A DNA stretch of 64,000 nucleotides from an uncultured Candidatus Binatia bacterium. Its GTDB lineage: Bacteria; Desulfobacterota; Binatia; UBA9968; CAXXLF01. How positions within the stretch are numbered: the stretch's first letter is position 1; each line of letters begins with the position of its first letter. The DNA lies in the NCBI GenBank assembly GCA_965218425.1, contig OZ244621.1, positions 1,248,001 through 1,312,000 on the forward strand. The letters are read 5' to 3'. Made by a program: the position numbers and the translations under genes. Positions 1 through 64,000 of the stretch are shown here, piece by piece. The notes beneath the pieces were generated by a model. That model made no database searches. It saw only the letters and a list, made by a program, of their open reading frames with translations, and was not told the DNA's origin.

Positions 1-164
1 GTCCCGGTGGCAATGTCGAGTACCCATTCGCTGCCCTTGAGCTCAAGGGCATCAATCAAATGCTCGCCAAGCTTCGCACGAATATCCGACTTCCCTGCCC
101 GCCGGTCGAAATCCAGGGCATGGGCGTGATCATGAAAGAAACCATTCCTTGTCTCTCGCTTCAT
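1..164 (-). CDS. Class I SAM-dependent methyltransferase, N-terminal part (runs off the window edge)
   Basis: Not in the ORF track. Manual translation from ATG at 164 gives MKRETRNGFFHDHAHALDFDRRAGKSDIRAKLGEHLIDALELKGSEWVLDIATG, ending in SAM motif I. ATGA overlap with the upstream EVE gene stop. Confidence 0.75.
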   Translation of the reverse strand, partial: MKRETRNGFFHDHAHALDFDRRAGKSDIRAKLGEHLIDALELKGSEWVLDIATG

Positions 165-571
165 TTATCTGCCAGCCCCGCAATAATTTTCCATTGTTCA
201 TCATTGACCGGCATCACCGAGAGCCGGGATATGCGAATGAGGTCGAACTTGGCGAGTTTGGGTTGCGCTTTCAGCTCTGCGAGGGTCACCGGCCGCGGTA
301 GAGGTTTTGACACCTCGATATCAAACACTAGGAGCTTCGGGTCGTTCTTTGTGGGGTCCGGGTAGGCAGCGGTAGTGGCACGAGCGAAACCTATGACGGA
401 CTTTTCCTTTCCTGAATGGTAGACCAGGAACCAATCGCCTTTCCGAACGGCCGAGATATGTTTCAACGCGAGGTTGTTCTTTACCCCGTCCCAGGTGGTA
501 CGTTTGTCCTTTTGCAGTTGCTGGAACGAATAACTGCTTGGTTCAGTCTTGACTAGCCAACGGTTTGCCAT
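161..571 (-). CDS. EVE domain-containing protein
   Basis: WLVKTEP, WDGVKN, YHSG and RLSVMPV motifs typical of EVE (PUA-like) proteins; GGAGA RBS upstream. Confidence 0.9.
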   Translation of the reverse strand: MANRWLVKTEPSSYSFQQLQKDKRTTWDGVKNNLALKHISAVRKGDWFLVYHSGKEKSVIGFARATTAAYPDPTKNDPKLLVFDIEVSKPLPRPVTLAELKAQPKLAKFDLIRISRLSVMPVNDEQWKIIAGLADK

Positions 572-923
572 GGATATTTCTCCCGCTGTTATTTAGCCTC
601 ATCCGCCCAACCATTGTCAATCGACAATAATCCCAATTTCAAAAAAGCATAGCTCCACGAGTTGACAGTCCAGCTCCTTATAGTGGATTGAGCTTGCTTA
701 TATGGGAGCGCCATCCCTTCGCTCCAGTGGTTTCTCGGCGGGAAGCGGAGTTCACCGTTGCAATGTCTGGCTCGGGGGCCTGTCCTTCAGCGGGAGCCGA
801 TAGGCCTCTGCCTCGAGGCGTCGTCATTTGATCCGGCATGCCAATATGAATTGAACCTCCAGTATCGGACGTCTCCCTTTCTTCGGGCCAGGCCTCCTGC
901 GTCCTCAATCGAAAGGCGACGAG

Positions 924-1100
924 GGAAGCGAGGATGAAGGACGTGGGCATCGAGCGTGCAGCTTCAAATATTCACCGGCTTATTGCCCACGGCCTGAAGA
1001 CTCGCTTCCTGAGGAGAGCTGAGCCGGTCTCAACAGGGTCGCTGGGGAGTCCCGTGCAGCGTGGTTCGACCTTGCCCACTACCCCGAGGAAGATCGAGGG
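924..1100. repeat. Structured non-coding repeat, locus A (hairpin plus motifs shared with 44797-45190)
   Basis: 924-932 pairs with 1001-1009 and 942-949 with 984-991. 981-1019 matches 44797-44835 at 36/39 nt, and 1036-1061 resembles 45033-45059. Confidence 0.7.
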
Positions 1101-1212
1101 GAAGCAAGCCCCACAAGCCCTACAGCAACAGAGATTCGAACACAGTCAAAGACACATCTCATACCACACTTTTGGCGGTAGAAGCTGACAAAATTGATCT
1201 CCCCATGGGAAA

Positions 1213-2841
1213 ATGCTAAAGGGACACACCATGCCGACTTTTGAAAAATTTTGTGAAACTTATTTCCGAAAATACTTCGCCCTGCATCCCACCGACGCAA
1301 TTCACTACGGGATCCCGGGGTACGATCACTTACTCACTGATTACGATGACCCAGCCTACCTCGAAGAAAAGGCTTTTTCGCAGGAATCCCTCATGGAAAT
1401 CCGCCAGGTAACCGTCAAGGGACTGAGCAAAGACGAAACCATTGATTATGCCTTGCTGGAAGGTCAGCTGACCATCGAGAATTACGAATTCAACAAAGAA
1501 GACTACCGCCTGAGGCAGCCCGATCTCTACCTTCCCGTGTCCCATATCTATATTCTTACGGTTCGCCCCACAAAGGATCGGTTTGGAAGCATCGTCAGCC
1601 GGCTCGAACTCGCCCCGAGGATACTCAAGCAAGGAATAGAAAACCTCAGCCGCCCAGAGGCTAGCCCACCACGGCTATGGACGGAGATGGCCATCGAAGC
1701 CGCGGAAGGTGAAATTGCGTTTCTGGACCGGCTTGCCACCATCCCAGCGGTTCGCGAATGTGTGAAGGACACTAATCGATACAATACGGTCGTTAAAAAA
1801 GCCAAAGATGCCATCCAAGACTATAAAGAGTTTCTCGAACGGGATCTCCTTTCTCGGAGCCTTGGCTCCTATGCTGTTGGGGAAGAGCACTATCACATAC
1901 TTCTAAAGAAGCGGCATTTTCTAAACCATGATGCGCAGAGCCTTCTCGCCCTCGGCGAACATCTCTTTGAAACCACGAAGCGGGAACTGGCGCAGGTTGC
2001 TGAGGAAATCCTCCCTGGAAAATCCATTCCGGAGGCGGCCTTTAATATTCAAGGGAGTCACCCGCCGGCCAGTGATGTCCTGTCGGCTTACCGAGCTGCC
2101 ATGGAGAAGTCCCGTGCCTTCGTCCGGGAAAAAGAACTGGTTTCTTTCCCTGCCAGTGAAAAACTCCGGGTGGTTCCCACACCGGAATTCGAGCGCCACG
2201 AGATACCTTTTGCTGCTTATTTTCCACCTTCCCCAAAGGACCCCGAGCAGGTGGGTCATTACTATGTGACGCCGGTTACAGATGATGACCAGCTGAGGGA
2301 ACACAACTGGGTGGGACTGCGAAATACCTCCGTCCACGAGAGTTACCCTGGCCATCACCTCCAATTTACCGTGGCGAACTCCATTGGAGAGAGTTCAACC
2401 CTGCCGCGGCTGATGAACGAGTCCTCGGTCTTTTATGAAGGATGGGCCCTCTACTGCGAGCAACTCATGCAGGAAGAAGGTTTTCTCGAGACGAAGGAGC
2501 ATCGCTTCGTAATGCTCAAAGACCGAATCTGGCGCGCCCTCAGGATTATCATCGATGTAAAGACCCATATGGGAATGCTATCCTACAATGAGGCCACAGA
2601 CCTGATGGTGCGCGAGCTTCACTTTCCCCGCAGCCAGGCACAGGGGGACCTCAATTGGTACAGTCAATCTCCCGCCACCCCCATGGGTTATGCCCTCGGG
2701 TGGTCCATAATCAACCGAATTCGCGAGGAACAGAAACAGAAATTGGGCGCACGCTTTAGCCTTCGTAATTTCCACGACCGCCTATTAAGTGCCGGTAGCA
2801 TCGCGCTACCCCTGGTGGAAAAAAGGCGCTTTTCCGAATGA
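1213..2841 (+). CDS. DUF885 family putative metallopeptidase (start may be 1231)
   Basis: HESYPGHH and EGWALYCE motifs and a C-terminal FSLRNFHDRLL, characteristic of DUF885. Confidence 0.85.
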   Translation: MLKGHTMPTFEKFCETYFRKYFALHPTDAIHYGIPGYDHLLTDYDDPAYLEEKAFSQESLMEIRQVTVKGLSKDETIDYALLEGQLTIENYEFNKEDYRLRQPDLYLPVSHIYILTVRPTKDRFGSIVSRLELAPRILKQGIENLSRPEASPPRLWTEMAIEAAEGEIAFLDRLATIPAVRECVKDTNRYNTVVKKAKDAIQDYKEFLERDLLSRSLGSYAVGEEHYHILLKKRHFLNHDAQSLLALGEHLFETTKRELAQVAEEILPGKSIPEAAFNIQGSHPPASDVLSAYRAAMEKSRAFVREKELVSFPASEKLRVVPTPEFERHEIPFAAYFPPSPKDPEQVGHYYVTPVTDDDQLREHNWVGLRNTSVHESYPGHHLQFTVANSIGESSTLPRLMNESSVFYEGWALYCEQLMQEEGFLETKEHRFVMLKDRIWRALRIIIDVKTHMGMLSYNEATDLMVRELHFPRSQAQGDLNWYSQSPATPMGYALGWSIINRIREEQKQKLGARFSLRNFHDRLLSAGSIALPLVEKRRFSE

Positions 2842-3725
2842 CGCTAAAGAGCAAAACCTCGAAGAAAAAACCTCGTGGCCCCCTCCTCGGAGCCCATATG
2901 TCCATCGCCGGCGGAGTAGAAAATGCCCTGCTGGCGGGAGCAAGGGCCCAGTGCGATGCCATTCAGATGTTTACCAAATCATCGCGCCAGTGGGCGGCAG
3001 AACCCTACAGCACGGAGGCGATTCAAATATTTCAGCGAAGTCAACAAGAAACCGGCATTGTCAAAGTCATTGCCCATGATTCCTATCTTCTCAATCTGGG
3101 GTCACCTGATGAAGGGCTGAGAAAGAAATCCATTCGTGCCTTTATCGATGAGATGGAGCGCTGCGAGAGCTTGGCAATCTCCAACCTGATTGCGCATCCT
3201 GGGGCTCACATGGGGACGGGAGAAAAGGCCGGAATCAAAAGAATCACGCGCTCACTGGACCAGGTCCACAAGACGTGTTCCGGCTATCAGGTCAAAGTGA
3301 CCCTGGAGATTACCGCCGGGCAGGGAACCACTTTGGGATACCGATTCGACCAAATTCACAGTATCATCGATGGCGTCAAACAAAGCGACCGTATGAGGGT
3401 CTGTTTCGACACGGAGCATGCTTTTGCCGCAGGGTACGATATCAGGACGAAGGCAAGCTACGAGAGGACCTTCACTGAGTTTGATGAAAGTATTGGGCTC
3501 GATCTCTTGGCCGCTTTTCATCTGAACGACTCGAAGAAAGAGTTTCACTCGCGAGTGGACCGACACGAACATATTGGCAAGGGGCATATCGGAGTGGAGG
3601 CCTTCCGGCTGTTGATGAACGACCAACGCTTTTGGGGTCTCCCCATGTGCTTGGAAACCCCCAAGGGGCTCGATCTCAAGGAGGACAAGGAAAACCTAGG
3701 GTTGCTGAGGAGCCTGATTCAGTAA
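2838..3725 (+). CDS. nfo: Endonuclease IV
   Basis: GAHMSIAGG, HDSYLLNL, HPGAH, LEITAGQG, FDTEH, HLNDSK, DRHEHIG and LETP metal-ligand motifs. Confidence 0.95.
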   Translation: MTLKSKTSKKKPRGPLLGAHMSIAGGVENALLAGARAQCDAIQMFTKSSRQWAAEPYSTEAIQIFQRSQQETGIVKVIAHDSYLLNLGSPDEGLRKKSIRAFIDEMERCESLAISNLIAHPGAHMGTGEKAGIKRITRSLDQVHKTCSGYQVKVTLEITAGQGTTLGYRFDQIHSIIDGVKQSDRMRVCFDTEHAFAAGYDIRTKASYERTFTEFDESIGLDLLAAFHLNDSKKEFHSRVDRHEHIGKGHIGVEAFRLLMNDQRFWGLPMCLETPKGLDLKEDKENLGLLRSLIQ

Positions 3726-3729
3726 GGAG

Positions 3730-4413
3730 CTATGGCAGATTTTGCCAGAGGGTGAAGGTCTCTTTTCCCTTGTCAGAGGCGGCGGAGGTAAACCAGGACT
3801 CTTGCGCCTTGGCCCCTTTGGGAAGGCCAAAAAAGTAGATCCTGAGCATTTGCTCAATTAGCTCTGGAAGAGGCGCGTCCCTTTTTGGGTTGTACCAGGT
3901 ATAGATCCAGTTCATCATTCCAAAGAGGGAAAAGGCGGCCACCCTCGGGTCCAACCCCTTGCCACCTTCCCGTTTTTGCAGTTCCTCAATCAGGTCCGTG
4001 AGGATCTTGACGTAACGCCGCTTCAGTAGCCGGACCTTGTCTTGGAATTCACCTGTTAGGGATTCATCCTCGTGCGACATCACCTTCATCTCGCACATGT
4101 TGTGGAGGAAAAAGCCAAGATGGTTCTCCACAAATTTGCGCACCTTCACCCTTGCGTCCTCCCGCGAATTGACCGTCTTGTCCCATCTCTGAAGGAGGGT
4201 CAAAAAGCACTGCTCCTGAATCAGAAAAAGGAGCTCCTCTTTGGTGCGAAAATAATAGTAGAGACCCGCAAGGCTCATCTTCGTTGCACGGGCAATATCG
4301 CGGATGGACGTCCGGTGAAATCCCTTCTCCGCAAAAATGGTCGCAGAGGCCTTAAGGATTTGCTGGAGACGTCCGTCGTAGTGGCGAGTTGAGGGCTCTA
4401 AACGAGTGGCCAT
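3730..4413 (-). CDS. TetR/AcrR family regulator (KstR2/PaaR-like C-terminus)
   Basis: FAEKGFHRTSIRDIA...LYYYFRTKEELL HTH and GMMNWIYTWY. The ATG at 4413 is preferred over the ORF-track start. Confidence 0.9.
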   Translation of the reverse strand: MATRLEPSTRHYDGRLQQILKASATIFAEKGFHRTSIRDIARATKMSLAGLYYYFRTKEELLFLIQEQCFLTLLQRWDKTVNSREDARVKVRKFVENHLGFFLHNMCEMKVMSHEDESLTGEFQDKVRLLKRRYVKILTDLIEELQKREGGKGLDPRVAAFSLFGMMNWIYTWYNPKRDAPLPELIEQMLRIYFFGLPKGAKAQESWFTSAASDKGKETFTLWQNLP

Positions 4414-4654
4414 GAAGCGACTTTCATGTTTACAGATCAACCCTAAGGTGTCAACCCGTTGGCGTAAGGACCTCCAGTGTTGAGTGCCAAGTGTGATGTC
4501 TCAAGAGAAAAGGCATCTTTAACAGTGAATGCTGAATCCTTCTCTAGTTTCAACACTAAACACCGTCCCCTCGTCACACTATTCGCGCTGAATCCCGCTC
4601 ACGCTTTGCGCTATGCTCTTTGCGCTTTGCCTCCACAAGGAGCAGGGCTCAAAC

Positions 4655-5581
4655 TTAAAACTGCGGGAGCACCTCCCTAGCGAAACGTTCCATTTGTTCC
4701 AGCCTATCGGGCCAGCGGGGTGTCATAAACTGAAGTGACAGATGCTCCACCTCAACTCTTTCATAACCTCTCAGCGCATCAATGAGCTGCTCGGGATGAC
4801 CCATCAAACGACCCTCTTTTTGAGGAACCGATGTCCGGGTAACTTCCACGGGTAGACAGCACGTGAGGCGGATGGAATCGGCATCTCTCCCCCCTGCCCG
4901 GGCCAGACGGCGAACGTTGTCGAATCGAGCGGCCAACTCCCTGGGTGTAATGGTTACGAAATAAGGAAACCAGGCATCCCCATAGGAGGCAGCCCGCCGC
5001 TGGGCATGCGCCCCTTCTCCCCCAACCCAAATGGGTAGACTAGGTTGCTGATAAGGTTTTGGATAAGAGGCCACTTCGTTAAATGCATAGTAACGTCCTT
5101 TGAAGCGGGGTCGATCCGTATCCCAAAGCGTTTTGAGGATATCAAGCTGCTCGTCGGAGACAGCTCCCCGTTCTTTGAATGGCACACCCAATGCCGCAAA
5201 CTCTTCCATCATCCAACCAACGCCTACCCCGAGGATAAATCGCCCCTTCGAGAGGTGATCGATGGTTGCCACCACCTTGCTCCAGTAGAGGGGATGCCGA
5301 TAGGGGAGAACGAGAACGCTGATGCCGAGGGAAATCTTCTCTGTACAGCCGGCAAGAAATGCCAGGCAGGTGAGAGGCTCCAGAAACGGCCTATCGGCGG
5401 GAACGATAAATTTATTGTCCGCGCTGTAGGGATAAGTGGTTTTTATTTCCCATGGAATGATAATGCGATCTGCCGCCCAAACGGCATCGTACCCCCATGC
5501 CTCCGCCTTGGAGGCGGCCTCCATCAAGGTGCTGGGACCGGCCGCCCGACCTGAAATCGGTAAAAATACTCCAAACTTCGT
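4655..5581 (-). CDS. LLM-class (luciferase-like, probably F420-dependent) oxidoreductase; apparent start codon is ACG
   Basis: VVATIDHLSKGRFILGVGVGWMMEEF and PIWVGG motifs. The frame extends to ACG-AAG-TTT-GGA-GTA-TTT-TTA-CCG (xKFGVFLP), 8 nt after AGGAGG. Confidence 0.85.
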   Translation of the reverse strand, partial: TKFGVFLPISGRAAGPSTLMEAASKAEAWGYDAVWAADRIIIPWEIKTTYPYSADNKFIVPADRPFLEPLTCLAFLAGCTEKISLGISVLVLPYRHPLYWSKVVATIDHLSKGRFILGVGVGWMMEEFAALGVPFKERGAVSDEQLDILKTLWDTDRPRFKGRYYAFNEVASYPKPYQQPSLPIWVGGEGAHAQRRAASYGDAWFPYFVTITPRELAARFDNVRRLARAGGRDADSIRLTCCLPVEVTRTSVPQKEGRLMGHPEQLIDALRGYERVEVEHLSLQFMTPRWPDRLEQMERFAREVLPQF

Positions 5582-5990
5582 AGCTTTACCCTCCTAGAAA
5601 AGCTTCACTAATCCCTCTCATCTACCTGACTGGCCTGCTGTGTCAAGCTCGTACGGAATCGAGCAAGGAGTAACGATTGCTGAGGATTGAGCGAGGAGCG
5701 TAAAGAGACAACGGACTGCGGACTCCCGGTCGTTAATCTCTGGATTCGGGTCAAAGGTGAGCAGTCGGTAGTCAGTGGTCTCCAATCCGCAAGGACGCTA
5801 AGCACTCGACACTGAACACTCACTTAAGCGTCGAAAGACTCCTGACAAGCAGGCCTCAAGCCTTCAGCCTAGTTGGAAGGAGATGTTTACAGCCCTGCGA
5901 GTTTAAGCTGCCAGCTCTAGATTAGAACCACAATCCTTGCTAAAAGCATAGGACAACAATTTCCGTAAGCTGCTAAAGGAGGACTGAGCG

Positions 5991-6581
5991 ATGGCCATTC
6001 GATTATACCAATTCCCAACATCTATGTTTTGTGAAAAGGCAAGGATTGTTCTGAAACACAAAAACATCCCCTATGAGATCGTCAATGCAAGGGATGACGA
6101 GCGCAAGGGTCTCATAGCATTTTCAGGTCAGAAGAAAGTTCCCGTGATGGACTACAATGGTCAATGCGTCATTGATTCCACTGTAATTTGCTCCTTCCTG
6201 GAGGAAAAACACCCCGAGCAAAGCATTTATCCGGATAACCCTGCAGACAAAGGTCTCTGCCTCATGTTGGAAGACTGGTCGGACGAGGTATTGTTCCATG
6301 GCGTGCATATGATGCGATCAAAAGAGCTCCCGGAAGTGCAAAAGGAAGGCGAGCGGAGACTGCATGTATACCTCAAAAGCCTGGAACTTCTTTTCGGTGG
6401 AAAGAAGGAATTTATTTTCGGCCGAATGACTCTTGCGGACATTTCGATTTTCACCCAACTTCACTACCTCTATACGTCTGTGAAGTCGGAGGTGCCGTCC
6501 AATTACAAAAATGTCCATGCCTGGATGGATCTGATGCGGCGGACTTTCAACCTATCCACCATTGACGACATTGCGGCATGA
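5991..6581 (+). CDS. Glutathione S-transferase family protein
   Basis: LYQFPTSMFCEKAR, KVPV, IDSTVI and TLADISIF motifs; AGGAGG RBS. Confidence 0.88.
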   Translation: MAIRLYQFPTSMFCEKARIVLKHKNIPYEIVNARDDERKGLIAFSGQKKVPVMDYNGQCVIDSTVICSFLEEKHPEQSIYPDNPADKGLCLMLEDWSDEVLFHGVHMMRSKELPEVQKEGERRLHVYLKSLELLFGGKKEFIFGRMTLADISIFTQLHYLYTSVKSEVPSNYKNVHAWMDLMRRTFNLSTIDDIAA

Positions 6582-6633
6582 AGCAGCGCCTTCGCTTGAT
6601 GTGCCACGTGGGCCAAACAAAGCCCTACGTTCC

Positions 6634-7836
6634 ATGACCGGGAACAAACCGGAGACCATCTGGACCCGGACGTTCGTTTTTTTGTGCCTGGCGGAGTTCC
6701 TAGGTTACGCCCATAACGCGCTCCTCACCCCCACCATCCCTCTGTATGTGACCCACCTGGGCGGATCCCCATTTGTTGTGGGCGTTATGCTCGCTGCCTT
6801 TAGTGTAACGAGCGTCTTCCTTCGACCCTTCATTGGATACTGGGCGGACCACTGGAGTTACATCGGCGTTCTGGCCCTGGGCACATTCGTTATGGGCCTT
6901 AGCGTGCTCCTCTACCTCATCCCTCTCGTGGAGATGCTCATTGTCGCCAATGCGCTGCGCGGAATCGGTTGGGCTGGACTCAATACAGGGGGCTATTCCC
7001 TGCTCGCAAACAACGCGCCCAGTACCCGTCGCGGGGAAGCATCGGGATTTTACGGCGGCTTCCAAAGCTTGCCTCATGTCATATTCCCCGCCGTGGCCCT
7101 ATGGATCATCAACCTACCCTCGGGCGGATTCAATCCCGTCATTTTCAGCTCAGCCGCTTTGGCATTTTTCGGCGCCGGATTCACACTGCTTCTCAAACAC
7201 CCTGCGGTGCAGGCCAGCGCCAACACCCATCCTACCCTAGGAGTGAGACAAGGACCACTAAGGCTTTCCACCTTCGTGGATCGAAATGTCTTGCTCGCCT
7301 CGTCCTTGCTCCTTTGTCTACACCTTCCATTTCCTACGACCACCGGCTTTCTCGTGCTTTATACACATGAGATCGGGATCGCGGGAGTGGGCTGGTATTT
7401 CATTGCCACAGGCTCCACCCAAGTCCTGAGTCGACCTGTTCTGGGCCTGGTTTCGGATCGTTTCGGCCGTGCCCGGGCCGTGGCAGCGGCCTTCGCGTTG
7501 GAAATGATCGGTCTGACGCTCATCCTAGTTGCGCCTAGCCTAGCCATTATCATTTCGGGTGGTGTGTTCTATGCGGCGGGGACGGCCATGGGAACGGCCT
7601 CCACCATGGCAATGGCCATGGACCGAGCACAGCCCGAGCGACGTGGTGTGACTATGGCAACCTTTTCCACGGCTCTACCGGCGAGTTTCGGATTGGGGGC
7701 TCTCGTGGCCGGCACCATTGTAGCGATATCCAATTACGCCTGGATGTTTGTGGCTGCCATTGCCATGGTGGCCACTGGATTTCTGATTGCCCTGATCAAT
7801 TGGTCCACTCTGGACAAGGCCACCCCGGCTCGCTGA
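6634..7836 (+). CDS. MFS transporter
   Basis: About 12 hydrophobic segments, GYWADHW/GLVSDRFGR motif A and the PERRG motif. The ATG at 6634 is preferred. Confidence 0.9.
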   Translation: MTGNKPETIWTRTFVFLCLAEFLGYAHNALLTPTIPLYVTHLGGSPFVVGVMLAAFSVTSVFLRPFIGYWADHWSYIGVLALGTFVMGLSVLLYLIPLVEMLIVANALRGIGWAGLNTGGYSLLANNAPSTRRGEASGFYGGFQSLPHVIFPAVALWIINLPSGGFNPVIFSSAALAFFGAGFTLLLKHPAVQASANTHPTLGVRQGPLRLSTFVDRNVLLASSLLLCLHLPFPTTTGFLVLYTHEIGIAGVGWYFIATGSTQVLSRPVLGLVSDRFGRARAVAAAFALEMIGLTLILVAPSLAIIISGGVFYAAGTAMGTASTMAMAMDRAQPERRGVTMATFSTALPASFGLGALVAGTIVAISNYAWMFVAAIAMVATGFLIALINWSTLDKATPAR

Positions 7837-8118
7837 CGCCGCGCCAAGTACGCTGAGTCCGAAAAGTGTTGAGTAGCGGGTGCCGAGGGCTGAACCTAAA
7901 CTGCCAAGCGCAAAAGGCATGGCGCAAAAGCTTAATAAGATTACGGATTACTCACGACGGGACTATTTAGATAAAAAGCAGTTGGCACATGGCGGCGGGC
8001 AGGAACGAGTGCGGAACTGATAGTATAAAAGTAACTGCTCGGCGCTGAACGCTTTGTTGCTAGCCGCTTTCGTCTTTTATTCGTGCTCAGAGCGTCCGGG
8101 GAGCGCCAAAAATCAACC

Positions 8119-8147
8119 TTGAAACGGCTGGTTCCATGGTGTATAGC
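8119..8147 (+). promoter_or_regulatory. Possible sigma70 promoter of the paa block (TTGAAA-17-TATAGC), giving a near-leaderless paaF
   Basis: Spacing is canonical, it lies 11 nt before the ATG at 8159, and there is no SD sequence. The -10 lacks the final T. Confidence 0.35.
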
Positions 8148-8158
8148 TTTGATTTACA

Positions 8159-8932
8159 ATGGGTTTTCAGAACATACTCATTTCGAGAGAAGAACCTGTT
8201 GGGATCGCAACACTGAACCGACCTCAGCAACTCAACGCGCTGTCCTACGACCTCATTAGAGAACTCTCCCTTGCCATGGAGGCCTTTGATCTCGAGCCGG
8301 AGATCAAAGTGATCGTCCTGACCGGTGGTGAAAAGGTCTTTGCGGCCGGAGCGGATATAAAAGAAATGGTGGATGCCACCCCATTTGATGAGCAAGTCCG
8401 GGGTCGAATGTCCTACCGGGACAAGATCAACCGGATCTCTAAACCCGTGATTGCAGCCGTTAGCGGATACGCCTTGGGTGGTGGATGTGAATTGGCCATG
8501 AGCTGTGACCTTATTATCGCATCTGAAACCGCTCGCTTTGGCCAACCAGAGATCAATATTGGAACGATTCCGGGAAGTGGCGGCACGCAGCGTCTGACTA
8601 GGACGGTGGGAAAATATCGCGCCATGGAATTGGTCCTCACCGGAGAGTTTCTGAGCGCCACCGACGCTGAACGGTTCGGCCTAGTGAATAGAGTTGTGCC
8701 CGTGGAACTATTGTTGGAAGAGGCCAAATCCATAGCGAAGAAGATCGCTGCTAAGTCCACCGTGAGCATCAGGCTGGCTAAAGAGGCCATTCTCAAATCC
8801 TTCAACGCTCCCCTGGATGAGGGATTAGAATTCGAAAGAAAGTGCTTTTATTTGCTCTTTGCCTCCCAGGACAGGAAAGAAGGAATGAGGGCCTTCATCG
8901 AAAAACGCAAGCCTGAGTTCAAGGGCAAGTAA
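8159..8932 (+). CDS. paaF: Enoyl-CoA hydratase (2,3-dehydroadipyl-CoA hydratase-like)
   Basis: FAAGADIKEM, ALGGGCELAM and FGQPEINIG crotonase motifs with both catalytic Glu residues. Confidence 0.8.
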   Translation: MGFQNILISREEPVGIATLNRPQQLNALSYDLIRELSLAMEAFDLEPEIKVIVLTGGEKVFAAGADIKEMVDATPFDEQVRGRMSYRDKINRISKPVIAAVSGYALGGGCELAMSCDLIIASETARFGQPEINIGTIPGSGGTQRLTRTVGKYRAMELVLTGEFLSATDAERFGLVNRVVPVELLLEEAKSIAKKIAAKSTVSIRLAKEAILKSFNAPLDEGLEFERKCFYLLFASQDRKEGMRAFIEKRKPEFKGK

Positions 8933-8943
8933 GGAGAACAACC

Positions 8944-9723
8944 TTGAGTTACGAAACCATTCTTTACGAAAAAGGGAACGGGGTCGCCACCATCACTCTA
9001 AACCGTCCCCAGGCGCTGAACGCCTTCACGCCCCAAATGAACAGCGATCTGTTCGACGCCCTGAGGGATGCCGAACGAGACGAGAAGACAAGATGCGTAA
9101 TGATCACGGGAGCCGGACGGGCCTTTTGTGCGGGTCAGGACCTCAAGGGTCGCTCGCGCGAACAGCGAGGATCCCTCGGACAGTCCCTGCGTGAAAGGTA
9201 CAATCCCATTATTTTACGAATCCGAGGCATGGAAAAGATTGTTGTGGCTTCGGTGAACGGGGTGGCAGCTGGCGCAGGATGTAACCTGGCCCTCGCCTGC
9301 GATCTACGTATCGCTTCGGATGAGGCCCGATTTATCCAGGCCTTTGTCCGTGTGGGGCTCGCTCCCGACTGTGGCGGTAGTTATTTCCTGCCGCGCCTCA
9401 TCGGGTTGAGCAAGGCCATGGAATTGTTGCTGCTCGGAGAACCCGTGGAGGCGAATGAAGCCCTCAGAATTGGCCTCGTAAGCAAGGTGGTTCCGGCCAA
9501 GTCACTCGTACAATCGGCTCGCGAAATGGCAGAAAAAATCGCTCGGGGACCGCGCAGTACGGGTCTCATCAAGCGGGCGGTGAACCGTAATCTGAAAGTG
9601 GAATTGGAAAACCAATTGGAATACGAAGCGCAACTCCAAGAGATTGCCGGCAGGACCACCGATTTCGACGAAGGGGTTCGGGCATTTCTCGAAAAAAGAA
9701 CTCCCGTCTTTGTGGGAAAATAA
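8944..9723 (+). CDS. paaG: Crotonase-family isomerase (PaaG-like)
   Basis: FCAGQDL, YNPII, AAGAGCNLALACD and GLAPDCGG (Asp, not Glu); TTG start with AAGGAG RBS; adjacent to paaF. Confidence 0.75.
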   Translation: MSYETILYEKGNGVATITLNRPQALNAFTPQMNSDLFDALRDAERDEKTRCVMITGAGRAFCAGQDLKGRSREQRGSLGQSLRERYNPIILRIRGMEKIVVASVNGVAAGAGCNLALACDLRIASDEARFIQAFVRVGLAPDCGGSYFLPRLIGLSKAMELLLLGEPVEANEALRIGLVSKVVPAKSLVQSAREMAEKIARGPRSTGLIKRAVNRNLKVELENQLEYEAQLQEIAGRTTDFDEGVRAFLEKRTPVFVGK

Positions 9724-9736
9724 GAATCGCACGTTA

Positions 9737-10600
9737 ATGGTAGAACCATCCAAGATCGGCGTAATAGGTGCCGGTACCATGGGAGCAGGCATTGCGCAGG
9801 TGTCGGCCCAGGCCGGGTTCGACACGGTCATCTACGATGTTTCCCAGGAATTTGTCGACAAAGGGCTGGGAAGGATACGTGGCTTTATTCAAAGGAGTCG
9901 AGAGAGAGGCAAGCTAACGCCTGAACAGGAAAAGCAGATTCTCGCTCGCCTTAAGGGTTCCCTCAAGCTGGAAGACCTGGGTGGCGGCTGCCTGATCATT
10001 GAAGCGGCTCCGGAGAAAATCGAGTTAAAGCGAGATATATTTCAAAAACTTGATTCCCTCTGTGCTCCGCAGACCTTGCTCGCAACCAACACGTCGTCTC
10101 TCTCGGTGACCGCCATAGCCGCATCCATAAAGCACCCGGAACGGGCCATTGGCATGCATTTTTTTAACCCTCCGCCACTCATGGCCCTGGTTGAGGTGAT
10201 CCAGGGAGCACAGACTCTCCCCGAGAACCTCCAAAAGGCCGTAGAACTGGTACGAAAGATGGGTAAGACGCCTGTTTCGGCCAAAGACACACCAGGATTC
10301 GTCGTGAATCGAATCGCGAGACCCTTTTATAATGAGGCACTGCGTATCCTCGGAGATGGAGACGCCACGGTTGAAACCATCGACCGAATCATGAAAGAGG
10401 CGGGCAAGTTCCGCATGGGCCCCTTTGAGCTTATGGATCTCATTGGCAACGATGTGAACTTCGCGGCAACCAGCTCACTCTACGAGGCCTTTTTCCATGA
10501 CCCCCGTTTCCGTCCCAGCCCCATTCAGCACAGGATGTTTCAGGCAGGCCACTTGGGAAGGAAAACGGGCAAGGGCTTTTACACCTATGAGTCAAAGTAA
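9737..10600 (+). CDS. paaH: 3-hydroxyacyl-CoA dehydrogenase (N-terminal half of PaaH)
   Basis: GAGTMGAGIA, ATNTSSLS, GMHFFNP, PGFVVNR and GRKTGKGFY motifs; ATG at 9737. Confidence 0.88.
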   Translation: MVEPSKIGVIGAGTMGAGIAQVSAQAGFDTVIYDVSQEFVDKGLGRIRGFIQRSRERGKLTPEQEKQILARLKGSLKLEDLGGGCLIIEAAPEKIELKRDIFQKLDSLCAPQTLLATNTSSLSVTAIAASIKHPERAIGMHFFNPPPLMALVEVIQGAQTLPENLQKAVELVRKMGKTPVSAKDTPGFVVNRIARPFYNEALRILGDGDATVETIDRIMKEAGKFRMGPFELMDLIGNDVNFAATSSLYEAFFHDPRFRPSPIQHRMFQAGHLGRKTGKGFYTYESK

Positions 10601-11318
10601 CGTCGCGATCATCGGAAAAAATCGTTTGGCGGAAGAGCTTCATCAATTATGCCGTGATAAAGGATTGACAACGGCACTCTATTCGGACGTTTCCAAGGTG
10701 CCCGCTTCCACCAGCATAGCGGTGGAGACTCTCCCCGGCGCCGAGGATGAAAAGAAAAAAGTCATCCGTCAACTCGACACCACACTGTCACCCTCAGTCG
10801 TTACGGTCACCTCCTGCTTAGGGTCATCCACCACACAAATAGCCGCTTGGACGAGGCGACCCGAAAGAGTCGTAGGCTTTGCCACATTTTCCCCCATTGA
10901 AAACAAAGGGGTGATAGAACTGGCCGGGGGAATCAGGACGGATGAGGCCGCTCTGGGTGAGGCTGAGAACTTTTTTCGTCAGCTGGGAAAGGAAACGGCA
11001 AGGGTCAAAGATGAGCCGGGACTTATCTTTCCTCGTATTCTGAGCCTCATTATTAACGAGGCCGTGAGAAGTCTCGATGAAGGCGTGGCGGTGGCGGAGG
11101 AGATCGACGTGGCCCTCCAGCTGGGCACCAACTATCCGCTGGGACCACTGCGCTGGGCTGACCAGGTTGGCCTGGACGAAGTGCTCACCGTGCTGGAAGG
11201 ATTGCAACGAGAAACCGGAGACGACCGTTATCGGCCCAGTCCGCTGCTTAGGAAAATGGTCCTTGCGGGTCACCTGGGTGAGGCTAGCGGGCAGGGGTTC
11301 TATCGGTACGGCAAATAA
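10587..11318 (+). CDS. 3-hydroxyacyl-CoA dehydrogenase-like protein (equivalent to the C-terminal half of PaaH)
   Basis: IINEA...EIDVALQLGTNYPLGPL and YRPSPLL motifs; degenerate Rossmann motif (IIGKNRLA); no catalytic His-containing GMHFF. Confidence 0.8.
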   Translation: MSQSNVAIIGKNRLAEELHQLCRDKGLTTALYSDVSKVPASTSIAVETLPGAEDEKKKVIRQLDTTLSPSVVTVTSCLGSSTTQIAAWTRRPERVVGFATFSPIENKGVIELAGGIRTDEAALGEAENFFRQLGKETARVKDEPGLIFPRILSLIINEAVRSLDEGVAVAEEIDVALQLGTNYPLGPLRWADQVGLDEVLTVLEGLQRETGDDRYRPSPLLRKMVLAGHLGEASGQGFYRYGK

Positions 11319-11374
11319 TCGGTAAGAGATAGTTTGTAAACTGTAAGCGCAGTCATGGATCCCTCGGAGAAGGA

Positions 11375-12583
11375 ATGATGAAAGGGGCAGTGATCGTAGA
11401 GGCCATTCGGACCCCCATGGGACGCCATGGCGGTATTCTTAAGGACATCCGCCCGGACGATATGGCGGCGGACCTCATCGATAAAATCGTGCAACGGACC
11501 GGAATCAACCGTGAGGGAATAGAAGACGTTTACATTGGATGTACTAACCAAGCCGGGGAAGATTCCCGCAATATTGCCCGAAACGCCGCTCTGCTTGCAG
11601 GTCTTCCTCACACCATACCCGGTGCCACGGTTAATCGACTGTGTGGGTCCGGCCTTGAAGCAATCAACCAGGCTGGACGAGCCATCGAAACGGAGCATGG
11701 CGAACTCTTTATTGCCGGGGGTGTAGAAAGCATGACCCGCGGTCCACTGGTCATGCCAAAAGGAGGTAGGCCCTTTCAGTCGGGTAACGTCACCGTCTAT
11801 GACAGCACATTGGGGTGGCGATTTCCCAATTCTCGACTAGGCGAACTCTACCCGCTGGTCAATAACGGGGTTACGGCAGAGAATGTGGCAGAAAGATACA
11901 AGATCAGTCGGAAAGATCAGGACGCATTCGCCTTAGAAAGCCACCACAAAGCCCTTAACGCTCACGAGAAGGGCTATCTCAAGGACGAAATCGTCCCCGT
12001 TGAGGTTCGTCAACCACGAAGCGGAACGGTTACTTATGATCGAGACGAGGGGCCCAGATCCGACACCTCTATGGAAAAACTGGCGGCTTTGAAGCCGGTC
12101 TTTAAGGAAAAGGGAACGGTAACCGCGGGAAATTCTTCTCCGTTGTCCGACGGAGCATCCATGCTCCTCATTACCACTGAAGAAAAGGCAAAATCACTAG
12201 GTCTGAAACCGTTGGCACGCATTGTCGCGTCAGCCGTCGCTGGTGTGGATCCATCTTACTTTGGCATTGGCCCGATTCCAGCCAGCCAAAAGGCCCTCAA
12301 AAGGGCCCGCCTCACTATGGATCAAATGGACTTGATCGAACTCAATGAGGCCTTTTCCTCACAATCCCTCGCCTGCATTAGGGAATTGGATATGGATCCG
12401 AAAAAGGTTAACGTCAACGGGGGCGCCATTGCCCTAGGTCATCCACTGGGTTGCAGCGGCGCCCGCATTATGACGACATTGATTCATGCCATGGGACAGC
12501 GCGGAGGCCGGTATGGCCTGGCAACCATGTGCATTGGAGTAGGCCAAGGGATTACCACCATTGTGGAAAGTATGAACTCATAG
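11375..12583 (+). CDS. paaJ: Thiolase (3-oxoadipyl-CoA thiolase, PaaJ/PcaF-like)
   Basis: [30 protein letters not shown] and MCIGVGQG motifs. Confidence 0.85.
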
Positions 12584-12606
12584 GCTCTAAGGCCTCAGGG
12601 CACAAC

Positions 12607-15279
12607 ATGATACAAAAGTCCCTCAGGGCTCTCACATTTTTTTTCTTGGCATTTGTTCTCCTTGTGGTCGTTCTCATGATGTTCCTCAACGCCCTGGTAG
12701 ACGGAAATCGAGAAAGCATTCGCGAGGAGATCCACAAAGCACTCGGCAGGTCCATCTCCTTTGATGAAGTCCGCCCCTATCCGTGGAGCGGTCTCGGGCT
12801 GATTGCCAAAAATCTCCGCATAGCAGACGACCACCGCTTTGCGGCGACCCCGCTGCTTCAGACCAAAGAGGTCAGGATGCAGGTGCGTTGGTTGCCGCTG
12901 CTGCTGGGGAATATTCAGATTAAGAAGTTTATCCTGGGTGAGCCCGAAATCCAGCTTATCAAGGACGAAAAAGGGAAATTTAATCTCTTCGCTCTGGGGA
13001 CATCCCAGAAACGCCCAAGGGACACAGGAGGACCTCCAGTTGCCAAGGAAAAAGCCCCAGTGGGATTTTCCCTATCTGGGGTGGAGGTGAAGAACGGGAA
13101 GATCCACTACGTGGACCGTTCCTCAAAGGATCCGGTGGAGATTCGATTGCACAACCTGGACTTGGATCTGAATGCCTCTGCCCTCACGCAAACCGTGAAG
13201 ATCAAACTGAAGGCCGCTTTATTGGATGGGAACACGCAAAACGTCACCATGGAGGGATGGGTGGGACCCCTGACGTCCGTAAAGGAGTGGACCGAATACC
13301 ACCTAGATCTCCAAATGGGCATCGATTCTTTGCTCGTGCCCCAATTGACAAGCGCGGTTCCATTCCTGAACGATAAGATTCCATCCTATATCGACATATC
13401 GGGCCCCCTCACCATCAGGACAAAAGTCTTGGGCACCGTCCGGCAACCCCGCATCACAGGATTGACTCTGGAGGGCGCCATATTTGGCTCCCAGACCAAC
13501 AACCTACAGATAACGGCAGATGCGGACCTGACCAACGGTCATTCGAACCATGACACGAAGTTCAAAGGAAAATTGGTCCTTGAACCGGTGACTCTAGAGC
13601 GACTGAAGAAGATCCCCTTTGTGGCAGGCTTCCTTCCCGCCTCACTCACCTCAAAAGGTCCAATTGGTATCGTCAGCAATGTTGAGGGAACTCTCCAAGA
13701 CCTCCGAGTCGACACCTTGATCAAGGCTGACGGTAGCGAGCTCGGATACGGGACATGGTTCAACAAACCAAGAGGGGTCCCGGCAAAGATGCGGCTTCGG
13801 GTTGCACGGACCAACAACCAATTATCCCTGCACCCGTCGAGCTTATCCATTCATAACATTAATCTCGACTTTGCCGGCTCCCTGGAAGAATCTCCGGAGC
13901 GGCTCTTCCGGCTCCGAGTTCGGACAGATGCAGTAGAACTAGCAGGCTGGGAGAAGCTATTGCCCCCGGTCGCTCCCTACGACCTTGCCGGAGAAGTAGG
14001 GTTCAATCTCTCCATTAAGAAGATGTTTTCTCCTCAAGGAAATGACTTGAATGTTCAGGGTTTTCTGAACCTAGGGAATCTCCGTATCAAAGATAGAAAA
14101 ACCGGGCGGCGCATGGAGAAAATCACCTCGCAGATTATCTTTAAGGGTAAGGAGGCAGAAGTAGAAAATCTACAGCTGCGTCTGGGGTCCTCGGACTTCT
14201 CCATTCAGGGTGTGCTTGATAATCTCTCGAATCCCACCTTCCGTTACCGTTTACACTCTCCCAAACTCAACATCGTGGATCTCACCGACCTTCCTGAGTA
14301 CAAATCCGACTGGATGAAAGATTTCACAAGCGAGGGAGAAGTCCAGCTAAAGAACGGCATCCCATCAGTGGAAGCTGAAATTAGTATGCGTGAAGGCATC
14401 CTACAAGAGCTAACGTACCAAAACCTCAATGGAGCAATCCTATGGCGTCCAGGTAGTTTAACAGTGAAGGACCTTATCGCCCAAGCCCTCGGGGGAGATT
14501 TCAAAGTAAATGGAACCTGGGAACAGGTGGATGGGCGGAAACCCAATTTCACTTTTACTCCTGACATCAGAGGCATGGACCTAAAGGCGTTGCTGCCCCG
14601 CGTCTCCCCTGAGTTTGGGGACGGCGTGGAGGGATCATTATACCTGGAGGCAAAGCTGGAAGGATCCGGAGACAACTGGGAAAGCGTCAAGCGCACTCTG
14701 CAAGGGCAGGGCCATGCGGAGATCATAAAGGGCAAGCTCAAGGACCTCAACTTGGTCAAGCGAGTGCTCTCCCGAGTGACGGGCCTGCCAGGTATTGGCA
14801 ACATGATATCATCGAGTTTGTCGCCACGATACGCAACGATCTTTGAGAGACAGGACACTCCCTTTGATTCATTGGAGGCCAATTTCAACGTCAAGGAGGG
14901 CCGCATTGGCACAAAGGATCTTCTCATGGCAACCCCTGACTATTTGATTGAAGCGAAGGGGTGGACTGGCCTCGATAGCTCCATGCGATGGGACGCAACA
15001 CTGGCCCTTTCACCTCTCCTGAGCCAGGAACTCATGCAGAAACATAAAAACGTCCGCTATCTCGTGGACAGTCGGGGCAGGTTGGGAGTGCCGTTTCGCC
15101 TGGCGGGGAACCTTCCCCGTGTCCAGCCTAAACCCGACATTAAACTCCTGGCGGAAATAATTAAAAGAGGTCTGTTGCAAAAAAGCGGGCAAGTTTCCAT
15201 GGGAGGTAAAAAATCGGACAACAGCGGAACGGATCAACACTGGATCAGAAGAGGCATCGAGCAACTCTTAGGGGAATAG
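12607..15279 (+). CDS. AsmA family protein
   Basis: N-terminal TM anchor, beta-rich repeats, and an AsmA C-terminal pattern (TPFDSLEANF...VPFRLAG...P). The ATG at 12607 is preferred. Confidence 0.8.
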   Translation: MIQKSLRALTFFFLAFVLLVVVLMMFLNALVDGNRESIREEIHKALGRSISFDEVRPYPWSGLGLIAKNLRIADDHRFAATPLLQTKEVRMQVRWLPLLLGNIQIKKFILGEPEIQLIKDEKGKFNLFALGTSQKRPRDTGGPPVAKEKAPVGFSLSGVEVKNGKIHYVDRSSKDPVEIRLHNLDLDLNASALTQTVKIKLKAALLDGNTQNVTMEGWVGPLTSVKEWTEYHLDLQMGIDSLLVPQLTSAVPFLNDKIPSYIDISGPLTIRTKVLGTVRQPRITGLTLEGAIFGSQTNNLQITADADLTNGHSNHDTKFKGKLVLEPVTLERLKKIPFVAGFLPASLTSKGPIGIVSNVEGTLQDLRVDTLIKADGSELGYGTWFNKPRGVPAKMRLRVARTNNQLSLHPSSLSIHNINLDFAGSLEESPERLFRLRVRTDAVELAGWEKLLPPVAPYDLAGEVGFNLSIKKMFSPQGNDLNVQGFLNLGNLRIKDRKTGRRMEKITSQIIFKGKEAEVENLQLRLGSSDFSIQGVLDNLSNPTFRYRLHSPKLNIVDLTDLPEYKSDWMKDFTSEGEVQLKNGIPSVEAEISMREGILQELTYQNLNGAILWRPGSLTVKDLIAQALGGDFKVNGTWEQVDGRKPNFTFTPDIRGMDLKALLPRVSPEFGDGVEGSLYLEAKLEGSGDNWESVKRTLQGQGHAEIIKGKLKDLNLVKRVLSRVTGLPGIGNMISSSLSPRYATIFERQDTPFDSLEANFNVKEGRIGTKDLLMATPDYLIEAKGWTGLDSSMRWDATLALSPLLSQELMQKHKNVRYLVDSRGRLGVPFRLAGNLPRVQPKPDIKLLAEIIKRGLLQKSGQVSMGGKKSDNSGTDQHWIRRGIEQLLGE

Positions 15280-15338
15280 GATCCCAAGCAACCTCCAGTT
15301 AGGAATCCCAGACTGGGAATGCCGCGTTACCGATTCCA

Positions 15339-15614
15339 ATGAATCTTCACGAAATCTTTCTCGAGATCCTCCCCAAAGACATTGCATACCTCAAATTCGT
15401 CATCGAATCCTACGAAGGGGTGGGCATCGTTCGAACTGTGGATCAGAAAATGGCTGTTGTGGACTTGCTCGTGATTGAAGACTCTATGCAAATTGCCCGT
15501 TCCATCCTGGCCTCCCTCCAGCAAGAAGTGTCCCTCACGGAGATTTTTCGTCCCCCGGACATAGGAGAGGATTGGCTCCTTCAAGAACTGGCCACGGAAG
15601 AAATTTCCACCTGA
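15339..15614 (+). CDS. DUF4911-like small protein
   Basis: DIAYLKFVIESYEGVGIVRTVD signature; TGATG coupling to rnr. Confidence 0.75.
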   Translation: MNLHEIFLEILPKDIAYLKFVIESYEGVGIVRTVDQKMAVVDLLVIEDSMQIARSILASLQQEVSLTEIFRPPDIGEDWLLQELATEEIST

Positions 15615-17746
15615 TGGATTCGGATCCAAAGGCCATTAAACAGACAATCCTTACCTTCTTCTCATCCAAACCACGGCACCGCTTTAGCCTAAATGAGATA
15701 ACTAAAGCCCTTGGTTCATCGGACAACGGGTCTGCAAAGTTCCTATCGGCGCTGGGGGAACTGACCAAGGAGGGAGTCCTGGTACGGTTCAAAAAAAACC
15801 AATACGCCCTCCCTCGGGGCCAGAACATTGTGGTGGGGAGGGTCCAGGGTCATCCAGACGGCTTTGGATTTCTCATCCCGGAAGAAAAGGGCATGGAGGA
15901 CGTCTACCTGAACCGCCGAGAGATGCGTCGAGTGATGCATGGCGATCGTGTTACCGTCCGTGTCGAGAAAAAGAAGAGAGGCGGAACCGAGACCCATATC
16001 ATCCAAGTGCTAGAGCGTGGCCAGCGGAAGTTAGTAGGCACCTATCTGTCCCAGTACGGCAAAGGATTTATCGTACCCATGGACCCAAGGGCAGGTGGTC
16101 CCCTGGAGCTTACGGGAGCAAGCACGGCCATGGAAGAAGGCCAGGTCATCGCCGCGGAAATCGTTCGCTACGGCACCGCTCTTTCTCGCCCCGGCGCAAA
16201 GTTCGTTGAACGGTTAGGCGACCCTGATAATCCTGAAGTACAGGCTGGAGCCATCATTTTCCGCTACGGTCTTCCTTCCACCTTCGCAACTGAGTCACAA
16301 AAACAGGCGGACCTATGCCCGTCTACAATAGACTTCCATGTGATCGCCTCGCGTACCGACCTACGCTGGCTGCCCACGGTAACCATTGACGGGGAACAGG
16401 CGCGTGATTTCGACGACTCGGTAAGCGTCCAAAGGAAAAACGACCACTATCAGCTCTATGTTTCCATTGCCGATGTGGCCCATTATGTAAAGCCTGAAAC
16501 CCCTATGGATCAAGAGGCCTATGAAAGAGGGACCAGCGTTTACTTTCCCGACCGGGCTATCCCTATGCTGCCCGAAACGCTCTCCAATGGAATTTGCAGC
16601 CTCAATCCGGATGTGGACCGCCTCACCAAAACGGCGCTGCTAGAAATCAACTCGAAGGGTGAGGTAGTACAAGCCGACTTCTTCTCTGCGGTCATTCGCA
16701 GTCGCAAACGCCTCACTTACACACAAGTAGCACGGGTCCTGGTGGACAAGGATCCGGAAGAAAGAGAACATTGCAAGGAACTACTGGAGCAGTTGCACCT
16801 CATGGAGGAACTGGCACTGATCCTCCTGGAGAGTCGGACGGCGCGTGGAAATCTAGACTTCGACCTCCCTGAAGCCGAGATCGTCCTGGACCTTCAGGGC
16901 ATGCCAGAAAACATCGTGCGTGCGGAACGCAACATTGCGCACAGAATCATCGAGGAGTTCATGATCGCTGCCAATGAAACCGTGGCGCGCCATCTGACGC
17001 AAAAAGATTTTCCCCTTCTCTATCGAGTACACGAAGAGCCGGAGCAAGGTGTCCTTGAGGCACTGGACCCTTTTCTCTTGAGTCTAGGATACCGCCTCCC
17101 TCTAAAACGTGAAAAACCCACACCCAAGGACCTGCAAAAGCTTTTGGAATTGTGCCGCGGGAAACCCGAAGAACGGGTATTGAACCGGGTTGTACTGAGA
17201 TCCATGAAACAGGCTTGTTACGCGCCTGAAAATACCGGTCATTTCGGCCTCGCCTCCAGTTGTTACACCCACTTCACATCACCCATTCGTCGCTACCCCG
17301 ACCTCCTCGTGCACCGCGCCCTAGAGGAAACCATGGCAGGGAAGAAATTAAGCTCAAGGGAAAAGGACGACCTGCTGCGAAACCTCGTAGAGTTAGGAAG
17401 ACACACCTCCGAACGTGAGCGCATCGCCATGGACGCGGAACGGGAGATGGTGGGCCTCAAAAAGGCGCAGTTCATGATGGACAAAACGGGGGAGAAATTT
17501 ACCGGATTCATCAATGATCTCGCCCCCTTCGGTTTTTTTGTGGAGCTGGAAATCTATTTTGTGGAAGGTCTGGTCCACTTGAACTCCCTCCTCGACGACT
17601 CCTACCACTACTACGAACGCGAGTACATCATCAAAGGCCGCAGACACGGTCGCACCTTTCGGCTTGGAGATGCCGTTCACGTCAAGCTAACGCGCATCAA
17701 CGCCTTTCGCGGTGAGCTCACTTTCGAATTGGTTCATGATCTATAA
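15614..17746 (+). CDS. rnr: Ribonuclease R
   Basis: HPDGFGF, TIDGEQARDFDD, RGTSVYFP and YTHFTSPIRRYPDL motifs, plus a C-terminal S1 domain. Confidence 0.95.
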   Translation: MDSDPKAIKQTILTFFSSKPRHRFSLNEITKALGSSDNGSAKFLSALGELTKEGVLVRFKKNQYALPRGQNIVVGRVQGHPDGFGFLIPEEKGMEDVYLNRREMRRVMHGDRVTVRVEKKKRGGTETHIIQVLERGQRKLVGTYLSQYGKGFIVPMDPRAGGPLELTGASTAMEEGQVIAAEIVRYGTALSRPGAKFVERLGDPDNPEVQAGAIIFRYGLPSTFATESQKQADLCPSTIDFHVIASRTDLRWLPTVTIDGEQARDFDDSVSVQRKNDHYQLYVSIADVAHYVKPETPMDQEAYERGTSVYFPDRAIPMLPETLSNGICSLNPDVDRLTKTALLEINSKGEVVQADFFSAVIRSRKRLTYTQVARVLVDKDPEEREHCKELLEQLHLMEELALILLESRTARGNLDFDLPEAEIVLDLQGMPENIVRAERNIAHRIIEEFMIAANETVARHLTQKDFPLLYRVHEEPEQGVLEALDPFLLSLGYRLPLKREKPTPKDLQKLLELCRGKPEERVLNRVVLRSMKQACYAPENTGHFGLASSCYTHFTSPIRRYPDLLVHRALEETMAGKKLSSREKDDLLRNLVELGRHTSERERIAMDAEREMVGLKKAQFMMDKTGEKFTGFINDLAPFGFFVELEIYFVEGLVHLNSLLDDSYHYYEREYIIKGRRHGRTFRLGDAVHVKLTRINAFRGELTFELVHDL

Positions 17747-17921
17747 AAATTCTGCCGTACCGTGAAAGCTACACAGGATTAAGCAGAAGGTGAATTTAAT
17801 TCACGGAGGCTATCACTGCTTTCCCGAAAACGGTCCAAGAAAAGATCAATGAGAAAATAACGACAGGAAGATTACCGAAAGCACATCGATGGGAGCGGCC
17901 TCCCACCCACCGCGAAGCGAT

Positions 17922-18344
17922 CTAGTCCAACAACGCAATAGTCCAGCCTCGCACGGGAGTTGTTTGACCGGTCTGAAATTCAACGACTGCAAAGTCCTCT
18001 ATTTCAGAGGACATGGGCTTATGCTTAACCATGACAAAGTCAAAACTGCCTATATCCTGAAGCCTGACCTCGGACAAGACAAGGATATCGTTTACCGACT
18101 GAAAGTGGTACCGGGCGATGTCCGTAAAAATAGCGTGGCTGTCCAGGAACCTCCGTGGACAAAGCGCCACTTCTTCGCCGTTGACATGCGCCGAACAGAC
18201 TCCAAAGGGATAATCAATAAGCCTGCTTTGCTTATAACAGACCTTCTCAACGAATGGGCACGAATGATTTCGTCTTGCCTCTTCAGCCTTGCTAGTCGTG
18301 TTCGAGAATGGAAAACCAAAGATCTCGGACGGATATTTTGCCAT
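17922..18344 (-). pseudogene. NotI-family restriction endonuclease, C-terminally truncated
   Basis: EIFG, CPF...C-K...GVCS...CPRRF Cys4 motif, SEVRL...FD...EFQ nuclease motif. The ORF ends about 15 aa after EFQT. Confidence 0.7.
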
Positions 18345-18347
18345 CTC

Positions 18348-19841
18348 TCAATTGCCTAATGCACTTCGCCAGAGTCGGTCTATTTCGGAATCGATGTTCT
18401 CACTATCCAGGCAGCAGCCTAATAATTGGGCGCAATCGCGACAAAAGCTAAAACTGTCGTTACAATTAATTGTCGGTTGTTGTCCGCAAATTGTTCCACC
18501 GATGAGCATTCAGAGCCACCGTCGACTTCACCAAGCACAGCGATCTTACGCCACCCCGCCGAGGTTGGCTTACGTTCAATCGGAGCAACTGCCCAATTCC
18601 CTGCATCTCGTATTCGGTCGTCAAATAGACGTCGGAGTGTCCCTGAGGTCTTCTGCGAAAATATGGGATTATTCTCCAAGGAAGTGTAAGGAAACGAGTA
18701 AGCATGATGCGAAAAGACATGGCGAATTGCCCCCGGTCTTCTCTTTTCCGACCCTTTATACCCGCATAGGAGCGAGTTAAATTCCAGCGACGTAGAAACG
18801 AGCAAGCCCAACCATAATCGATGTCTGGGATCTACCGAATCGAGCAATGTTTTGACAGCACTGACGTACAGCAACTGCCTTGGCGTGAACAGATCCAAGT
18901 AATTTGTGATGTTTTTCCCCAGTAAATCAGATGACTTGGGCCCGCCAAAAATTCTAAGAGATTCTTTGTCTGGTAGACGAGTCCGGGTGCATGTCTTCTT
19001 GGCCTTCGCAATTAAGTCGAGATCGCGTTTATCGACCGCCTTAAAAAAATTGGCCATCAGTTGGACAGAAGCCTGCGTTGATGAGTGGTACGTAGCGCTC
19101 AGGAAAAGATAACTCTGTCATGTTCCCCAGGGATTTCCCGCAAATCTGACAGCCAGTCTCGCCTTTCTCCAAGAGGGTCCATTGATGTCGCCCATGTTTC
19201 ACTTGCCCCGATGGATAATAATCCTCGATTCGCTTGTTGTCCCCATTTGGCTCTTCTCTCAGAAGACTCGAATCGAGGACCAATGCTTCACCACAGCTAC
19301 AAGATTTTCGCACGCCATAAAGAACAAACTGGAGTTCAGACGCTTGACGGCACGTTACGCATTGTGTTTGGAAATACGGGCGGAGCTTCTTTTCAAGTTC
19401 TCCTAAAAAACGTAGAAAAACTGGTTCCTTCTCTTCAATTGGAATCTGCAGTAATGACGCACGAACTTGCAACACGGGCACAGGGTCAAGGTCATACCCG
19501 ATTACACTTGCCCCAAGACGGATAGCTTCGTGAACAGTTGTACCACCCCCCATCATCGGATCGAGGACGGTAATACCCTCCAATCCCCCAGGAGCATAGT
19601 AATCCCGAAGTTTCTCATCCGGGACTAGCTGTTTTAGGATGTAGCGAAATATAGTTCCTGACCTTCGCGCCCACCATTTGTGGAGGTAAGTATTCGGTCG
19701 GAAGAGGTTCTTATTGAACGACTCCAAATGAGCTAGGCCATTTGCATCTTTTTCAGGAAATGACTCATTGATTGGAGCAGAAGCCAGCGGCTTTTGTTGC
19801 TTTCGCTCGTAAAACTGGATTTCAACCTGTTGCCGTGCCAT
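18348..19841 (-). pseudogene. Amino-DNA methyltransferase (DUF1156-like), frameshifted and internally deleted
   Basis: LHKWWARR, LDPMMGGGT and LFTPRQL motifs. Frameshift at a T7 run (about 19043-19049). No DPPY motif. The C-terminal tail is out of frame after about 18465. Confidence 0.75.
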
Positions 19842-19923
19842 GCCGGTAAACTACCTGCGCGAATGGGTGCTTGCAAGCTAAAAAACGACCTCAGTTTCCC
19901 TCAGAGAAAAATCCGCGTTTGGT

Positions 19924-20406
19924 CTATAACGGCTCCTCCCGAACGGCCTGGAAGACTTTTTCCGCAACCTCGCTGTACTCCGTCTTCTCAGGACGGACAA
20001 ATGTCAGTCCGCTGGTGATGGGAGACCCTGGCTCCTGGTCTTCCAGAAGCTGAGCCACCTCCACCCGAAAGAGTGACATGAAGGGGACCGACCCGAGGGA
20101 TTCTTGAATCTCCTGTGCCATTCCCTTGATGTAGTAATTGATCCCGGCGTCGGTAACTAAAAGCGTGATTTTCCCCGCCCGCCTCAAGTTCTTGCCCGTG
20201 GTGCTGGTCTTTCCCACCGCTATATGGATTTGCTTCTCGCTCTTGGCCACGATCTCGCAATAGGACAGCACGGCGGGATGGCACCATCCCTGCTCGTCCA
20301 CGGTAACAATGATAATGGCCTTCCCTTCCTTCGACCCAATATCGTTACCACTGAGTCGACCCAGCAACTCCTCGTTAATAACCTTACCCAAAAGCTTGGA
20401 CATCAT
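19924..20406 (-). CDS. FMN-binding split-barrel (PNPOx-like) protein; candidate prFMN maturase
   Basis: TVDEQGWCHPAVLS and STTGKNLRRAGKITL split-barrel motifs; lies downstream of ubiX. Confidence 0.75.
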   Translation of the reverse strand: MMSKLLGKVINEELLGRLSGNDIGSKEGKAIIIVTVDEQGWCHPAVLSYCEIVAKSEKQIHIAVGKTSTTGKNLRRAGKITLLVTDAGINYYIKGMAQEIQESLGSVPFMSLFRVEVAQLLEDQEPGSPITSGLTFVRPEKTEYSEVAEKVFQAVREEPL

Positions 20407-20467
20407 TTCCCCCCTAAGGGATTATCATCTCATTGCCGTAAAGATCTCCGATCCGATTGACGAATCA

Positions 20468-20941
20468 CTATTGACCGATGACCCATTCCTGCCTCTTACC
20501 GAATCCCTGTTCGTTGTCGATATAAAATACACGAGTCGGCTTGACGCAGTAGAATTTCACCTTGAGAAAGGCTCGATTGAGGATACCACTGCTGGGATCA
20601 CTGAATATCTTAATAATCCCAGGGTACTTACGTGCATAGACCGCCATGGCCTTTGCCTTTGAAATGACCGCTCCAACCTCCACCACCTCGCCTTCCATCT
20701 GAATGCCTTTGATCTTGCGCCAATCGCTGTAATCTTCCTGAATCGTTACCGCGACTTTCGAATTATCCTGCAAATTCTGACAGTGGCGTGATTGAGGATC
20801 AGAAAAGAAATAGAGATCCAACCCATCGCTTGCATAAAACACGGTGGCTGCCCAAGGGATATTTTCCCCGCAGGTGCCCAAGGTCATGGTGTTATGGCCT
20901 TCCACGTAACTCAGGATCCGTCGCTTTAAATCTTCAGCCAT
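20468..20941 (-). CDS. Pyridoxamine 5'-phosphate oxidase family protein (YhbP-like)
   Basis: MTLGT, PWAATVFY, SRHCQNL, KGIQMEG and DNEQGFG motifs. Confidence 0.85.
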   Translation of the reverse strand: MAEDLKRRILSYVEGHNTMTLGTCGENIPWAATVFYASDGLDLYFFSDPQSRHCQNLQDNSKVAVTIQEDYSDWRKIKGIQMEGEVVEVGAVISKAKAMAVYARKYPGIIKIFSDPSSGILNRAFLKVKFYCVKPTRVFYIDNEQGFGKRQEWVIGQ

Positions 20942-20946
20942 AGAAC

Positions 20947-21022
20947 CAGCTATGAGCTATCAGTCGTCAGCTTTCAGCTTCGATCCCCCGCCACCCATAG
21001 CTGACGGCTGAGCGCTGATCGC
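20947..21022. repeat. 7-bp-periodic inverted repeat (CAGCTAT/CAGCTTT units facing GCTGACG/GCTGAGC units)
   Basis: cagctat gagctat cagtcgt cagcttt cagc ... gctgacg gctgagc gctgatc. Confidence 0.7.
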
Positions 21023-21023
21023 A

Positions 21024-22097
21024 TTATTTAACCTTCTGCCAACCATAGGGAGACCTCCGCATAAGCGGAACTTTACGCAAGGAGGCCAAATTCTCAGCCC
21101 CAACGCAGAGCATCGCTACCTTCAGTTCACGAGTAATCCGCGACAAAAAATCTACCACATGGTCCGATGATTCCAAGGCCGGATTCAGAAGGGGCTGTCC
21201 GATACCCACGACATTGGCACCCAAGGCAACGGCCTTAGCCACATCAAGGCCACTGCGGATTCCGCCTGATGCCACCAACTCCATCTCCGGCACCGCGCCC
21301 CTCACCACAACCAGCGCCTCGTCCGTGGGAATACCCCAGGTCGCAAAGGTGTCATCGGCGGGCAGTCCCTGCCGCGCTGCTCGCTTAGCCTCCACCGCGT
21401 ACCAAGAGGTCCCCCCCGAACCTGCAACGTCAATGGCTCGGACTCCCGCCCCCCTGAGTCGAATGGCCACGTCCGCAGAAATACCACTGCCCACCTCCTT
21501 CGCCACGACTGGCACCTCCAACTGAGCACAAACCTCCCCAATTTTTTTCGTGAGTCCCCTGAAATTTCGATTCCCTTCGGGTTGGATCGCTTCCTGTAGA
21601 ACGTTGAGATGCAAGACGAGGCCGTCTGCCTGAATCATGCGAACTGCTTGACGGCACTGCTCGATATCGTACCCATAATTCAACTGGACCGCTCCCAGGT
21701 TACCGAGCAGCAAAATATCCGGCGCAACATCTCGAACCTGAAAAGACCTGGCCGCGCGAGGCTCCTCCAGGGCGACCCTTTGAGACCCCAGACCCATGGC
21801 TAGGCCCAAGTGCTGCGCCGCCTTGGCCAGATTTCGGTTCACTTTTTGTGCAAGATCAAATCCCCCCGTCATGGAAGAAATCAACAGAGGGGCTTTCAGT
21901 CCCTTCTCGACAAAATTCGTCCCGAGGTCGATATCATCGATATTCAATTCCGGTAAGGCGTTATGGACAAACGTGTATTGGTCCAAGCCCGTACTATGAG
22001 GGGATGCGACGGCCTCGTCATCCAGACAGAGTTCGAGGTGCTCCTTTTTTCTCTTCTGCGTTTTCGAGAGGGACTTTTTAGCCTTTTTGGCTGGCAT
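21024..22097 (-). CDS. fni: Type 2 (FMN-dependent) isopentenyl-diphosphate isomerase
   Basis: RKKEHL, SSMTGG, GSQR, HLNVLQE, KEVGSG, GSGGTSW and SGGIRSG motifs. Confidence 0.95.
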   Translation of the reverse strand: MPAKKAKKSLSKTQKRKKEHLELCLDDEAVASPHSTGLDQYTFVHNALPELNIDDIDLGTNFVEKGLKAPLLISSMTGGFDLAQKVNRNLAKAAQHLGLAMGLGSQRVALEEPRAARSFQVRDVAPDILLLGNLGAVQLNYGYDIEQCRQAVRMIQADGLVLHLNVLQEAIQPEGNRNFRGLTKKIGEVCAQLEVPVVAKEVGSGISADVAIRLRGAGVRAIDVAGSGGTSWYAVEAKRAARQGLPADDTFATWGIPTDEALVVVRGAVPEMELVASGGIRSGLDVAKAVALGANVVGIGQPLLNPALESSDHVVDFLSRITRELKVAMLCVGAENLASLRKVPLMRRSPYGWQKVK

Positions 22098-22115
22098 GGT
22101 ATGGCGGAGATGAGC

Positions 22116-22820
22116 TCATCGGCGCCGCTTTACGGCTGGCCTACGCTTGCTACCGCTAGCCACAGGAACGGACTTTCCGGCCCCCTGCGGTTCAGTGGGG
22201 CTCGATACCTTTGGACTGGAATCCGTCACCTTCGTAGCATCGGGATGGCGCTTCATCTGATGATCGTCCCATCGCTGAAAGAGGTCAAGGCCAATATCGA
22301 ACTGGTCCAGGACCCGAGCAACGGTTTGGTTGATCACATCGTCCAGGGTCTTGGGCCGGTGGTAAAAGGCAGGCACCGGCGGAAAGATAATCGCCCCAAT
22401 GCGGGTCAGAGTAACCATACTTTCCAAATGACCTAGATGTAGGGGGGTTTCGCGCGTGACCAGGACAAGCTTTTTCCTCTCCTTGAGCACTACATCGGCT
22501 GCGCGGACTAACAGGTCTCCCCCCACGGAAAGGGCAATTCCTCCTAGCGACTTCATGGAACAAGGGGCGATGACCATGCCCTCGGTGCGAAAAGAACCGC
22601 TGGCGATGCTTGCTCCTACGTTGTTGATATCGTGCACAAAGTCCGCCATGGCTTCCACATCTTTTACAGAATACAGTGTCTCCACCTGAATGGTCATCTT
22701 GGCCGCACGGGTCAATACCAGGTGTGTTTCCACGTCATCCACCTTGGAGAGAACGTCAAGAATGCGAATACCAAAAATGGCCCCGGTGGCACCCGAGAGA
22801 CCGACGATAAGACGACGCAC
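22116..22820 (-). CDS. ubiX: Flavin prenyltransferase
   Basis: GLSGATG, IASGS, PCSMKSL, RAADVVLKERKKLVLVTRETP and PPVPAFY motifs; GTG start with GGAGG RBS. Confidence 0.95.
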   Translation of the reverse strand: MRRLIVGLSGATGAIFGIRILDVLSKVDDVETHLVLTRAAKMTIQVETLYSVKDVEAMADFVHDINNVGASIASGSFRTEGMVIAPCSMKSLGGIALSVGGDLLVRAADVVLKERKKLVLVTRETPLHLGHLESMVTLTRIGAIIFPPVPAFYHRPKTLDDVINQTVARVLDQFDIGLDLFQRWDDHQMKRHPDATKVTDSSPKVSSPTEPQGAGKSVPVASGSKRRPAVKRRR

Positions 22821-22839
22821 AGAGATCCTCCTTCTACTC

Positions 22840-23265
22840 CTACGATTCGATAAACTCTAAAATCAACCGGTCCCCATCCTTAACATTAAGCGTATCCTTC
22901 ACATGAAAAGGAGCAATGACCTCGAGTTTATCCGGCGGATAATTATCCACTTCGGGGACTAGGACGGCAACCGTCTCGTTATCCTTTGGACCCACGGAGG
23001 GTCCACCAATGCGGGCTGTGAAGCAGCGGGCATTACAAAAAGAAGCTTCCGCAGGTGGAACATCAACTCCCCTCATGGATTTTTGCAGATCCTTCCATTG
23101 CTCCATCGCTTCGGTGGACTCAAGACGCAAATTGAGTGTCCCCGGATGAGGGGCAAAACCCACCCTTTCTCGGATGACTCGTTGGACCCACTCGAGGGCC
23201 ATAAAGGAAGCCCCCTGTCCTAAATCGGTAAACACCACACCGGTGATCCTTTTGCTGGCGGCCAT
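22840..23265 (-). CDS. ribK: CTP-dependent riboflavin kinase (archaeal RibK type, DUF120)
   Basis: G-V-TDLGQG, PHPGTLNL and LEVIAP...LNVKDGD signature motifs. Confidence 0.85.
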   Translation of the reverse strand: MAASKRITGVVFTDLGQGASFMALEWVQRVIRERVGFAPHPGTLNLRLESTEAMEQWKDLQKSMRGVDVPPAEASFCNARCFTARIGGPSVGPKDNETVAVLVPEVDNYPPDKLEVIAPFHVKDTLNVKDGDRLILEFIES

Positions 23266-23313
23266 CTTCCTTGGATAATATCGATGTACTCTGCCAGATC
23301 CTTAAACCGGGTT

Positions 23314-24117
23314 TCACGAATTACTCGTAGGGCCTTTATCTTTTCGTGAAAGAGACAGAGACCCGCCCTTTCCTCCTCGTCGAGCGAGAATGATCTCCGC
23401 GATGATCGCCACGGCAATCTCCTCGGGGGTCTCCGCGTGGAGATCCAAACCGATGGGGGCATAGACTCTTTGAATGATCTCGTCGGCGATCTTCTCCTCT
23501 TCCTTAAACCGATGGAAGCATGCCTTTACGCGTCTTCTGCTACCGATCATTCCAACGTATTTGGCCGGACTATGCACGATCTCTCGGAGACAGGGCTCAT
23601 CATACTTATGACCTCGGGTGACAAGCACAATATAGGTGGAAGGAGTGATGGCCATTCCCTTGAGGGTTTCCGCCATATCCCCCACCGTAACTTCGTCCAC
23701 ATCCGGAAACCTCTCTCGGTTGGCGAACAGGATGCGATCGTCGATGACGGTAACATGGAAATCCAATAGTCTGGCAATCTTCGCCAGCGGTACGGCAATG
23801 TGGCCTGCGCCCACCACGATGAGTTTTGGGGGCGAAAGCATCACGTCAAAGTAGATTTCCGCTTTGCCGCCGGTTGATGGGAGATCCAATGATACAAGCT
23901 TGGATCTCTCTTCCTTCAACCGTGTCTCGGCCTCCTTGAGGATCGCCGCCTTAAGCTCTTGATCTCGGATGGTTGCGGCTTTAACCTGCCCGTCACTAAT
24001 GAGGCATTTCGCTCCGGATTGCACCTGGCCGCCTTCCCCCGCATTCACCACCGTTGCCAACACCGCAGAGGCACGCGCTTTCTGGACGCTGATTAGCTCT
24101 TCAATCAACTCGCTCAT
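23314..24117 (-). CDS. XdhC/CoxF family Moco-insertion chaperone (CoxI-like plus Rossmann domain)
   Basis: GAGHIA, IDDR, VTRGHKYD, YVGMIGSRRR and PIGLDL-AETPEEIA motifs. The ATG at 24117 overlaps the upstream stop. Confidence 0.9.
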   Translation of the reverse strand: MSELIEELISVQKARASAVLATVVNAGEGGQVQSGAKCLISDGQVKAATIRDQELKAAILKEAETRLKEERSKLVSLDLPSTGGKAEIYFDVMLSPPKLIVVGAGHIAVPLAKIARLLDFHVTVIDDRILFANRERFPDVDEVTVGDMAETLKGMAITPSTYIVLVTRGHKYDEPCLREIVHSPAKYVGMIGSRRRVKACFHRFKEEEKIADEIIQRVYAPIGLDLHAETPEEIAVAIIAEIILARRGGKGGSLSLSRKDKGPTSNS

Positions 24118-24455
24118 TCTTTTGTTGGAGTCTCTTCCGCGCCCTTCCACCAAGGATCGATGAAGACGTTCATTATGCCACCGCAGACAGCGGGGCTATC
24201 CGAAGAGATATCGTCAAGGAGATCCACCCGCACTACCTTGGGCTTCCGCGTCCGGATGACTTCAATGGCCTCACGACGCACATCCGCCTCACCGCAACCA
24301 CCACCAATGGTCCCTAAGATTTCCCCCCAGGCGGTCACGGCCATCTTTGCTCCCACCTCCCTAGGAGTGGACCCACGAGTGGAGACGATGGTGGCCACGG
24401 CTAGGGTTTCCCCTTTATCCAAGAATTCTTTGATTTGGTCATAAATCTCATCCAT
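24114..24455 (-). CDS. Stand-alone XdhC/CoxI N-terminal domain protein
   Basis: GSTPREVGAKM, GTIGGGCGE and CGG motifs. Confidence 0.88.
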   Translation of the reverse strand: MDEIYDQIKEFLDKGETLAVATIVSTRGSTPREVGAKMAVTAWGEILGTIGGGCGEADVRREAIEVIRTRKPKVVRVDLLDDISSDSPAVCGGIMNVFIDPWWKGAEETPTKE

Positions 24456-24466
24456 TGCACGACCTC

Positions 24467-25684
24467 CTAAGCAACCAGTCGTTGCATCGTGGAGCCTAAC
24501 GCAACAAGGCTCTGAACATTGTGAACTGACAAAAAGTAATCCAAATGAGGAAGCACCGCTTGCATTCCTTTACACAAGGGCTGGTAGTCCTTGCTGGCCA
24601 AAAGGGGATTGAGCCATATCACCTTATGGCACCGTCTCTTTAAGTTTATCATTTCCTGCTCCAGCAAAGCCACATTCCCCCGGTCCCAACCATCACTGAT
24701 GACCACCACAACGGTCCGATGGGTCACCAGACTAGGGGCAAATTCCCTATTGAAGGCGGAAAGGGAACGGCCGATATTGGTCCCCCCTGACCAGCCCAGC
24801 ACATCACCCGAGATTCTCTCCAGTGCGTTCACGATGTCCCGGGTACGAATCATATGAGTGATACGGGTTAGGGAGGTGCTGAACACGAAGGTCTCCACAC
24901 CCCAGAGTTCGTTCTGCAGGCCATACATAAACTGGATTAAAAAGCGGCTATAACAGTCCATGGAACCGCTCACGTCACAAAGCAGAATCACGCGGGTTTT
25001 CTTGATTCTGCGCTTGCGCGAGACGAGGTCAATTAACTCTCCCCCGTATTTAATGTTCTTTCGCATGGTCCAGCGTGGATCTATCTCATCTCCTTTGACG
25101 GACCGCTTTTTCCGACGGCTCACCTGTGTGGCGATCTTCGAAGCAATGAGGAGGATCGCACGGCTAATGGCCCGACTCTCTTCGATCCCCATTTCACTGA
25201 AGTCTTTTTGGTTCAATACTTCCTGGGGGCTGTAGGTGGGAAGCGACAAGGGATCCCCCTCCTCGTTCTGATCCTCTTCGCCGTTGGCCACCTCTGTGGT
25301 TTCCTCTTGAACTTCTCCCGGCTCATCCCAGCCTTCACGGGATAATGAAGATGGCATCACCAATTCTTCGGACTCCCCTTGCTCCTCGGCTTCAGACATT
25401 CCTTTCCAAAAACATTCAAAGACGCGGTCGAACAGGGGCATCTGCTCCCTTTCAGAGACTAAGTTCGAACGAAGGACTGAGTAAAAGTCTTCTCGACGTC
25501 CGATATCCACGAATTCAAGGGAGCGGCTGGCATCCATCACCTGGCTCAGCCCCACCCTGAGGCCCAGATCTTTCATCACTCGCCCAAAGGCCAGCAGGTT
25601 CGGCAACAGTCCCGTTCCGCGCACTTTGGCGAAAGACTGAACCGTCTTGATAATATCTTGATCGGTGGGCTCTTCAGTGCTCAT
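24467..25684 (-). CDS. CoxE-like VWA domain protein
   Basis: CDVSGSM, FVFSTSLT, WSGGTNIG, ISDGWD and WLNPL motifs. Confidence 0.9.
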   Translation of the reverse strand: MSTEEPTDQDIIKTVQSFAKVRGTGLLPNLLAFGRVMKDLGLRVGLSQVMDASRSLEFVDIGRREDFYSVLRSNLVSEREQMPLFDRVFECFWKGMSEAEEQGESEELVMPSSLSREGWDEPGEVQEETTEVANGEEDQNEEGDPLSLPTYSPQEVLNQKDFSEMGIEESRAISRAILLIASKIATQVSRRKKRSVKGDEIDPRWTMRKNIKYGGELIDLVSRKRRIKKTRVILLCDVSGSMDCYSRFLIQFMYGLQNELWGVETFVFSTSLTRITHMIRTRDIVNALERISGDVLGWSGGTNIGRSLSAFNREFAPSLVTHRTVVVVISDGWDRGNVALLEQEMINLKRRCHKVIWLNPLLASKDYQPLCKGMQAVLPHLDYFLSVHNVQSLVALGSTMQRLVA

Positions 25685-25685
25685 C

Positions 25686-26612
25686 TTAGGATTGAAACCT
25701 CGCTGGTTCTTTGAGAATGCCGCCCAAATCCAGTTTCTTGTTGGTCACCTCTTCCTGCAGGTGGTGAAGGTCCTCTTTGTATTTAAAGACACATCCCATG
25801 GTTTCCTCCAGGGTCTTTTCGTCCAGTTGCTCGCGATGGAGGGCCATCAGGGCGCAGGCCCAATCGAGGGTCTCCGCCACACCGGGGCGTTTGTAGAAAT
25901 TCATCTGTCGAACCTGTTGCATAAAGGCACAAATCTGCTTTGCCAAAAGCTCCCCCACTTGGTCGTACTTCGTGATGACAATCTCATATTCCTTTTCAAA
26001 GGTGGGGTATTCGATCCAATGGTAAAGGCACCGCCGCTTGAGCGCGTCATGAATCTCTCGAGTCCGGTTGGAGGTGAGAAAAACATAGGGTCGCTGTTTG
26101 GCGCGGATGGTCCCAATCTCAGGTATGGTGATTTGAAAATCAGAAAGCACCTCTAAAAGAAAGGCCTCAAACTCCATATCCGCGCGATCGATTTCGTCGA
26201 TCAAGAGGACCGGTGGCGTGGAGCCCTCACTCTGTATGGCCTCCAATAGCGGCCGTTTAACGATGTACTCCTCTGTAAAGATCTCGGTTTCCAGATTCTT
26301 CCGGTCACCTTGCCCCACCTCCTCTAACTTGATGCGCAGCATCTGCTTGGGATAGTTCCATTCGTAAAGAGCCGTGTTCGCATCCAATCCCTCATAACAC
26401 TGGAGACGGATCAGGCGCGACTCCATGACCTCGGCAAGGACCTTGGCGATCTCCGTCTTGCCAACTCCAGCCTCCCCCTCTAGGAGCACAGGCTTGCCCA
26501 TTTGAACGGAGAGAAAGACCACGGTGGCCAGGCTCCTGTCGCAGATATATTGTTGTTTTCTCAATACTTCCTGAATCTTTTCAATGGTGAGTTTTTTCGG
26601 AATCATCGCCAC
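25686..26612 (-). CDS. MoxR AAA+ ATPase (CoxD-like)
   Basis: GEAGVGKT, LQCYEG, LLIDEID, TSNRTRE-HDALKRRC and PGVAETLDW motifs. Confidence 0.92.
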   Translation of the reverse strand: MAMIPKKLTIEKIQEVLRKQQYICDRSLATVVFLSVQMGKPVLLEGEAGVGKTEIAKVLAEVMESRLIRLQCYEGLDANTALYEWNYPKQMLRIKLEEVGQGDRKNLETEIFTEEYIVKRPLLEAIQSEGSTPPVLLIDEIDRADMEFEAFLLEVLSDFQITIPEIGTIRAKQRPYVFLTSNRTREIHDALKRRCLYHWIEYPTFEKEYEIVITKYDQVGELLAKQICAFMQQVRQMNFYKRPGVAETLDWACALMALHREQLDEKTLEETMGCVFKYKEDLHHLQEEVTNKKLDLGGILKEPARFQS

Positions 26613-26770
26613 CTCTCCCTTATGATATAAAGACGATTACCATACTCTGTTTCCCCCTGGGGATCAATGTCTTCAGACCGCCCGGACCGCCTCCCCATGA
26701 CACCCCAAACTTAATGTACTTTACGCCGACCGCCCCAAGCAAGAGGTGAAAACCCCGCACTTCCATGGGC

Positions 26771-27886
26771 TCAGTCCGGCTTTTGATTTCCTTGCAGTCG
26801 CCCCTGGTATTTTTGCCATGCCCCATCCCACCTTCGACGGATCTCGTCTACTGGGGCTTGAAATTCATCAATCCTCCGGAGGGTTTGAACTAGAAGTCGT
26901 ACGCTACCTTCAACATCCTTCAAGTGGACCCCCTCTGGGGCGATCACTCTTGCACCCTGGTTATGGTAATTTCTGAGCGGAACGGCCATTCCCCCAGCCA
27001 TGTAGCCCTTTAGCTGAAAGGGCGTCGCCTCGCATGTGCCCCCATCCATCACTCTGCGTTGAAACGAATAATCTTGATCTTTTTTCTTTTCCTCACGTGC
27101 CACGTGATCCATAAAAAGAACCATCTCATGATGAAACATGCTGGTCCGATCACCCAAGCGAATTACGGGCCCGCAACCCAAACGAACTCCAGGCAAGGCC
27201 TTACTGGTTTCAATGGAGATCATTTTAGTGGCGGGCGAAATGCACCCATCTTCAAGGATACCCAGAGTACCGACGAACCCTATTTCTTCAGCCCGTGTAA
27301 AAATAGCTAGGACCCCCTTTTTGAGGCCCCTTTGTTTGATCTCATTCAGGGCAGCAATCATCACCGCGCAGCCCACCAAATCGTCGGCCCCCTTTGTGTA
27401 GATCAATTCCCCCCGGCGGCGAAACGGCACAAGATCCCAGGTGCCGAAATCTCCTACATCCACAGCCCCATCCACTCTCAGTGTCATCTTGTCGACCCGC
27501 CCCTGATCGTTTTTTGAGATTTTTTCCACCCGGCCTTTGGCACTGACGTCGCCCGACGAATGCCGGTAAATCACCACCTTGGCACCCATGAAGTATTTCG
27601 GATCCACGCCTCCAAACCACTGGGCTTGTGCCCGGGTTCCCCTGGCCTCGATAATTTCAAATCCCGGATGGTCCATATGGGCGACCCAGGCCACGTGACT
27701 TTCCCCCTCCCCCCAGCGAACCAAAATATTGCCATAACGATCCATCTGTGGGGCGAGGCCCAATCCTTTTAATTCCTCGCAAATAAAGGAGCTCACAAAG
27801 CCTTCATGGAACGAGGCGGTGGGAAGAGGAAGAAGTCTTTCCAAAAGACGGATCAATGTCGTGCGTACCGACATAAGGTCTCTCAT
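26771..27886 (-). CDS. M20/M28/M42-type metallopeptidase
   Basis: AHMDHPG, ADDLVG, RAEEIG, GGTCEA and NYHN motifs. Start is about 27886 or 27874. Confidence 0.8.
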   Translation of the reverse strand: MRDLMSVRTTLIRLLERLLPLPTASFHEGFVSSFICEELKGLGLAPQMDRYGNILVRWGEGESHVAWVAHMDHPGFEIIEARGTRAQAQWFGGVDPKYFMGAKVVIYRHSSGDVSAKGRVEKISKNDQGRVDKMTLRVDGAVDVGDFGTWDLVPFRRRGELIYTKGADDLVGCAVMIAALNEIKQRGLKKGVLAIFTRAEEIGFVGTLGILEDGCISPATKMISIETSKALPGVRLGCGPVIRLGDRTSMFHHEMVLFMDHVAREEKKKDQDYSFQRRVMDGGTCEATPFQLKGYMAGGMAVPLRNYHNQGARVIAPEGVHLKDVEGSVRLLVQTLRRIDEFQAPVDEIRRRWDGAWQKYQGRLQGNQKPD

Positions 27887-27908
27887 TCCTTGGGCCCTAC
27901 GGCCCTGC

Positions 27909-28253
27909 TCACTTCTCTTCCCTTTTCTTTTCCTGAAGCTCCCTCTTCCAACCCAAAGTTCTAGCTTTGGCGGCAACTTCCTCTGCCTCCGCTATCATTC
28001 CCTTACGCTGATAAAAAATCGAAAGGCTGGTATGGGCCAGTTCATCTTCCGGGCTGACCTGGATCAGCTTCTTGCCAACCTCAACGGCCTCATCAAGCCT
28101 GTCAAGGTTGGCATAGGCCATGGCCAGGGCGTGCAATGCGTCCCCATAGCCTGGATCCAACTCCAAGGCCTTCTTATAGATTTCCAAAGCCTCTTCCATT
28201 TTGTCCTCGGCCAAGAGGTCCATGCCCTGGTTAAACAAATCTTCCTTGGTCAT
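27909..28253 (-). CDS. TPR repeat protein
   Basis: ALEIYKKALELDPGY and related TPR repeats; GGAGG RBS. Confidence 0.85.
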   Translation of the reverse strand: MTKEDLFNQGMDLLAEDKMEEALEIYKKALELDPGYGDALHALAMAYANLDRLDEAVEVGKKLIQVSPEDELAHTSLSIFYQRKGMIAEAEEVAAKARTLGWKRELQEKKREEK

Positions 28254-28447
28254 TTTCGGTCCTCCCTAGGCAACCGTGGCCAACCCGTCCCGTAATCAGT
28301 TGGGGAAGTCTAGCCCACACTGTAAGGGTCGGCAACTCCCCCAAAGGCGTTGATTGAAAAATCATCGAGTGTTTGACACAAATGAATTGAGACCCATTGA
28401 TATAACTTTAACTGGGAAGCCTCGTTCGCTATGTTGATGCGCACTTA

Positions 28448-29537
28448 TTGATCCTCGTATAATATAATGACATCAGAAAAGGCTGGACTGTTTCCAGAAG
28501 GCGGTAACGAGACGAGGCCTGCGGCGCATTCGGCAAAGGGCCCGACGAGCATGGTGGCTGAGTTGAGCGAAGTCCTTGGCACAGAAGTTGGGCAGTTCAT
28601 GATGCTTCCAGTATCCCCAGAGGTATTCGACGGGATTCAGTTCCGGTGCATAGGCCGGCAACCGTTCCAGCACCAACGCGCCTTCGGTAGCGGCAACAAA
28701 GTCCCGAACCAACCGGCTCCGGTGGCTGGGCAGTCCGTCCCACACTACCAGCAGCGGCCCGGAAACATGACGCATCAAGTGCTTCAGGAATTCGATGATC
28801 TGGGGGCTCTTGATGGCTCCCGGATACACTCGAAAGTACAAGCGCCACCAGGTGACTCCGGCGATGGCCGACAGACTCTTCCAGTTGAAGTGATATTGCA
28901 GCACTGGCGTCTGTCCTCGGGGCGACCACGTACGATACCGATTCGGCCGCTCGCTCAGCCCGCTTTCGTCCACGAACACTATGGTTCGCCCCTCGTTTCG
29001 GGCTTTTTTTTAATCTCCGGCCAGCGCTTCTTCTTCCACTGCCGGATCGCCTCTTCATCTCGTTCCAAGGCACGTCCCGTCGGCCGCTGGCAACTCCACC
29101 CCAACTGCCGCAATATCCGCCAAACATGGCCCGGATGGTATGTGACTCCGCAGGCTTCCCCAATCAAGTGGGCCACTCGCCTTGCGGTCCACAGGCTCGT
29201 GTCGTACCCCAGCGCTTCGGGTCCCCGTTTCAAACCGCCCTCGATCTTCTTCAGATCCGCCGGGCTCAGTCGCGGCTTGCGTCCGGCACGCCCCGCCTGC
29301 TTGAGCCCGGCTCTGCCGCTCTCGGCCAACTGCCGCGCCCATCGATTCACCGACTGGCGGTGCACTCCCACCCAACGCGCCACCTCCGCCTCCGACAGCC
29401 CTCGCTTCAACAGCCTCCCCGCCTCCATCCACCGCCGCTCCAATGCTTCAAAGTCCCGTCGCACTCCAAGTGGGTTTCCCATACCACCACTATACATTAA
29501 GTTCTTATCCAATGTTACTATATTATGCGGTTCTCAA
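28448..29537 (-). mobile_element. IS630-family insertion sequence, apparently intact (1090 bp)
   Basis: Imperfect terminal IRs (TTGATCCTCGTATAATATA / TTGAGAACCGCATAATATA) and a TA duplication at 28446-47 and 29538-39. Confidence 0.9.
28473..29482 (-). CDS. IS630 transposase (HTH orfA plus DDE orfB joined by a -1 frameshift)
   Basis: orfA has HTH motifs and LGWSCQRP. orfB has FVDESG, VWDGLPSH and LPAYAPELNPVE. An A8G slippery run lies at 29004-29011. Confidence 0.9.
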
Positions 29538-29677
29538 TAGTGCTGCCGGCTAGACGCGGGGGCCTCTAATTTTTGTATCCATAAATATCGTCGGCACCAG
29601 GGAAAGCGCCACGGTTATCTTATCCTTTGACAGACCCGATTAAAAAGCCTGTAATAGAGACAGAGCAGAAGACGGTT

Positions 29678-31378
29678 ATGAAGTTTATCCCCAGCGATCT
29701 AACATATTTCTTCAATGAGCCGGGCACACGCCAAAATACCTGGGCTCTGATCAAGTACCTCATCTTTTTGTTCTGTGTCATTGCGGTCTATTCAGTGCTT
29801 TTCCACTTGATCATGCTGCACGTGGAGGGGCAGACGCACTCTTGGATCACAGGAGTCTATTGGACCCTAACGGTGATGACTACCCTTGGATTTGGAGACA
29901 TCACGTTCCATAGCGACATGGGACGGGCGTTCAGTATCCTAGTGTTGCTGTCGGGCATCGTGCTCCTCTTGATTGTGCTTCCCTTTACGTTTATCCGCTT
30001 TTTCTATGCACCCTGGCTCGAAGCGCGGGTACGGCAGCAGGCGCCGCGCAAAGCTCGAGAGGATACAACAGGGCACGTGGTGATTTGCACCTACGACACC
30101 ATCGCCCCCGGACTCATTGACAGACTCCAGGTCTACGGCATCCCATATTACGTGATCGAACCCAACCCCACACAAGCCGCAGGCATGCACAGAGACGGCA
30201 TCTCGGTGATCGCAGGTGAGGTGGACAGCCGATCTACCTACCAGGCACTTCAGACATCGAAAGCCCGGCTGATATTTGCCAATGGCGCGGATACCATCAA
30301 CACCAATATTACCCTAACGGTCCGGGAGGTGGCACCCGATGTGCCCATCATCGCCATTATTGAGGCTGAAGACTCCACAGATATCCTGGAATTGAGCGGC
30401 TGCACGCATGTACTGCCTCTAAAGCAGAGATTGGGGGAGCGTTTGGCCAATCGGGTGAACACCGGGCATGCTCAATCCCATGTCATTGGCAGCTTCAGAG
30501 ACTTAAAGATCGCTGAGTTTCCAGTCCACAATACTCCCCTGGCAGGCCACACCATCCGGGAGACGCAGATAAGGGAGGCCACCGGCGTCAACATCGTCGC
30601 CGTCTGGGAACGCGGGCGACTCAACCCGGCTTACCCCGACACCTACCTTTCAAACTACAGCGTCCCGGTGGTGGTGGGCACCGAGAACCAAATTCTCGAA
30701 TTAGACGCCCTGCTGGTCATCTACGACACAAACTACAACCCGGTGCTGGTCATTGGGGGAGGCAAGGTGGGCCGGGCGACGGCACGCGAAATAAAAAGGA
30801 AGGGCATCCCGGTATATGTAGTGGAACGTAATGAGTCGCTTCGAGATCGGATCGGTGACATCCCGGATCGCCTGTTTATCGGCGACGCGGCCGATCGGGA
30901 AGTCCTCATGGGAGCTGGCTTGAGGGAGGCCCCTTCCGTGATCCTCACAACCAACGATGATGCCGTGAACATCTACCTGGCCGTTTACCTGCGCCGCCTC
31001 AACCCGGATCTTCGCATCGTCAGTCGGATCACCCATGAGAGAAACATCGAAGCCATCCACCGTGCGGGCGCAGACTTTGTCCTCAGCTACGACTCCCTGG
31101 GAGCCGAATACGTTCTTTCCTTGGTGCAAGGGCACGAACTAGTGATGCTAGGTGAAGGAGTGGAACTGTTTGCCGTTCCCCTCCCTGCGGCTCTGGATGG
31201 CCAGACACTGGCAGCAAGTGAAATTGCCTCCCGAACAGGACTCAATGTCATCGGGATCCAGCAAAACGGTCGCGTGGTGACGAACCCGCCCCCCACGACG
31301 ACCCTCCTCAACGGGAGTGAACTGTTGATGCTGGGCAGCACCCGGCAGCGGCAAACCTTCTCCGAGGCATTTAGTTAA
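29678..31378 (+). CDS. Potassium channel with two RCK (TrkA-N/TrkA-C) modules
   Basis: TVMTTLGFGD selectivity filter between 2 TMs, GGGKVG, and two TrkA-C domains. Confidence 0.9.
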   Translation: MKFIPSDLTYFFNEPGTRQNTWALIKYLIFLFCVIAVYSVLFHLIMLHVEGQTHSWITGVYWTLTVMTTLGFGDITFHSDMGRAFSILVLLSGIVLLLIVLPFTFIRFFYAPWLEARVRQQAPRKAREDTTGHVVICTYDTIAPGLIDRLQVYGIPYYVIEPNPTQAAGMHRDGISVIAGEVDSRSTYQALQTSKARLIFANGADTINTNITLTVREVAPDVPIIAIIEAEDSTDILELSGCTHVLPLKQRLGERLANRVNTGHAQSHVIGSFRDLKIAEFPVHNTPLAGHTIRETQIREATGVNIVAVWERGRLNPAYPDTYLSNYSVPVVVGTENQILELDALLVIYDTNYNPVLVIGGGKVGRATAREIKRKGIPVYVVERNESLRDRIGDIPDRLFIGDAADREVLMGAGLREAPSVILTTNDDAVNIYLAVYLRRLNPDLRIVSRITHERNIEAIHRAGADFVLSYDSLGAEYVLSLVQGHELVMLGEGVELFAVPLPAALDGQTLAASEIASRTGLNVIGIQQNGRVVTNPPPTTTLLNGSELLMLGSTRQRQTFSEAFS

Positions 31379-31775
31379 CCCTGATCCAATTGGCCGCCGG
31401 TAGCAACGCACAAAGCGGACTCAGTGCTGAGCCCTGAAAGTGGAGGGGGTTGGGTATAAAGTGTAGGAAAGAATGTTTGCAGTGAAGAGAGCTGTCAGCG
31501 ATCAACCCTCAGCTAAAAAGTTTTGAGTGTTAAGTCCCCAGTGTTAAGAATCGATCATCCTCGAGTTTTAAAGGTATTTTTTCTCCCCAGCTTAAAACTT
31601 TACACTTAACACTGTCTTCACTATTTTCCGCTAACTGCCTACTGTCTTTCCAAATTCTGCAGTCAGTGGTCCCGAATTCGCAAGGGGACTTTACGCCATG
31701 GGCATAGCGCTTTGCACAATTTCTCAGTACTCAGAACACGGTACTTTCCACTAGATTGCTATCGGCGTGCAGAAC

Positions 31776-32760
31776 CTATGCCGCCCGGCCCACCAGCCCC
31801 CGGTAGTGACCACCCTTGGAAATGGGTGCCAGGCCTTTGATAACGGTTTGCCAATGCTCGCCGCCGTCCCCACTCCAGAGAATACTACCGCCCGTGGTAC
31901 CGGCAAACACCTGCACCTTGTCAACTGATTCCTCGATACACATGGCTTCGATGCTGTGGGGCATACGATCCTTCAGGCCGCTCCCCATGATCTCCCAGGT
32001 TGCACCCCCGTCGCGGCTTCTAGAGATCCTCGTCTGAGCTGTCTCCTCCCGCCAGGTGGGAGGACTCTTGCGTCCCGCGGAAATTATCATGTATTTTGGA
32101 TCAGTGGGCTTGAAGACAAGCTGGTCCGGATAACCGCCGTATGGGCTGCCCCGGGTAAAGGTGTTTTCCCAACTGGCTCCACCGTCATGGCTTTGCCACA
32201 ACCCCATTCCACCCGTAACATAGAGTTGATTAGGGTTGCTGGGACTTACGATGCATCGATGCACATCCTCGTAAATACCCGTTAACTCATTCCAGGTCAC
32301 TCCATCATCGGTGCTCTTTAGCAGCGCACCCACCTCAATGCTGCCGTAAATGGTGTGAGGATTGCCTGGTTCGAAATTGATGTGCTTGAGATGGGCTATG
32401 TGGGGCGGTCCGGGAAATTTCCAATTCCCATGACTCGGCACGTCCTTTAGGCCTGGCCTTGGAAAGGCAATAGACATCCTTCTCCGTTAGCCCATGGTCG
32501 CTCGGCTCCCAGCTTTTGCCTCCATCGGTGCTAACCATAATGCCACCGTGACGGATGCCTGCAAACCAGGTTTCACTACCTTCTTCGAAAACCAGCGCGT
32601 GGATATGTTTACCCTGGAGGGCCTGGTATGCAATACCCCAACCAGCGCCACTGCGCTCGATCATTGTCACGCCATCGAGGGTGCCTACCAGGACCTGGTT
32701 GCTGTTTGAGGACGAAGAGTAAACGGTCTCTCCGCCCCCGTGGGAAAGAGAAAGAGCCAT
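31776..32760 (-). pseudogene. BNR/Asp-box beta-propeller protein, copy 2, frameshifted by an internal deletion
   Basis: Paralogue of 32839-33924. About 92 nt are missing at about 32460, which splits it into ORFs 32335-32760 and 31776-32477. Confidence 0.85.
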
Positions 32761-32838
32761 CGGCTACCCCCTTTCGGTTGGCCAACCACGGAGCATTGAC
32801 CGCCTCAATCCCAGAGACACTAAAGTGAATTTCTTTGC

Positions 32839-33924
32839 CTAAACTGCCTGGGCTTGCTCGGTCAGCGGCCGGTAGTGGCCTCCCTTGGAAAGGGGAGCTA
32901 GGTCCTTGATGATGGTCTCCCAATGCTCGCCACCATCTTTGCTCCAAAGGACTGTACCCCCAGTGGTACCGGCGAATACCTGTACCTGGCCCCCCGCCTC
33001 TTCGAGGCACATGGCCTCCACGCTGGCCTGCATCTTGTCCTGCAGACCACCGCTCAAAATTTCCCAAGTGGTGCCACCGTCCCGGCTCCTCGAGATCCTT
33101 GAATTGGCCCTGTGTTCAGTACGCCATGCGCCGGGACTCTTCTCTCCGGCAGAAATCAGCATGTAATTGGGGTCGCTGGGCTTGAAGACCAACTGGTCCG
33201 GATAACCGCCGTATGGGCTGCCGGGGCTGAATGTGTTTTCCCAGGTGGAGCCATCGTCTTTGCTCCGCCACAGTCCCATGCCACCGGTGACATAGAGTTG
33301 CTTCGGGTCATTGGGGTTAATGATGCAACGATGCACGTCCTCATACACACCCGTGATTGACTGCCAGGTCTCCCCGTCGTCAGTGCTCTTTAACAGCGCA
33401 CCCACCTCAATGCTGCCGTAAATGGTGTGGGGATTGCCTGGCTGGAAATTGATGTGCTTGAGGTGCGGAACGTGAGGAGGAGCAGGAAAGCTCCATTTCT
33501 CATGACCCGGTACACCCTTTAGCCTGGGCCTTTCCGTCCAGCTCTTGCCTAGATCGTCACTCACAAAGAGACACGCCGGCTCGGTGCCGGCGAAGAGCCT
33601 AATTTTGCCATTGATACGGGTCTTGGAAAGGCTATAGACGTCTTTCTCGGTCAACCCGTTGTCGCGCTGCTCCCAGGTCTTGCCGCCGTCGGAGCTTGCA
33701 AAGATGCCCCCCTTGGTCACGCCGGCAAACCATTGTCCGCTTTGCTCTTCAAAGAGGAGCGCGTGAATATGCTTGCCCTGGAGTGACCGGTTAGTGATGC
33801 GCCAGCCAGGGTCATCACGCTCGATGTTGATCACACCGTCAAGGGTCCCCACCAAGACATCATGAGTGAGTGATCCCGAGGAATAGATGGTTTCTCCGCC
33901 GCCGTGGGATAGTGAAATGGCCAT
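32839..33924 (-). CDS. WD40/YVTN/BNR-like beta-propeller protein, copy 1
   Basis: Repeated S-D-G-(T/S)W Asp-boxes; ATG at 33924 with AGGAG RBS. Confidence 0.88.
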   Translation of the reverse strand: MAISLSHGGGETIYSSGSLTHDVLVGTLDGVINIERDDPGWRITNRSLQGKHIHALLFEEQSGQWFAGVTKGGIFASSDGGKTWEQRDNGLTEKDVYSLSKTRINGKIRLFAGTEPACLFVSDDLGKSWTERPRLKGVPGHEKWSFPAPPHVPHLKHINFQPGNPHTIYGSIEVGALLKSTDDGETWQSITGVYEDVHRCIINPNDPKQLYVTGGMGLWRSKDDGSTWENTFSPGSPYGGYPDQLVFKPSDPNYMLISAGEKSPGAWRTEHRANSRISRSRDGGTTWEILSGGLQDKMQASVEAMCLEEAGGQVQVFAGTTGGTVLWSKDGGEHWETIIKDLAPLSKGGHYRPLTEQAQAV

Positions 33925-34131
33925 ACAATGACTCCTTTCGGGGCGCCGATCAGAGGGGCGACCCATTACGTTAATAGCTGTAACCCTAGACTCCTAACGA
34001 TACTATTATCTCGTATCCGATGAGTGGCTATCATGTCAAGCCTTACCTAGGCTAATTCTGGGTCCGTGGTGATACTATTTTATTTAGCTGAAAGACCTAT
34101 GAGCCAAGGCTGCAAATTGCAGCCGGCAACT

Positions 34132-34842
34132 TCAACGCTTTGGCGCCATGGTGCAAGAGAGCAACGATTCAACAGAGGCCTCGGTATCAGTAAAATCCGG
34201 CAGCGCAGCATCGGGCTCGAAAAGTCTCAATTCCTCCACCGGGTATCGGCCAGTGCCCACCAGCAGACATTTCATCTGATTCTCCCTTGCCGCGGCGAGG
34301 TCCTTCGGGGTATCTCCAACGATGACACATTGCTGAGGGTCCAGGGAGATCCCAAGGGCCCGCTCCCATCTGTCCTTGGCAATTCTCGGCAGATCGCCGC
34401 GGTGCCGGGAGTCGCTACCATAGGCCCCTAGGCTCAAGAAGGGAGTTAAGCCCACGGATTTAAGTTTCAATTTACTGGTCACTTCCAGGTTGCCGGTAAC
34501 GACACCTTGATGGACCCCTTCCATCTGGTCTAATTCCTGTAGCAGTCTTAAAACCCCGGGAAGCGACATGAGCTTAGTCATCCCCTGTTGCATGGTCTGG
34601 GCATAGCTCTGGCGCAGGTTCTGCGCAAAGTTCCCCCAATGCTCCTCTGTGATATCAACTTTTACATTGGCTGCAGAGAAAATATCCTCTAGAATCACCG
34701 GATCGGTGTTTCCGTCGGGGATCACGGTGCGGATATCCCCACGGATGCCAAAGGTTTTTTCGATGGCCTGATTGAAGGGGATATATCCGTTGTGGGAACG
34801 GATCAAAGTGCCATCGAGATCAAATAGAACGAGCCGTGCCAT
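34132..34842 (-). CDS. HAD-family hydrolase (phosphoglycolate phosphatase-like)
   Basis: LFDLDGTL, VTGN and VGDTPKD motifs. Confidence 0.9.
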   Translation of the reverse strand: MARLVLFDLDGTLIRSHNGYIPFNQAIEKTFGIRGDIRTVIPDGNTDPVILEDIFSAANVKVDITEEHWGNFAQNLRQSYAQTMQQGMTKLMSLPGVLRLLQELDQMEGVHQGVVTGNLEVTSKLKLKSVGLTPFLSLGAYGSDSRHRGDLPRIAKDRWERALGISLDPQQCVIVGDTPKDLAAARENQMKCLLVGTGRYPVEELRLFEPDAALPDFTDTEASVESLLSCTMAPKR

Positions 34843-35520
34843 CCTTTGTCTACCTATCAAAAATTATTGGCACAGATTGGAACCGCTGACAAATATCCCT
34901 GGCCGTCAAATCATGATCTTAACGGGATCTTAACAAGGGTAGTGAAACGAAACAGCGGCATTTTGGGCTCGGTGACCCGCCTTTCAGCGGGAACCCAACG
35001 GATAGCTATCAGCCGTCAGCCATTAGCTCCGGACTTATAATTGCTAACTGTACCAAGTCCTTCCGCTCCTCTTCTCAGGCTGCCAATTGCCTCTTGCTTC
35101 CTGTTTTGCGCGCTTTGCGCCCTGCCCTATGCGTGTTGCTGCTTAGTCCAGTCCTCAGCACTCGTTACTCGTTGCCGACTTCGCATTGGCTTATTATCCA
35201 CGGCCCCGCCTCCACAGTGAGCTCGGTCGGACCGAAAACTCGTTCCCGAGGAGCAAGGAGAGTCTTAGCCGAGATCACCTTGAACTGGGCGCGAACGACC
35301 TCCAACATTCCGCTGTACGATCGGGAGCTTTGCATCCTGCAAGTCGGGTTGCGACAGTTGTTCTAAGGACGGGACCCAAGGCACCCACACCACAAGAATA
35401 CCGGCAACACGGATAAACGGTTGCTGGTGCTCGCCTAATCCGAGATCGCCAATATCGGCCGCGAGGGCAAGGCGAAACGGCTGATCGACCAACGCTATCA
35501 AAGCTAGTAGTAGAACGGGT

Positions 35521-35886
35521 TCAGCCTGACTGAAAGAGCTCGATTACGTTTCCTGACGGATCCTCGCACAGAATCTGTTTTCTGTCCGCATTGGTCTCAA
35601 TTTCGTTGCGAAATTTGACGTCTTGTGCGCGAAGTTCGGCGACAGTTTTGTCTAGATCTTGAACGATAATGACAAATCGATTCCAGCTGCCGGGTTCAGG
35701 CTTTGATCCGTCGGGCATAGGTCTCAACGCCGATGCCGCTGGGCCGGCGAGCCATAGCGTCAAATCTTCACGCTGCAATATAGCCATTGCCCGTCCAAAC
35801 TGGTTCACTAAGTCGAAGCCGAGATAGGATGTATAGAATGCGACAGAATCGGCCACATCATTAACGATATATCGAACCTGTGCCAT
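35521..35886 (-). CDS. VOC/glyoxalase family protein
   Basis: VRYIVNDV..SVAFY, RPMPDG-KPEPG-WNRF and EDPSGNVIELFQ motifs; GGAGG RBS. Confidence 0.9.
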   Translation of the reverse strand: MAQVRYIVNDVADSVAFYTSYLGFDLVNQFGRAMAILQREDLTLWLAGPAASALRPMPDGSKPEPGSWNRFVIIVQDLDKTVAELRAQDVKFRNEIETNADRKQILCEDPSGNVIELFQSG

Positions 35887-35912
35887 TTTTCCTCCCTTTT
35901 TATTCTATTTAG

Positions 35913-37179
35913 CCGGGATTCCCCACGTGGAGCCTTCCAGCGGTTTGAGCTTAACTCGAAACCGCCCGCGAGGCAATTCTCAGGCCTATTGCAGGGCATC
36001 ATTGAGCGGGTTCCATGCAACGAAGGTCCAATCGGCGACGCTGGTTGGCGAAACTGAACGTCCCGGCCGTTTTCCAGACACACCCGTGCTGTCATCTTGG
36101 AGGATGAGCAGTATCCCCTCGGTCATGCCGGGCCTGGCTTGGGTCTGAGCCGGTCGATACGGCTCAGGATGTCGGCGAACAGCTCTCTCGGGATAGCGAC
36201 CTCGGCCACCTGGAAGATGACGTACCGGCCGTGGCGGATGATCTTCGCACCGATCTTGATGAGTTTCTCTCGGAGCGTTATCAGCGACCACTGTTCCACG
36301 GCATCGGGCAAAGCGAGTGTGCGCATGAAATTGCCGAGGTTGTAGGCGAGCGCGTGAAGCTGTAGCCGGACGGCATTGTGGTCGAACCTGCGGCACGACA
36401 GCCGGGTCCATTTGATGGCATTCTTGCCTTCCTTGATGCACTGTTCCGCCGTGCCGCGTTGATTGTAGAAGGCGACGACGCGCTCGGCCGGTCGAGACAA
36501 GTTGGTGACGATGAAGCCGACGCGGGGATACAGTTCCCCGGGATGCCACTCCACCTTGGCGACAACCCGGCGCTTCCTGTCCCACGAGCCTGCATGATAG
36601 CTGAAGCTGGCATGGAAGCGGCGAACATGGTTCGGCGGGCGACCGACGGGACGGGAGAGCAAATGGGCGATGCTTTCCTGAAGAACCGCGTTGGCTTTGA
36701 TACGGATGGCGTAGGTGTAGCCTTCGGCTTCCAGGAATTCATAGATGTCCGGTGAGGCAAAGGCGGCATCCCCTCGGAAATAACGCCGCAGCTTTCGCAA
36801 TGGCACGACCGCCGACAATCCAGCGCATCGCCGGATCACGACCCAGGCGGTCAGCGTCGTTCACGTCTTCGTAGCCACCGAGGCGGCCGAAGACCGACTG
36901 ATGAAACAATCCCGTCAGCGCGTGCTGGCCGTTCTTGCCGGTGCGCGGATCAACCAGTTCATCGCCAACCATGTCCGTCAACCCGAGTGCGTCATCGAGT
37001 TCACGGTAGGTAAGCAATCCAGCGTCGGTGGTGATCCTGGAACCATGAAACTCAAGCTTCAGGCGGCGGTCGAAATCAAGCCGCAAAGGCTCGTTCCCAG
37101 ATGCATCCAACACATTGATTCTTACAGTAGAATCAGCATAAATCCGTACCCATTAATGGTGCCATATGGGAAATGCGGG
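35913..37179 (-). mobile_element. IS1380-family element with an internally deleted transposase
   Basis: IRs CCGGGATTCCCCACGTGG / CCCGCATTTCCCATATGG; flanks TTTAG/CTTAG. N-terminal TTDAGLL...GYEDVNDAD and C-terminal RGDAAF...YNQRGTAEQCIKEGK are fused out of frame at about 36790. Confidence 0.88.
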
Positions 37180-37312
37180 CTTAGGATTGTTGAGAGCAAC
37201 ATCAACGGAGCTGTGGGATTGGAAACTGAACTCCAAGTTGTTCAGGACGCATAATCCCCCAAAGAGTTGACAAAATCCACCGTCTGGGCTAGGAACGGTA
37301 TTAGTTTTGTCG

Positions 37313-37389
37313 GCTTTTGCGCAACTGGCGTCTAAGTGGAAGAAACCACGGAGGAGCGCTAAGCTTCAAGATGGCCGAACGCCTGGGTC
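37313..37389 (+). ncRNA. ZMP/ZTP (pfl) riboswitch aptamer
   Basis: GCGCAACTGGCG...GTGG-AGAAA-CCAC-GGAGGAGCGC, linker, then GCCGAACGCCTGGG. This matches the pfl consensus including the pseudoknot CUGGCG/CGCCUGG. It lies 5' of one-carbon/purine genes. Confidence 0.88.
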
Positions 37390-37417
37390 TCTTATATAAA
37401 GAGGTTCAGGCTTTTTT
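37381..37417 (+). terminator. Intrinsic terminator overlapping the riboswitch 3' domain
   Basis: GCCTGGGTCTC-loop-GAGGTTCAGGC followed by TTTTTT. Confidence 0.8.
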
Positions 37418-37428
37418 ATTGGTGCAAC

Positions 37429-38583
37429 ATGATTAAACAGTACCTGTTCACACCCGGACCGACCCCCATCCCCGATGAAGTGGTGGCGGCCATGTCCCAA
37501 CCCATCATTCATCATCGGACCCCAAAGTTCAGTAAAATCTTTACCGAAGTGCGTCAGGGACTAAAGAACCTCTTTGGAACGAAAAATGACGTCCTCATGC
37601 TTGCCTCCTCAGGGACTGGGGCCATGGAGGCCGCAATTACAAACCTCTTTTCGCCCGGTGAAAAAGTCCTAGTCGTAAATGGCGGTAAATTCGGTGAGCG
37701 GTGGCTGCGGATCTGCCAGTCATTTGGCGTAGATCCGATTGAAATCAAGGTGGAATGGGGCAAGGCCGTCAAGCCACAGGTCATGGAGAAACACCTACAG
37801 GTCTACCCAGATATCCAGGCGATCCTGATCCAGGCCAGTGAGACCTCCACCACCGCTCTGCATCCCATACGCGAGATCTCGAAGATCACACGCAATGGAC
37901 CGCTGCTCATCGTGGACGGGATTACGGCCGTGGGTGTTTTACCTCTGCCACAGGACGAATTGGAAATCGATGTGTTGCTGACAGGGTCGCAAAAGGCGCT
38001 GATGCTTCCGCCCGGCCTCGGCTTTATCTCCCTAGGCGACCGGGCATGGAAAAGAACAGAAGCTGCAAAGTGCTCAAAGTTCTATTATGACCTAAAGCTC
38101 GAGAAAAAAAGCCAGGACAAGGGGGAAACAGCGTTCACTCCGGCCATCTCCCTCATTCTTGGACTCGGCGCAGCGCTCAAATTGATCCAGGATGAAGGGC
38201 TGGAGCGAGTTTACGTGCGCCACGAACGTTTGGCCCGGGCCACCCGTGCCGCGGCAACTGCCATGGGGCTTGAGCTCCTTGCCCCTGAGAACCCGAGTCC
38301 TGCGGCAACCGGGATTTTCGTCCCAGACGGCATTGACGGAAACAAATTTGTCGATTACCTCCTTGGTCCCATGGGAGTAGCCTTCGCCGGAGGGCAAGAC
38401 CACCTGGTGGGAAAGATTATCCGCATCGCCCACGTGGGATATATGGGGGCATTCGACGTATTGGTGGCCATCGGCGCACTGGAGATGGCTTTGAGAAAGT
38501 TTGGTTTCGTGGTCAAGCTCGGCCAGGGAGTAGGTGCGGCGGAAGAGGTCCTCATGGAAGCCCTGGAAGAAGAACCGGTCTGA
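37429..38583 (+). CDS. Class V PLP aminotransferase (serine-pyruvate/alanine-glyoxylate type; probable phosphoserine aminotransferase role)
   Basis: FTPGPT, SSGTGAMEAA, ETST and GSQKALMLPPG motifs; directly upstream of serA. Confidence 0.88.
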   Translation: MIKQYLFTPGPTPIPDEVVAAMSQPIIHHRTPKFSKIFTEVRQGLKNLFGTKNDVLMLASSGTGAMEAAITNLFSPGEKVLVVNGGKFGERWLRICQSFGVDPIEIKVEWGKAVKPQVMEKHLQVYPDIQAILIQASETSTTALHPIREISKITRNGPLLIVDGITAVGVLPLPQDELEIDVLLTGSQKALMLPPGLGFISLGDRAWKRTEAAKCSKFYYDLKLEKKSQDKGETAFTPAISLILGLGAALKLIQDEGLERVYVRHERLARATRAAATAMGLELLAPENPSPAATGIFVPDGIDGNKFVDYLLGPMGVAFAGGQDHLVGKIIRIAHVGYMGAFDVLVAIGALEMALRKFGFVVKLGQGVGAAEEVLMEALEEEPV

Positions 38584-38591
38584 GGAAAAAA

Positions 38592-41503
<2,912 letters not shown>

Positions 41504-41521
41504 ACTGTAGTCTCAAAGGGA

Positions 41522-43222
41522 TCATGTCCCTTTTCGCTTGCGAGGCTGCTTATTTCCTCGGGGATCGGCCTGCCCGCTGATAGCACCCTCTTGAACCAGG
41601 ACACCCTGTACGGTTCCTACGGAACGACTTTCCTTGATTCGATGTCCGCGCCGTTTCAGGGGAGCACGGGCTTCTTGAGGTATATCTCTCTCAACTCTCA
41701 GCTCATCGGGTTTCCATTGGTGATGGATCCGGGGAGCCGATACTGCTTCCTTGATGGGCATCCCGAAATCCAACGTGTTGAGAATGGTCTGAACTGTGGC
41801 GCTAATGATTCTAGGGCCTCCCGAAGCACCCACAATTAGAATCGGGCGGTCCCCTTCGAGAACGATGGTTGGAGTCATGCTGCTCAAGGGGGTCTTTTTG
41901 GGCGCAACGGAGTTGGCCCGCCCGCCGATCAAGCCATAGGTATTCGGCACCCCGGGCTTGATGGAGAAGTCATCCATCTCATTATTGAGAATGATACCCG
42001 TCTCCCTCACCATTACTTTCGAACCAAAGGTCGTGTTGATAGTTAAGCTGCATGAGACTGCATTTCCGTTGGCGTCTAACACTCCGAAATGAGTCGTTCC
42101 ACCATCCTTGGGACCAAAGGAGGCGAGACCATAGAAAGCAGGAGGTTGGGTCTTCACCGGGGAAATTCTTGAGCGAATCCAGGTGGCGTATTCCTTTGAC
42201 AAGAGTTTTTGGGTGGGAATCTCAACAAAATCCGGATCCCCCAGGTACTGAGCACGGTCAGCAAAAGCAAACTTTGAAGCCTCCGTCAGGAGGTGAAGAT
42301 AGGTGGCTGAGTTATGACCGAATTCATCGAGTTGGTAACCTTCCAGGACATTTAAGATCTGAAGGAGGGCAATCCCTCCCGAACTCGGAGGAGGCATGGT
42401 AACCACCGACCGATTCCGGTAGTTTCCCAGAATGGGTCCCCTCCAAACCGGTTTATACGCCTTGAGATCCTCAAGGGTTAATATTCCACCTGACTTTTTG
42501 AGGTGGTCAGCGATGGCAGCAGCAATCCACCCTTGGTAAAACACCTTTGGTCCTTCACGAGAAATAGCCTTTAACGTTTCACCTAACTCCGGCTGGCGGA
42601 CCATTTCCCCTTTCTTATAAGGTGTCCCATCAGCCTTGAGAAAGATTCGGGCAAAATTTGGATCCTTCCGAATAGTGGGAAGCTGACGATTCACTGCGCG
42701 GTAAAGTTTTGACTCGATCGGGAATCCTTTCTTTGCATAGCCAATGGCCGGAGAGATGACCGTCTCAAGCGGTAGGCTGCCAAATCGTTTGAGTACCTCC
42801 ACTAGCCCGGCAACTTCTCCAGGCACTGCGACGGCAAGGGCGCCCCTTCGGCTGAGCTTCGGTAGGGCGCGACCGTTTTTCACATAAGTATCCTTACCGG
42901 CCGCTGCAGGTGCCCTCTCACGAAAATCCAAGGCATGGGCTTTCCTTTCCTTGGATTGATAAATTACCATGAAGCCGCCGCCACCCAATCCCGAGGCGGC
43001 AGGACTCACCACCCCAAGGGCAAAGGCCGTAGCCACAGCGGCATCCACCGCGTTGCCTCCTTGCTCGAGGATCTTCATTCCAGCCTGCGACGCCAGTGAA
43101 TTGTCCGCGACAACGATCCCCTTCGACCCCTGCTGAGCGAATAGAGGGTTTACGGGTGCAAAATGGAGGAATAGAATAAAAAGAAAAACCGAAAGGCCCA
43201 GGAACTTACGTGTTAAAGGCAT
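41522..43222 (-). CDS. ggt: Gamma-glutamyltransferase (secreted)
   Basis: GGNAVDAAVA, PPPSSGG, TTHF (catalytic Thr), NNEMDDF and PLSSMTP motifs; signal peptide from the ATG at 43222. Confidence 0.95.
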   Translation of the reverse strand: MPLTRKFLGLSVFLFILFLHFAPVNPLFAQQGSKGIVVADNSLASQAGMKILEQGGNAVDAAVATAFALGVVSPAASGLGGGGFMVIYQSKERKAHALDFRERAPAAAGKDTYVKNGRALPKLSRRGALAVAVPGEVAGLVEVLKRFGSLPLETVISPAIGYAKKGFPIESKLYRAVNRQLPTIRKDPNFARIFLKADGTPYKKGEMVRQPELGETLKAISREGPKVFYQGWIAAAIADHLKKSGGILTLEDLKAYKPVWRGPILGNYRNRSVVTMPPPSSGGIALLQILNVLEGYQLDEFGHNSATYLHLLTEASKFAFADRAQYLGDPDFVEIPTQKLLSKEYATWIRSRISPVKTQPPAFYGLASFGPKDGGTTHFGVLDANGNAVSCSLTINTTFGSKVMVRETGIILNNEMDDFSIKPGVPNTYGLIGGRANSVAPKKTPLSSMTPTIVLEGDRPILIVGASGGPRIISATVQTILNTLDFGMPIKEAVSAPRIHHQWKPDELRVERDIPQEARAPLKRRGHRIKESRSVGTVQGVLVQEGAISGQADPRGNKQPRKRKGT

Positions 43223-43539
43223 GGAGGGACACTCACCTTCCTCTCGGATAAAATTCTTTGCGGGATTCTCACTAACGTATGAAGCCATGGCGGGCGTACA
43301 CTCGTGGTATCGATCATTTCTCCGACGAAACCAGGCCAAGTAGCCTCCCAAGATCGAACAGAGACGGAGGGTCCACCATGGGCACATAGCTCGTGGTCTT
43401 GTGCGAAGGCGGATAGAACACCATTTCTTATTTAAATCTTTATCCGTAGATTTGCAACCGCGATGGTTTTGACATAAACGCAGCCGGAGTTGTAAGGTAT
43501 CACTGCAAAAAGACTTAGAAAGGAGTGTCGATAAGTCGT

Positions 43540-43915
43540 ATGGGTTTGTATAAATTTTCCGGCTTCATTTTGGCCTTAACGATGGCGCTCTTAACCTTAG
43601 ATCGAGTTAGCGCCGGTTTTTAGGAGGAGAAGGAGCGCAAAGCAACTCACGATGAGGTGACGTATGAATTCGGCAAGCCACTACTGTCAGCCATCCTCAC
43701 GATAGTCAAACATCCTCTTCCGTGGACTCTTCTGCATTTCAGACGTGGAGACGGGCACTATCGCCATGGGGGCAAGCGCGGGACGAAGATACTCTCAGGT
43801 CGCGGACTTCATTGGGCAAGGTTGCCGACGTCCCTGAATTCTCGCACCCTGTACTACAAGGGAAGAACAACAAAAGGTAGAGAAACTCAGGGGGGGCTGC
43901 ATTCACCGATTATGA
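43540..43915 (+). pseudogene. Probable degraded gene for an exported/membrane protein
   Basis: AAGGAG and ATG at 43540, signal-peptide-like 27 aa, in-frame TAG at 43621, then the frame continues. A protein-like second frame (GLFCISDVETGTIAMGASAGRRYSQVADFIGQGCRRP*) follows. Confidence 0.45.
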
Positions 43916-44392
43916 TCAATGGTGAGCCCCGCCAATTCCACGTTTTTCAAAGTACTGCTGATGGTAGTCTTCGGCCGGGTAGAATTCAGCGACAGGCGCA
44001 ATATCTGTTACAACTGGATTTCTATAACGGCCGCTTTTCCCAAGCTTCTCCTTTGAAGTCTCCGCCCGAACCTTCTGTTGGTGATCGTGATAAAAAATAA
44101 CGGACCTGTACTGCTCCCCAACGTCCGGGCCCTGTCGGTTCATGGTAGTTGGATCGTGAACCTCCCAAAAAACCGCTAACAGATCATCGTAGGAAACCAT
44201 GGCGGGGTCAAATTCCACCTGAACCACTTCCGCATGTCCGGTTTCACCAGAGCACACATGCTCATAGGTAGGGTTTTGGAAAGAACCCCCGCAATAACCC
44301 ACAGTGGTGCTGATAACTCCGTTGACCCGACGAAACGCGGACTCAACCCCCCAAAAACATCCGGCTCCGAAAGTAGCCTTTTGACCTATCAT
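43916..44392 (-). CDS. msrA: Peptide-methionine (S)-S-oxide reductase (Cys form)
   Basis: GAGCFWG, TGHAE, RQGPDVGEQYRS and FYPAEDYHQQY motifs; GGAGG RBS. Confidence 0.95.
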   Translation of the reverse strand: MIGQKATFGAGCFWGVESAFRRVNGVISTTVGYCGGSFQNPTYEHVCSGETGHAEVVQVEFDPAMVSYDDLLAVFWEVHDPTTMNRQGPDVGEQYRSVIFYHDHQQKVRAETSKEKLGKSGRYRNPVVTDIAPVAEFYPAEDYHQQYFEKRGIGGAHH

Positions 44393-44796
44393 ATCCGCTC
44401 CTCCTTGGCTTTTAATCTGCACAAACAGGTATTATCCCCTGCCCTGGCAAATTTGTCACTCTTTACCTTGGACTTCAAATCAACAGAAATCACCATGGAA
44501 TAGATCCTCCCTTTCAACGCCGGCTCTAATACAACCAAGGTAGCTCCGTGAATGGAGAGCCCTAATCCTAGCAGTGGATCCGGCATGCTTTTTGGGGAAG
44601 CCCAACGGATGGCTATCAGCTCTCAGCCTTCAGCCATCAGCTCCGAACCCATTTCTGCCCGGCGCTAATTGTTTTGTTCTCGTAGTTTCGTCGTCATTAA
44701 TCCGTTATCTTATTACGCTCTGCGCTATGCCCTTTGCGCTTAGCGGTTTTGGCTCAGTCTCAGAACCCGTTACCCGTTGCTAACTTCGCACTGCTC

Positions 44797-45190
44797 TATT
44801 GCCCACGGCCTGAAAACTCGCTGCCCGAGGAGAGCAACAGCTCGAGATCCCGCCCATGTTGCCCCCGCGCAGGGAAGCGGGTGAATAACAACACGGCTCG
44901 TGGCTGAAGGCGCTCACCGAGCGGAACTGGACGGAGCGACGGGATACCCACCGAGGTCGGCGCCGCATGAAAGCCGCAGTCCGCCCACGTCAAATCTGAG
45001 ATCCGGAAGGTTCGTGCGTGCGCCGGCCCGGTGGGTCGTTGCGTGAGTCCCGTGAAGCGAGGAGAGTGCCGAAGCCCTTTAAGGCAGAACTCAATTGCCC
45101 ACTGACTAGCTTCGACGGTGAGCTCCCTTCAGGTCTGAGCCTCAGGGTCGAAGAGAGCCGAACCGAGAACTCGTTCCCCGAGGAAGATGC
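44797..45190. repeat. Structured non-coding repeat, locus B
   Basis: Contains the motif shared with 981-1019, a long stem 44947-44971/45011-45035, and a CTTCGAC...GTCGAAG palindrome (45110-45153) inside a second degenerate motif copy. Confidence 0.7.
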
Positions 45191-45247
45191 GGGCTCGGGG
45201 TGCCGCCCTTGAGCTGTTAGCAAGTCAATGCAATTATCAGCGTTATT

Positions 45248-46216
45248 ATGCCCGAACTCCCTGATGTGGTTATATACATCGAAGCTCTTAAGTCCCGGAT
45301 TGTCTCCCAGCCCCTGGAGGGTATCCGATTGGCGAGTCCTTTTTTGCTTCGCTCGGTGGATCCGCCCATCCATGAAGCGCAAGGGAAAAGAGTCCTCGGT
45401 CTTCGCAGACTGGGCAAGAGAATTGTGTTCCACCTCCAGGGGGATCTATTCCTAGTATTTCATCTGATGATCGCAGGACGCTTTCACTGGAAAAGTGCTG
45501 GCGCCAAAGTTCCCGGGCGACTTGGTCTCGCGGCCTTCGACTTCCCCTCCGGAACATTGATTCTAACCGAGGCTGGGACACGCAAACGGGCCTCCCTTCA
45601 TCTCGTGGGGGGCCATGAGGCGTTGCGAAAGCAAGATCCAGGTGGAGTGGAGGTGCTTGAATCGGATCTCGCGACGTTTCGAAACGCGCTGACCCGGGAG
45701 AACCATACCCTAAAGCGAGCGTTAACGGATCCCCGTCTCTTCAGCGGAATAGGGAACGCCTACTCCGACGAGATCCTCCACCGGGCACGACTCTCACCCG
45801 TACGGCTAACCCGGCAACTTGGGGATATGGAGATCGAATCCCTTTACCAGGCTGTGCGTAGCACTCTACAGGAGTGGACGGAGCGGCTCCGGATCCAAGC
45901 AGCCGAAGGCTTTCCTGAGAAGGTTATCGCGTTCCGGGACGGCATGGCAGTACACGGCCGACACCGCAAGCCCTGTCCCGTTTGCGGTTCTGCGGTACAG
46001 CGGATTGTTTACGCGGAAAACGAGACTAACTACTGCGCGCCGTGCCAGTCAGGGGGCAAACTCTTAGCCGACAGAGCCCTGTCACGGCTCCTCAGGGAGG
46101 ATTGGCCCAGGACCCTCGAGGAGTGGGAGGACATTAAAGCAGTCCGGGCACTGGGCTCGGCTACCACGAATCATGAAGGCAACGTGAAACAGAGGCGCCG
46201 CCGACCCGGCGACTAA
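45248..46216 (+). CDS. Fpg/Nei family DNA glycosylase
   Basis: MPELPDV N-terminus, HLMIAG, GIGNAYSDEIL H2TH motif and a CPVCG...CAPCQ zinc finger. Confidence 0.92.
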   Translation: MPELPDVVIYIEALKSRIVSQPLEGIRLASPFLLRSVDPPIHEAQGKRVLGLRRLGKRIVFHLQGDLFLVFHLMIAGRFHWKSAGAKVPGRLGLAAFDFPSGTLILTEAGTRKRASLHLVGGHEALRKQDPGGVEVLESDLATFRNALTRENHTLKRALTDPRLFSGIGNAYSDEILHRARLSPVRLTRQLGDMEIESLYQAVRSTLQEWTERLRIQAAEGFPEKVIAFRDGMAVHGRHRKPCPVCGSAVQRIVYAENETNYCAPCQSGGKLLADRALSRLLREDWPRTLEEWEDIKAVRALGSATTNHEGNVKQRRRRPGD

Positions 46217-46218
46217 CT

Positions 46219-46854
46219 CTACTTTGCTTCCCTGATCATATTCAGGACTTGATCCGTGGTTCGAACGCGGGCCATGCGGGGAAAGACCAAGTCCATCAGA
46301 GCGTCAAGGGCGCGCTGGTCGTGGGAGGTGGTGCACGCATCGCGTACGATGACCATGTTGTAATCTGCATCCCTGCCGGAATAGACAGTGGACGCTACGC
46401 CCACCTCAGTGGAGCCACCCGAGATGATGATGGTGTCGATCCCGCGAGCCCGCAAGGACAAGTCCAGGCATGTCTGGTAAAAGGCGCTCCAACGGTACTT
46501 GGGGATGTAGTAGTCCTCGGGGCGGGGGTCAAGCTCAGATGGGATCTCGGAGCTACTGTGCCCTGCCATGATACTCGGCTTGTTTTTTGTAATGATACCA
46601 TCGGGCCATGGTTGGAGACCCATGGTGGTATCGGTGATAATGGTGGCAGAGGAGGCACCATCCGGTCGGTGGTTACCCTTGGCAAAGAAAATCGGGATAC
46701 GAGCCGCCCGTGCGGCTTTCATGAGGCGTATGGAATTGTCTGCCATTGGCCTTATGGCCGGTTTGATGGCGCCCTCAGGGGTGTACCAGTAGCCTTTTAA
46801 GGTATCGAAATAGAGAATCGCTGTTTTTTCCAGCTCCATGTCATTGAGACCCAT
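46219..46854 (-). CDS. Cysteine hydrolase / isochorismatase family protein (read in-frame with trmJ in this sequence)
   Basis: KYRWSAFY, GGSTEVGVAST and VRDAC motifs; has its own AAGGAGG RBS and ATG at 46854. Confidence 0.85.
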   Translation of the reverse strand: MGLNDMELEKTAILYFDTLKGYWYTPEGAIKPAIRPMADNSIRLMKAARAARIPIFFAKGNHRPDGASSATIITDTTMGLQPWPDGIITKNKPSIMAGHSSSEIPSELDPRPEDYYIPKYRWSAFYQTCLDLSLRARGIDTIIISGGSTEVGVASTVYSGRDADYNMVIVRDACTTSHDQRALDALMDLVFPRMARVRTTDQVLNMIREAK

Positions 46855-47637
46855 TGATCTATACCTCCTTAGATTAGCGTATTTTGACTCCTTGCCTTTT
46901 TTTTCCTCCGCCACTTTCCATCCTCCTTCTGCGTACCATTCTACTTGACGAAAGAGGCCCATGAGAATTCGGACGTCTTTTTCCTCTAGACCGGCTCGGC
47001 CGAGGATACGGCGCAGGGCTAAAAGAATATGATCGGGATTGTGGGAGTCCAGGAAGCCGATTTTAAGTAGAGAGCTCCTCATCTTGTCAAATAGCCGCTC
47101 GACGTTTTCCGCACGAGCACGGTGTAGCGCCTCATGGGAGACGCTTTCCATGGAGGCTAGGAACAGCTCGTAGAGGCAAACCATGACCGCCTGAGCCATG
47201 TTGAGGGAAGGATAGTCGGGGTGGGTGGGGATCGTGATTAGACCCTGGCAGTACCTGAGGTCCCGTCTGTCCAGACCGTGGTCCTCCGGTCCAAAGACCA
47301 GTGCCACGGGGGGCGAATTGCCGTCGGCGGCTGCGACCATTTTCGGAGCGACATCCCTCAGAGGTCGGCTGTGGCTTCGATAGAGCCCGCCCCGGCAGGT
47401 GGTGCCCATGACCAAACCGCAATCGGCCACCGCTTCACGCAAGGTGTCGAACCTCCGAGTCTCCTTGAGCAACTCCTTAGCGTGAACGGCCATGGCCCTG
47501 GCCCAGAAACTCTGAGTCCGTCCCTTACCCACGATGGCCAGGTCTCTGAGCCCTGTGTTTTTCATGGACCGAGCCACCGCTCCAATGTTGCCGGAGCCCC
47601 TAGGTCTGACCAGTACAATACGAATGTTCTCTAACAT
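46855..47637 (-). CDS. trmJ: SPOUT RNA methyltransferase TrmJ/LasT (no stop in this frame before the next gene)
   Basis: IVLVRP--SGNIGAVAR-MKN, FGPEDHGL and YPSLNMAQAV motifs. Confidence 0.85.
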
Positions 47638-47658
47638 ATTCTGTCCCTGTCCGTTCCC

Positions 47659-48315
47659 CTACTGCCTGGCGAAGGGACATAGCCTGTTTTTGAGGATCAC
47701 TTCACGGCTACGCTGATCAAACTCTGTCCTGTAAGCGAAATTGCGGTTCATGATGGATGTGGGATCGTCGTTATGTTCGGCGCCAAAGACATGCCCCATT
47801 TCATGGATCACCGCCAAGACGTCCCATTCGATGTCAGGGGATTGGGACCGGTAACGAAAGGGATCCGTCACGGCGCTCACCATGTAACTGGCTAATCCCT
47901 CCTGACAGTCTCCTAGACGATCGACCCGTGCCCTGCCACTTCCGATTCGGTCCACACTTTCCCCGGTAAAGCCAATGATCATGTCAAACTCTTCCTTCCT
48001 CTCCTTTAGAGGAAACTTTTCTTTAAGCCGAGCGAGCAAAACCCGGGTGGACTTACTCCTTTCCACCAGCGGCCATGGGGAGACTTTCGCCACCATAAAG
48101 CTAATTCTAAATTCCCTTTCAAAGTAATCCGAGGTTGCCTGAACCAATCCCTTCACGGTATTTGTCCAATTGCGATCGGCCTGTTGCAAGGAGGAATCAC
48201 CCAACACCTCCACACGAACCACCCGCAGGGGTTTCCCTTGCGGCGTTGGGCCCACGGCGCAAGATGACCCCAGCAGAAGAACCAAACCAACCCCTACTCG
48301 ACAAATGTTTGCCAA
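47659..48315 (-). CDS. Zincin metallopeptidase lipoprotein (matrixin/M12-like)
   Basis: HEMGHVFGAEH plus Met-turn (SIM); lipobox-like LLLGSSC; start uncertain. Confidence 0.75.
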   Translation of the reverse strand: MANICRVGVGLVLLLGSSCAVGPTPQGKPLRVVRVEVLGDSSLQQADRNWTNTVKGLVQATSDYFEREFRISFMVAKVSPWPLVERSKSTRVLLARLKEKFPLKERKEEFDMIIGFTGESVDRIGSGRARVDRLGDCQEGLASYMVSAVTDPFRYRSQSPDIEWDVLAVIHEMGHVFGAEHNDDPTSIMNRNFAYRTEFDQRSREVILKNRLCPFARQ

Positions 48316-48331
48316 TTCAATTGGTTTGTGG

Positions 48332-49870
48332 CTAGTAATTTTGCAAAAGGCTATCCGTGGGTGCGTAGTCATCCGTGAGTTCAGGGACATCATCAGCGGG
48401 AATGGGTCCGTCGTAGTAGGAATCGGTGATATCCTTCAGGGAATCGGGAAACAATCCACGCCCCAGGGATGCGGCCCGTTTCATGATCTCCTGGATACTC
48501 ACTCTCGTGGGATCTTTACTGGCCACGATGATGACGTTTTGAGAATTCCACAGACTATCTTCGTCCGACCCGAGAGTTGGAAAGATGTAAATCTGTGGGA
48601 AAATACCCCTAATGGTCTTAATCATGGAACGCACAATCTTACTCCTCGGGCCAGTCACGGAACCAATCATATTGACCACTACGGCTCCATTTGAAGTGAG
48701 CTTGCCGTGTGCAATCTGAAAGAACTCCCGCGTGGTGAGATGAAACGGCACGGCGTCCGCATAATAGGCGTCAAGCAGGATAATGTCGTAAAGCCGAGGT
48801 GCACGCATCAAAAAAAGGCGGCCGTCCTGGGCGTGGACCCTTACGTTCTTGCTTTCTTTGAAATGAAAATATTTCTTTGCCACATGGATGACCTCCGGGT
48901 CGATCTCTGCCACGTCGAGATCCATGGAGGGGAACTCGTGGCTGTATTTTTTGGCAATGGAACCGCCCCCCAGACCAATGATCAGTACCTTTTGGGGGAC
49001 AGGCTTTAGCGTGAGTCCCACAGAGGTGAAGCGCGGGTAACTCAGCCGCAATGAAGTGGGATCGTCCAAATTCATGGCGCTCTGAAGCGTGCGGTCGAAA
49101 TAGAGGTATCGGGCCTCGGAGTCCTGCTCGACCCGGATCCTGTGATAGAAGGTGTCCTTCTCAAAGATGATCTTTGCCCTAGCCAAGCCCGTGGAGGCCA
49201 TAAATCCAGATACCATAGCCAGCCAGAAAATTGTAACAGCTCTCCTGGAGCGGTGCAGGTAAAAGACCGCACCGGTGAGCAGGGTCAGACACAGGAGGGT
49301 CAGGCCTAGGGAGTGGACGATCCCAGTAACACCGAGAATAGGGATCAGATAAAAGGCGGTGAACAGGGTTCCAAAGATACTTCCCGCGGTGGACAGGGCG
49401 TAAAGAGTGCCGACGGTACTTCCAACGGTGGTGAGGGCCGTGGCGCTAAGGCGAACGGCGTAAGGTGAAACGGTACCCAAAAAAATGCTGGGGGGTAGGA
49501 AATAGATCATGCTGGCTATGAGGGGGTTCATTCTATTACCGAAATTTACATTGGCAATCCAGTAATTGACATGGGGATAAATGAAAGGGAGGAAAAAAAT
49601 GAGTACGCCGGGGATCACGAGCAGTACGAGAAGCCCCAGAAAGGAAGGACTACGGGTGGAAAGCCAACCACCCCAGTAATAACCGAGGCTCAGAGCCGCC
49701 AGTACTACGGAGATCAAGCTCCCCCAGACAAAAATAGAATTACCGAAGTAAGGGGCAAGGACCCGGCTACCAATAATTTCGAGACCCATGAGCACGGCTC
49801 CGCTAATAAAGACAATAAAATGTAGTAGACATTGATTTTTCATGGATGTGCATCCTTGGCCTTTGAACAA
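48332..49870 (-). CDS. Membrane domain fused to a spermidine-synthase-like SAM-binding domain
   Basis: About 7 TMs (MGLEIIGSRVLAPYFG) followed by IIGLGGGS, EIDPEV and DIILLDAY motifs. Confidence 0.85.
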   Translation of the reverse strand: MFKGQGCTSMKNQCLLHFIVFISGAVLMGLEIIGSRVLAPYFGNSIFVWGSLISVVLAALSLGYYWGGWLSTRSPSFLGLLVLLVIPGVLIFFLPFIYPHVNYWIANVNFGNRMNPLIASMIYFLPPSIFLGTVSPYAVRLSATALTTVGSTVGTLYALSTAGSIFGTLFTAFYLIPILGVTGIVHSLGLTLLCLTLLTGAVFYLHRSRRAVTIFWLAMVSGFMASTGLARAKIIFEKDTFYHRIRVEQDSEARYLYFDRTLQSAMNLDDPTSLRLSYPRFTSVGLTLKPVPQKVLIIGLGGGSIAKKYSHEFPSMDLDVAEIDPEVIHVAKKYFHFKESKNVRVHAQDGRLFLMRAPRLYDIILLDAYYADAVPFHLTTREFFQIAHGKLTSNGAVVVNMIGSVTGPRSKIVRSMIKTIRGIFPQIYIFPTLGSDEDSLWNSQNVIIVASKDPTRVSIQEIMKRAASLGRGLFPDSLKDITDSYYDGPIPADDVPELTDDYAPTDSLLQNY

Positions 49871-51892
49871 TCAGATTCCCCATGTTTCTTGCTCACCTTC
49901 TTCCACTAGAGAGACCGGCTCCAATAGTTCCTCGGGAATGTCCTCGATAAACTGAGACGGGCGGGAGAGTACCGTGGACATGGAACGGTCGTAAACCTTG
50001 ATGGGGTAGCTAATGTAAAGATTCTCTTTTGCCCTAGTGGCTGCCACGTAGAGCAGCCTTCTTTCTTCCTCCAACTCTTCCTCCGTGTTGACGTTGTAAA
50101 AGGATGGGAATCGACCCTCTAAAGCCCAAATGATAAAGACGGAATTCCATTCCAATCCTTTAGCGGAATGGATGGTGGAAAGCACTAGGGGACCTTCGTC
50201 GGGGTCCACGGCCAGCACACCCCCCACGCTATCCGAAGGAGGTTCTAGAGCCATGTCGCTGAGGAGCCGTTCGAGGCTGGCGTACCGCTCGGTCATGCTC
50301 AGGAAATGTTCGAGATCTCTGGCACGTTTGGGGTGGTCATCGGGGTATTTCCGCTTGAGGATGGGCAGATAGTACTGGGTCAAGTATTGGGCTTGTTGAG
50401 GCGGACGAGTCCACTCCTCGCAAGCCTCCAGAACCTGAGCCAATGTCTTTAAACCCACGGCAACCTTTCCTTTGGCATTAAAAGAACGGAGTCTCTCCCA
50501 GGGAAGTTCTCCCTCTGACATCCATTGGATCACCTTCTGGCACAACTGCGGTCCGACACCTTCCAGTAACAAAAGCGCGCGGCCCCACGAAACGGTGTCC
50601 CGCGGATTATAGGTGATCCTGAGATGGGCAAGAAGGTCCTTGATGTGAGCGCTCTCCATAAATTGAAAACCTCCGCGCTTGACGAAGGGTATATTGTGCC
50701 GGGTCAACTCGATCTCCAAGTCAAAGGAATGGAAACTGGAACGAAACAACACCGCAATATCCCAAAGGGGGACCCCTTCTTCTCTCAGCTCCAGCACCTT
50801 CTGGCAAACGAAGCGGGACTGCATCTGCTCATTCTCTGCTCGGACCAACAATGGGACCTCTCCATTACTCTTGCGGGTAAAGAGGTTCTTGTCATATCTT
50901 TCCTTTGCCCGACGTATGATTTCGTTAGTAAAACTGAGGACAGGTTGTGTGCTGCGATAGTTCTCTTCCAGATAGATGAGTTTGGTGCCGGGAAAATCCG
51001 TTGGGAAATCCATAATATTACGGAAATTGGCCCCCCGGAAAGAGTAGATGCTCTGGGCGTCGTCTCCCACCACCATGACGTTATTGTGGGTGGCAGCCAA
51101 TAGGCGGATGATCTGGGACTGAAGGCGATTGGTGTCCTGGTATTCGTCCACCAGAATATAGCGGTAACGGTCGGACAGATGGCAGCGCACCTCCTCGTGG
51201 TCCGAGAGGAGATCTCTGAGCTGGATCAACAGGTCATCATAGTCCAGCAGGATTCTTCCCCGCTTATAGTCTGTGTAGCGTTGGCATAGGGTGAGGAGGT
51301 CGTCGAGGAACTCGAAGAGGTGGGGGTAGTCCTTCTCGATGAGATCCGAGATGGACGACTGCTTGTTGAGGGCCATGCTGTGAATCTCCGCCACTGTCTG
51401 CTTTCGGGGAAATCTTTTCTCCTTGGTATTGAGTCCCATTGTTGTGCGCAGGTGCTGTATGACATCCTCGCTGTCCGTTCGGTCCATGATGCTGAAGGCA
51501 CCCGCAAGGCCAAGTTTTCGTCCGTACTGACGCAAGACCATATTGGCAAAGGAATGAAAGGTTCCACCGGCCACTTTCTCGCAACGGTTATCCATGAGGA
51601 GGCTGGCCCTCCTGAGCATTTCTTCAGCAGCTCGACGGGTAAAGGTCAGCAGCAAGATGGATTGGGGGTCGACTCCCAGGTCCACCAGACGTGCCACGCG
51701 GTATACGAGAGTCCGGGTCTTGCCTGTGCCAGCACCGGCAATCACCAGGAGTGGTCCGTCCATGGTGGTCACTGCGGCGTGTTGTCCATCGTTTAGTTCC
51801 TCCCGGTAATCAATGCCCGAGGGACTGCGGGGCGGTTCGCCACTTCTCTTTAAAAGATACTTTCGCTCCAAATGAACTCCTCCAATTGCCAC
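49871..51892 (-). CDS. UvrD/PcrA-family SF1 DNA helicase
   Basis: AGAGTGKT, VDEYQDTN, GDDAQSIYSFRGA, ENYRS, TIHSAKGLEW and YVAATRAK motifs. Confidence 0.95.
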   Translation of the reverse strand: MAIGGVHLERKYLLKRSGEPPRSPSGIDYREELNDGQHAAVTTMDGPLLVIAGAGTGKTRTLVYRVARLVDLGVDPQSILLLTFTRRAAEEMLRRASLLMDNRCEKVAGGTFHSFANMVLRQYGRKLGLAGAFSIMDRTDSEDVIQHLRTTMGLNTKEKRFPRKQTVAEIHSMALNKQSSISDLIEKDYPHLFEFLDDLLTLCQRYTDYKRGRILLDYDDLLIQLRDLLSDHEEVRCHLSDRYRYILVDEYQDTNRLQSQIIRLLAATHNNVMVVGDDAQSIYSFRGANFRNIMDFPTDFPGTKLIYLEENYRSTQPVLSFTNEIIRRAKERYDKNLFTRKSNGEVPLLVRAENEQMQSRFVCQKVLELREEGVPLWDIAVLFRSSFHSFDLEIELTRHNIPFVKRGGFQFMESAHIKDLLAHLRITYNPRDTVSWGRALLLLEGVGPQLCQKVIQWMSEGELPWERLRSFNAKGKVAVGLKTLAQVLEACEEWTRPPQQAQYLTQYYLPILKRKYPDDHPKRARDLEHFLSMTERYASLERLLSDMALEPPSDSVGGVLAVDPDEGPLVLSTIHSAKGLEWNSVFIIWALEGRFPSFYNVNTEEELEEERRLLYVAATRAKENLYISYPIKVYDRSMSTVLSRPSQFIEDIPEELLEPVSLVEEGEQETWGI

Positions 51893-52013
51893 TAAACCTA
51901 CTAATTTTCCGTAACAGGGGCAAGGTGCCGTGCAACTCGGTAACCGAGGCTAGGGGTAGTGGGTTGCATGGATCTGTTGCTTTTCTGTGGTATTTTTTCT
52001 ACAAGGGCGAAAT

Positions 52014-52364
52014 ATGAAAATTCTTCGACTTTACACAGGCACCGATGGGGAGTCGCATTTCCAGGAGCAGGAGATGGACTTTAAGCCAAGGGGGAACGCT
52101 ACGGAAACAACCCCGGTGCAAGATGCCACCGACATCGCCTTTCGCAGTGCCCCTCCCGGCCACGCGCAGGACTGGCACCCGGCGCCGCGCCGCCAATATG
52201 TGATCACTTTGTCTGGACAGGGTGAGATCGAAATCGGTGACGGGACCATTCGACGCTTTGGGCCAGGCGACGTTATGCTAGCCGACGATTTAACCGGACG
52301 GGGTCACATCACGCGCTCTGTGGGGTCCGAACCGCGGGTCTATGCCACCATCCCGCTGAAATGA
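52014..52364 (+). CDS. Cupin-fold protein, copy 1
   Basis: DGESHF, WHPAPRRQYVITLSG and DDLTGRGH motifs. Confidence 0.85.
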   Translation: MKILRLYTGTDGESHFQEQEMDFKPRGNATETTPVQDATDIAFRSAPPGHAQDWHPAPRRQYVITLSGQGEIEIGDGTIRRFGPGDVMLADDLTGRGHITRSVGSEPRVYATIPLK

Positions 52365-52418
52365 AGCCACAACGGGTTTACACCTATGGTGTCCTTCATT
52401 TCATAAGGTTAAGAGTCA

Positions 52419-52768
52419 ATGAGAATGGTGAGGATCTTTACCGGGACAGACGATCAGTCCCATTTCGAGGATCTAGAGTTTGAGTTTGCCCCTCGGGGCG
52501 ATGCCACAGTCACCACCCCCCCCAAGGCGCGACCGAAGTCTTTTTTCGCCGTGCCGCTCCCGGCTACGTCAACGATTGGTACCAGGCTCCAAGACGCCAA
52601 TATGTCATCACGCTTTCGGGCCGGTGGGAAGTCGAAGTGGGTGACGGATCGAAACGGAGCTTCAGTGCCGGAGGCATCCTCCTGGCAGAGGATGTGACCG
52701 GACAAGGCCACAAGTCAAAGGTCCTGGGATCTCAACCTCGAATTTACGCCTTCGTTCCATTGAAATAA
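52419..52768 (+). pseudogene. Cupin-fold protein, copy 2, frameshifted in a C8 tract
   Basis: Adding one C at 52516-52523 restores a full paralogue (...WYQAPRRQYVITLSG...EDVTGQGH...FVPLK*). Confidence 0.85.
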
Positions 52769-52955
52769 TTGATCAATCCCTCAAGACCACGCTCCTCCGA
52801 CATCAGGTTCTGCGCATTTTCCCCTGGCGCGGGTCAGCCACCTCGAGTTGAATTTGACCGGTGCCTATGTAAACCTAGGTTTTGACCCGTGCCGATGCAA
52901 CCGATTTTGATTAGGCACAAATATCAACCTTTCACGATTTCGTAATAACAAAGAT

Positions 52956-54353
52956 ATGGAACAGGCCAAAAATCTCCTAAGAGAGATACCCTCGGTGGAC
53001 CGCCTGCTAAAGCATACCCGAAGCGTGCGTCTCCTGGAGCGTTACAATCGCGAATATGTCACTCGAAAATGCAGAGAATGCGTGGATGAGATACGGAAGG
53101 CACTGCGACAAGGCAAAACGCTAAAGCATGAGGCATTAGAGGAAGAGTCGATCCTAGATCGAATTGAAGTAAAGATTGCCTCGGAGAGCGAGCCAAAACT
53201 CAAGCAGGTCGTTAATGCCACAGGCACAGTACTGCACACGAATCTCGGACGTGCGGTCTTGCCCCAGGCGGCTATGGATGCCCTTAGCACCATCGGTCGC
53301 CATCCCGTAAATCTAGAATATGACCTCTCCAAGGGAAAACGCGGCAAGAGGGAAGAACCCATTGAGAATGCCCTCCTTGAGCTCACGGGTGCACCGGCCG
53401 CCACGGTTGTGAACAATAATGCCGCGGCGGTGTTGCTGGGCTTGAATACCCTCGCATTTGGCAGGGAGGTAATCGTGTCCCGCGGAGAACTAATCGAGAT
53501 TGGCGGCTCTTTCCGGATTCCAGAGATCATGGAAAAAAGCGGTGCTATTCTCAAGGAGGTGGGGAGCACCAATCGCACCCACCCCGGGGACTATGAGAAG
53601 GCCATCACCAAAAGGACAGCCTTACTACTTAAAGTGCACACGAGTAACTACCGGATCGTCGGATTCTCCTCCGAGGTAGATCTCCATGACCTCGTGGCCA
53701 TAGGGAAGAAACACAAGGTCCCCGTCATGGAGGACCTAGGCAGCGGTGCCTTCGTAGACCTGGGTCAATACGGGCTACCAAAGGAACCATTAGTGGCGGA
53801 ACGGATCGCCCTGGGCGCAGATGTGGTAACCTTTAGCGGCGACAAAATACTGGGGGGGCCCCAGGCAGGGCTCATCGTTGGCAAGGAGCTCTGGATCAAC
53901 CGCATGAACCGCAACCCCCTCAAGAGGGCGCTACGCTGTGGCAAGCTCACATTGGGTGTATTGGAAGCGGTCCTGAGGCTCTATCAACAATCTCTCGATG
54001 TCACCCAATCGATCCCCACACTGAAGGCCTTCACACGCCCTCTTGAAGAGATCGAAGAGATGGGGAAACGTCTCCTGCCCCTCCTTGAAAAGACCCTCGG
54101 AGAAGGGTTCCTGGTAAGCCTAGAGGATTCTGGTTCTGAGATCGGCAGCGGTTCGCTCCCCACGGAAGAGATTCCTACCAAGGTCATCGCTATTCACCAT
54201 GGAGGCATAGGGGCTCAAAAGATCGCTCGGTTGTTCCGTGTGTCAGATCCGCCGATACTGGGTCGGGTCAAGGACGGCCGCTTTCTGCTGGATTTGAGGG
54301 CAATCTTCAATCCTGAAGACTTGATCCCTCGACCAACGACTTATACCTCCTAA
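52956..54353 (+). CDS. selA: L-seryl-tRNA(Sec) selenium transferase
   Basis: NATGTVLHTNLGRA, SRGELIEIGGSFRIP, EVGSTNRT and FSGDKILGGPQAG motifs. Confidence 0.97.
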   Translation: MEQAKNLLREIPSVDRLLKHTRSVRLLERYNREYVTRKCRECVDEIRKALRQGKTLKHEALEEESILDRIEVKIASESEPKLKQVVNATGTVLHTNLGRAVLPQAAMDALSTIGRHPVNLEYDLSKGKRGKREEPIENALLELTGAPAATVVNNNAAAVLLGLNTLAFGREVIVSRGELIEIGGSFRIPEIMEKSGAILKEVGSTNRTHPGDYEKAITKRTALLLKVHTSNYRIVGFSSEVDLHDLVAIGKKHKVPVMEDLGSGAFVDLGQYGLPKEPLVAERIALGADVVTFSGDKILGGPQAGLIVGKELWINRMNRNPLKRALRCGKLTLGVLEAVLRLYQQSLDVTQSIPTLKAFTRPLEEIEEMGKRLLPLLEKTLGEGFLVSLEDSGSEIGSGSLPTEEIPTKVIAIHHGGIGAQKIARLFRVSDPPILGRVKDGRFLLDLRAIFNPEDLIPRPTTYTS

Positions 54354-54903
54354 TGAGGCCCCCCTTTTCGGCAAAATCCTGCAAGGCAATCTCGAGCATC
54401 CGGCGACCACGGAATACCCTTGATCGCAATGGGGCATTTCATTACGCTTGCGGCCTCCTCATAGCTCAATTCATTTATATCCACCGGATTCACTGCCCTG
54501 CGGTAGTCGAGGGGCAACTCATTCAAAGCCTCTTCCACTCCCTCATGCATAAGATACCATAAGAACAAGTTCTCGGGGTCCCCTCTTTCCATCGTTTCCT
54601 CCTGCTCCACAGCGAAACCGGACACCTCATCCAAACACCCACAGTCAACCATTTCTGGCTGTTTTTTCATGTGACGATACCGATTAACGAAAAGGCGCCG
54701 TAAAATGGACACAAGCCAAGCTTTGCAGTTGGATCCCATCTCAAATTTATCAAAAAAGCGAAAGGCACGAAGATACGTTTCTTGGACAAGGTCCTCTGCC
54801 CTTGCCTTCTTCTTTGTCAGGTAGGAAGCGACCTTATACGGATAGGAATGCTGGGCAAGGCAACCCTTTCAAATTCCGTCTCTAACGCCCGCTTGCGTTC
54901 CAT
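54350..54903 (-). pseudogene. ECF sigma factor (SigH/SigR-like), frameshifted with a disrupted region 4
   Basis: ATG at 54903; a frameshift near 54853 leads into AEDLVQETYLRAFRFFDKF. LSYEEAA..MKCPI then loses the GTVxSR HTH. Confidence 0.75.
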
Positions 54904-55139
54904 GGATTGGCCGTGCCATTGTGCCAACCTCCCTTCGGTCCGAGCCCCAGGGTTTGAGTACCACCGAGCCGTTTACCCCGAACCACCCGTCGAGAGCCTC
55001 TGGGTCGAACGACACAATGCCCCGGACGTGAGTCCGGGGATGGACGCGTACCAACTCCATCAAGGAAAGACAAATTGTCCCCTATCCAGCACTGTTGGAG
55101 GGGTTAATGCTCCAAATGATGAGACTGCAAGGGGAACGT

Positions 55140-57002
55140 TTACCATGCGGTTCGGATGTTCCACATCATACCGTCGGGTAAAGTGGGGCGCAGAATGGAA
55201 TTGACTTTTCTGAAATCCACCTCGGCCGTGGCTTTGGGCGGGTCTGGATGGGATAGCTTGAACCGTTTCTCGTTCAAGACATGCAATTTGATGCCGAAGT
55301 CGACGTATTCGAAGGGACCGTGCCTTTCGTCATTGCGAAGCATGATGAATCCCTGCTGCATATTTTCGCTGAATTCAGTTAGGTACTCGGTAATTTCATC
55401 CTCCTGTCCCTCTTCGGGGTTAACCTGATCCTCCGGGATGGTAAGCATTTCATGGGCGTCGGGGTTGTTGACTTCAAGGATCGAGTAGAAAGGTAAAATG
55501 GTCTTGAAGCCGGCCAATCGCATGGTGTTGGAATGGACTGCCCAATCGCCGTAGTGTTTCGGCGGGGTACGGCCGGCTTCATCCGGTACGCCGAAATGTA
55601 CCCCTGGTGCGTCGAGGGCAGCGAACCCATCATCGGCAAGCCTTTTCTTGACGAAATGGTAGAACTCGCGGCTATAAAGCTTGGAGAGGTTGTAGTCCTT
55701 GACATCGGGAAAATCCATGTAGATGGCGTCGAAGGTCTCGTTCCCGTGATTGCGTAGGTATTGAAATGCATCGCCAAAGACCGTGTGTACGCGAGGATTG
55801 AGGAGGGAATGCTTATTCAAGGCGGTGAGGACGGGATGGCTCTTTGCCAGCCCCACCAGGTAGTGATCGATGTCCACGTGTACGATACTTTTGACTCCTT
55901 GGTATTTGAGAAGTTCACGATGAATCAGGCCGTCACCGCCTCCCAGGACCAGGACCCGTTTGGGTACTTTGCCGTTGATGATGATGGGAACATGTGCGAA
56001 CCACTCGTGATAGAGTTCCTCGTAATTGGATGCAAACTGAAAATCTCCGTTGAGAAAGAGATAGCGATTTTCCGGCGTGAAATCCCCTTCGTTGAACTTC
56101 GTCGAGTAGGATTTAATGACATCACCGGTGAGGTCGGGGGTATGGACGATATCGATTTTTTGGTAGGGTGAGCTCTCACGAAATACGGGTGGAATGTCCT
56201 GCATCGGATCGAACAAGTTACCTAAGCTCAACGTCAATGCAGGGGCAAAATAGTATTTTTTCAGGAAAAACTGTTCAATCTGCGGACCGGAGAAATAGGC
56301 GAAGGCGAGCACCGCGCCGAAGGCAGCGCTGCCCAGTGTCTTCAAGGCTGTTCCCGGCGCTGGGGCGAGAAATCGGCGTAAGATAAAGATCGCCACCAGT
56401 AGGTTGAGGCCGGCGATCATGAATCCAATGGTGTGCAACGCGAAGAACGGAACCATATAGAGTGGAAATAAAACACCCCCCGCCAGGGAACCGATATAAT
56501 CCCAACCGAGCACCCGGTTTGTCACATTCCCTCCTGCCGCAACTTCATTGCCGAGGTTGATGAGAAGTGGCAGCTCCATTCCCGTGAGGATACCAATCAG
56601 AAAAGTGAGCATGAAGGAAAAGCCAAAGAAGACAAAGGTGCCCAGAGCCTCGGCGGCCGGCGAGGTCTCAAGGTAGAGGTACAGAGAGTGGGCAAAATTC
56701 AGTAATAATACCGAAGAAGCACCGATCAGGCTGAGCATTATTTCGACCCGATAGAGGCGGTTCCAGTCCCGAGCCTTGGATGGTGACCCGTAAAGGATCG
56801 CACCCACTCCCATGGCCGCGAGATAAATGCCCACCGTGAGGCTATACCAGATCACCATATTTCCAGCGATCAGGGATAAGGTCTGCGCAATGAGCAGTTC
56901 ATACAACAAACTGCATGCAGAAAGAACCAGTGACAGGAGGTAAATGACCGCCACGGGTGCGGTCAACGGCGTGGGGATGGAATGAGTCTCATCCGTTTTC
57001 AT
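55140..57002 (-). CDS. Membrane-anchored polyamine aminopropyltransferase-like protein
   Basis: About 7 TMs followed by SPYQKI, LNGDFQF, YHE, LGGGDG and MDFPD motifs. Confidence 0.85.
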   Translation of the reverse strand: MKTDETHSIPTPLTAPVAVIYLLSLVLSACSLLYELLIAQTLSLIAGNMVIWYSLTVGIYLAAMGVGAILYGSPSKARDWNRLYRVEIMLSLIGASSVLLLNFAHSLYLYLETSPAAEALGTFVFFGFSFMLTFLIGILTGMELPLLINLGNEVAAGGNVTNRVLGWDYIGSLAGGVLFPLYMVPFFALHTIGFMIAGLNLLVAIFILRRFLAPAPGTALKTLGSAAFGAVLAFAYFSGPQIEQFFLKKYYFAPALTLSLGNLFDPMQDIPPVFRESSPYQKIDIVHTPDLTGDVIKSYSTKFNEGDFTPENRYLFLNGDFQFASNYEELYHEWFAHVPIIINGKVPKRVLVLGGGDGLIHRELLKYQGVKSIVHVDIDHYLVGLAKSHPVLTALNKHSLLNPRVHTVFGDAFQYLRNHGNETFDAIYMDFPDVKDYNLSKLYSREFYHFVKKRLADDGFAALDAPGVHFGVPDEAGRTPPKHYGDWAVHSNTMRLAGFKTILPFYSILEVNNPDAHEMLTIPEDQVNPEEGQEDEITEYLTEFSENMQQGFIMLRNDERHGPFEYVDFGIKLHVLNEKRFKLSHPDPPKATAEVDFRKVNSILRPTLPDGMMWNIRTAW

Positions 57003-57184
57003 GGAGCAGTTTTTTCACGTCGATTTTTTTAAGTGCCTCATTCCAAGGGGATTTTAGCTCCGGACAGCAATCACTTTAATCTGAGGCGGGAAACGAGCCT
57101 TGCGCTAGGCATATAAATTGTAGGTCAATTTGTGTGTTTTCACCTGGCTGTGCAAGAAAGAAGTGGCGCTATAAGCTTCGCGGG

Positions 57185-57661
57185 TTAAAAGAGAACGGAA
57201 TTAGGCCAGGGTACATGCAGGGCGCGCTCAAATACACCGTATATGAATGCCCATGCAACAATTGTTAGACAGATTGATGTAATCCAGTGCGACCCATAGA
57301 ATTTTGAGTATGCAAAAACCCATAGCGGTACGGCAATGGGAAAACCCACCAGCCAGATGGCGGCATATAAACCGATGAGCCAGGTCCAGATCTCCAGGGC
57401 GCCCCAGCGGGTGTCACTGGCCTCGGGCATGGGGGCATCAAAAGACAGACCCTCGGCCTTGGCGGGTTGATGAAAAATGGCCCTGAGGTCCATACCCAAT
57501 TGGAATAAAGCCAAAACCAAACCTATTCCACCCAATAACAATATGAGGATTGAGGCTCGAAGTGGCCAGTCCAGTGACGATTGCAGGGCAAATATTAAAA
57601 TGCAGGCAATGAAGAGGGTAAAAAGGACTCCCTCGAGTTTAAATTTTGACTCTTGTTCCAT
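57185..57661 (-). CDS. tctB: Tripartite tricarboxylate transporter TctB-like
   Basis: 4-5 TMs ending in VFERALHVPWP; follows tctA. Confidence 0.75.
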   Translation of the reverse strand: MEQESKFKLEGVLFTLFIACILIFALQSSLDWPLRASILILLLGGIGLVLALFQLGMDLRAIFHQPAKAEGLSFDAPMPEASDTRWGALEIWTWLIGLYAAIWLVGFPIAVPLWVFAYSKFYGSHWITSICLTIVAWAFIYGVFERALHVPWPNSVLF

Positions 57662-57668
57662 AGTTGCC

Positions 57669-59165
57669 TCAAGCTGGCTTAACAACGACGGCTGCTTTTT
57701 GCCTCCTTTCCCTACGTTCTTTGATGTAGGGAAGGAGAAATGAAGCGAAGACTAGACCGAAAAGGATAATGACCGCTGGGCGCAATAGCCACTCTAAACC
57801 AAAACGGGCGTAGGATAGCCAGAGGTACTTCTCCATCTTGTTCCCCAACACTACGCCCAGAAGCAATGGAGGCCGGGGCCATCCATGCCTCCTCATCATG
57901 AATCCAAGCAACGAAAAGATAAACAAGGTCACAAGGTCATAGGCGCTAAAATTAGCCGCAAAAGCTCCCACGAAGACGAATACGGAAACCAGGGGAACGA
58001 TGGTGTTAAAGGGTAAAAAACAGGCTTTGGCCAAGGGCTTGGTAAGGATCATGCACACGGCCACCGCAAGAACGTTTGACAGGACCAAGGTCCAAATGAC
58101 GGCAAAGGTAAGATTCAGTTGAGTGGTGAGCATCGCAGGTCCCGGTTTTATTCCCACTGTGATGAATGCAATCAGGATCAGGGCCGTGGAGGTTCCGCCC
58201 GGAATGCCAAAGGCGAGGGTGGGGATATAGCTTCCTGCTTCCTTGGCATTATTCGACGATTCAGGCGCAATGACCCCTCGGATATCGCCCTTACCAAAAT
58301 TCTCCGTGTTTTTCTCTGTCTGAGCGGCATTAGCATAGGCAAACCAGTCGGCTACGGAACTTCCCAGGCCGGGGAGGAACCCTACCCACGCGCCTATAAT
58401 CGCGGACCTGATCACGAGCCACCAATTGCTCAAAGTATCCCGAATACCCTGCATAAAACCTTGGCCTAACTCCCGATCCTGAGCGATGCTAGTCTTCTGG
58501 GTCGCTAGGGCGATCACTTCAGGAACGCCAAACATGCCAAGGGCCACGATAATTAGGCTGACTCCGGTCCATAAATAAGCTGAATCAAAGGCGAAACGCT
58601 CGACTCCCGATTTCGGATCTGACCCTACTGTAGCGATGAGTACTCCCAAAACAGCGGCAGTCAAACCCTTGATGGGAGCGTTCCCGCTTAAGACGGCCAC
58701 CATTGTGAGGCCCCAAAGCGTCAGCACAAAGAATTCAGGAGAGCCAAAGGCGAGGACCAGGGGACGTAGGATTGGCAGAGAGGCAATGAGAATCAGGGGC
58801 CCAATAAATCCACCTAAAAGGGAAGACATGAATGCTGCGCTCAGGGCCCTGGCTGCCTGACCCTGTTTGGCTAAAGGATAGCCGTCAAGGATCGTAGCCT
58901 GGGAACCGGCCCCTCCGGGAACGGAGATCAAGACAGAAGTAAAACTGTTGGCCGTGTTGCCTACGGCGTCCATTCCTACAAGGATCGCGATGACCAGCAT
59001 GGGATCCTTCATGGTCATGACGAAGGGCAGCATGATAGCCAAGGTCGTAGGTCCACCTACGCCTGGCAAAAACCCAACCACACTACCAATCAATACTCCA
59101 AGGGCCATAAAGGCGAGGGATTTTAGAGTAAGAATGCCTAAGAGACCGTCAATCGCTGCTTCCAT
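57669..59165 (-). CDS. tctA: Tripartite tricarboxylate transporter TctA
   Basis: GFLPG, DGYPLAKQG, GVIAPESSNNA, PTLAFGIPG and GIKPGP motifs. Confidence 0.92.
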   Translation of the reverse strand: MEAAIDGLLGILTLKSLAFMALGVLIGSVVGFLPGVGGPTTLAIMLPFVMTMKDPMLVIAILVGMDAVGNTANSFTSVLISVPGGAGSQATILDGYPLAKQGQAARALSAAFMSSLLGGFIGPLILIASLPILRPLVLAFGSPEFFVLTLWGLTMVAVLSGNAPIKGLTAAVLGVLIATVGSDPKSGVERFAFDSAYLWTGVSLIIVALGMFGVPEVIALATQKTSIAQDRELGQGFMQGIRDTLSNWWLVIRSAIIGAWVGFLPGLGSSVADWFAYANAAQTEKNTENFGKGDIRGVIAPESSNNAKEAGSYIPTLAFGIPGGTSTALILIAFITVGIKPGPAMLTTQLNLTFAVIWTLVLSNVLAVAVCMILTKPLAKACFLPFNTIVPLVSVFVFVGAFAANFSAYDLVTLFIFSLLGFMMRRHGWPRPPLLLGVVLGNKMEKYLWLSYARFGLEWLLRPAVIILFGLVFASFLLPYIKERRERRQKAAVVVKPA

Positions 59166-59520
59166 ACCTACCTCTGAGCTGCGTCACCTGTCAGACCACT
59201 CAATAGGCTAGATCTGTTCGTCCCGACCAGTGGGTGGCCCGTTCTCATCCCTGATAGTGCCGAATATTTGTTACTTTTTTGGGAAATTCAGTAGATGGAT
59301 GTGCCATAGCCGCAGTAACCATCCCGATGGCGGTTAAAAAAAGATGCGCATGAGAATATTGTCACTAAGAATAATTCCTGTAGCAACGGCCCATCTGAAG
59401 TCTTCATGAAAGTGTCTCAGGAGCGGGAGTAAGACCATTGACCCTAGGCAACCCCGTTCCAGCAAAACGCACATTAAACATGACTTAATTGCTGGCGTCA
59501 AGGGCGGAAAGGGGAATCGT

Positions 59521-60567
59521 TCAGGCTAGACGGACCCAGGCCTTTTGCAGGGGAACTGCGTAGCCGATGTTGGTGGCATGCTCGACCCCATTGGAAAGTA
59601 AGTCGTCTACAAGCTTGGCCGCATGTCTTTGGGGCAGAGCAATCAAGAGGCCTCCCGAAGTTTGGGGGTCGTAGGCCGCCTCAACTAGACCTGCATTGAT
59701 TTTTGGACCAATGGTGACTTTGTCTTTCAGGTAATCCCGGTTTCTCTTACTTCCGCCGGTGAGATAACCTTTCTCGGCGAGTCTCTCGCTGTGATGAAGC
59801 ATCGGCAACTTTTCTGATTCCACCACCAGGGTAACGCCGCTTCCGGTGGCCATCTCCAGCGCATGGCCCAACAGTCCGTATCCTGTAACGTCAGAGCAGG
59901 CGTGGACGCGATGCTTCCGGATCACGGTGGAGGCGTTCTTGTTGAGGGTGGTCATGGATGTGACGGCTGCATCGACGCTTTCCTTAGAGGCTTTCCCTTT
60001 TTTCAGCGCGGTAGAGATAATCCCCGTTCCCAGAGCTTTGGTCAGGATGAGGGCGTCCCCCTCTTGCACTCCAACGTTTCGTAGAACGCGGTCCGGATGG
60101 ATCACACCGGTGACGGCCATGCCGTATTTGATTTCATCGTCGATAATGCTGTGGCCCCCAATGATAACCGCCCCGGCCTCATGGACCTTCTCTGCCCCTC
60201 CCTTGAGGATTTTTCCCAGCACCTGGATGTCCATTTTGTCTTTGGGAAAACACACGATATTCATGGCAGTGGCGGGTTCACCACCCATGGCGTAAACGTC
60301 GCTCAAGGAGTTGGTAGCCGCCACTTGCCCAAAGAGATAGGGGTCGTCCACGATAGGTGTGAAAAAGTCGACGGTGTTAACGATGGCCAGGTCGGAACGT
60401 AGCCGAAAAACCCCCGCATCGTCGGAGGTCTCCGTACCGACGATAACACCGGGATGTTCAGTCTTGGGTAGGCTGTGCAAAACTTGCACAAGGTCGGCGG
60501 GGCCGAGCTTGGCAGCTCAACCAGAGGCCTTGACGTGATGGGTCAGCCGAATTGCTTTTTGGCTCAT
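59521..60567 (-). CDS. selD: Selenophosphate synthetase, selenocysteine-containing
   Basis: MSQKAIRLTHHVKASG-UGA-AAKLGP, with Sec at codon 17 (60517-60519). DDAGV, TVDFFTP, SDVYAMGG, DVTGYGL and DPQTSGGLL motifs. Confidence 0.95.
60475..60516 (-). promoter_or_regulatory. Candidate bacterial SECIS of selD
   Basis: Downstream of the UGA: UCGGC-CCC-GCCGA and GUGCAA-GUU-UUGCAC stems. The G-starting apical loop is 34 nt from the UGA. Confidence 0.6.
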
Positions 60568-60625
60568 GTTGCTCCTGCTCCCAGGGGGTTTATTGTGATC
60601 GGGTTATACCTGCAGGCTTTCGTGT

Positions 60626-62539
60626 TTACGCAGGTGGTGGCGATTTAAGCCTTCTTGTGTCTCCAATCCTGAGGGTGATCCCTTCGCGGTCAAAATGTTC
60701 AAGAAGGGCAATGGTAAACTTGCGACTGGAGCTTAGAAGGTCGCGAAACGTAGCCGCGTTGATCTCCTTATGCTCCGAGAGGTACTTATATAAGACTGCT
60801 TTTACCCTGTCAACGGATTCCGCAAGAAAGTAGAGGTCTGTGGTGATTCGCACAACACTCCCTTCCCGTTCCATTACCCGAATTACTTCCATGAGCTTTC
60901 CCCGTCCAATTCCGATCTCCTTTTCTATTTCTTTCAAGTCCGGCGGGGCGAGGGGACTTCGACGGAGAACTCCCCTGATTTTCTCCGTAATGGATCGCTC
61001 TTCATCCTGCAGCTGGATCTTGTGTTCCGGCAAGCGCAGAAAGTTGCCCTCTCGCGCCAATGCCTTTAGGCCAGCAAACTGGTCCAAGAGATTGCGAAAC
61101 AGTCTGGGCGGTATCTCGTAGGGGAGCTTGGCCCGTAGCTCCTCCATGTCCATGCCAGGGGCTAAAGGATGAGAGCCATGGAAAATCTTTAAAGTCGCCA
61201 GGATCTTGTCCCTGAGTGTGTGCCACTTTTTGTCTGTTGTGTAGACCTTCTCACCCTCGGAGGTATAACTCAAAACACCTTTCGTCTGATTGAGCCATTC
61301 AAGGGTTCTCTCTTCCATGAAATTGAGAAACTGACAGGTGGTCGCAAAAGGGGTGGCGAAATCGGTGCTTTCGTTCAGAAAAGTTTCTATCAATTCTAGA
61401 CTGCTCTCGTTGGCAAGAGACTCCAGCCTTTGTTGAAGATCCTTCTCGCCCCGTTTGTGCCTCTTCGCCCAGGGGTGAATCACCCTCCCGCCTCCCAAGG
61501 TGCGTTGGGCGGTTTCGTCCCGGATGATGAATCGGTCCCCACGCATCACCAAGAGGGGGGAAGATAGCGCCACCTGACAACAGGCCGTTTCCTTGGGCTC
61601 GACCTTTTCCATGGGTCCCAGGATTACGAGTTTGCCCAGCCGCTCTGCGGTTCCCAAATGGACCCTCACCCGCTGATGATTTTTAATTCCTTTTGTGGCA
61701 GCGGGCCGTACCTCAAGATGGGCATCGAATAGATCTGAAGTGCGGGTGAGTTTCTCGTGACAGATGACGTGGCCGCGCTCGATGGAGGACCTTTCAGGCC
61801 CGGTGAGATTGAGGGCGACCCGCTGCCCCCAACCGGCCGAATCAACTGACTGATTGTGGACCTGCAAACTACGCACGCGAAAGGTCTGGTCCCCTGGCAA
61901 ACAGTGAACCTTGTCCCCAACATTAATGGCGCCACTCAGCGCGGTGCCCGTGACAATTACGCCGTGGCCTGTAAGGGCAAACACCCGGTCTACGGGGAGA
62001 CGGAAATAGCTGCTGGGAGGTCTTTGGTCTGCGTTTTGCAGCATCTGCACGATCTGGCTGCTGAGTTCCGTCAAGCCCTGCCCAGTCACTGCGGAAAAAG
62101 TGAGGATAGGTGAGTCTTCCAAGGTGGTGCCGACGGTGAGGATACGGATTTCCTCCTCAACGTCTGGAATCCTTGTCGCCGGGACGAGGTCCGTCTTGGT
62201 GATGAGGAAAATGACCAGCTTGACACCAAGTAGGTGCACGATGTCGAGGTGTTCCTCGGTCTGGGGCATTACCCCGTCGTCGGCAGCCACCGTAAACAAA
62301 ACGAGGTCCATACCATGGGCGCCGGCGAGCATATTGCGGATGAACCGCTCGTGACCGGGTACGTCGACGATACCAGCCTGGCTACCGTCCGGTAAGTCCA
62401 TATGGGCAAAGCCGAGGTCAATGGAGATTCCTCGCTCTTTTTCTTCTTTGAGACGATCGGTGTCATGGCCTGTCAAGGCCTTGATGAGGCTGGTTTTGCC
62501 GTGGTCGATGTGACCGGCCGTTCCGATGATGTATGGCAT
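60626..62539 (-). CDS. selB: Selenocysteine-specific elongation factor
   Basis: [17 protein letters not shown] and TKTD motifs; C-terminal wHTH with FRDLL-SSRK...LLEHFD. Confidence 0.97.
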
Positions 62540-63174
62540 GATACTCGGGCCTAGTCGGGCAGCAAGATCCTAACAGAAAATCCCATGGAATGCAGCTCGC
62601 CTCGATGCCTTTTGGGGCATTGAACTCCCGAGTCACAGAGGCTTCATTCTCCTCGTGGCAGGGTCTGCCGCGCAGAAATTGGCGCTGATAATTTGACAAG
62701 AATTCTCATAATGTTGTGAGGTTGGCAATAATTTGCGAATAAATCCCTTCGTCAATGGTCGATCTAAAATCCTTTTACCGTGTTTTCCCTTGTCTTCTTA
62801 GGTGGCTACGTGTCCATGATGGAATTCTGTCTCTGACATGGGACTGGCAAAATTCCCAGGCAGGCTTTTTCCGCGAAAGTTCGATGGTTGCACCTGTTAT
62901 GTCCCAGGAGTGGCTCGTCAGTGGATGCGGAAAGCATATCAATGGTCGTCAAAACGGGAGGAATGCAATGAACGAGGCCACCGATGAGGAGTCCGAGGAG
63001 GGTCACTAACCCAAACCAGTGGGAAGGCGGGCTTACTTGCGACGCTTGTTTATTGTGCCAATTAGATGCCAGGTGAAGAGAAATTGCGAAACCTGGGCAA
63101 AATGCCGCGGCACCCCACGTTCAGGACCGGCTGCGTTTAGGCAGTCGGCCCCGACACGGTTCACTTCCGGCCAG

Positions 63175-63540
63175 CTAACGCCCCCGTGAAATTTTCGGCG
63201 TGACAGCCGTCCGAGAAAGGGTAGCGGCGATTTCCGGCAGGACCCTAGTTATAACCTGCTTGTATATGAGAATCTCCACCCGTCTATTCTTCACCCGGCC
63301 CTGACGGGTGGTATTGTCCACAGCTGGATTTCTATCTCTACCCGAGACCATAAATAACGCGCATTGGATGGATCGCCTTTTTAACAATCAGGTAGCGCCC
63401 GACACTGTTTGCCCGCTTTCGCCCCAACTCGTAGTTCCGGTCACTAGAGCCCCATGCTGTCCGTGTGTCCGGCAACAAAAATAATGGCCACGGACAGGCT
63501 GCCGCTTTTTAGGCATACCCCCCTTTCTTCAAGCGAACTT
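63175..63540 (-). pseudogene. OmpA-like peptidoglycan-binding domain remnant
   Basis: GHTDSMG, then NYELGRKRANSV, then NRRVEI, with frameshifts between the motifs. Confidence 0.75.
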
Positions 63541-63893
63541 GCCCTTACTCGTGAGACCTCTCTAATGAAGGTGGATGCTCCGTAAGAAAGCGGCTGGAAG
63601 CAATTAAATACCATCTGCAGGAAAATATCGTATGATCCTGCGATAGTTGTAACTATGAAGAGCATGGGAAAGGAGTGTGCAGATTCGCATCGTTTTCAAA
63701 AAAGGTGCCGAGATATCAAAATTTCTAAGGAGGCCGCGTGGTAGGGACACTCTCATCCTCAACAAGTCGCAACTTTGCAGGCCGGGCCCGGTCGTAAGGA
63801 TGAGCCAAAAGCAAACCCGGTGCGCTTACTTTCACAACACCCCTGACTTGTGGGGACCACCAAAAGACGCTAAGTTGTTGGATTTACAGTCGT

Positions 63894-63988
63894 GGAGAAG
63901 GAAGGTGCCCGGTGGTGCCGCTGGTCTTCAAAACCAGTCTGGGGGTCGTAAGGCTCCCGGAGGGTTCGACTCCCTCCCTTCTCCGCCA
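63894..63988 (+). tRNA. selC: tRNA-Sec (anticodon UCA)
   Basis: GGAGAAGG acceptor pairs with CCTTCTCC-GCCA; CTGGT-CTTCAAA-ACCAG anticodon arm; long variable arm; GTTCGAC T-loop; 95 nt. Confidence 0.97.
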
Positions 63989-64000
63989 AGACTGATTTTT

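Follow-up and report, generated by a model that had tools for sequence, protein, structure and literature searches.

A conserved nine-gene block of Candidatus Binatia that probably supplies and activates prenylated FMN for distant UbiD enzymes

UbiD enzymes are in demand as catalysts of (de)carboxylation, but activating them in a foreign host frequently fails for want of a supplied or matured cofactor (PMC13040415, PMC10865409). The operon phdA-phdB-phdC of Mycolicibacterium fortuitum encodes a UbiD decarboxylase, UbiX and the prenylated-FMN (prFMN) oxidative maturase PhdC, and the 86 PhdC-like sequences reported with it are all from Actinomycetota (PMC13040415). In Lactiplantibacillus plantarum, LpdD is a small prFMNH2-binding chaperone that is co-transcribed with a UbiX homologue and aids UbiD activation; its fold resembles that of a proteasome-assembly chaperone (PMC10865409).

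Like the phd operon, the Binatia locus described here pairs UbiX with a split-barrel protein of the PhdC type. Unlike that operon, the Binatia cassette has no UbiD gene inside, its presumed clients being 72 genes elsewhere in the genome, and it carries in addition RibK, IDI-2, a second split-barrel protein (pnpA) and Moco-maturation genes. The likeness to LpdD lies in a small accessory protein tied to UbiX, but the fold differs, since neither pnpA nor pnpB resembles LpdD as described in that paper. The locus lies in a 64-kb stretch, called the window below, of a Candidatus Binatia genome assembly of 4.46 Mb. Its genes are as follows, in the direction of the minus strand.

26771-27976, minus strand: M42-like peptidase (PF05343, 81.9 bits), 158 nt from the block
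25686-26612, minus strand: MoxR/CoxD-like AAA+ ATPase, which opens the conserved block (PF07728, AAA_5, 46.8 bits)
24467-25684, minus strand: CoxE-like VWA protein (PF05762, 210.2 bits)
24114-24455, minus strand: small XdhC/CoxI N-domain protein (PF02625, 88.8 bits)
23314-24153, minus strand: XdhC-like accessory protein with a weak N-domain and a Rossmann domain (PF13478, 152 bits)
22840-23265, minus strand: RibK-like, archaeal-type riboflavin kinase of the CTP-dependent family (PF01982, 91.4 bits, 5e-26)
22116-22820, minus strand: UbiX flavin prenyltransferase, 234 aa, GTG start (NF004685 and TIGR00421)
21024-22097, minus strand: IDI-2 (fni), type-2 isopentenyl-diphosphate isomerase (TIGR02151)
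20468-20941, minus strand: pnpA, PNPOx-like FMN-binding split-barrel protein (PF01243, PNPOx_N, 53.2 bits)
19924-20406, minus strand: pnpB, PhdC-like candidate prFMN oxidative maturase (PNPOx_N 28.4 bits, plus likeness to PhdC)

The five co-oriented genes with gaps of 18-82 nt given in the initial annotation agree with the ORF list, in which the gaps from ribK to pnpB are 19, 18, 82 and 61 nt, and with the family scans. These five genes hold as a cassette, but not as the full unit, because the conserved string comprises nine genes, homologues of Moco-maturation genes included, and its upstream end is at 26612, not at 23265. Within the flanking sequence retrieved, 11 of 80 loci have the M42-like peptidase gene upstream of the block, with which it is only loosely associated. 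Neither an FMN riboswitch nor any other Rfam element was found in 19000-29000, and a promoter and terminator scan of the block gave counts inside the range of shuffled sequences.

Gene order was surveyed in 80 loci seeded with pnpA, the fourth cassette gene, and in a second set of 27 RibK-seeded loci. The complete block from aaa to pnpB was present in 58 of the pnpA-seeded loci; a further 19 were cut by a contig end and three were true exceptions. pnpA and pnpB were adjacent in 79/80, and the small XdhC/CoxI N-domain gene was a separate match in all related blocks. The RibK-seeded loci showed the same order, so the survey that had been proposed as a check found it conserved in relatives; the gene order of the block is far from chance. 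For each of the cassette families, housekeeping functions are known from some organisms, and the five genes could be such genes lying side by side by accident, with RibK and IDI-2 in general metabolism and UbiX in quinone biosynthesis only. We regard this as highly improbable. The order is kept across genomes whose RibK sequences are merely 41-91% identical, a separate RibF is encoded elsewhere in the genome, in several phyla a RibK-like gene is again found next to UbiX or UbiD, and IDI-2 is missing from whole related genomes and is therefore not essential there.

The genome contains 72 UbiD paralogues over the cut-off, each an open frame of 460-577 aa. Profile matches placed none of them within the 64-kb window, the closest being about 105 kb from the cassette, so that the cassette indeed has no UbiD client nearby. 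An HMM search for UbiX gave a single match, the cassette gene itself (237.7 bits), and by tblastn ribK, fni, pnpA, pnpB, both xdhC genes, vwa and aaa have one copy each in the genome. The absence of any UbiD homologue, which would have spoken against a supply role, is thus ruled out, and 72 UbiD genes against one copy of each cassette gene strongly support the proposal that the cassette is a supply module for distant UbiD clients. Each of ten other genomes with the cassette has 26-66 UbiD genes. Among the 80 other genomes of a phylum sample, only three have more than 50 UbiD candidates, and all three have a RibK-like gene. No such gene occurs in two genomes of the same class that lack UbiD. 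The initial annotation had also listed an archaeal-type mevalonate route as a possible client; this is unsupported, because HMG-CoA reductase was not found in the genome and two IspH genes are present. Our search found no literature pairing Binatia or Binatota with UbiD.

At the downstream end of the block, pnpB is a PhdC homologue, judged by sequence and predicted fold, and a candidate prFMN oxidative maturase. Its only sequence matches in the PDB are the PhdC entries 9srg and 9nk0 (7.2e-5 with the single sequence, 9e-7 with a profile), the alignment spanning just the N-terminal ~90 residues. With the AlphaFold2 model (pLDDT 78) as query, PhdC chains take ranks 1-5 and 7-10 among the Foldseek matches, with TM scores of 0.67-0.75 and 20-23% identity over 154-157 columns, the best reaching 0.71-0.75 over 157 columns. 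Glu51 of pnpB aligns with the conserved active-site residue Glu47 of PhdC and is invariant in 18/18 aligned rows. The C-terminal ExW motif of PhdC (Glu136, Trp138) is unrecognisable in pnpB, where this region has no Trp and the loop expected to carry the motif has pLDDT below 50 at residues 127-139. Of the 15 rows that extend to position 143, 13 have an acidic residue there, and E122-D-Q-E125 is an invariant motif. According to PMC13040415, ExW is strictly conserved in PhdC and YclD also lacks the Trp. The PhdC-like sequences of that paper are from Actinomycetota, whereas pnpB is from Binatia, so that it would be a PhdC-type maturase, as predicted, outside Actinomycetota.

The companion protein pnpA exceeds the PF01243 cut-off clearly (53.2 against 28.1 bits) and falls below the YhbP equivalog NF002900 (55.5 bits, cut-off 176). 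Its AlphaFold2 model (pLDDT 93.9) is a generic split barrel with split-barrel Foldseek neighbours, and PhdC chains were absent from the Foldseek matches listed for it. The proposal of the two split-barrel genes as maturation proteins is borne out for pnpB, as a PhdC homologue, and has no such anchor for pnpA. Both proteins could instead be unrelated to prFMN, for example haem-, F420- or stress-related PNPOx proteins merely lying downstream. For this speak the top structural neighbours of pnpA, namely Rv2991 and split barrels that bind or degrade haem (MSMEG_6519, HugZ), the marginal PNPOx_N match of pnpB (28.4 bits, cut-off 28.1), and two loci of 16 kb with pnpA-pnpB but no other block genes and no UbiX within 8 kb. 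The PhdC matches of pnpB, the only ones in the PDB by sequence and the best by fold, point the other way, as do the 77 of 80 Binatia-type loci, contig-end cases included, in which the pair lies downstream of UbiX or fni. In other phyla too, distant pnpA relatives have UbiX and/or UbiD within 8 kb in 62/80 loci, and 20 of these family loci lie within 300 nt of UbiX. A prFMN-unrelated role of the pair therefore seems quite improbable to us. By its sequence relatives, pnpA is a member of an uncharacterised, UbiX/UbiD-linked split-barrel family across several phyla.

The cassette UbiX scores over the curated cut-offs of NF004685 (271.5 bits against 188) and TIGR00421 (237.3 against 108.9). Among solved structures, 1sbz (5e-60) and A. 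niger PAD1, 6qlg (3e-58), come closest to it. It is a full-length UbiX and, like the DMAPP-specific AnUbiX, has a Gln at the place of Q203; this Gln165 also aligns with F181 of PaUbiX and is present in 92/92 Binatia-type UbiX locus copies, some contigs being counted twice. According to PMC6541611, Q203 of AnUbiX hydrogen-bonds the beta-phosphate of DMAPP, the prenyl donor is DMAPP for A. niger PAD1, DMAP for P. aeruginosa UbiX and either for E. coli O157 UbiX, and the residue at the Q203 position does not alone decide the donor. With Gln at the beta-phosphate position, DMAPP is therefore a plausible direct substrate of the cassette UbiX. The hint of a DMAPP-using UbiX in the initial annotation fits this alignment and the closest solved relatives, which are DMAPP-accepting enzymes. 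A basic, low-complexity C-terminal tail of ~45 residues is absent from the solved UbiX enzymes.

IDI-2 is a nearly complete match to TIGR02151 (410.8 bits, cut-off 281.3, positions 1-335 of 338). Of the 58 complete blocks, 44 contain fni and 14 lack it; the gene was not found anywhere in five whole genomes of the fni-less nested sub-lineage, where UbiD genes still number 31-39. IDI-2 is therefore not essential to the prFMN line and is an optional part of the cassette. That the block would supply both UbiX substrates agrees with the presence of ribK and fni here, but fni is dispensable in one sub-lineage.

The RibK-like protein matches PF01982 with 91.4 bits against a cut-off of 25. Like M. jannaschii MJ0056 (PDB 2p3m, 2vbu), it belongs by sequence to the CTP-dependent riboflavin kinase family; the two have a fold family, a full-length alignment and motifs in common. 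A RibK profile matched 2p3m (2.8e-23; positions 4-131 of 133), and 19/19 RibK rows keep the motifs PGTLN and EIIAP unchanged. Unlike the archaeal MJ0056, the cassette RibK is bacterial, adjoins UbiX, coexists with a normal RibF and scores below the NCBIfam equivalog ribK_Meth (51.9 bits, cut-off 168). This low score and the RibF already in the genome would suit a kinase of another substrate, which might convert prenol to DMAP or re-phosphorylate a dephosphorylated prenyl-flavin; there is, to our knowledge, no settled view of where UbiX enzymes in general obtain DMAP. We give such a substrate little credence in view of the full-length alignment with MJ0056, the invariant motifs, and the Gln in UbiX which makes direct use of DMAPP plausible.

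Outside Binatia, 11 of 22 bacterial loci have RibK adjoining UbiX and/or UbiD, against 0/36 archaeal loci. In loci L035, L040, L042, L052 and L054, from Rhodocyclales (Aromatoleum buckelii, Sulfuritalea) and Thermincola, RibK also lies next to ubiX, and in some of them an IDI-2 or PNPOx-like gene is nearby, as in the cassette. In those clusters a single client operon houses the helper genes along with three to five UbiD genes, whereas the Binatia cassette is centralised, detached from all clients and joined to PhdC-like and Moco-maturation genes. A detached, centralised RibK-UbiX module is a new form of this arrangement.

The genes at the upstream end of the block are of the same families and in the same order (AAA+ MoxR, VWA CoxE, XdhC) as coxD-coxE-coxF of the Mo-Cu CO dehydrogenase and XdhC of xanthine dehydrogenase. 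Unlike these systems, the Binatia set adjoins no Mo-hydroxylase structural gene (the nearest PF02738 match is ~32 kb from the block), its XdhC is split over two genes, and it stands in one string with prFMN genes. The proteins fall short of the NCBIfam equivalogs XdhC_rel_AOR (NF045664; 209.3 bits for the XdhC-like protein, cut-off 350), MadB (NF047784; 274.8 bits for the AAA+ ATPase, cut-off 475) and MadC (74.8, cut-off 600). The genome has ~32 full-length Mo-hydroxylase genes, five relatives have 18-40, and no XdhC copies were found elsewhere in the genome by tblastn. The CoxD-like, CoxE-like and two XdhC genes probably mature these ~32 Mo-hydroxylases.

All nine genes might alternatively form one UbiD-activation machine, in which the CoxD-like, CoxE-like and XdhC proteins would put prFMN into apo-UbiD or remodel it there, with no role in Moco. 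The spacing between the xdhC_C gene and ribK is tight and conserved (48 nt here, median 41 nt in 85 locus copies), both halves are together in 58/80 loci, and all nine genes are single copy, as this reading would have it. Against it stand the matches to families of Mo-enzyme maturation (XdhC_C 152 bits, VWA_CoxE 210 bits) and the RibK-UbiX modules outside Binatia, which have no aaa, vwa or xdhC neighbours. Moreover, the genome encodes ~32 large subunits of Mo-hydroxylases and has XdhC nowhere else, so the Moco-type genes already have obvious clients. We consider a single UbiD-activation machine unlikely.

Our preferred reading, which we hold to be probable, is that the block is a single central line of prFMN supply and activation for a genome with 72 UbiD genes. 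We infer co-transcription of the block and the following catalytic steps. The RibK-like kinase would convert riboflavin to FMN beside the housekeeping RibF, and IDI-2 would provide extra DMAPP from the IPP of the MEP pathway. UbiX would then join reduced FMN with DMAPP, or possibly DMAP, to give prFMNH2, and pnpB would oxidise the cofactor to the active iminium form. pnpA would assist, most likely by reducing FMN, or else by carrying or oxidising prFMNH2. The finished prFMN would load apo-UbiD enzymes whose genes lie away from the block, in clusters for aerobic aromatic-acid catabolism. At the start of the string, the CoxD-like, CoxE-like and XdhC proteins would most likely mature the Moco of the ~32 Mo-hydroxylases; as the string opens with these genes, the whole of it would be a two-cofactor maturation hub.

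A broader and more tentative possibility, to which we give somewhat less than an even chance, is that the pnpA family is a widespread, undescribed part of prFMN biogenesis and that Binatia run one co-regulated operon for the two cofactors, Moco and prFMN. If so, pnpA might be, for example, a reductase handing FMNH2 to UbiX, or a prFMNH2 carrier or first oxidase acting before the PhdC-type maturase, and a single co-regulated operon would serve more than 100 client enzymes that jointly break down aromatic acids. The cassette is a compact natural gene set that evidently supports dozens of UbiD enzymes per cell, and is a ready candidate for a helper cassette. For Binatia, a common uncultured lineage of soil and groundwater, the genomes reveal very large repertoires of UbiD enzymes and Mo-hydroxylases.

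The conserved unit is larger than the five genes of the initial annotation, since four more genes on the same strand lie directly upstream of them.

Genes of the conserved block and its upstream neighbour
19924-20406, minus strand: pnpB, PNPOx_N split-barrel protein, 160 aa (28.4 bits, marginal)
20468-20941, minus strand: pnpA, PNPOx_N split-barrel protein, 157 aa (53.2 bits)
21024-22097, minus strand: IDI-2 (fni), type-2 IPP isomerase, 357 aa (TIGR02151, 410.8 bits, cut-off 281.3)
22116-22820, minus strand: UbiX, 234 aa, GTG start (NF004685, 271.5 bits, cut-off 188)
22840-23265, minus strand: RibK-like gene, PF01982 CTP-dependent riboflavin kinase family, 141 aa (Pfam, 91.4 bits)
23314-24153, minus strand: XdhC-like gene (xdhC_C), 48 nt from ribK (Pfam/NCBIfam)
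24114-24455, minus strand: small XdhC N-domain gene (xdhC_N) (Pfam)
24467-25684, minus strand: CoxE-like VWA gene (vwa) (Pfam/NCBIfam)
25686-26612, minus strand: MoxR/CoxD-like AAA+ gene (aaa) (Pfam/NCBIfam)
158 nt beyond the AAA+ gene: M42-like peptidase gene (Pfam)

The ORF list gave spacings of 19, 18, 82 and 61 nt from ribK to pnpB. The description of five co-oriented genes without a UbiD in the window stands as written according to the ORF list, Pfam and NCBIfam, and the Pfam scan found no UbiD among 35 further window ORFs. The best NCBIfam names at 24467-26612 were 'MadB family' for the AAA+ gene and 'MadC family' for the VWA gene, both far under cut-off. Promoter-like signals (12 vs 7.8±2.8 in shuffles) and terminator-like signals (9 vs 11±3.5) in 18000-29000 were within the shuffle range, and Rfam with E up to 1 gave no element and no FMN riboswitch in 19000-29000.

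Directly 3' of pnpB is an ORF pair (18419-19841, minus strand) in a stretch of lower GC (0.484). One of the ORFs shows a weak DNA-methylase motif, and two further genomic copies related to it share 34-36% identity. The pair was not kept in related loci and may be an inserted element. Elsewhere in the window, a ZMP/ZTP riboswitch at 37311-37395 (plus strand; 56 bits, gathering score 39) is followed by genes for a class-V aminotransferase, a phosphoglycerate-dehydrogenase-like protein and adenylosuccinate synthetase. A selenocysteine toolkit at 52956-54353, 59521-60489, 60626-62539 and 63894-63984 comprises SelA, an AIR-synthase-family protein that is possibly SelD, SelB and tRNA-Sec. A DDE transposase ORF (36123-36839, minus strand) matched only positions 217-434 of the 435 in the Pfam model, its C-terminal half, and is probably a fragment.

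Conservation was assessed in a RibK-seeded set of 83 loci and a pnpA-seeded set of 80 loci, with some contigs common to both. The gene order read as a cassette in the initial annotation held up in relatives. As far as contigs reach, 27 Binatia-type loci of the RibK-seeded set keep aaa, vwa, xdhC_N, xdhC_C, ribK, ubiX, (fni), pnpA and pnpB, and the block is complete in 58/80 pnpA-seeded loci (fni present in 44, absent in 14). A contig end cuts another 19 of the 80, and three are true exceptions, two with pnpA-pnpB alone and one with fni-pnpA-ubiX-ubiD. Median gaps between alignments were 41 nt for xdhC_C-ribK, 17 nt for ribK-ubiX and 56.5 nt for pnpA-pnpB. The order fni, pnpA, ubiX, ubiD occurs at locus L169, in a MAG labelled Gammaproteobacteria. 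At 9231-10702 of locus L097, from another UbiD-rich genome of the phylum (G034), fni adjoins a RibK-like gene without UbiX.

The RibK profile aligned over its full length with the riboflavin kinase of M. jannaschii (2.8e-23), and its PGTLN and EIIAP motifs are invariant; the score is under the NCBI equivalog cut-off. The genome has one RibF-type flavokinase, and therefore the RibK-like gene would be an additional kinase beside RibF. Outside Binatia, a RibK-like gene lay beside UbiX and/or UbiD in 11/22 bacterial loci, including those of Aromatoleum buckelii, Sulfuritalea and Thermincola, vs 0/36 archaeal loci. In a RibK tree of 83 rows the Binatia genes formed one clade (support 100/99), with the deeper forks unresolved. 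The fni-less loci formed a nested clade (100/100), which suggests that fni was lost in this Binatia sub-clade. No IDI-2 was found anywhere in the five cassette-bearing genomes without fni. By title and abstract, nothing relevant paired riboflavin kinase with UbiX, UbiD or prFMN (prenylated FMN, the UbiD cofactor) in the non-subscription literature searched.

The closest solved relatives of the UbiX are E. coli O157 UbiX and A. niger PAD1, both described as accepting DMAPP (PMC6541611). Its Gln165 occupies the position of PaUbiX F181/AnUbiX Q203 and was present in 92/92 Binatia-type locus copies, with or without fni; the same source describes this position as not the sole determinant of the donor. 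At its C-terminal end (22116-22250) UbiX extends ~45 residues further than any solved UbiX structure, as a Ser/Pro/Lys/Arg-rich tail, and tblastn matches in two loci span residues 1-234 (L010) and 5-234 (L009). The genome has two IspH genes and HMG-CoA reductase was not found in it; therefore IPP and DMAPP would come from the MEP pathway. An archaeal-type mevalonate route, proposed earlier as a possible UbiD client, was rejected on this same MVA/MEP gene check.

PhdC of Mycolicibacterium fortuitum is described as acting in oxidative maturation, turning the prFMN radical into the active iminium with O2 or ferricyanide (PMC13040415). The 86 homologues described there are in every case from Actinomycetota, and the conserved residues given are Glu47, Glu136 and Trp138. 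When pnpB was compared with PDB sequences by phmmer, only the PhdC entries 9srg and 9nk0 matched (7e-5), and a profile of 18 pnpB family members again found PhdC only (9e-7). The top Foldseek matches of the pnpB AlphaFold model (pLDDT 78) were PhdC chains (TM 0.67-0.75), in full-length alignments. Glu51 of pnpB, invariant in its family, aligned to PhdC Glu47. The PhdC ExW motif was not recognisable in pnpB; either position 143, acidic in 13/15 rows, or the invariant E122-D-Q-E125 may be its counterpart. Of the two split-barrel genes initially put forward as maturation proteins, pnpB thus keeps that candidacy, being a PhdC homologue by sequence and predicted fold.

The pnpA product is a family distinct from PhdC, uncharacterised and travelling with UbiX. 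Its AlphaFold model (pLDDT 93.9) is a generic split barrel whose closest counterparts of known structure are haem-binding proteins and Rv2991, with the PhdC chain absent among the Foldseek matches listed; the protein atlas returned PNPOx-named clusters only. A locus scan led by one pnpA alignment reached Binatia-type loci only. A scan led by a distant member gave 80 loci from Chloroflexota, Alpha-, Beta- and Gammaproteobacteria, Acidobacteriota, Acidimicrobiia, Geobacter relatives and SAR324. Within ±8 kb of the pnpA-family gene, 62/80 of these had UbiX and/or UbiD. UbiX was present in 35 (in 20 at <=300 nt), UbiD in 43, a RibK-like gene in 14, a pnpB-like gene in two and fni in none. Because these loci are spread over phyla, linkage by chance is unlikely, though relatives among them are not independent. 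In many betaproteobacterial loci (L197, L199, L209, L213, L221, L223, L231, L239, L244, L249, L253, L258, L259 and others) the pnpA-family gene lies a constant ~5.2 kb from a divergently oriented UbiD gene, which suggests a conserved betaproteobacterial cluster.

The source genome is one 4.46 Mb contig, 97% complete, in which every block gene is single copy by tblastn. The UbiD model PF01977 gave 72 matches above cut-off, all open frames of 460-577 aa and the closest ~105 kb from the cassette, vs one UbiX, the window gene being the sole UbiX HMM match. The UbiD count called for in the initial annotation therefore implies that a single UbiX must serve 72 potential clients. UbiD matches numbered 26-66 in five cassette-bearing genomes with fni and 31-39 in each of the five without it. 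Among 80 other genomes of the phylum, three had >50 UbiD candidates, each with a RibK-like gene, and the others had <=7 matches; in the same class, two genomes that lack UbiD had no RibK-like gene.

We called the immediate neighbours of the 72 UbiDs crudely as longest ORFs (133 non-UbiD and 10 UbiD), clustered them by blastp and scanned one representative from each of 12/13 multi-member clusters. The largest clusters were ABC solute-binding proteins (14), Rieske/LigXa-like oxygenases (13) and bicupins (10), followed by Mo-hydroxylase large subunits (6), Amidohydro_2 (3) and LigB (3). These predicted functions point to aerobic catabolism of aromatic acids, consistent with an O2-using PhdC-type maturase. 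No paper pairing Binatia or Binatota with UbiD was found in the non-subscription literature searched. Full-length Mo-hydroxylase large subunits numbered ~32 in this genome and 18-40 in five relatives. Mo genes lay <=5 kb from a UbiD gene in 13/33 cases vs 4.6 on average and at most 12 under uniform random placement (2000 trials), a null that ignores regional clustering.

In the proposed mechanism, RibK would make FMN, IDI-2, where present, would raise DMAPP, and UbiX would make prFMNH2. pnpA would reduce FMN, or carry or oxidise prFMNH2, pnpB would complete the oxidation, and the finished cofactor would load the dispersed apo-UbiDs. The CoxD/CoxE/XdhC genes would most simply have the Mo-hydroxylases as their clients. 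What is new here is the centralised, client-free, PhdC-bearing form of the cassette, linked to molybdenum cofactor genes. The nine-gene string would be a common hub of cofactor maturation, used by two enzyme families that expanded together and are partly co-located.
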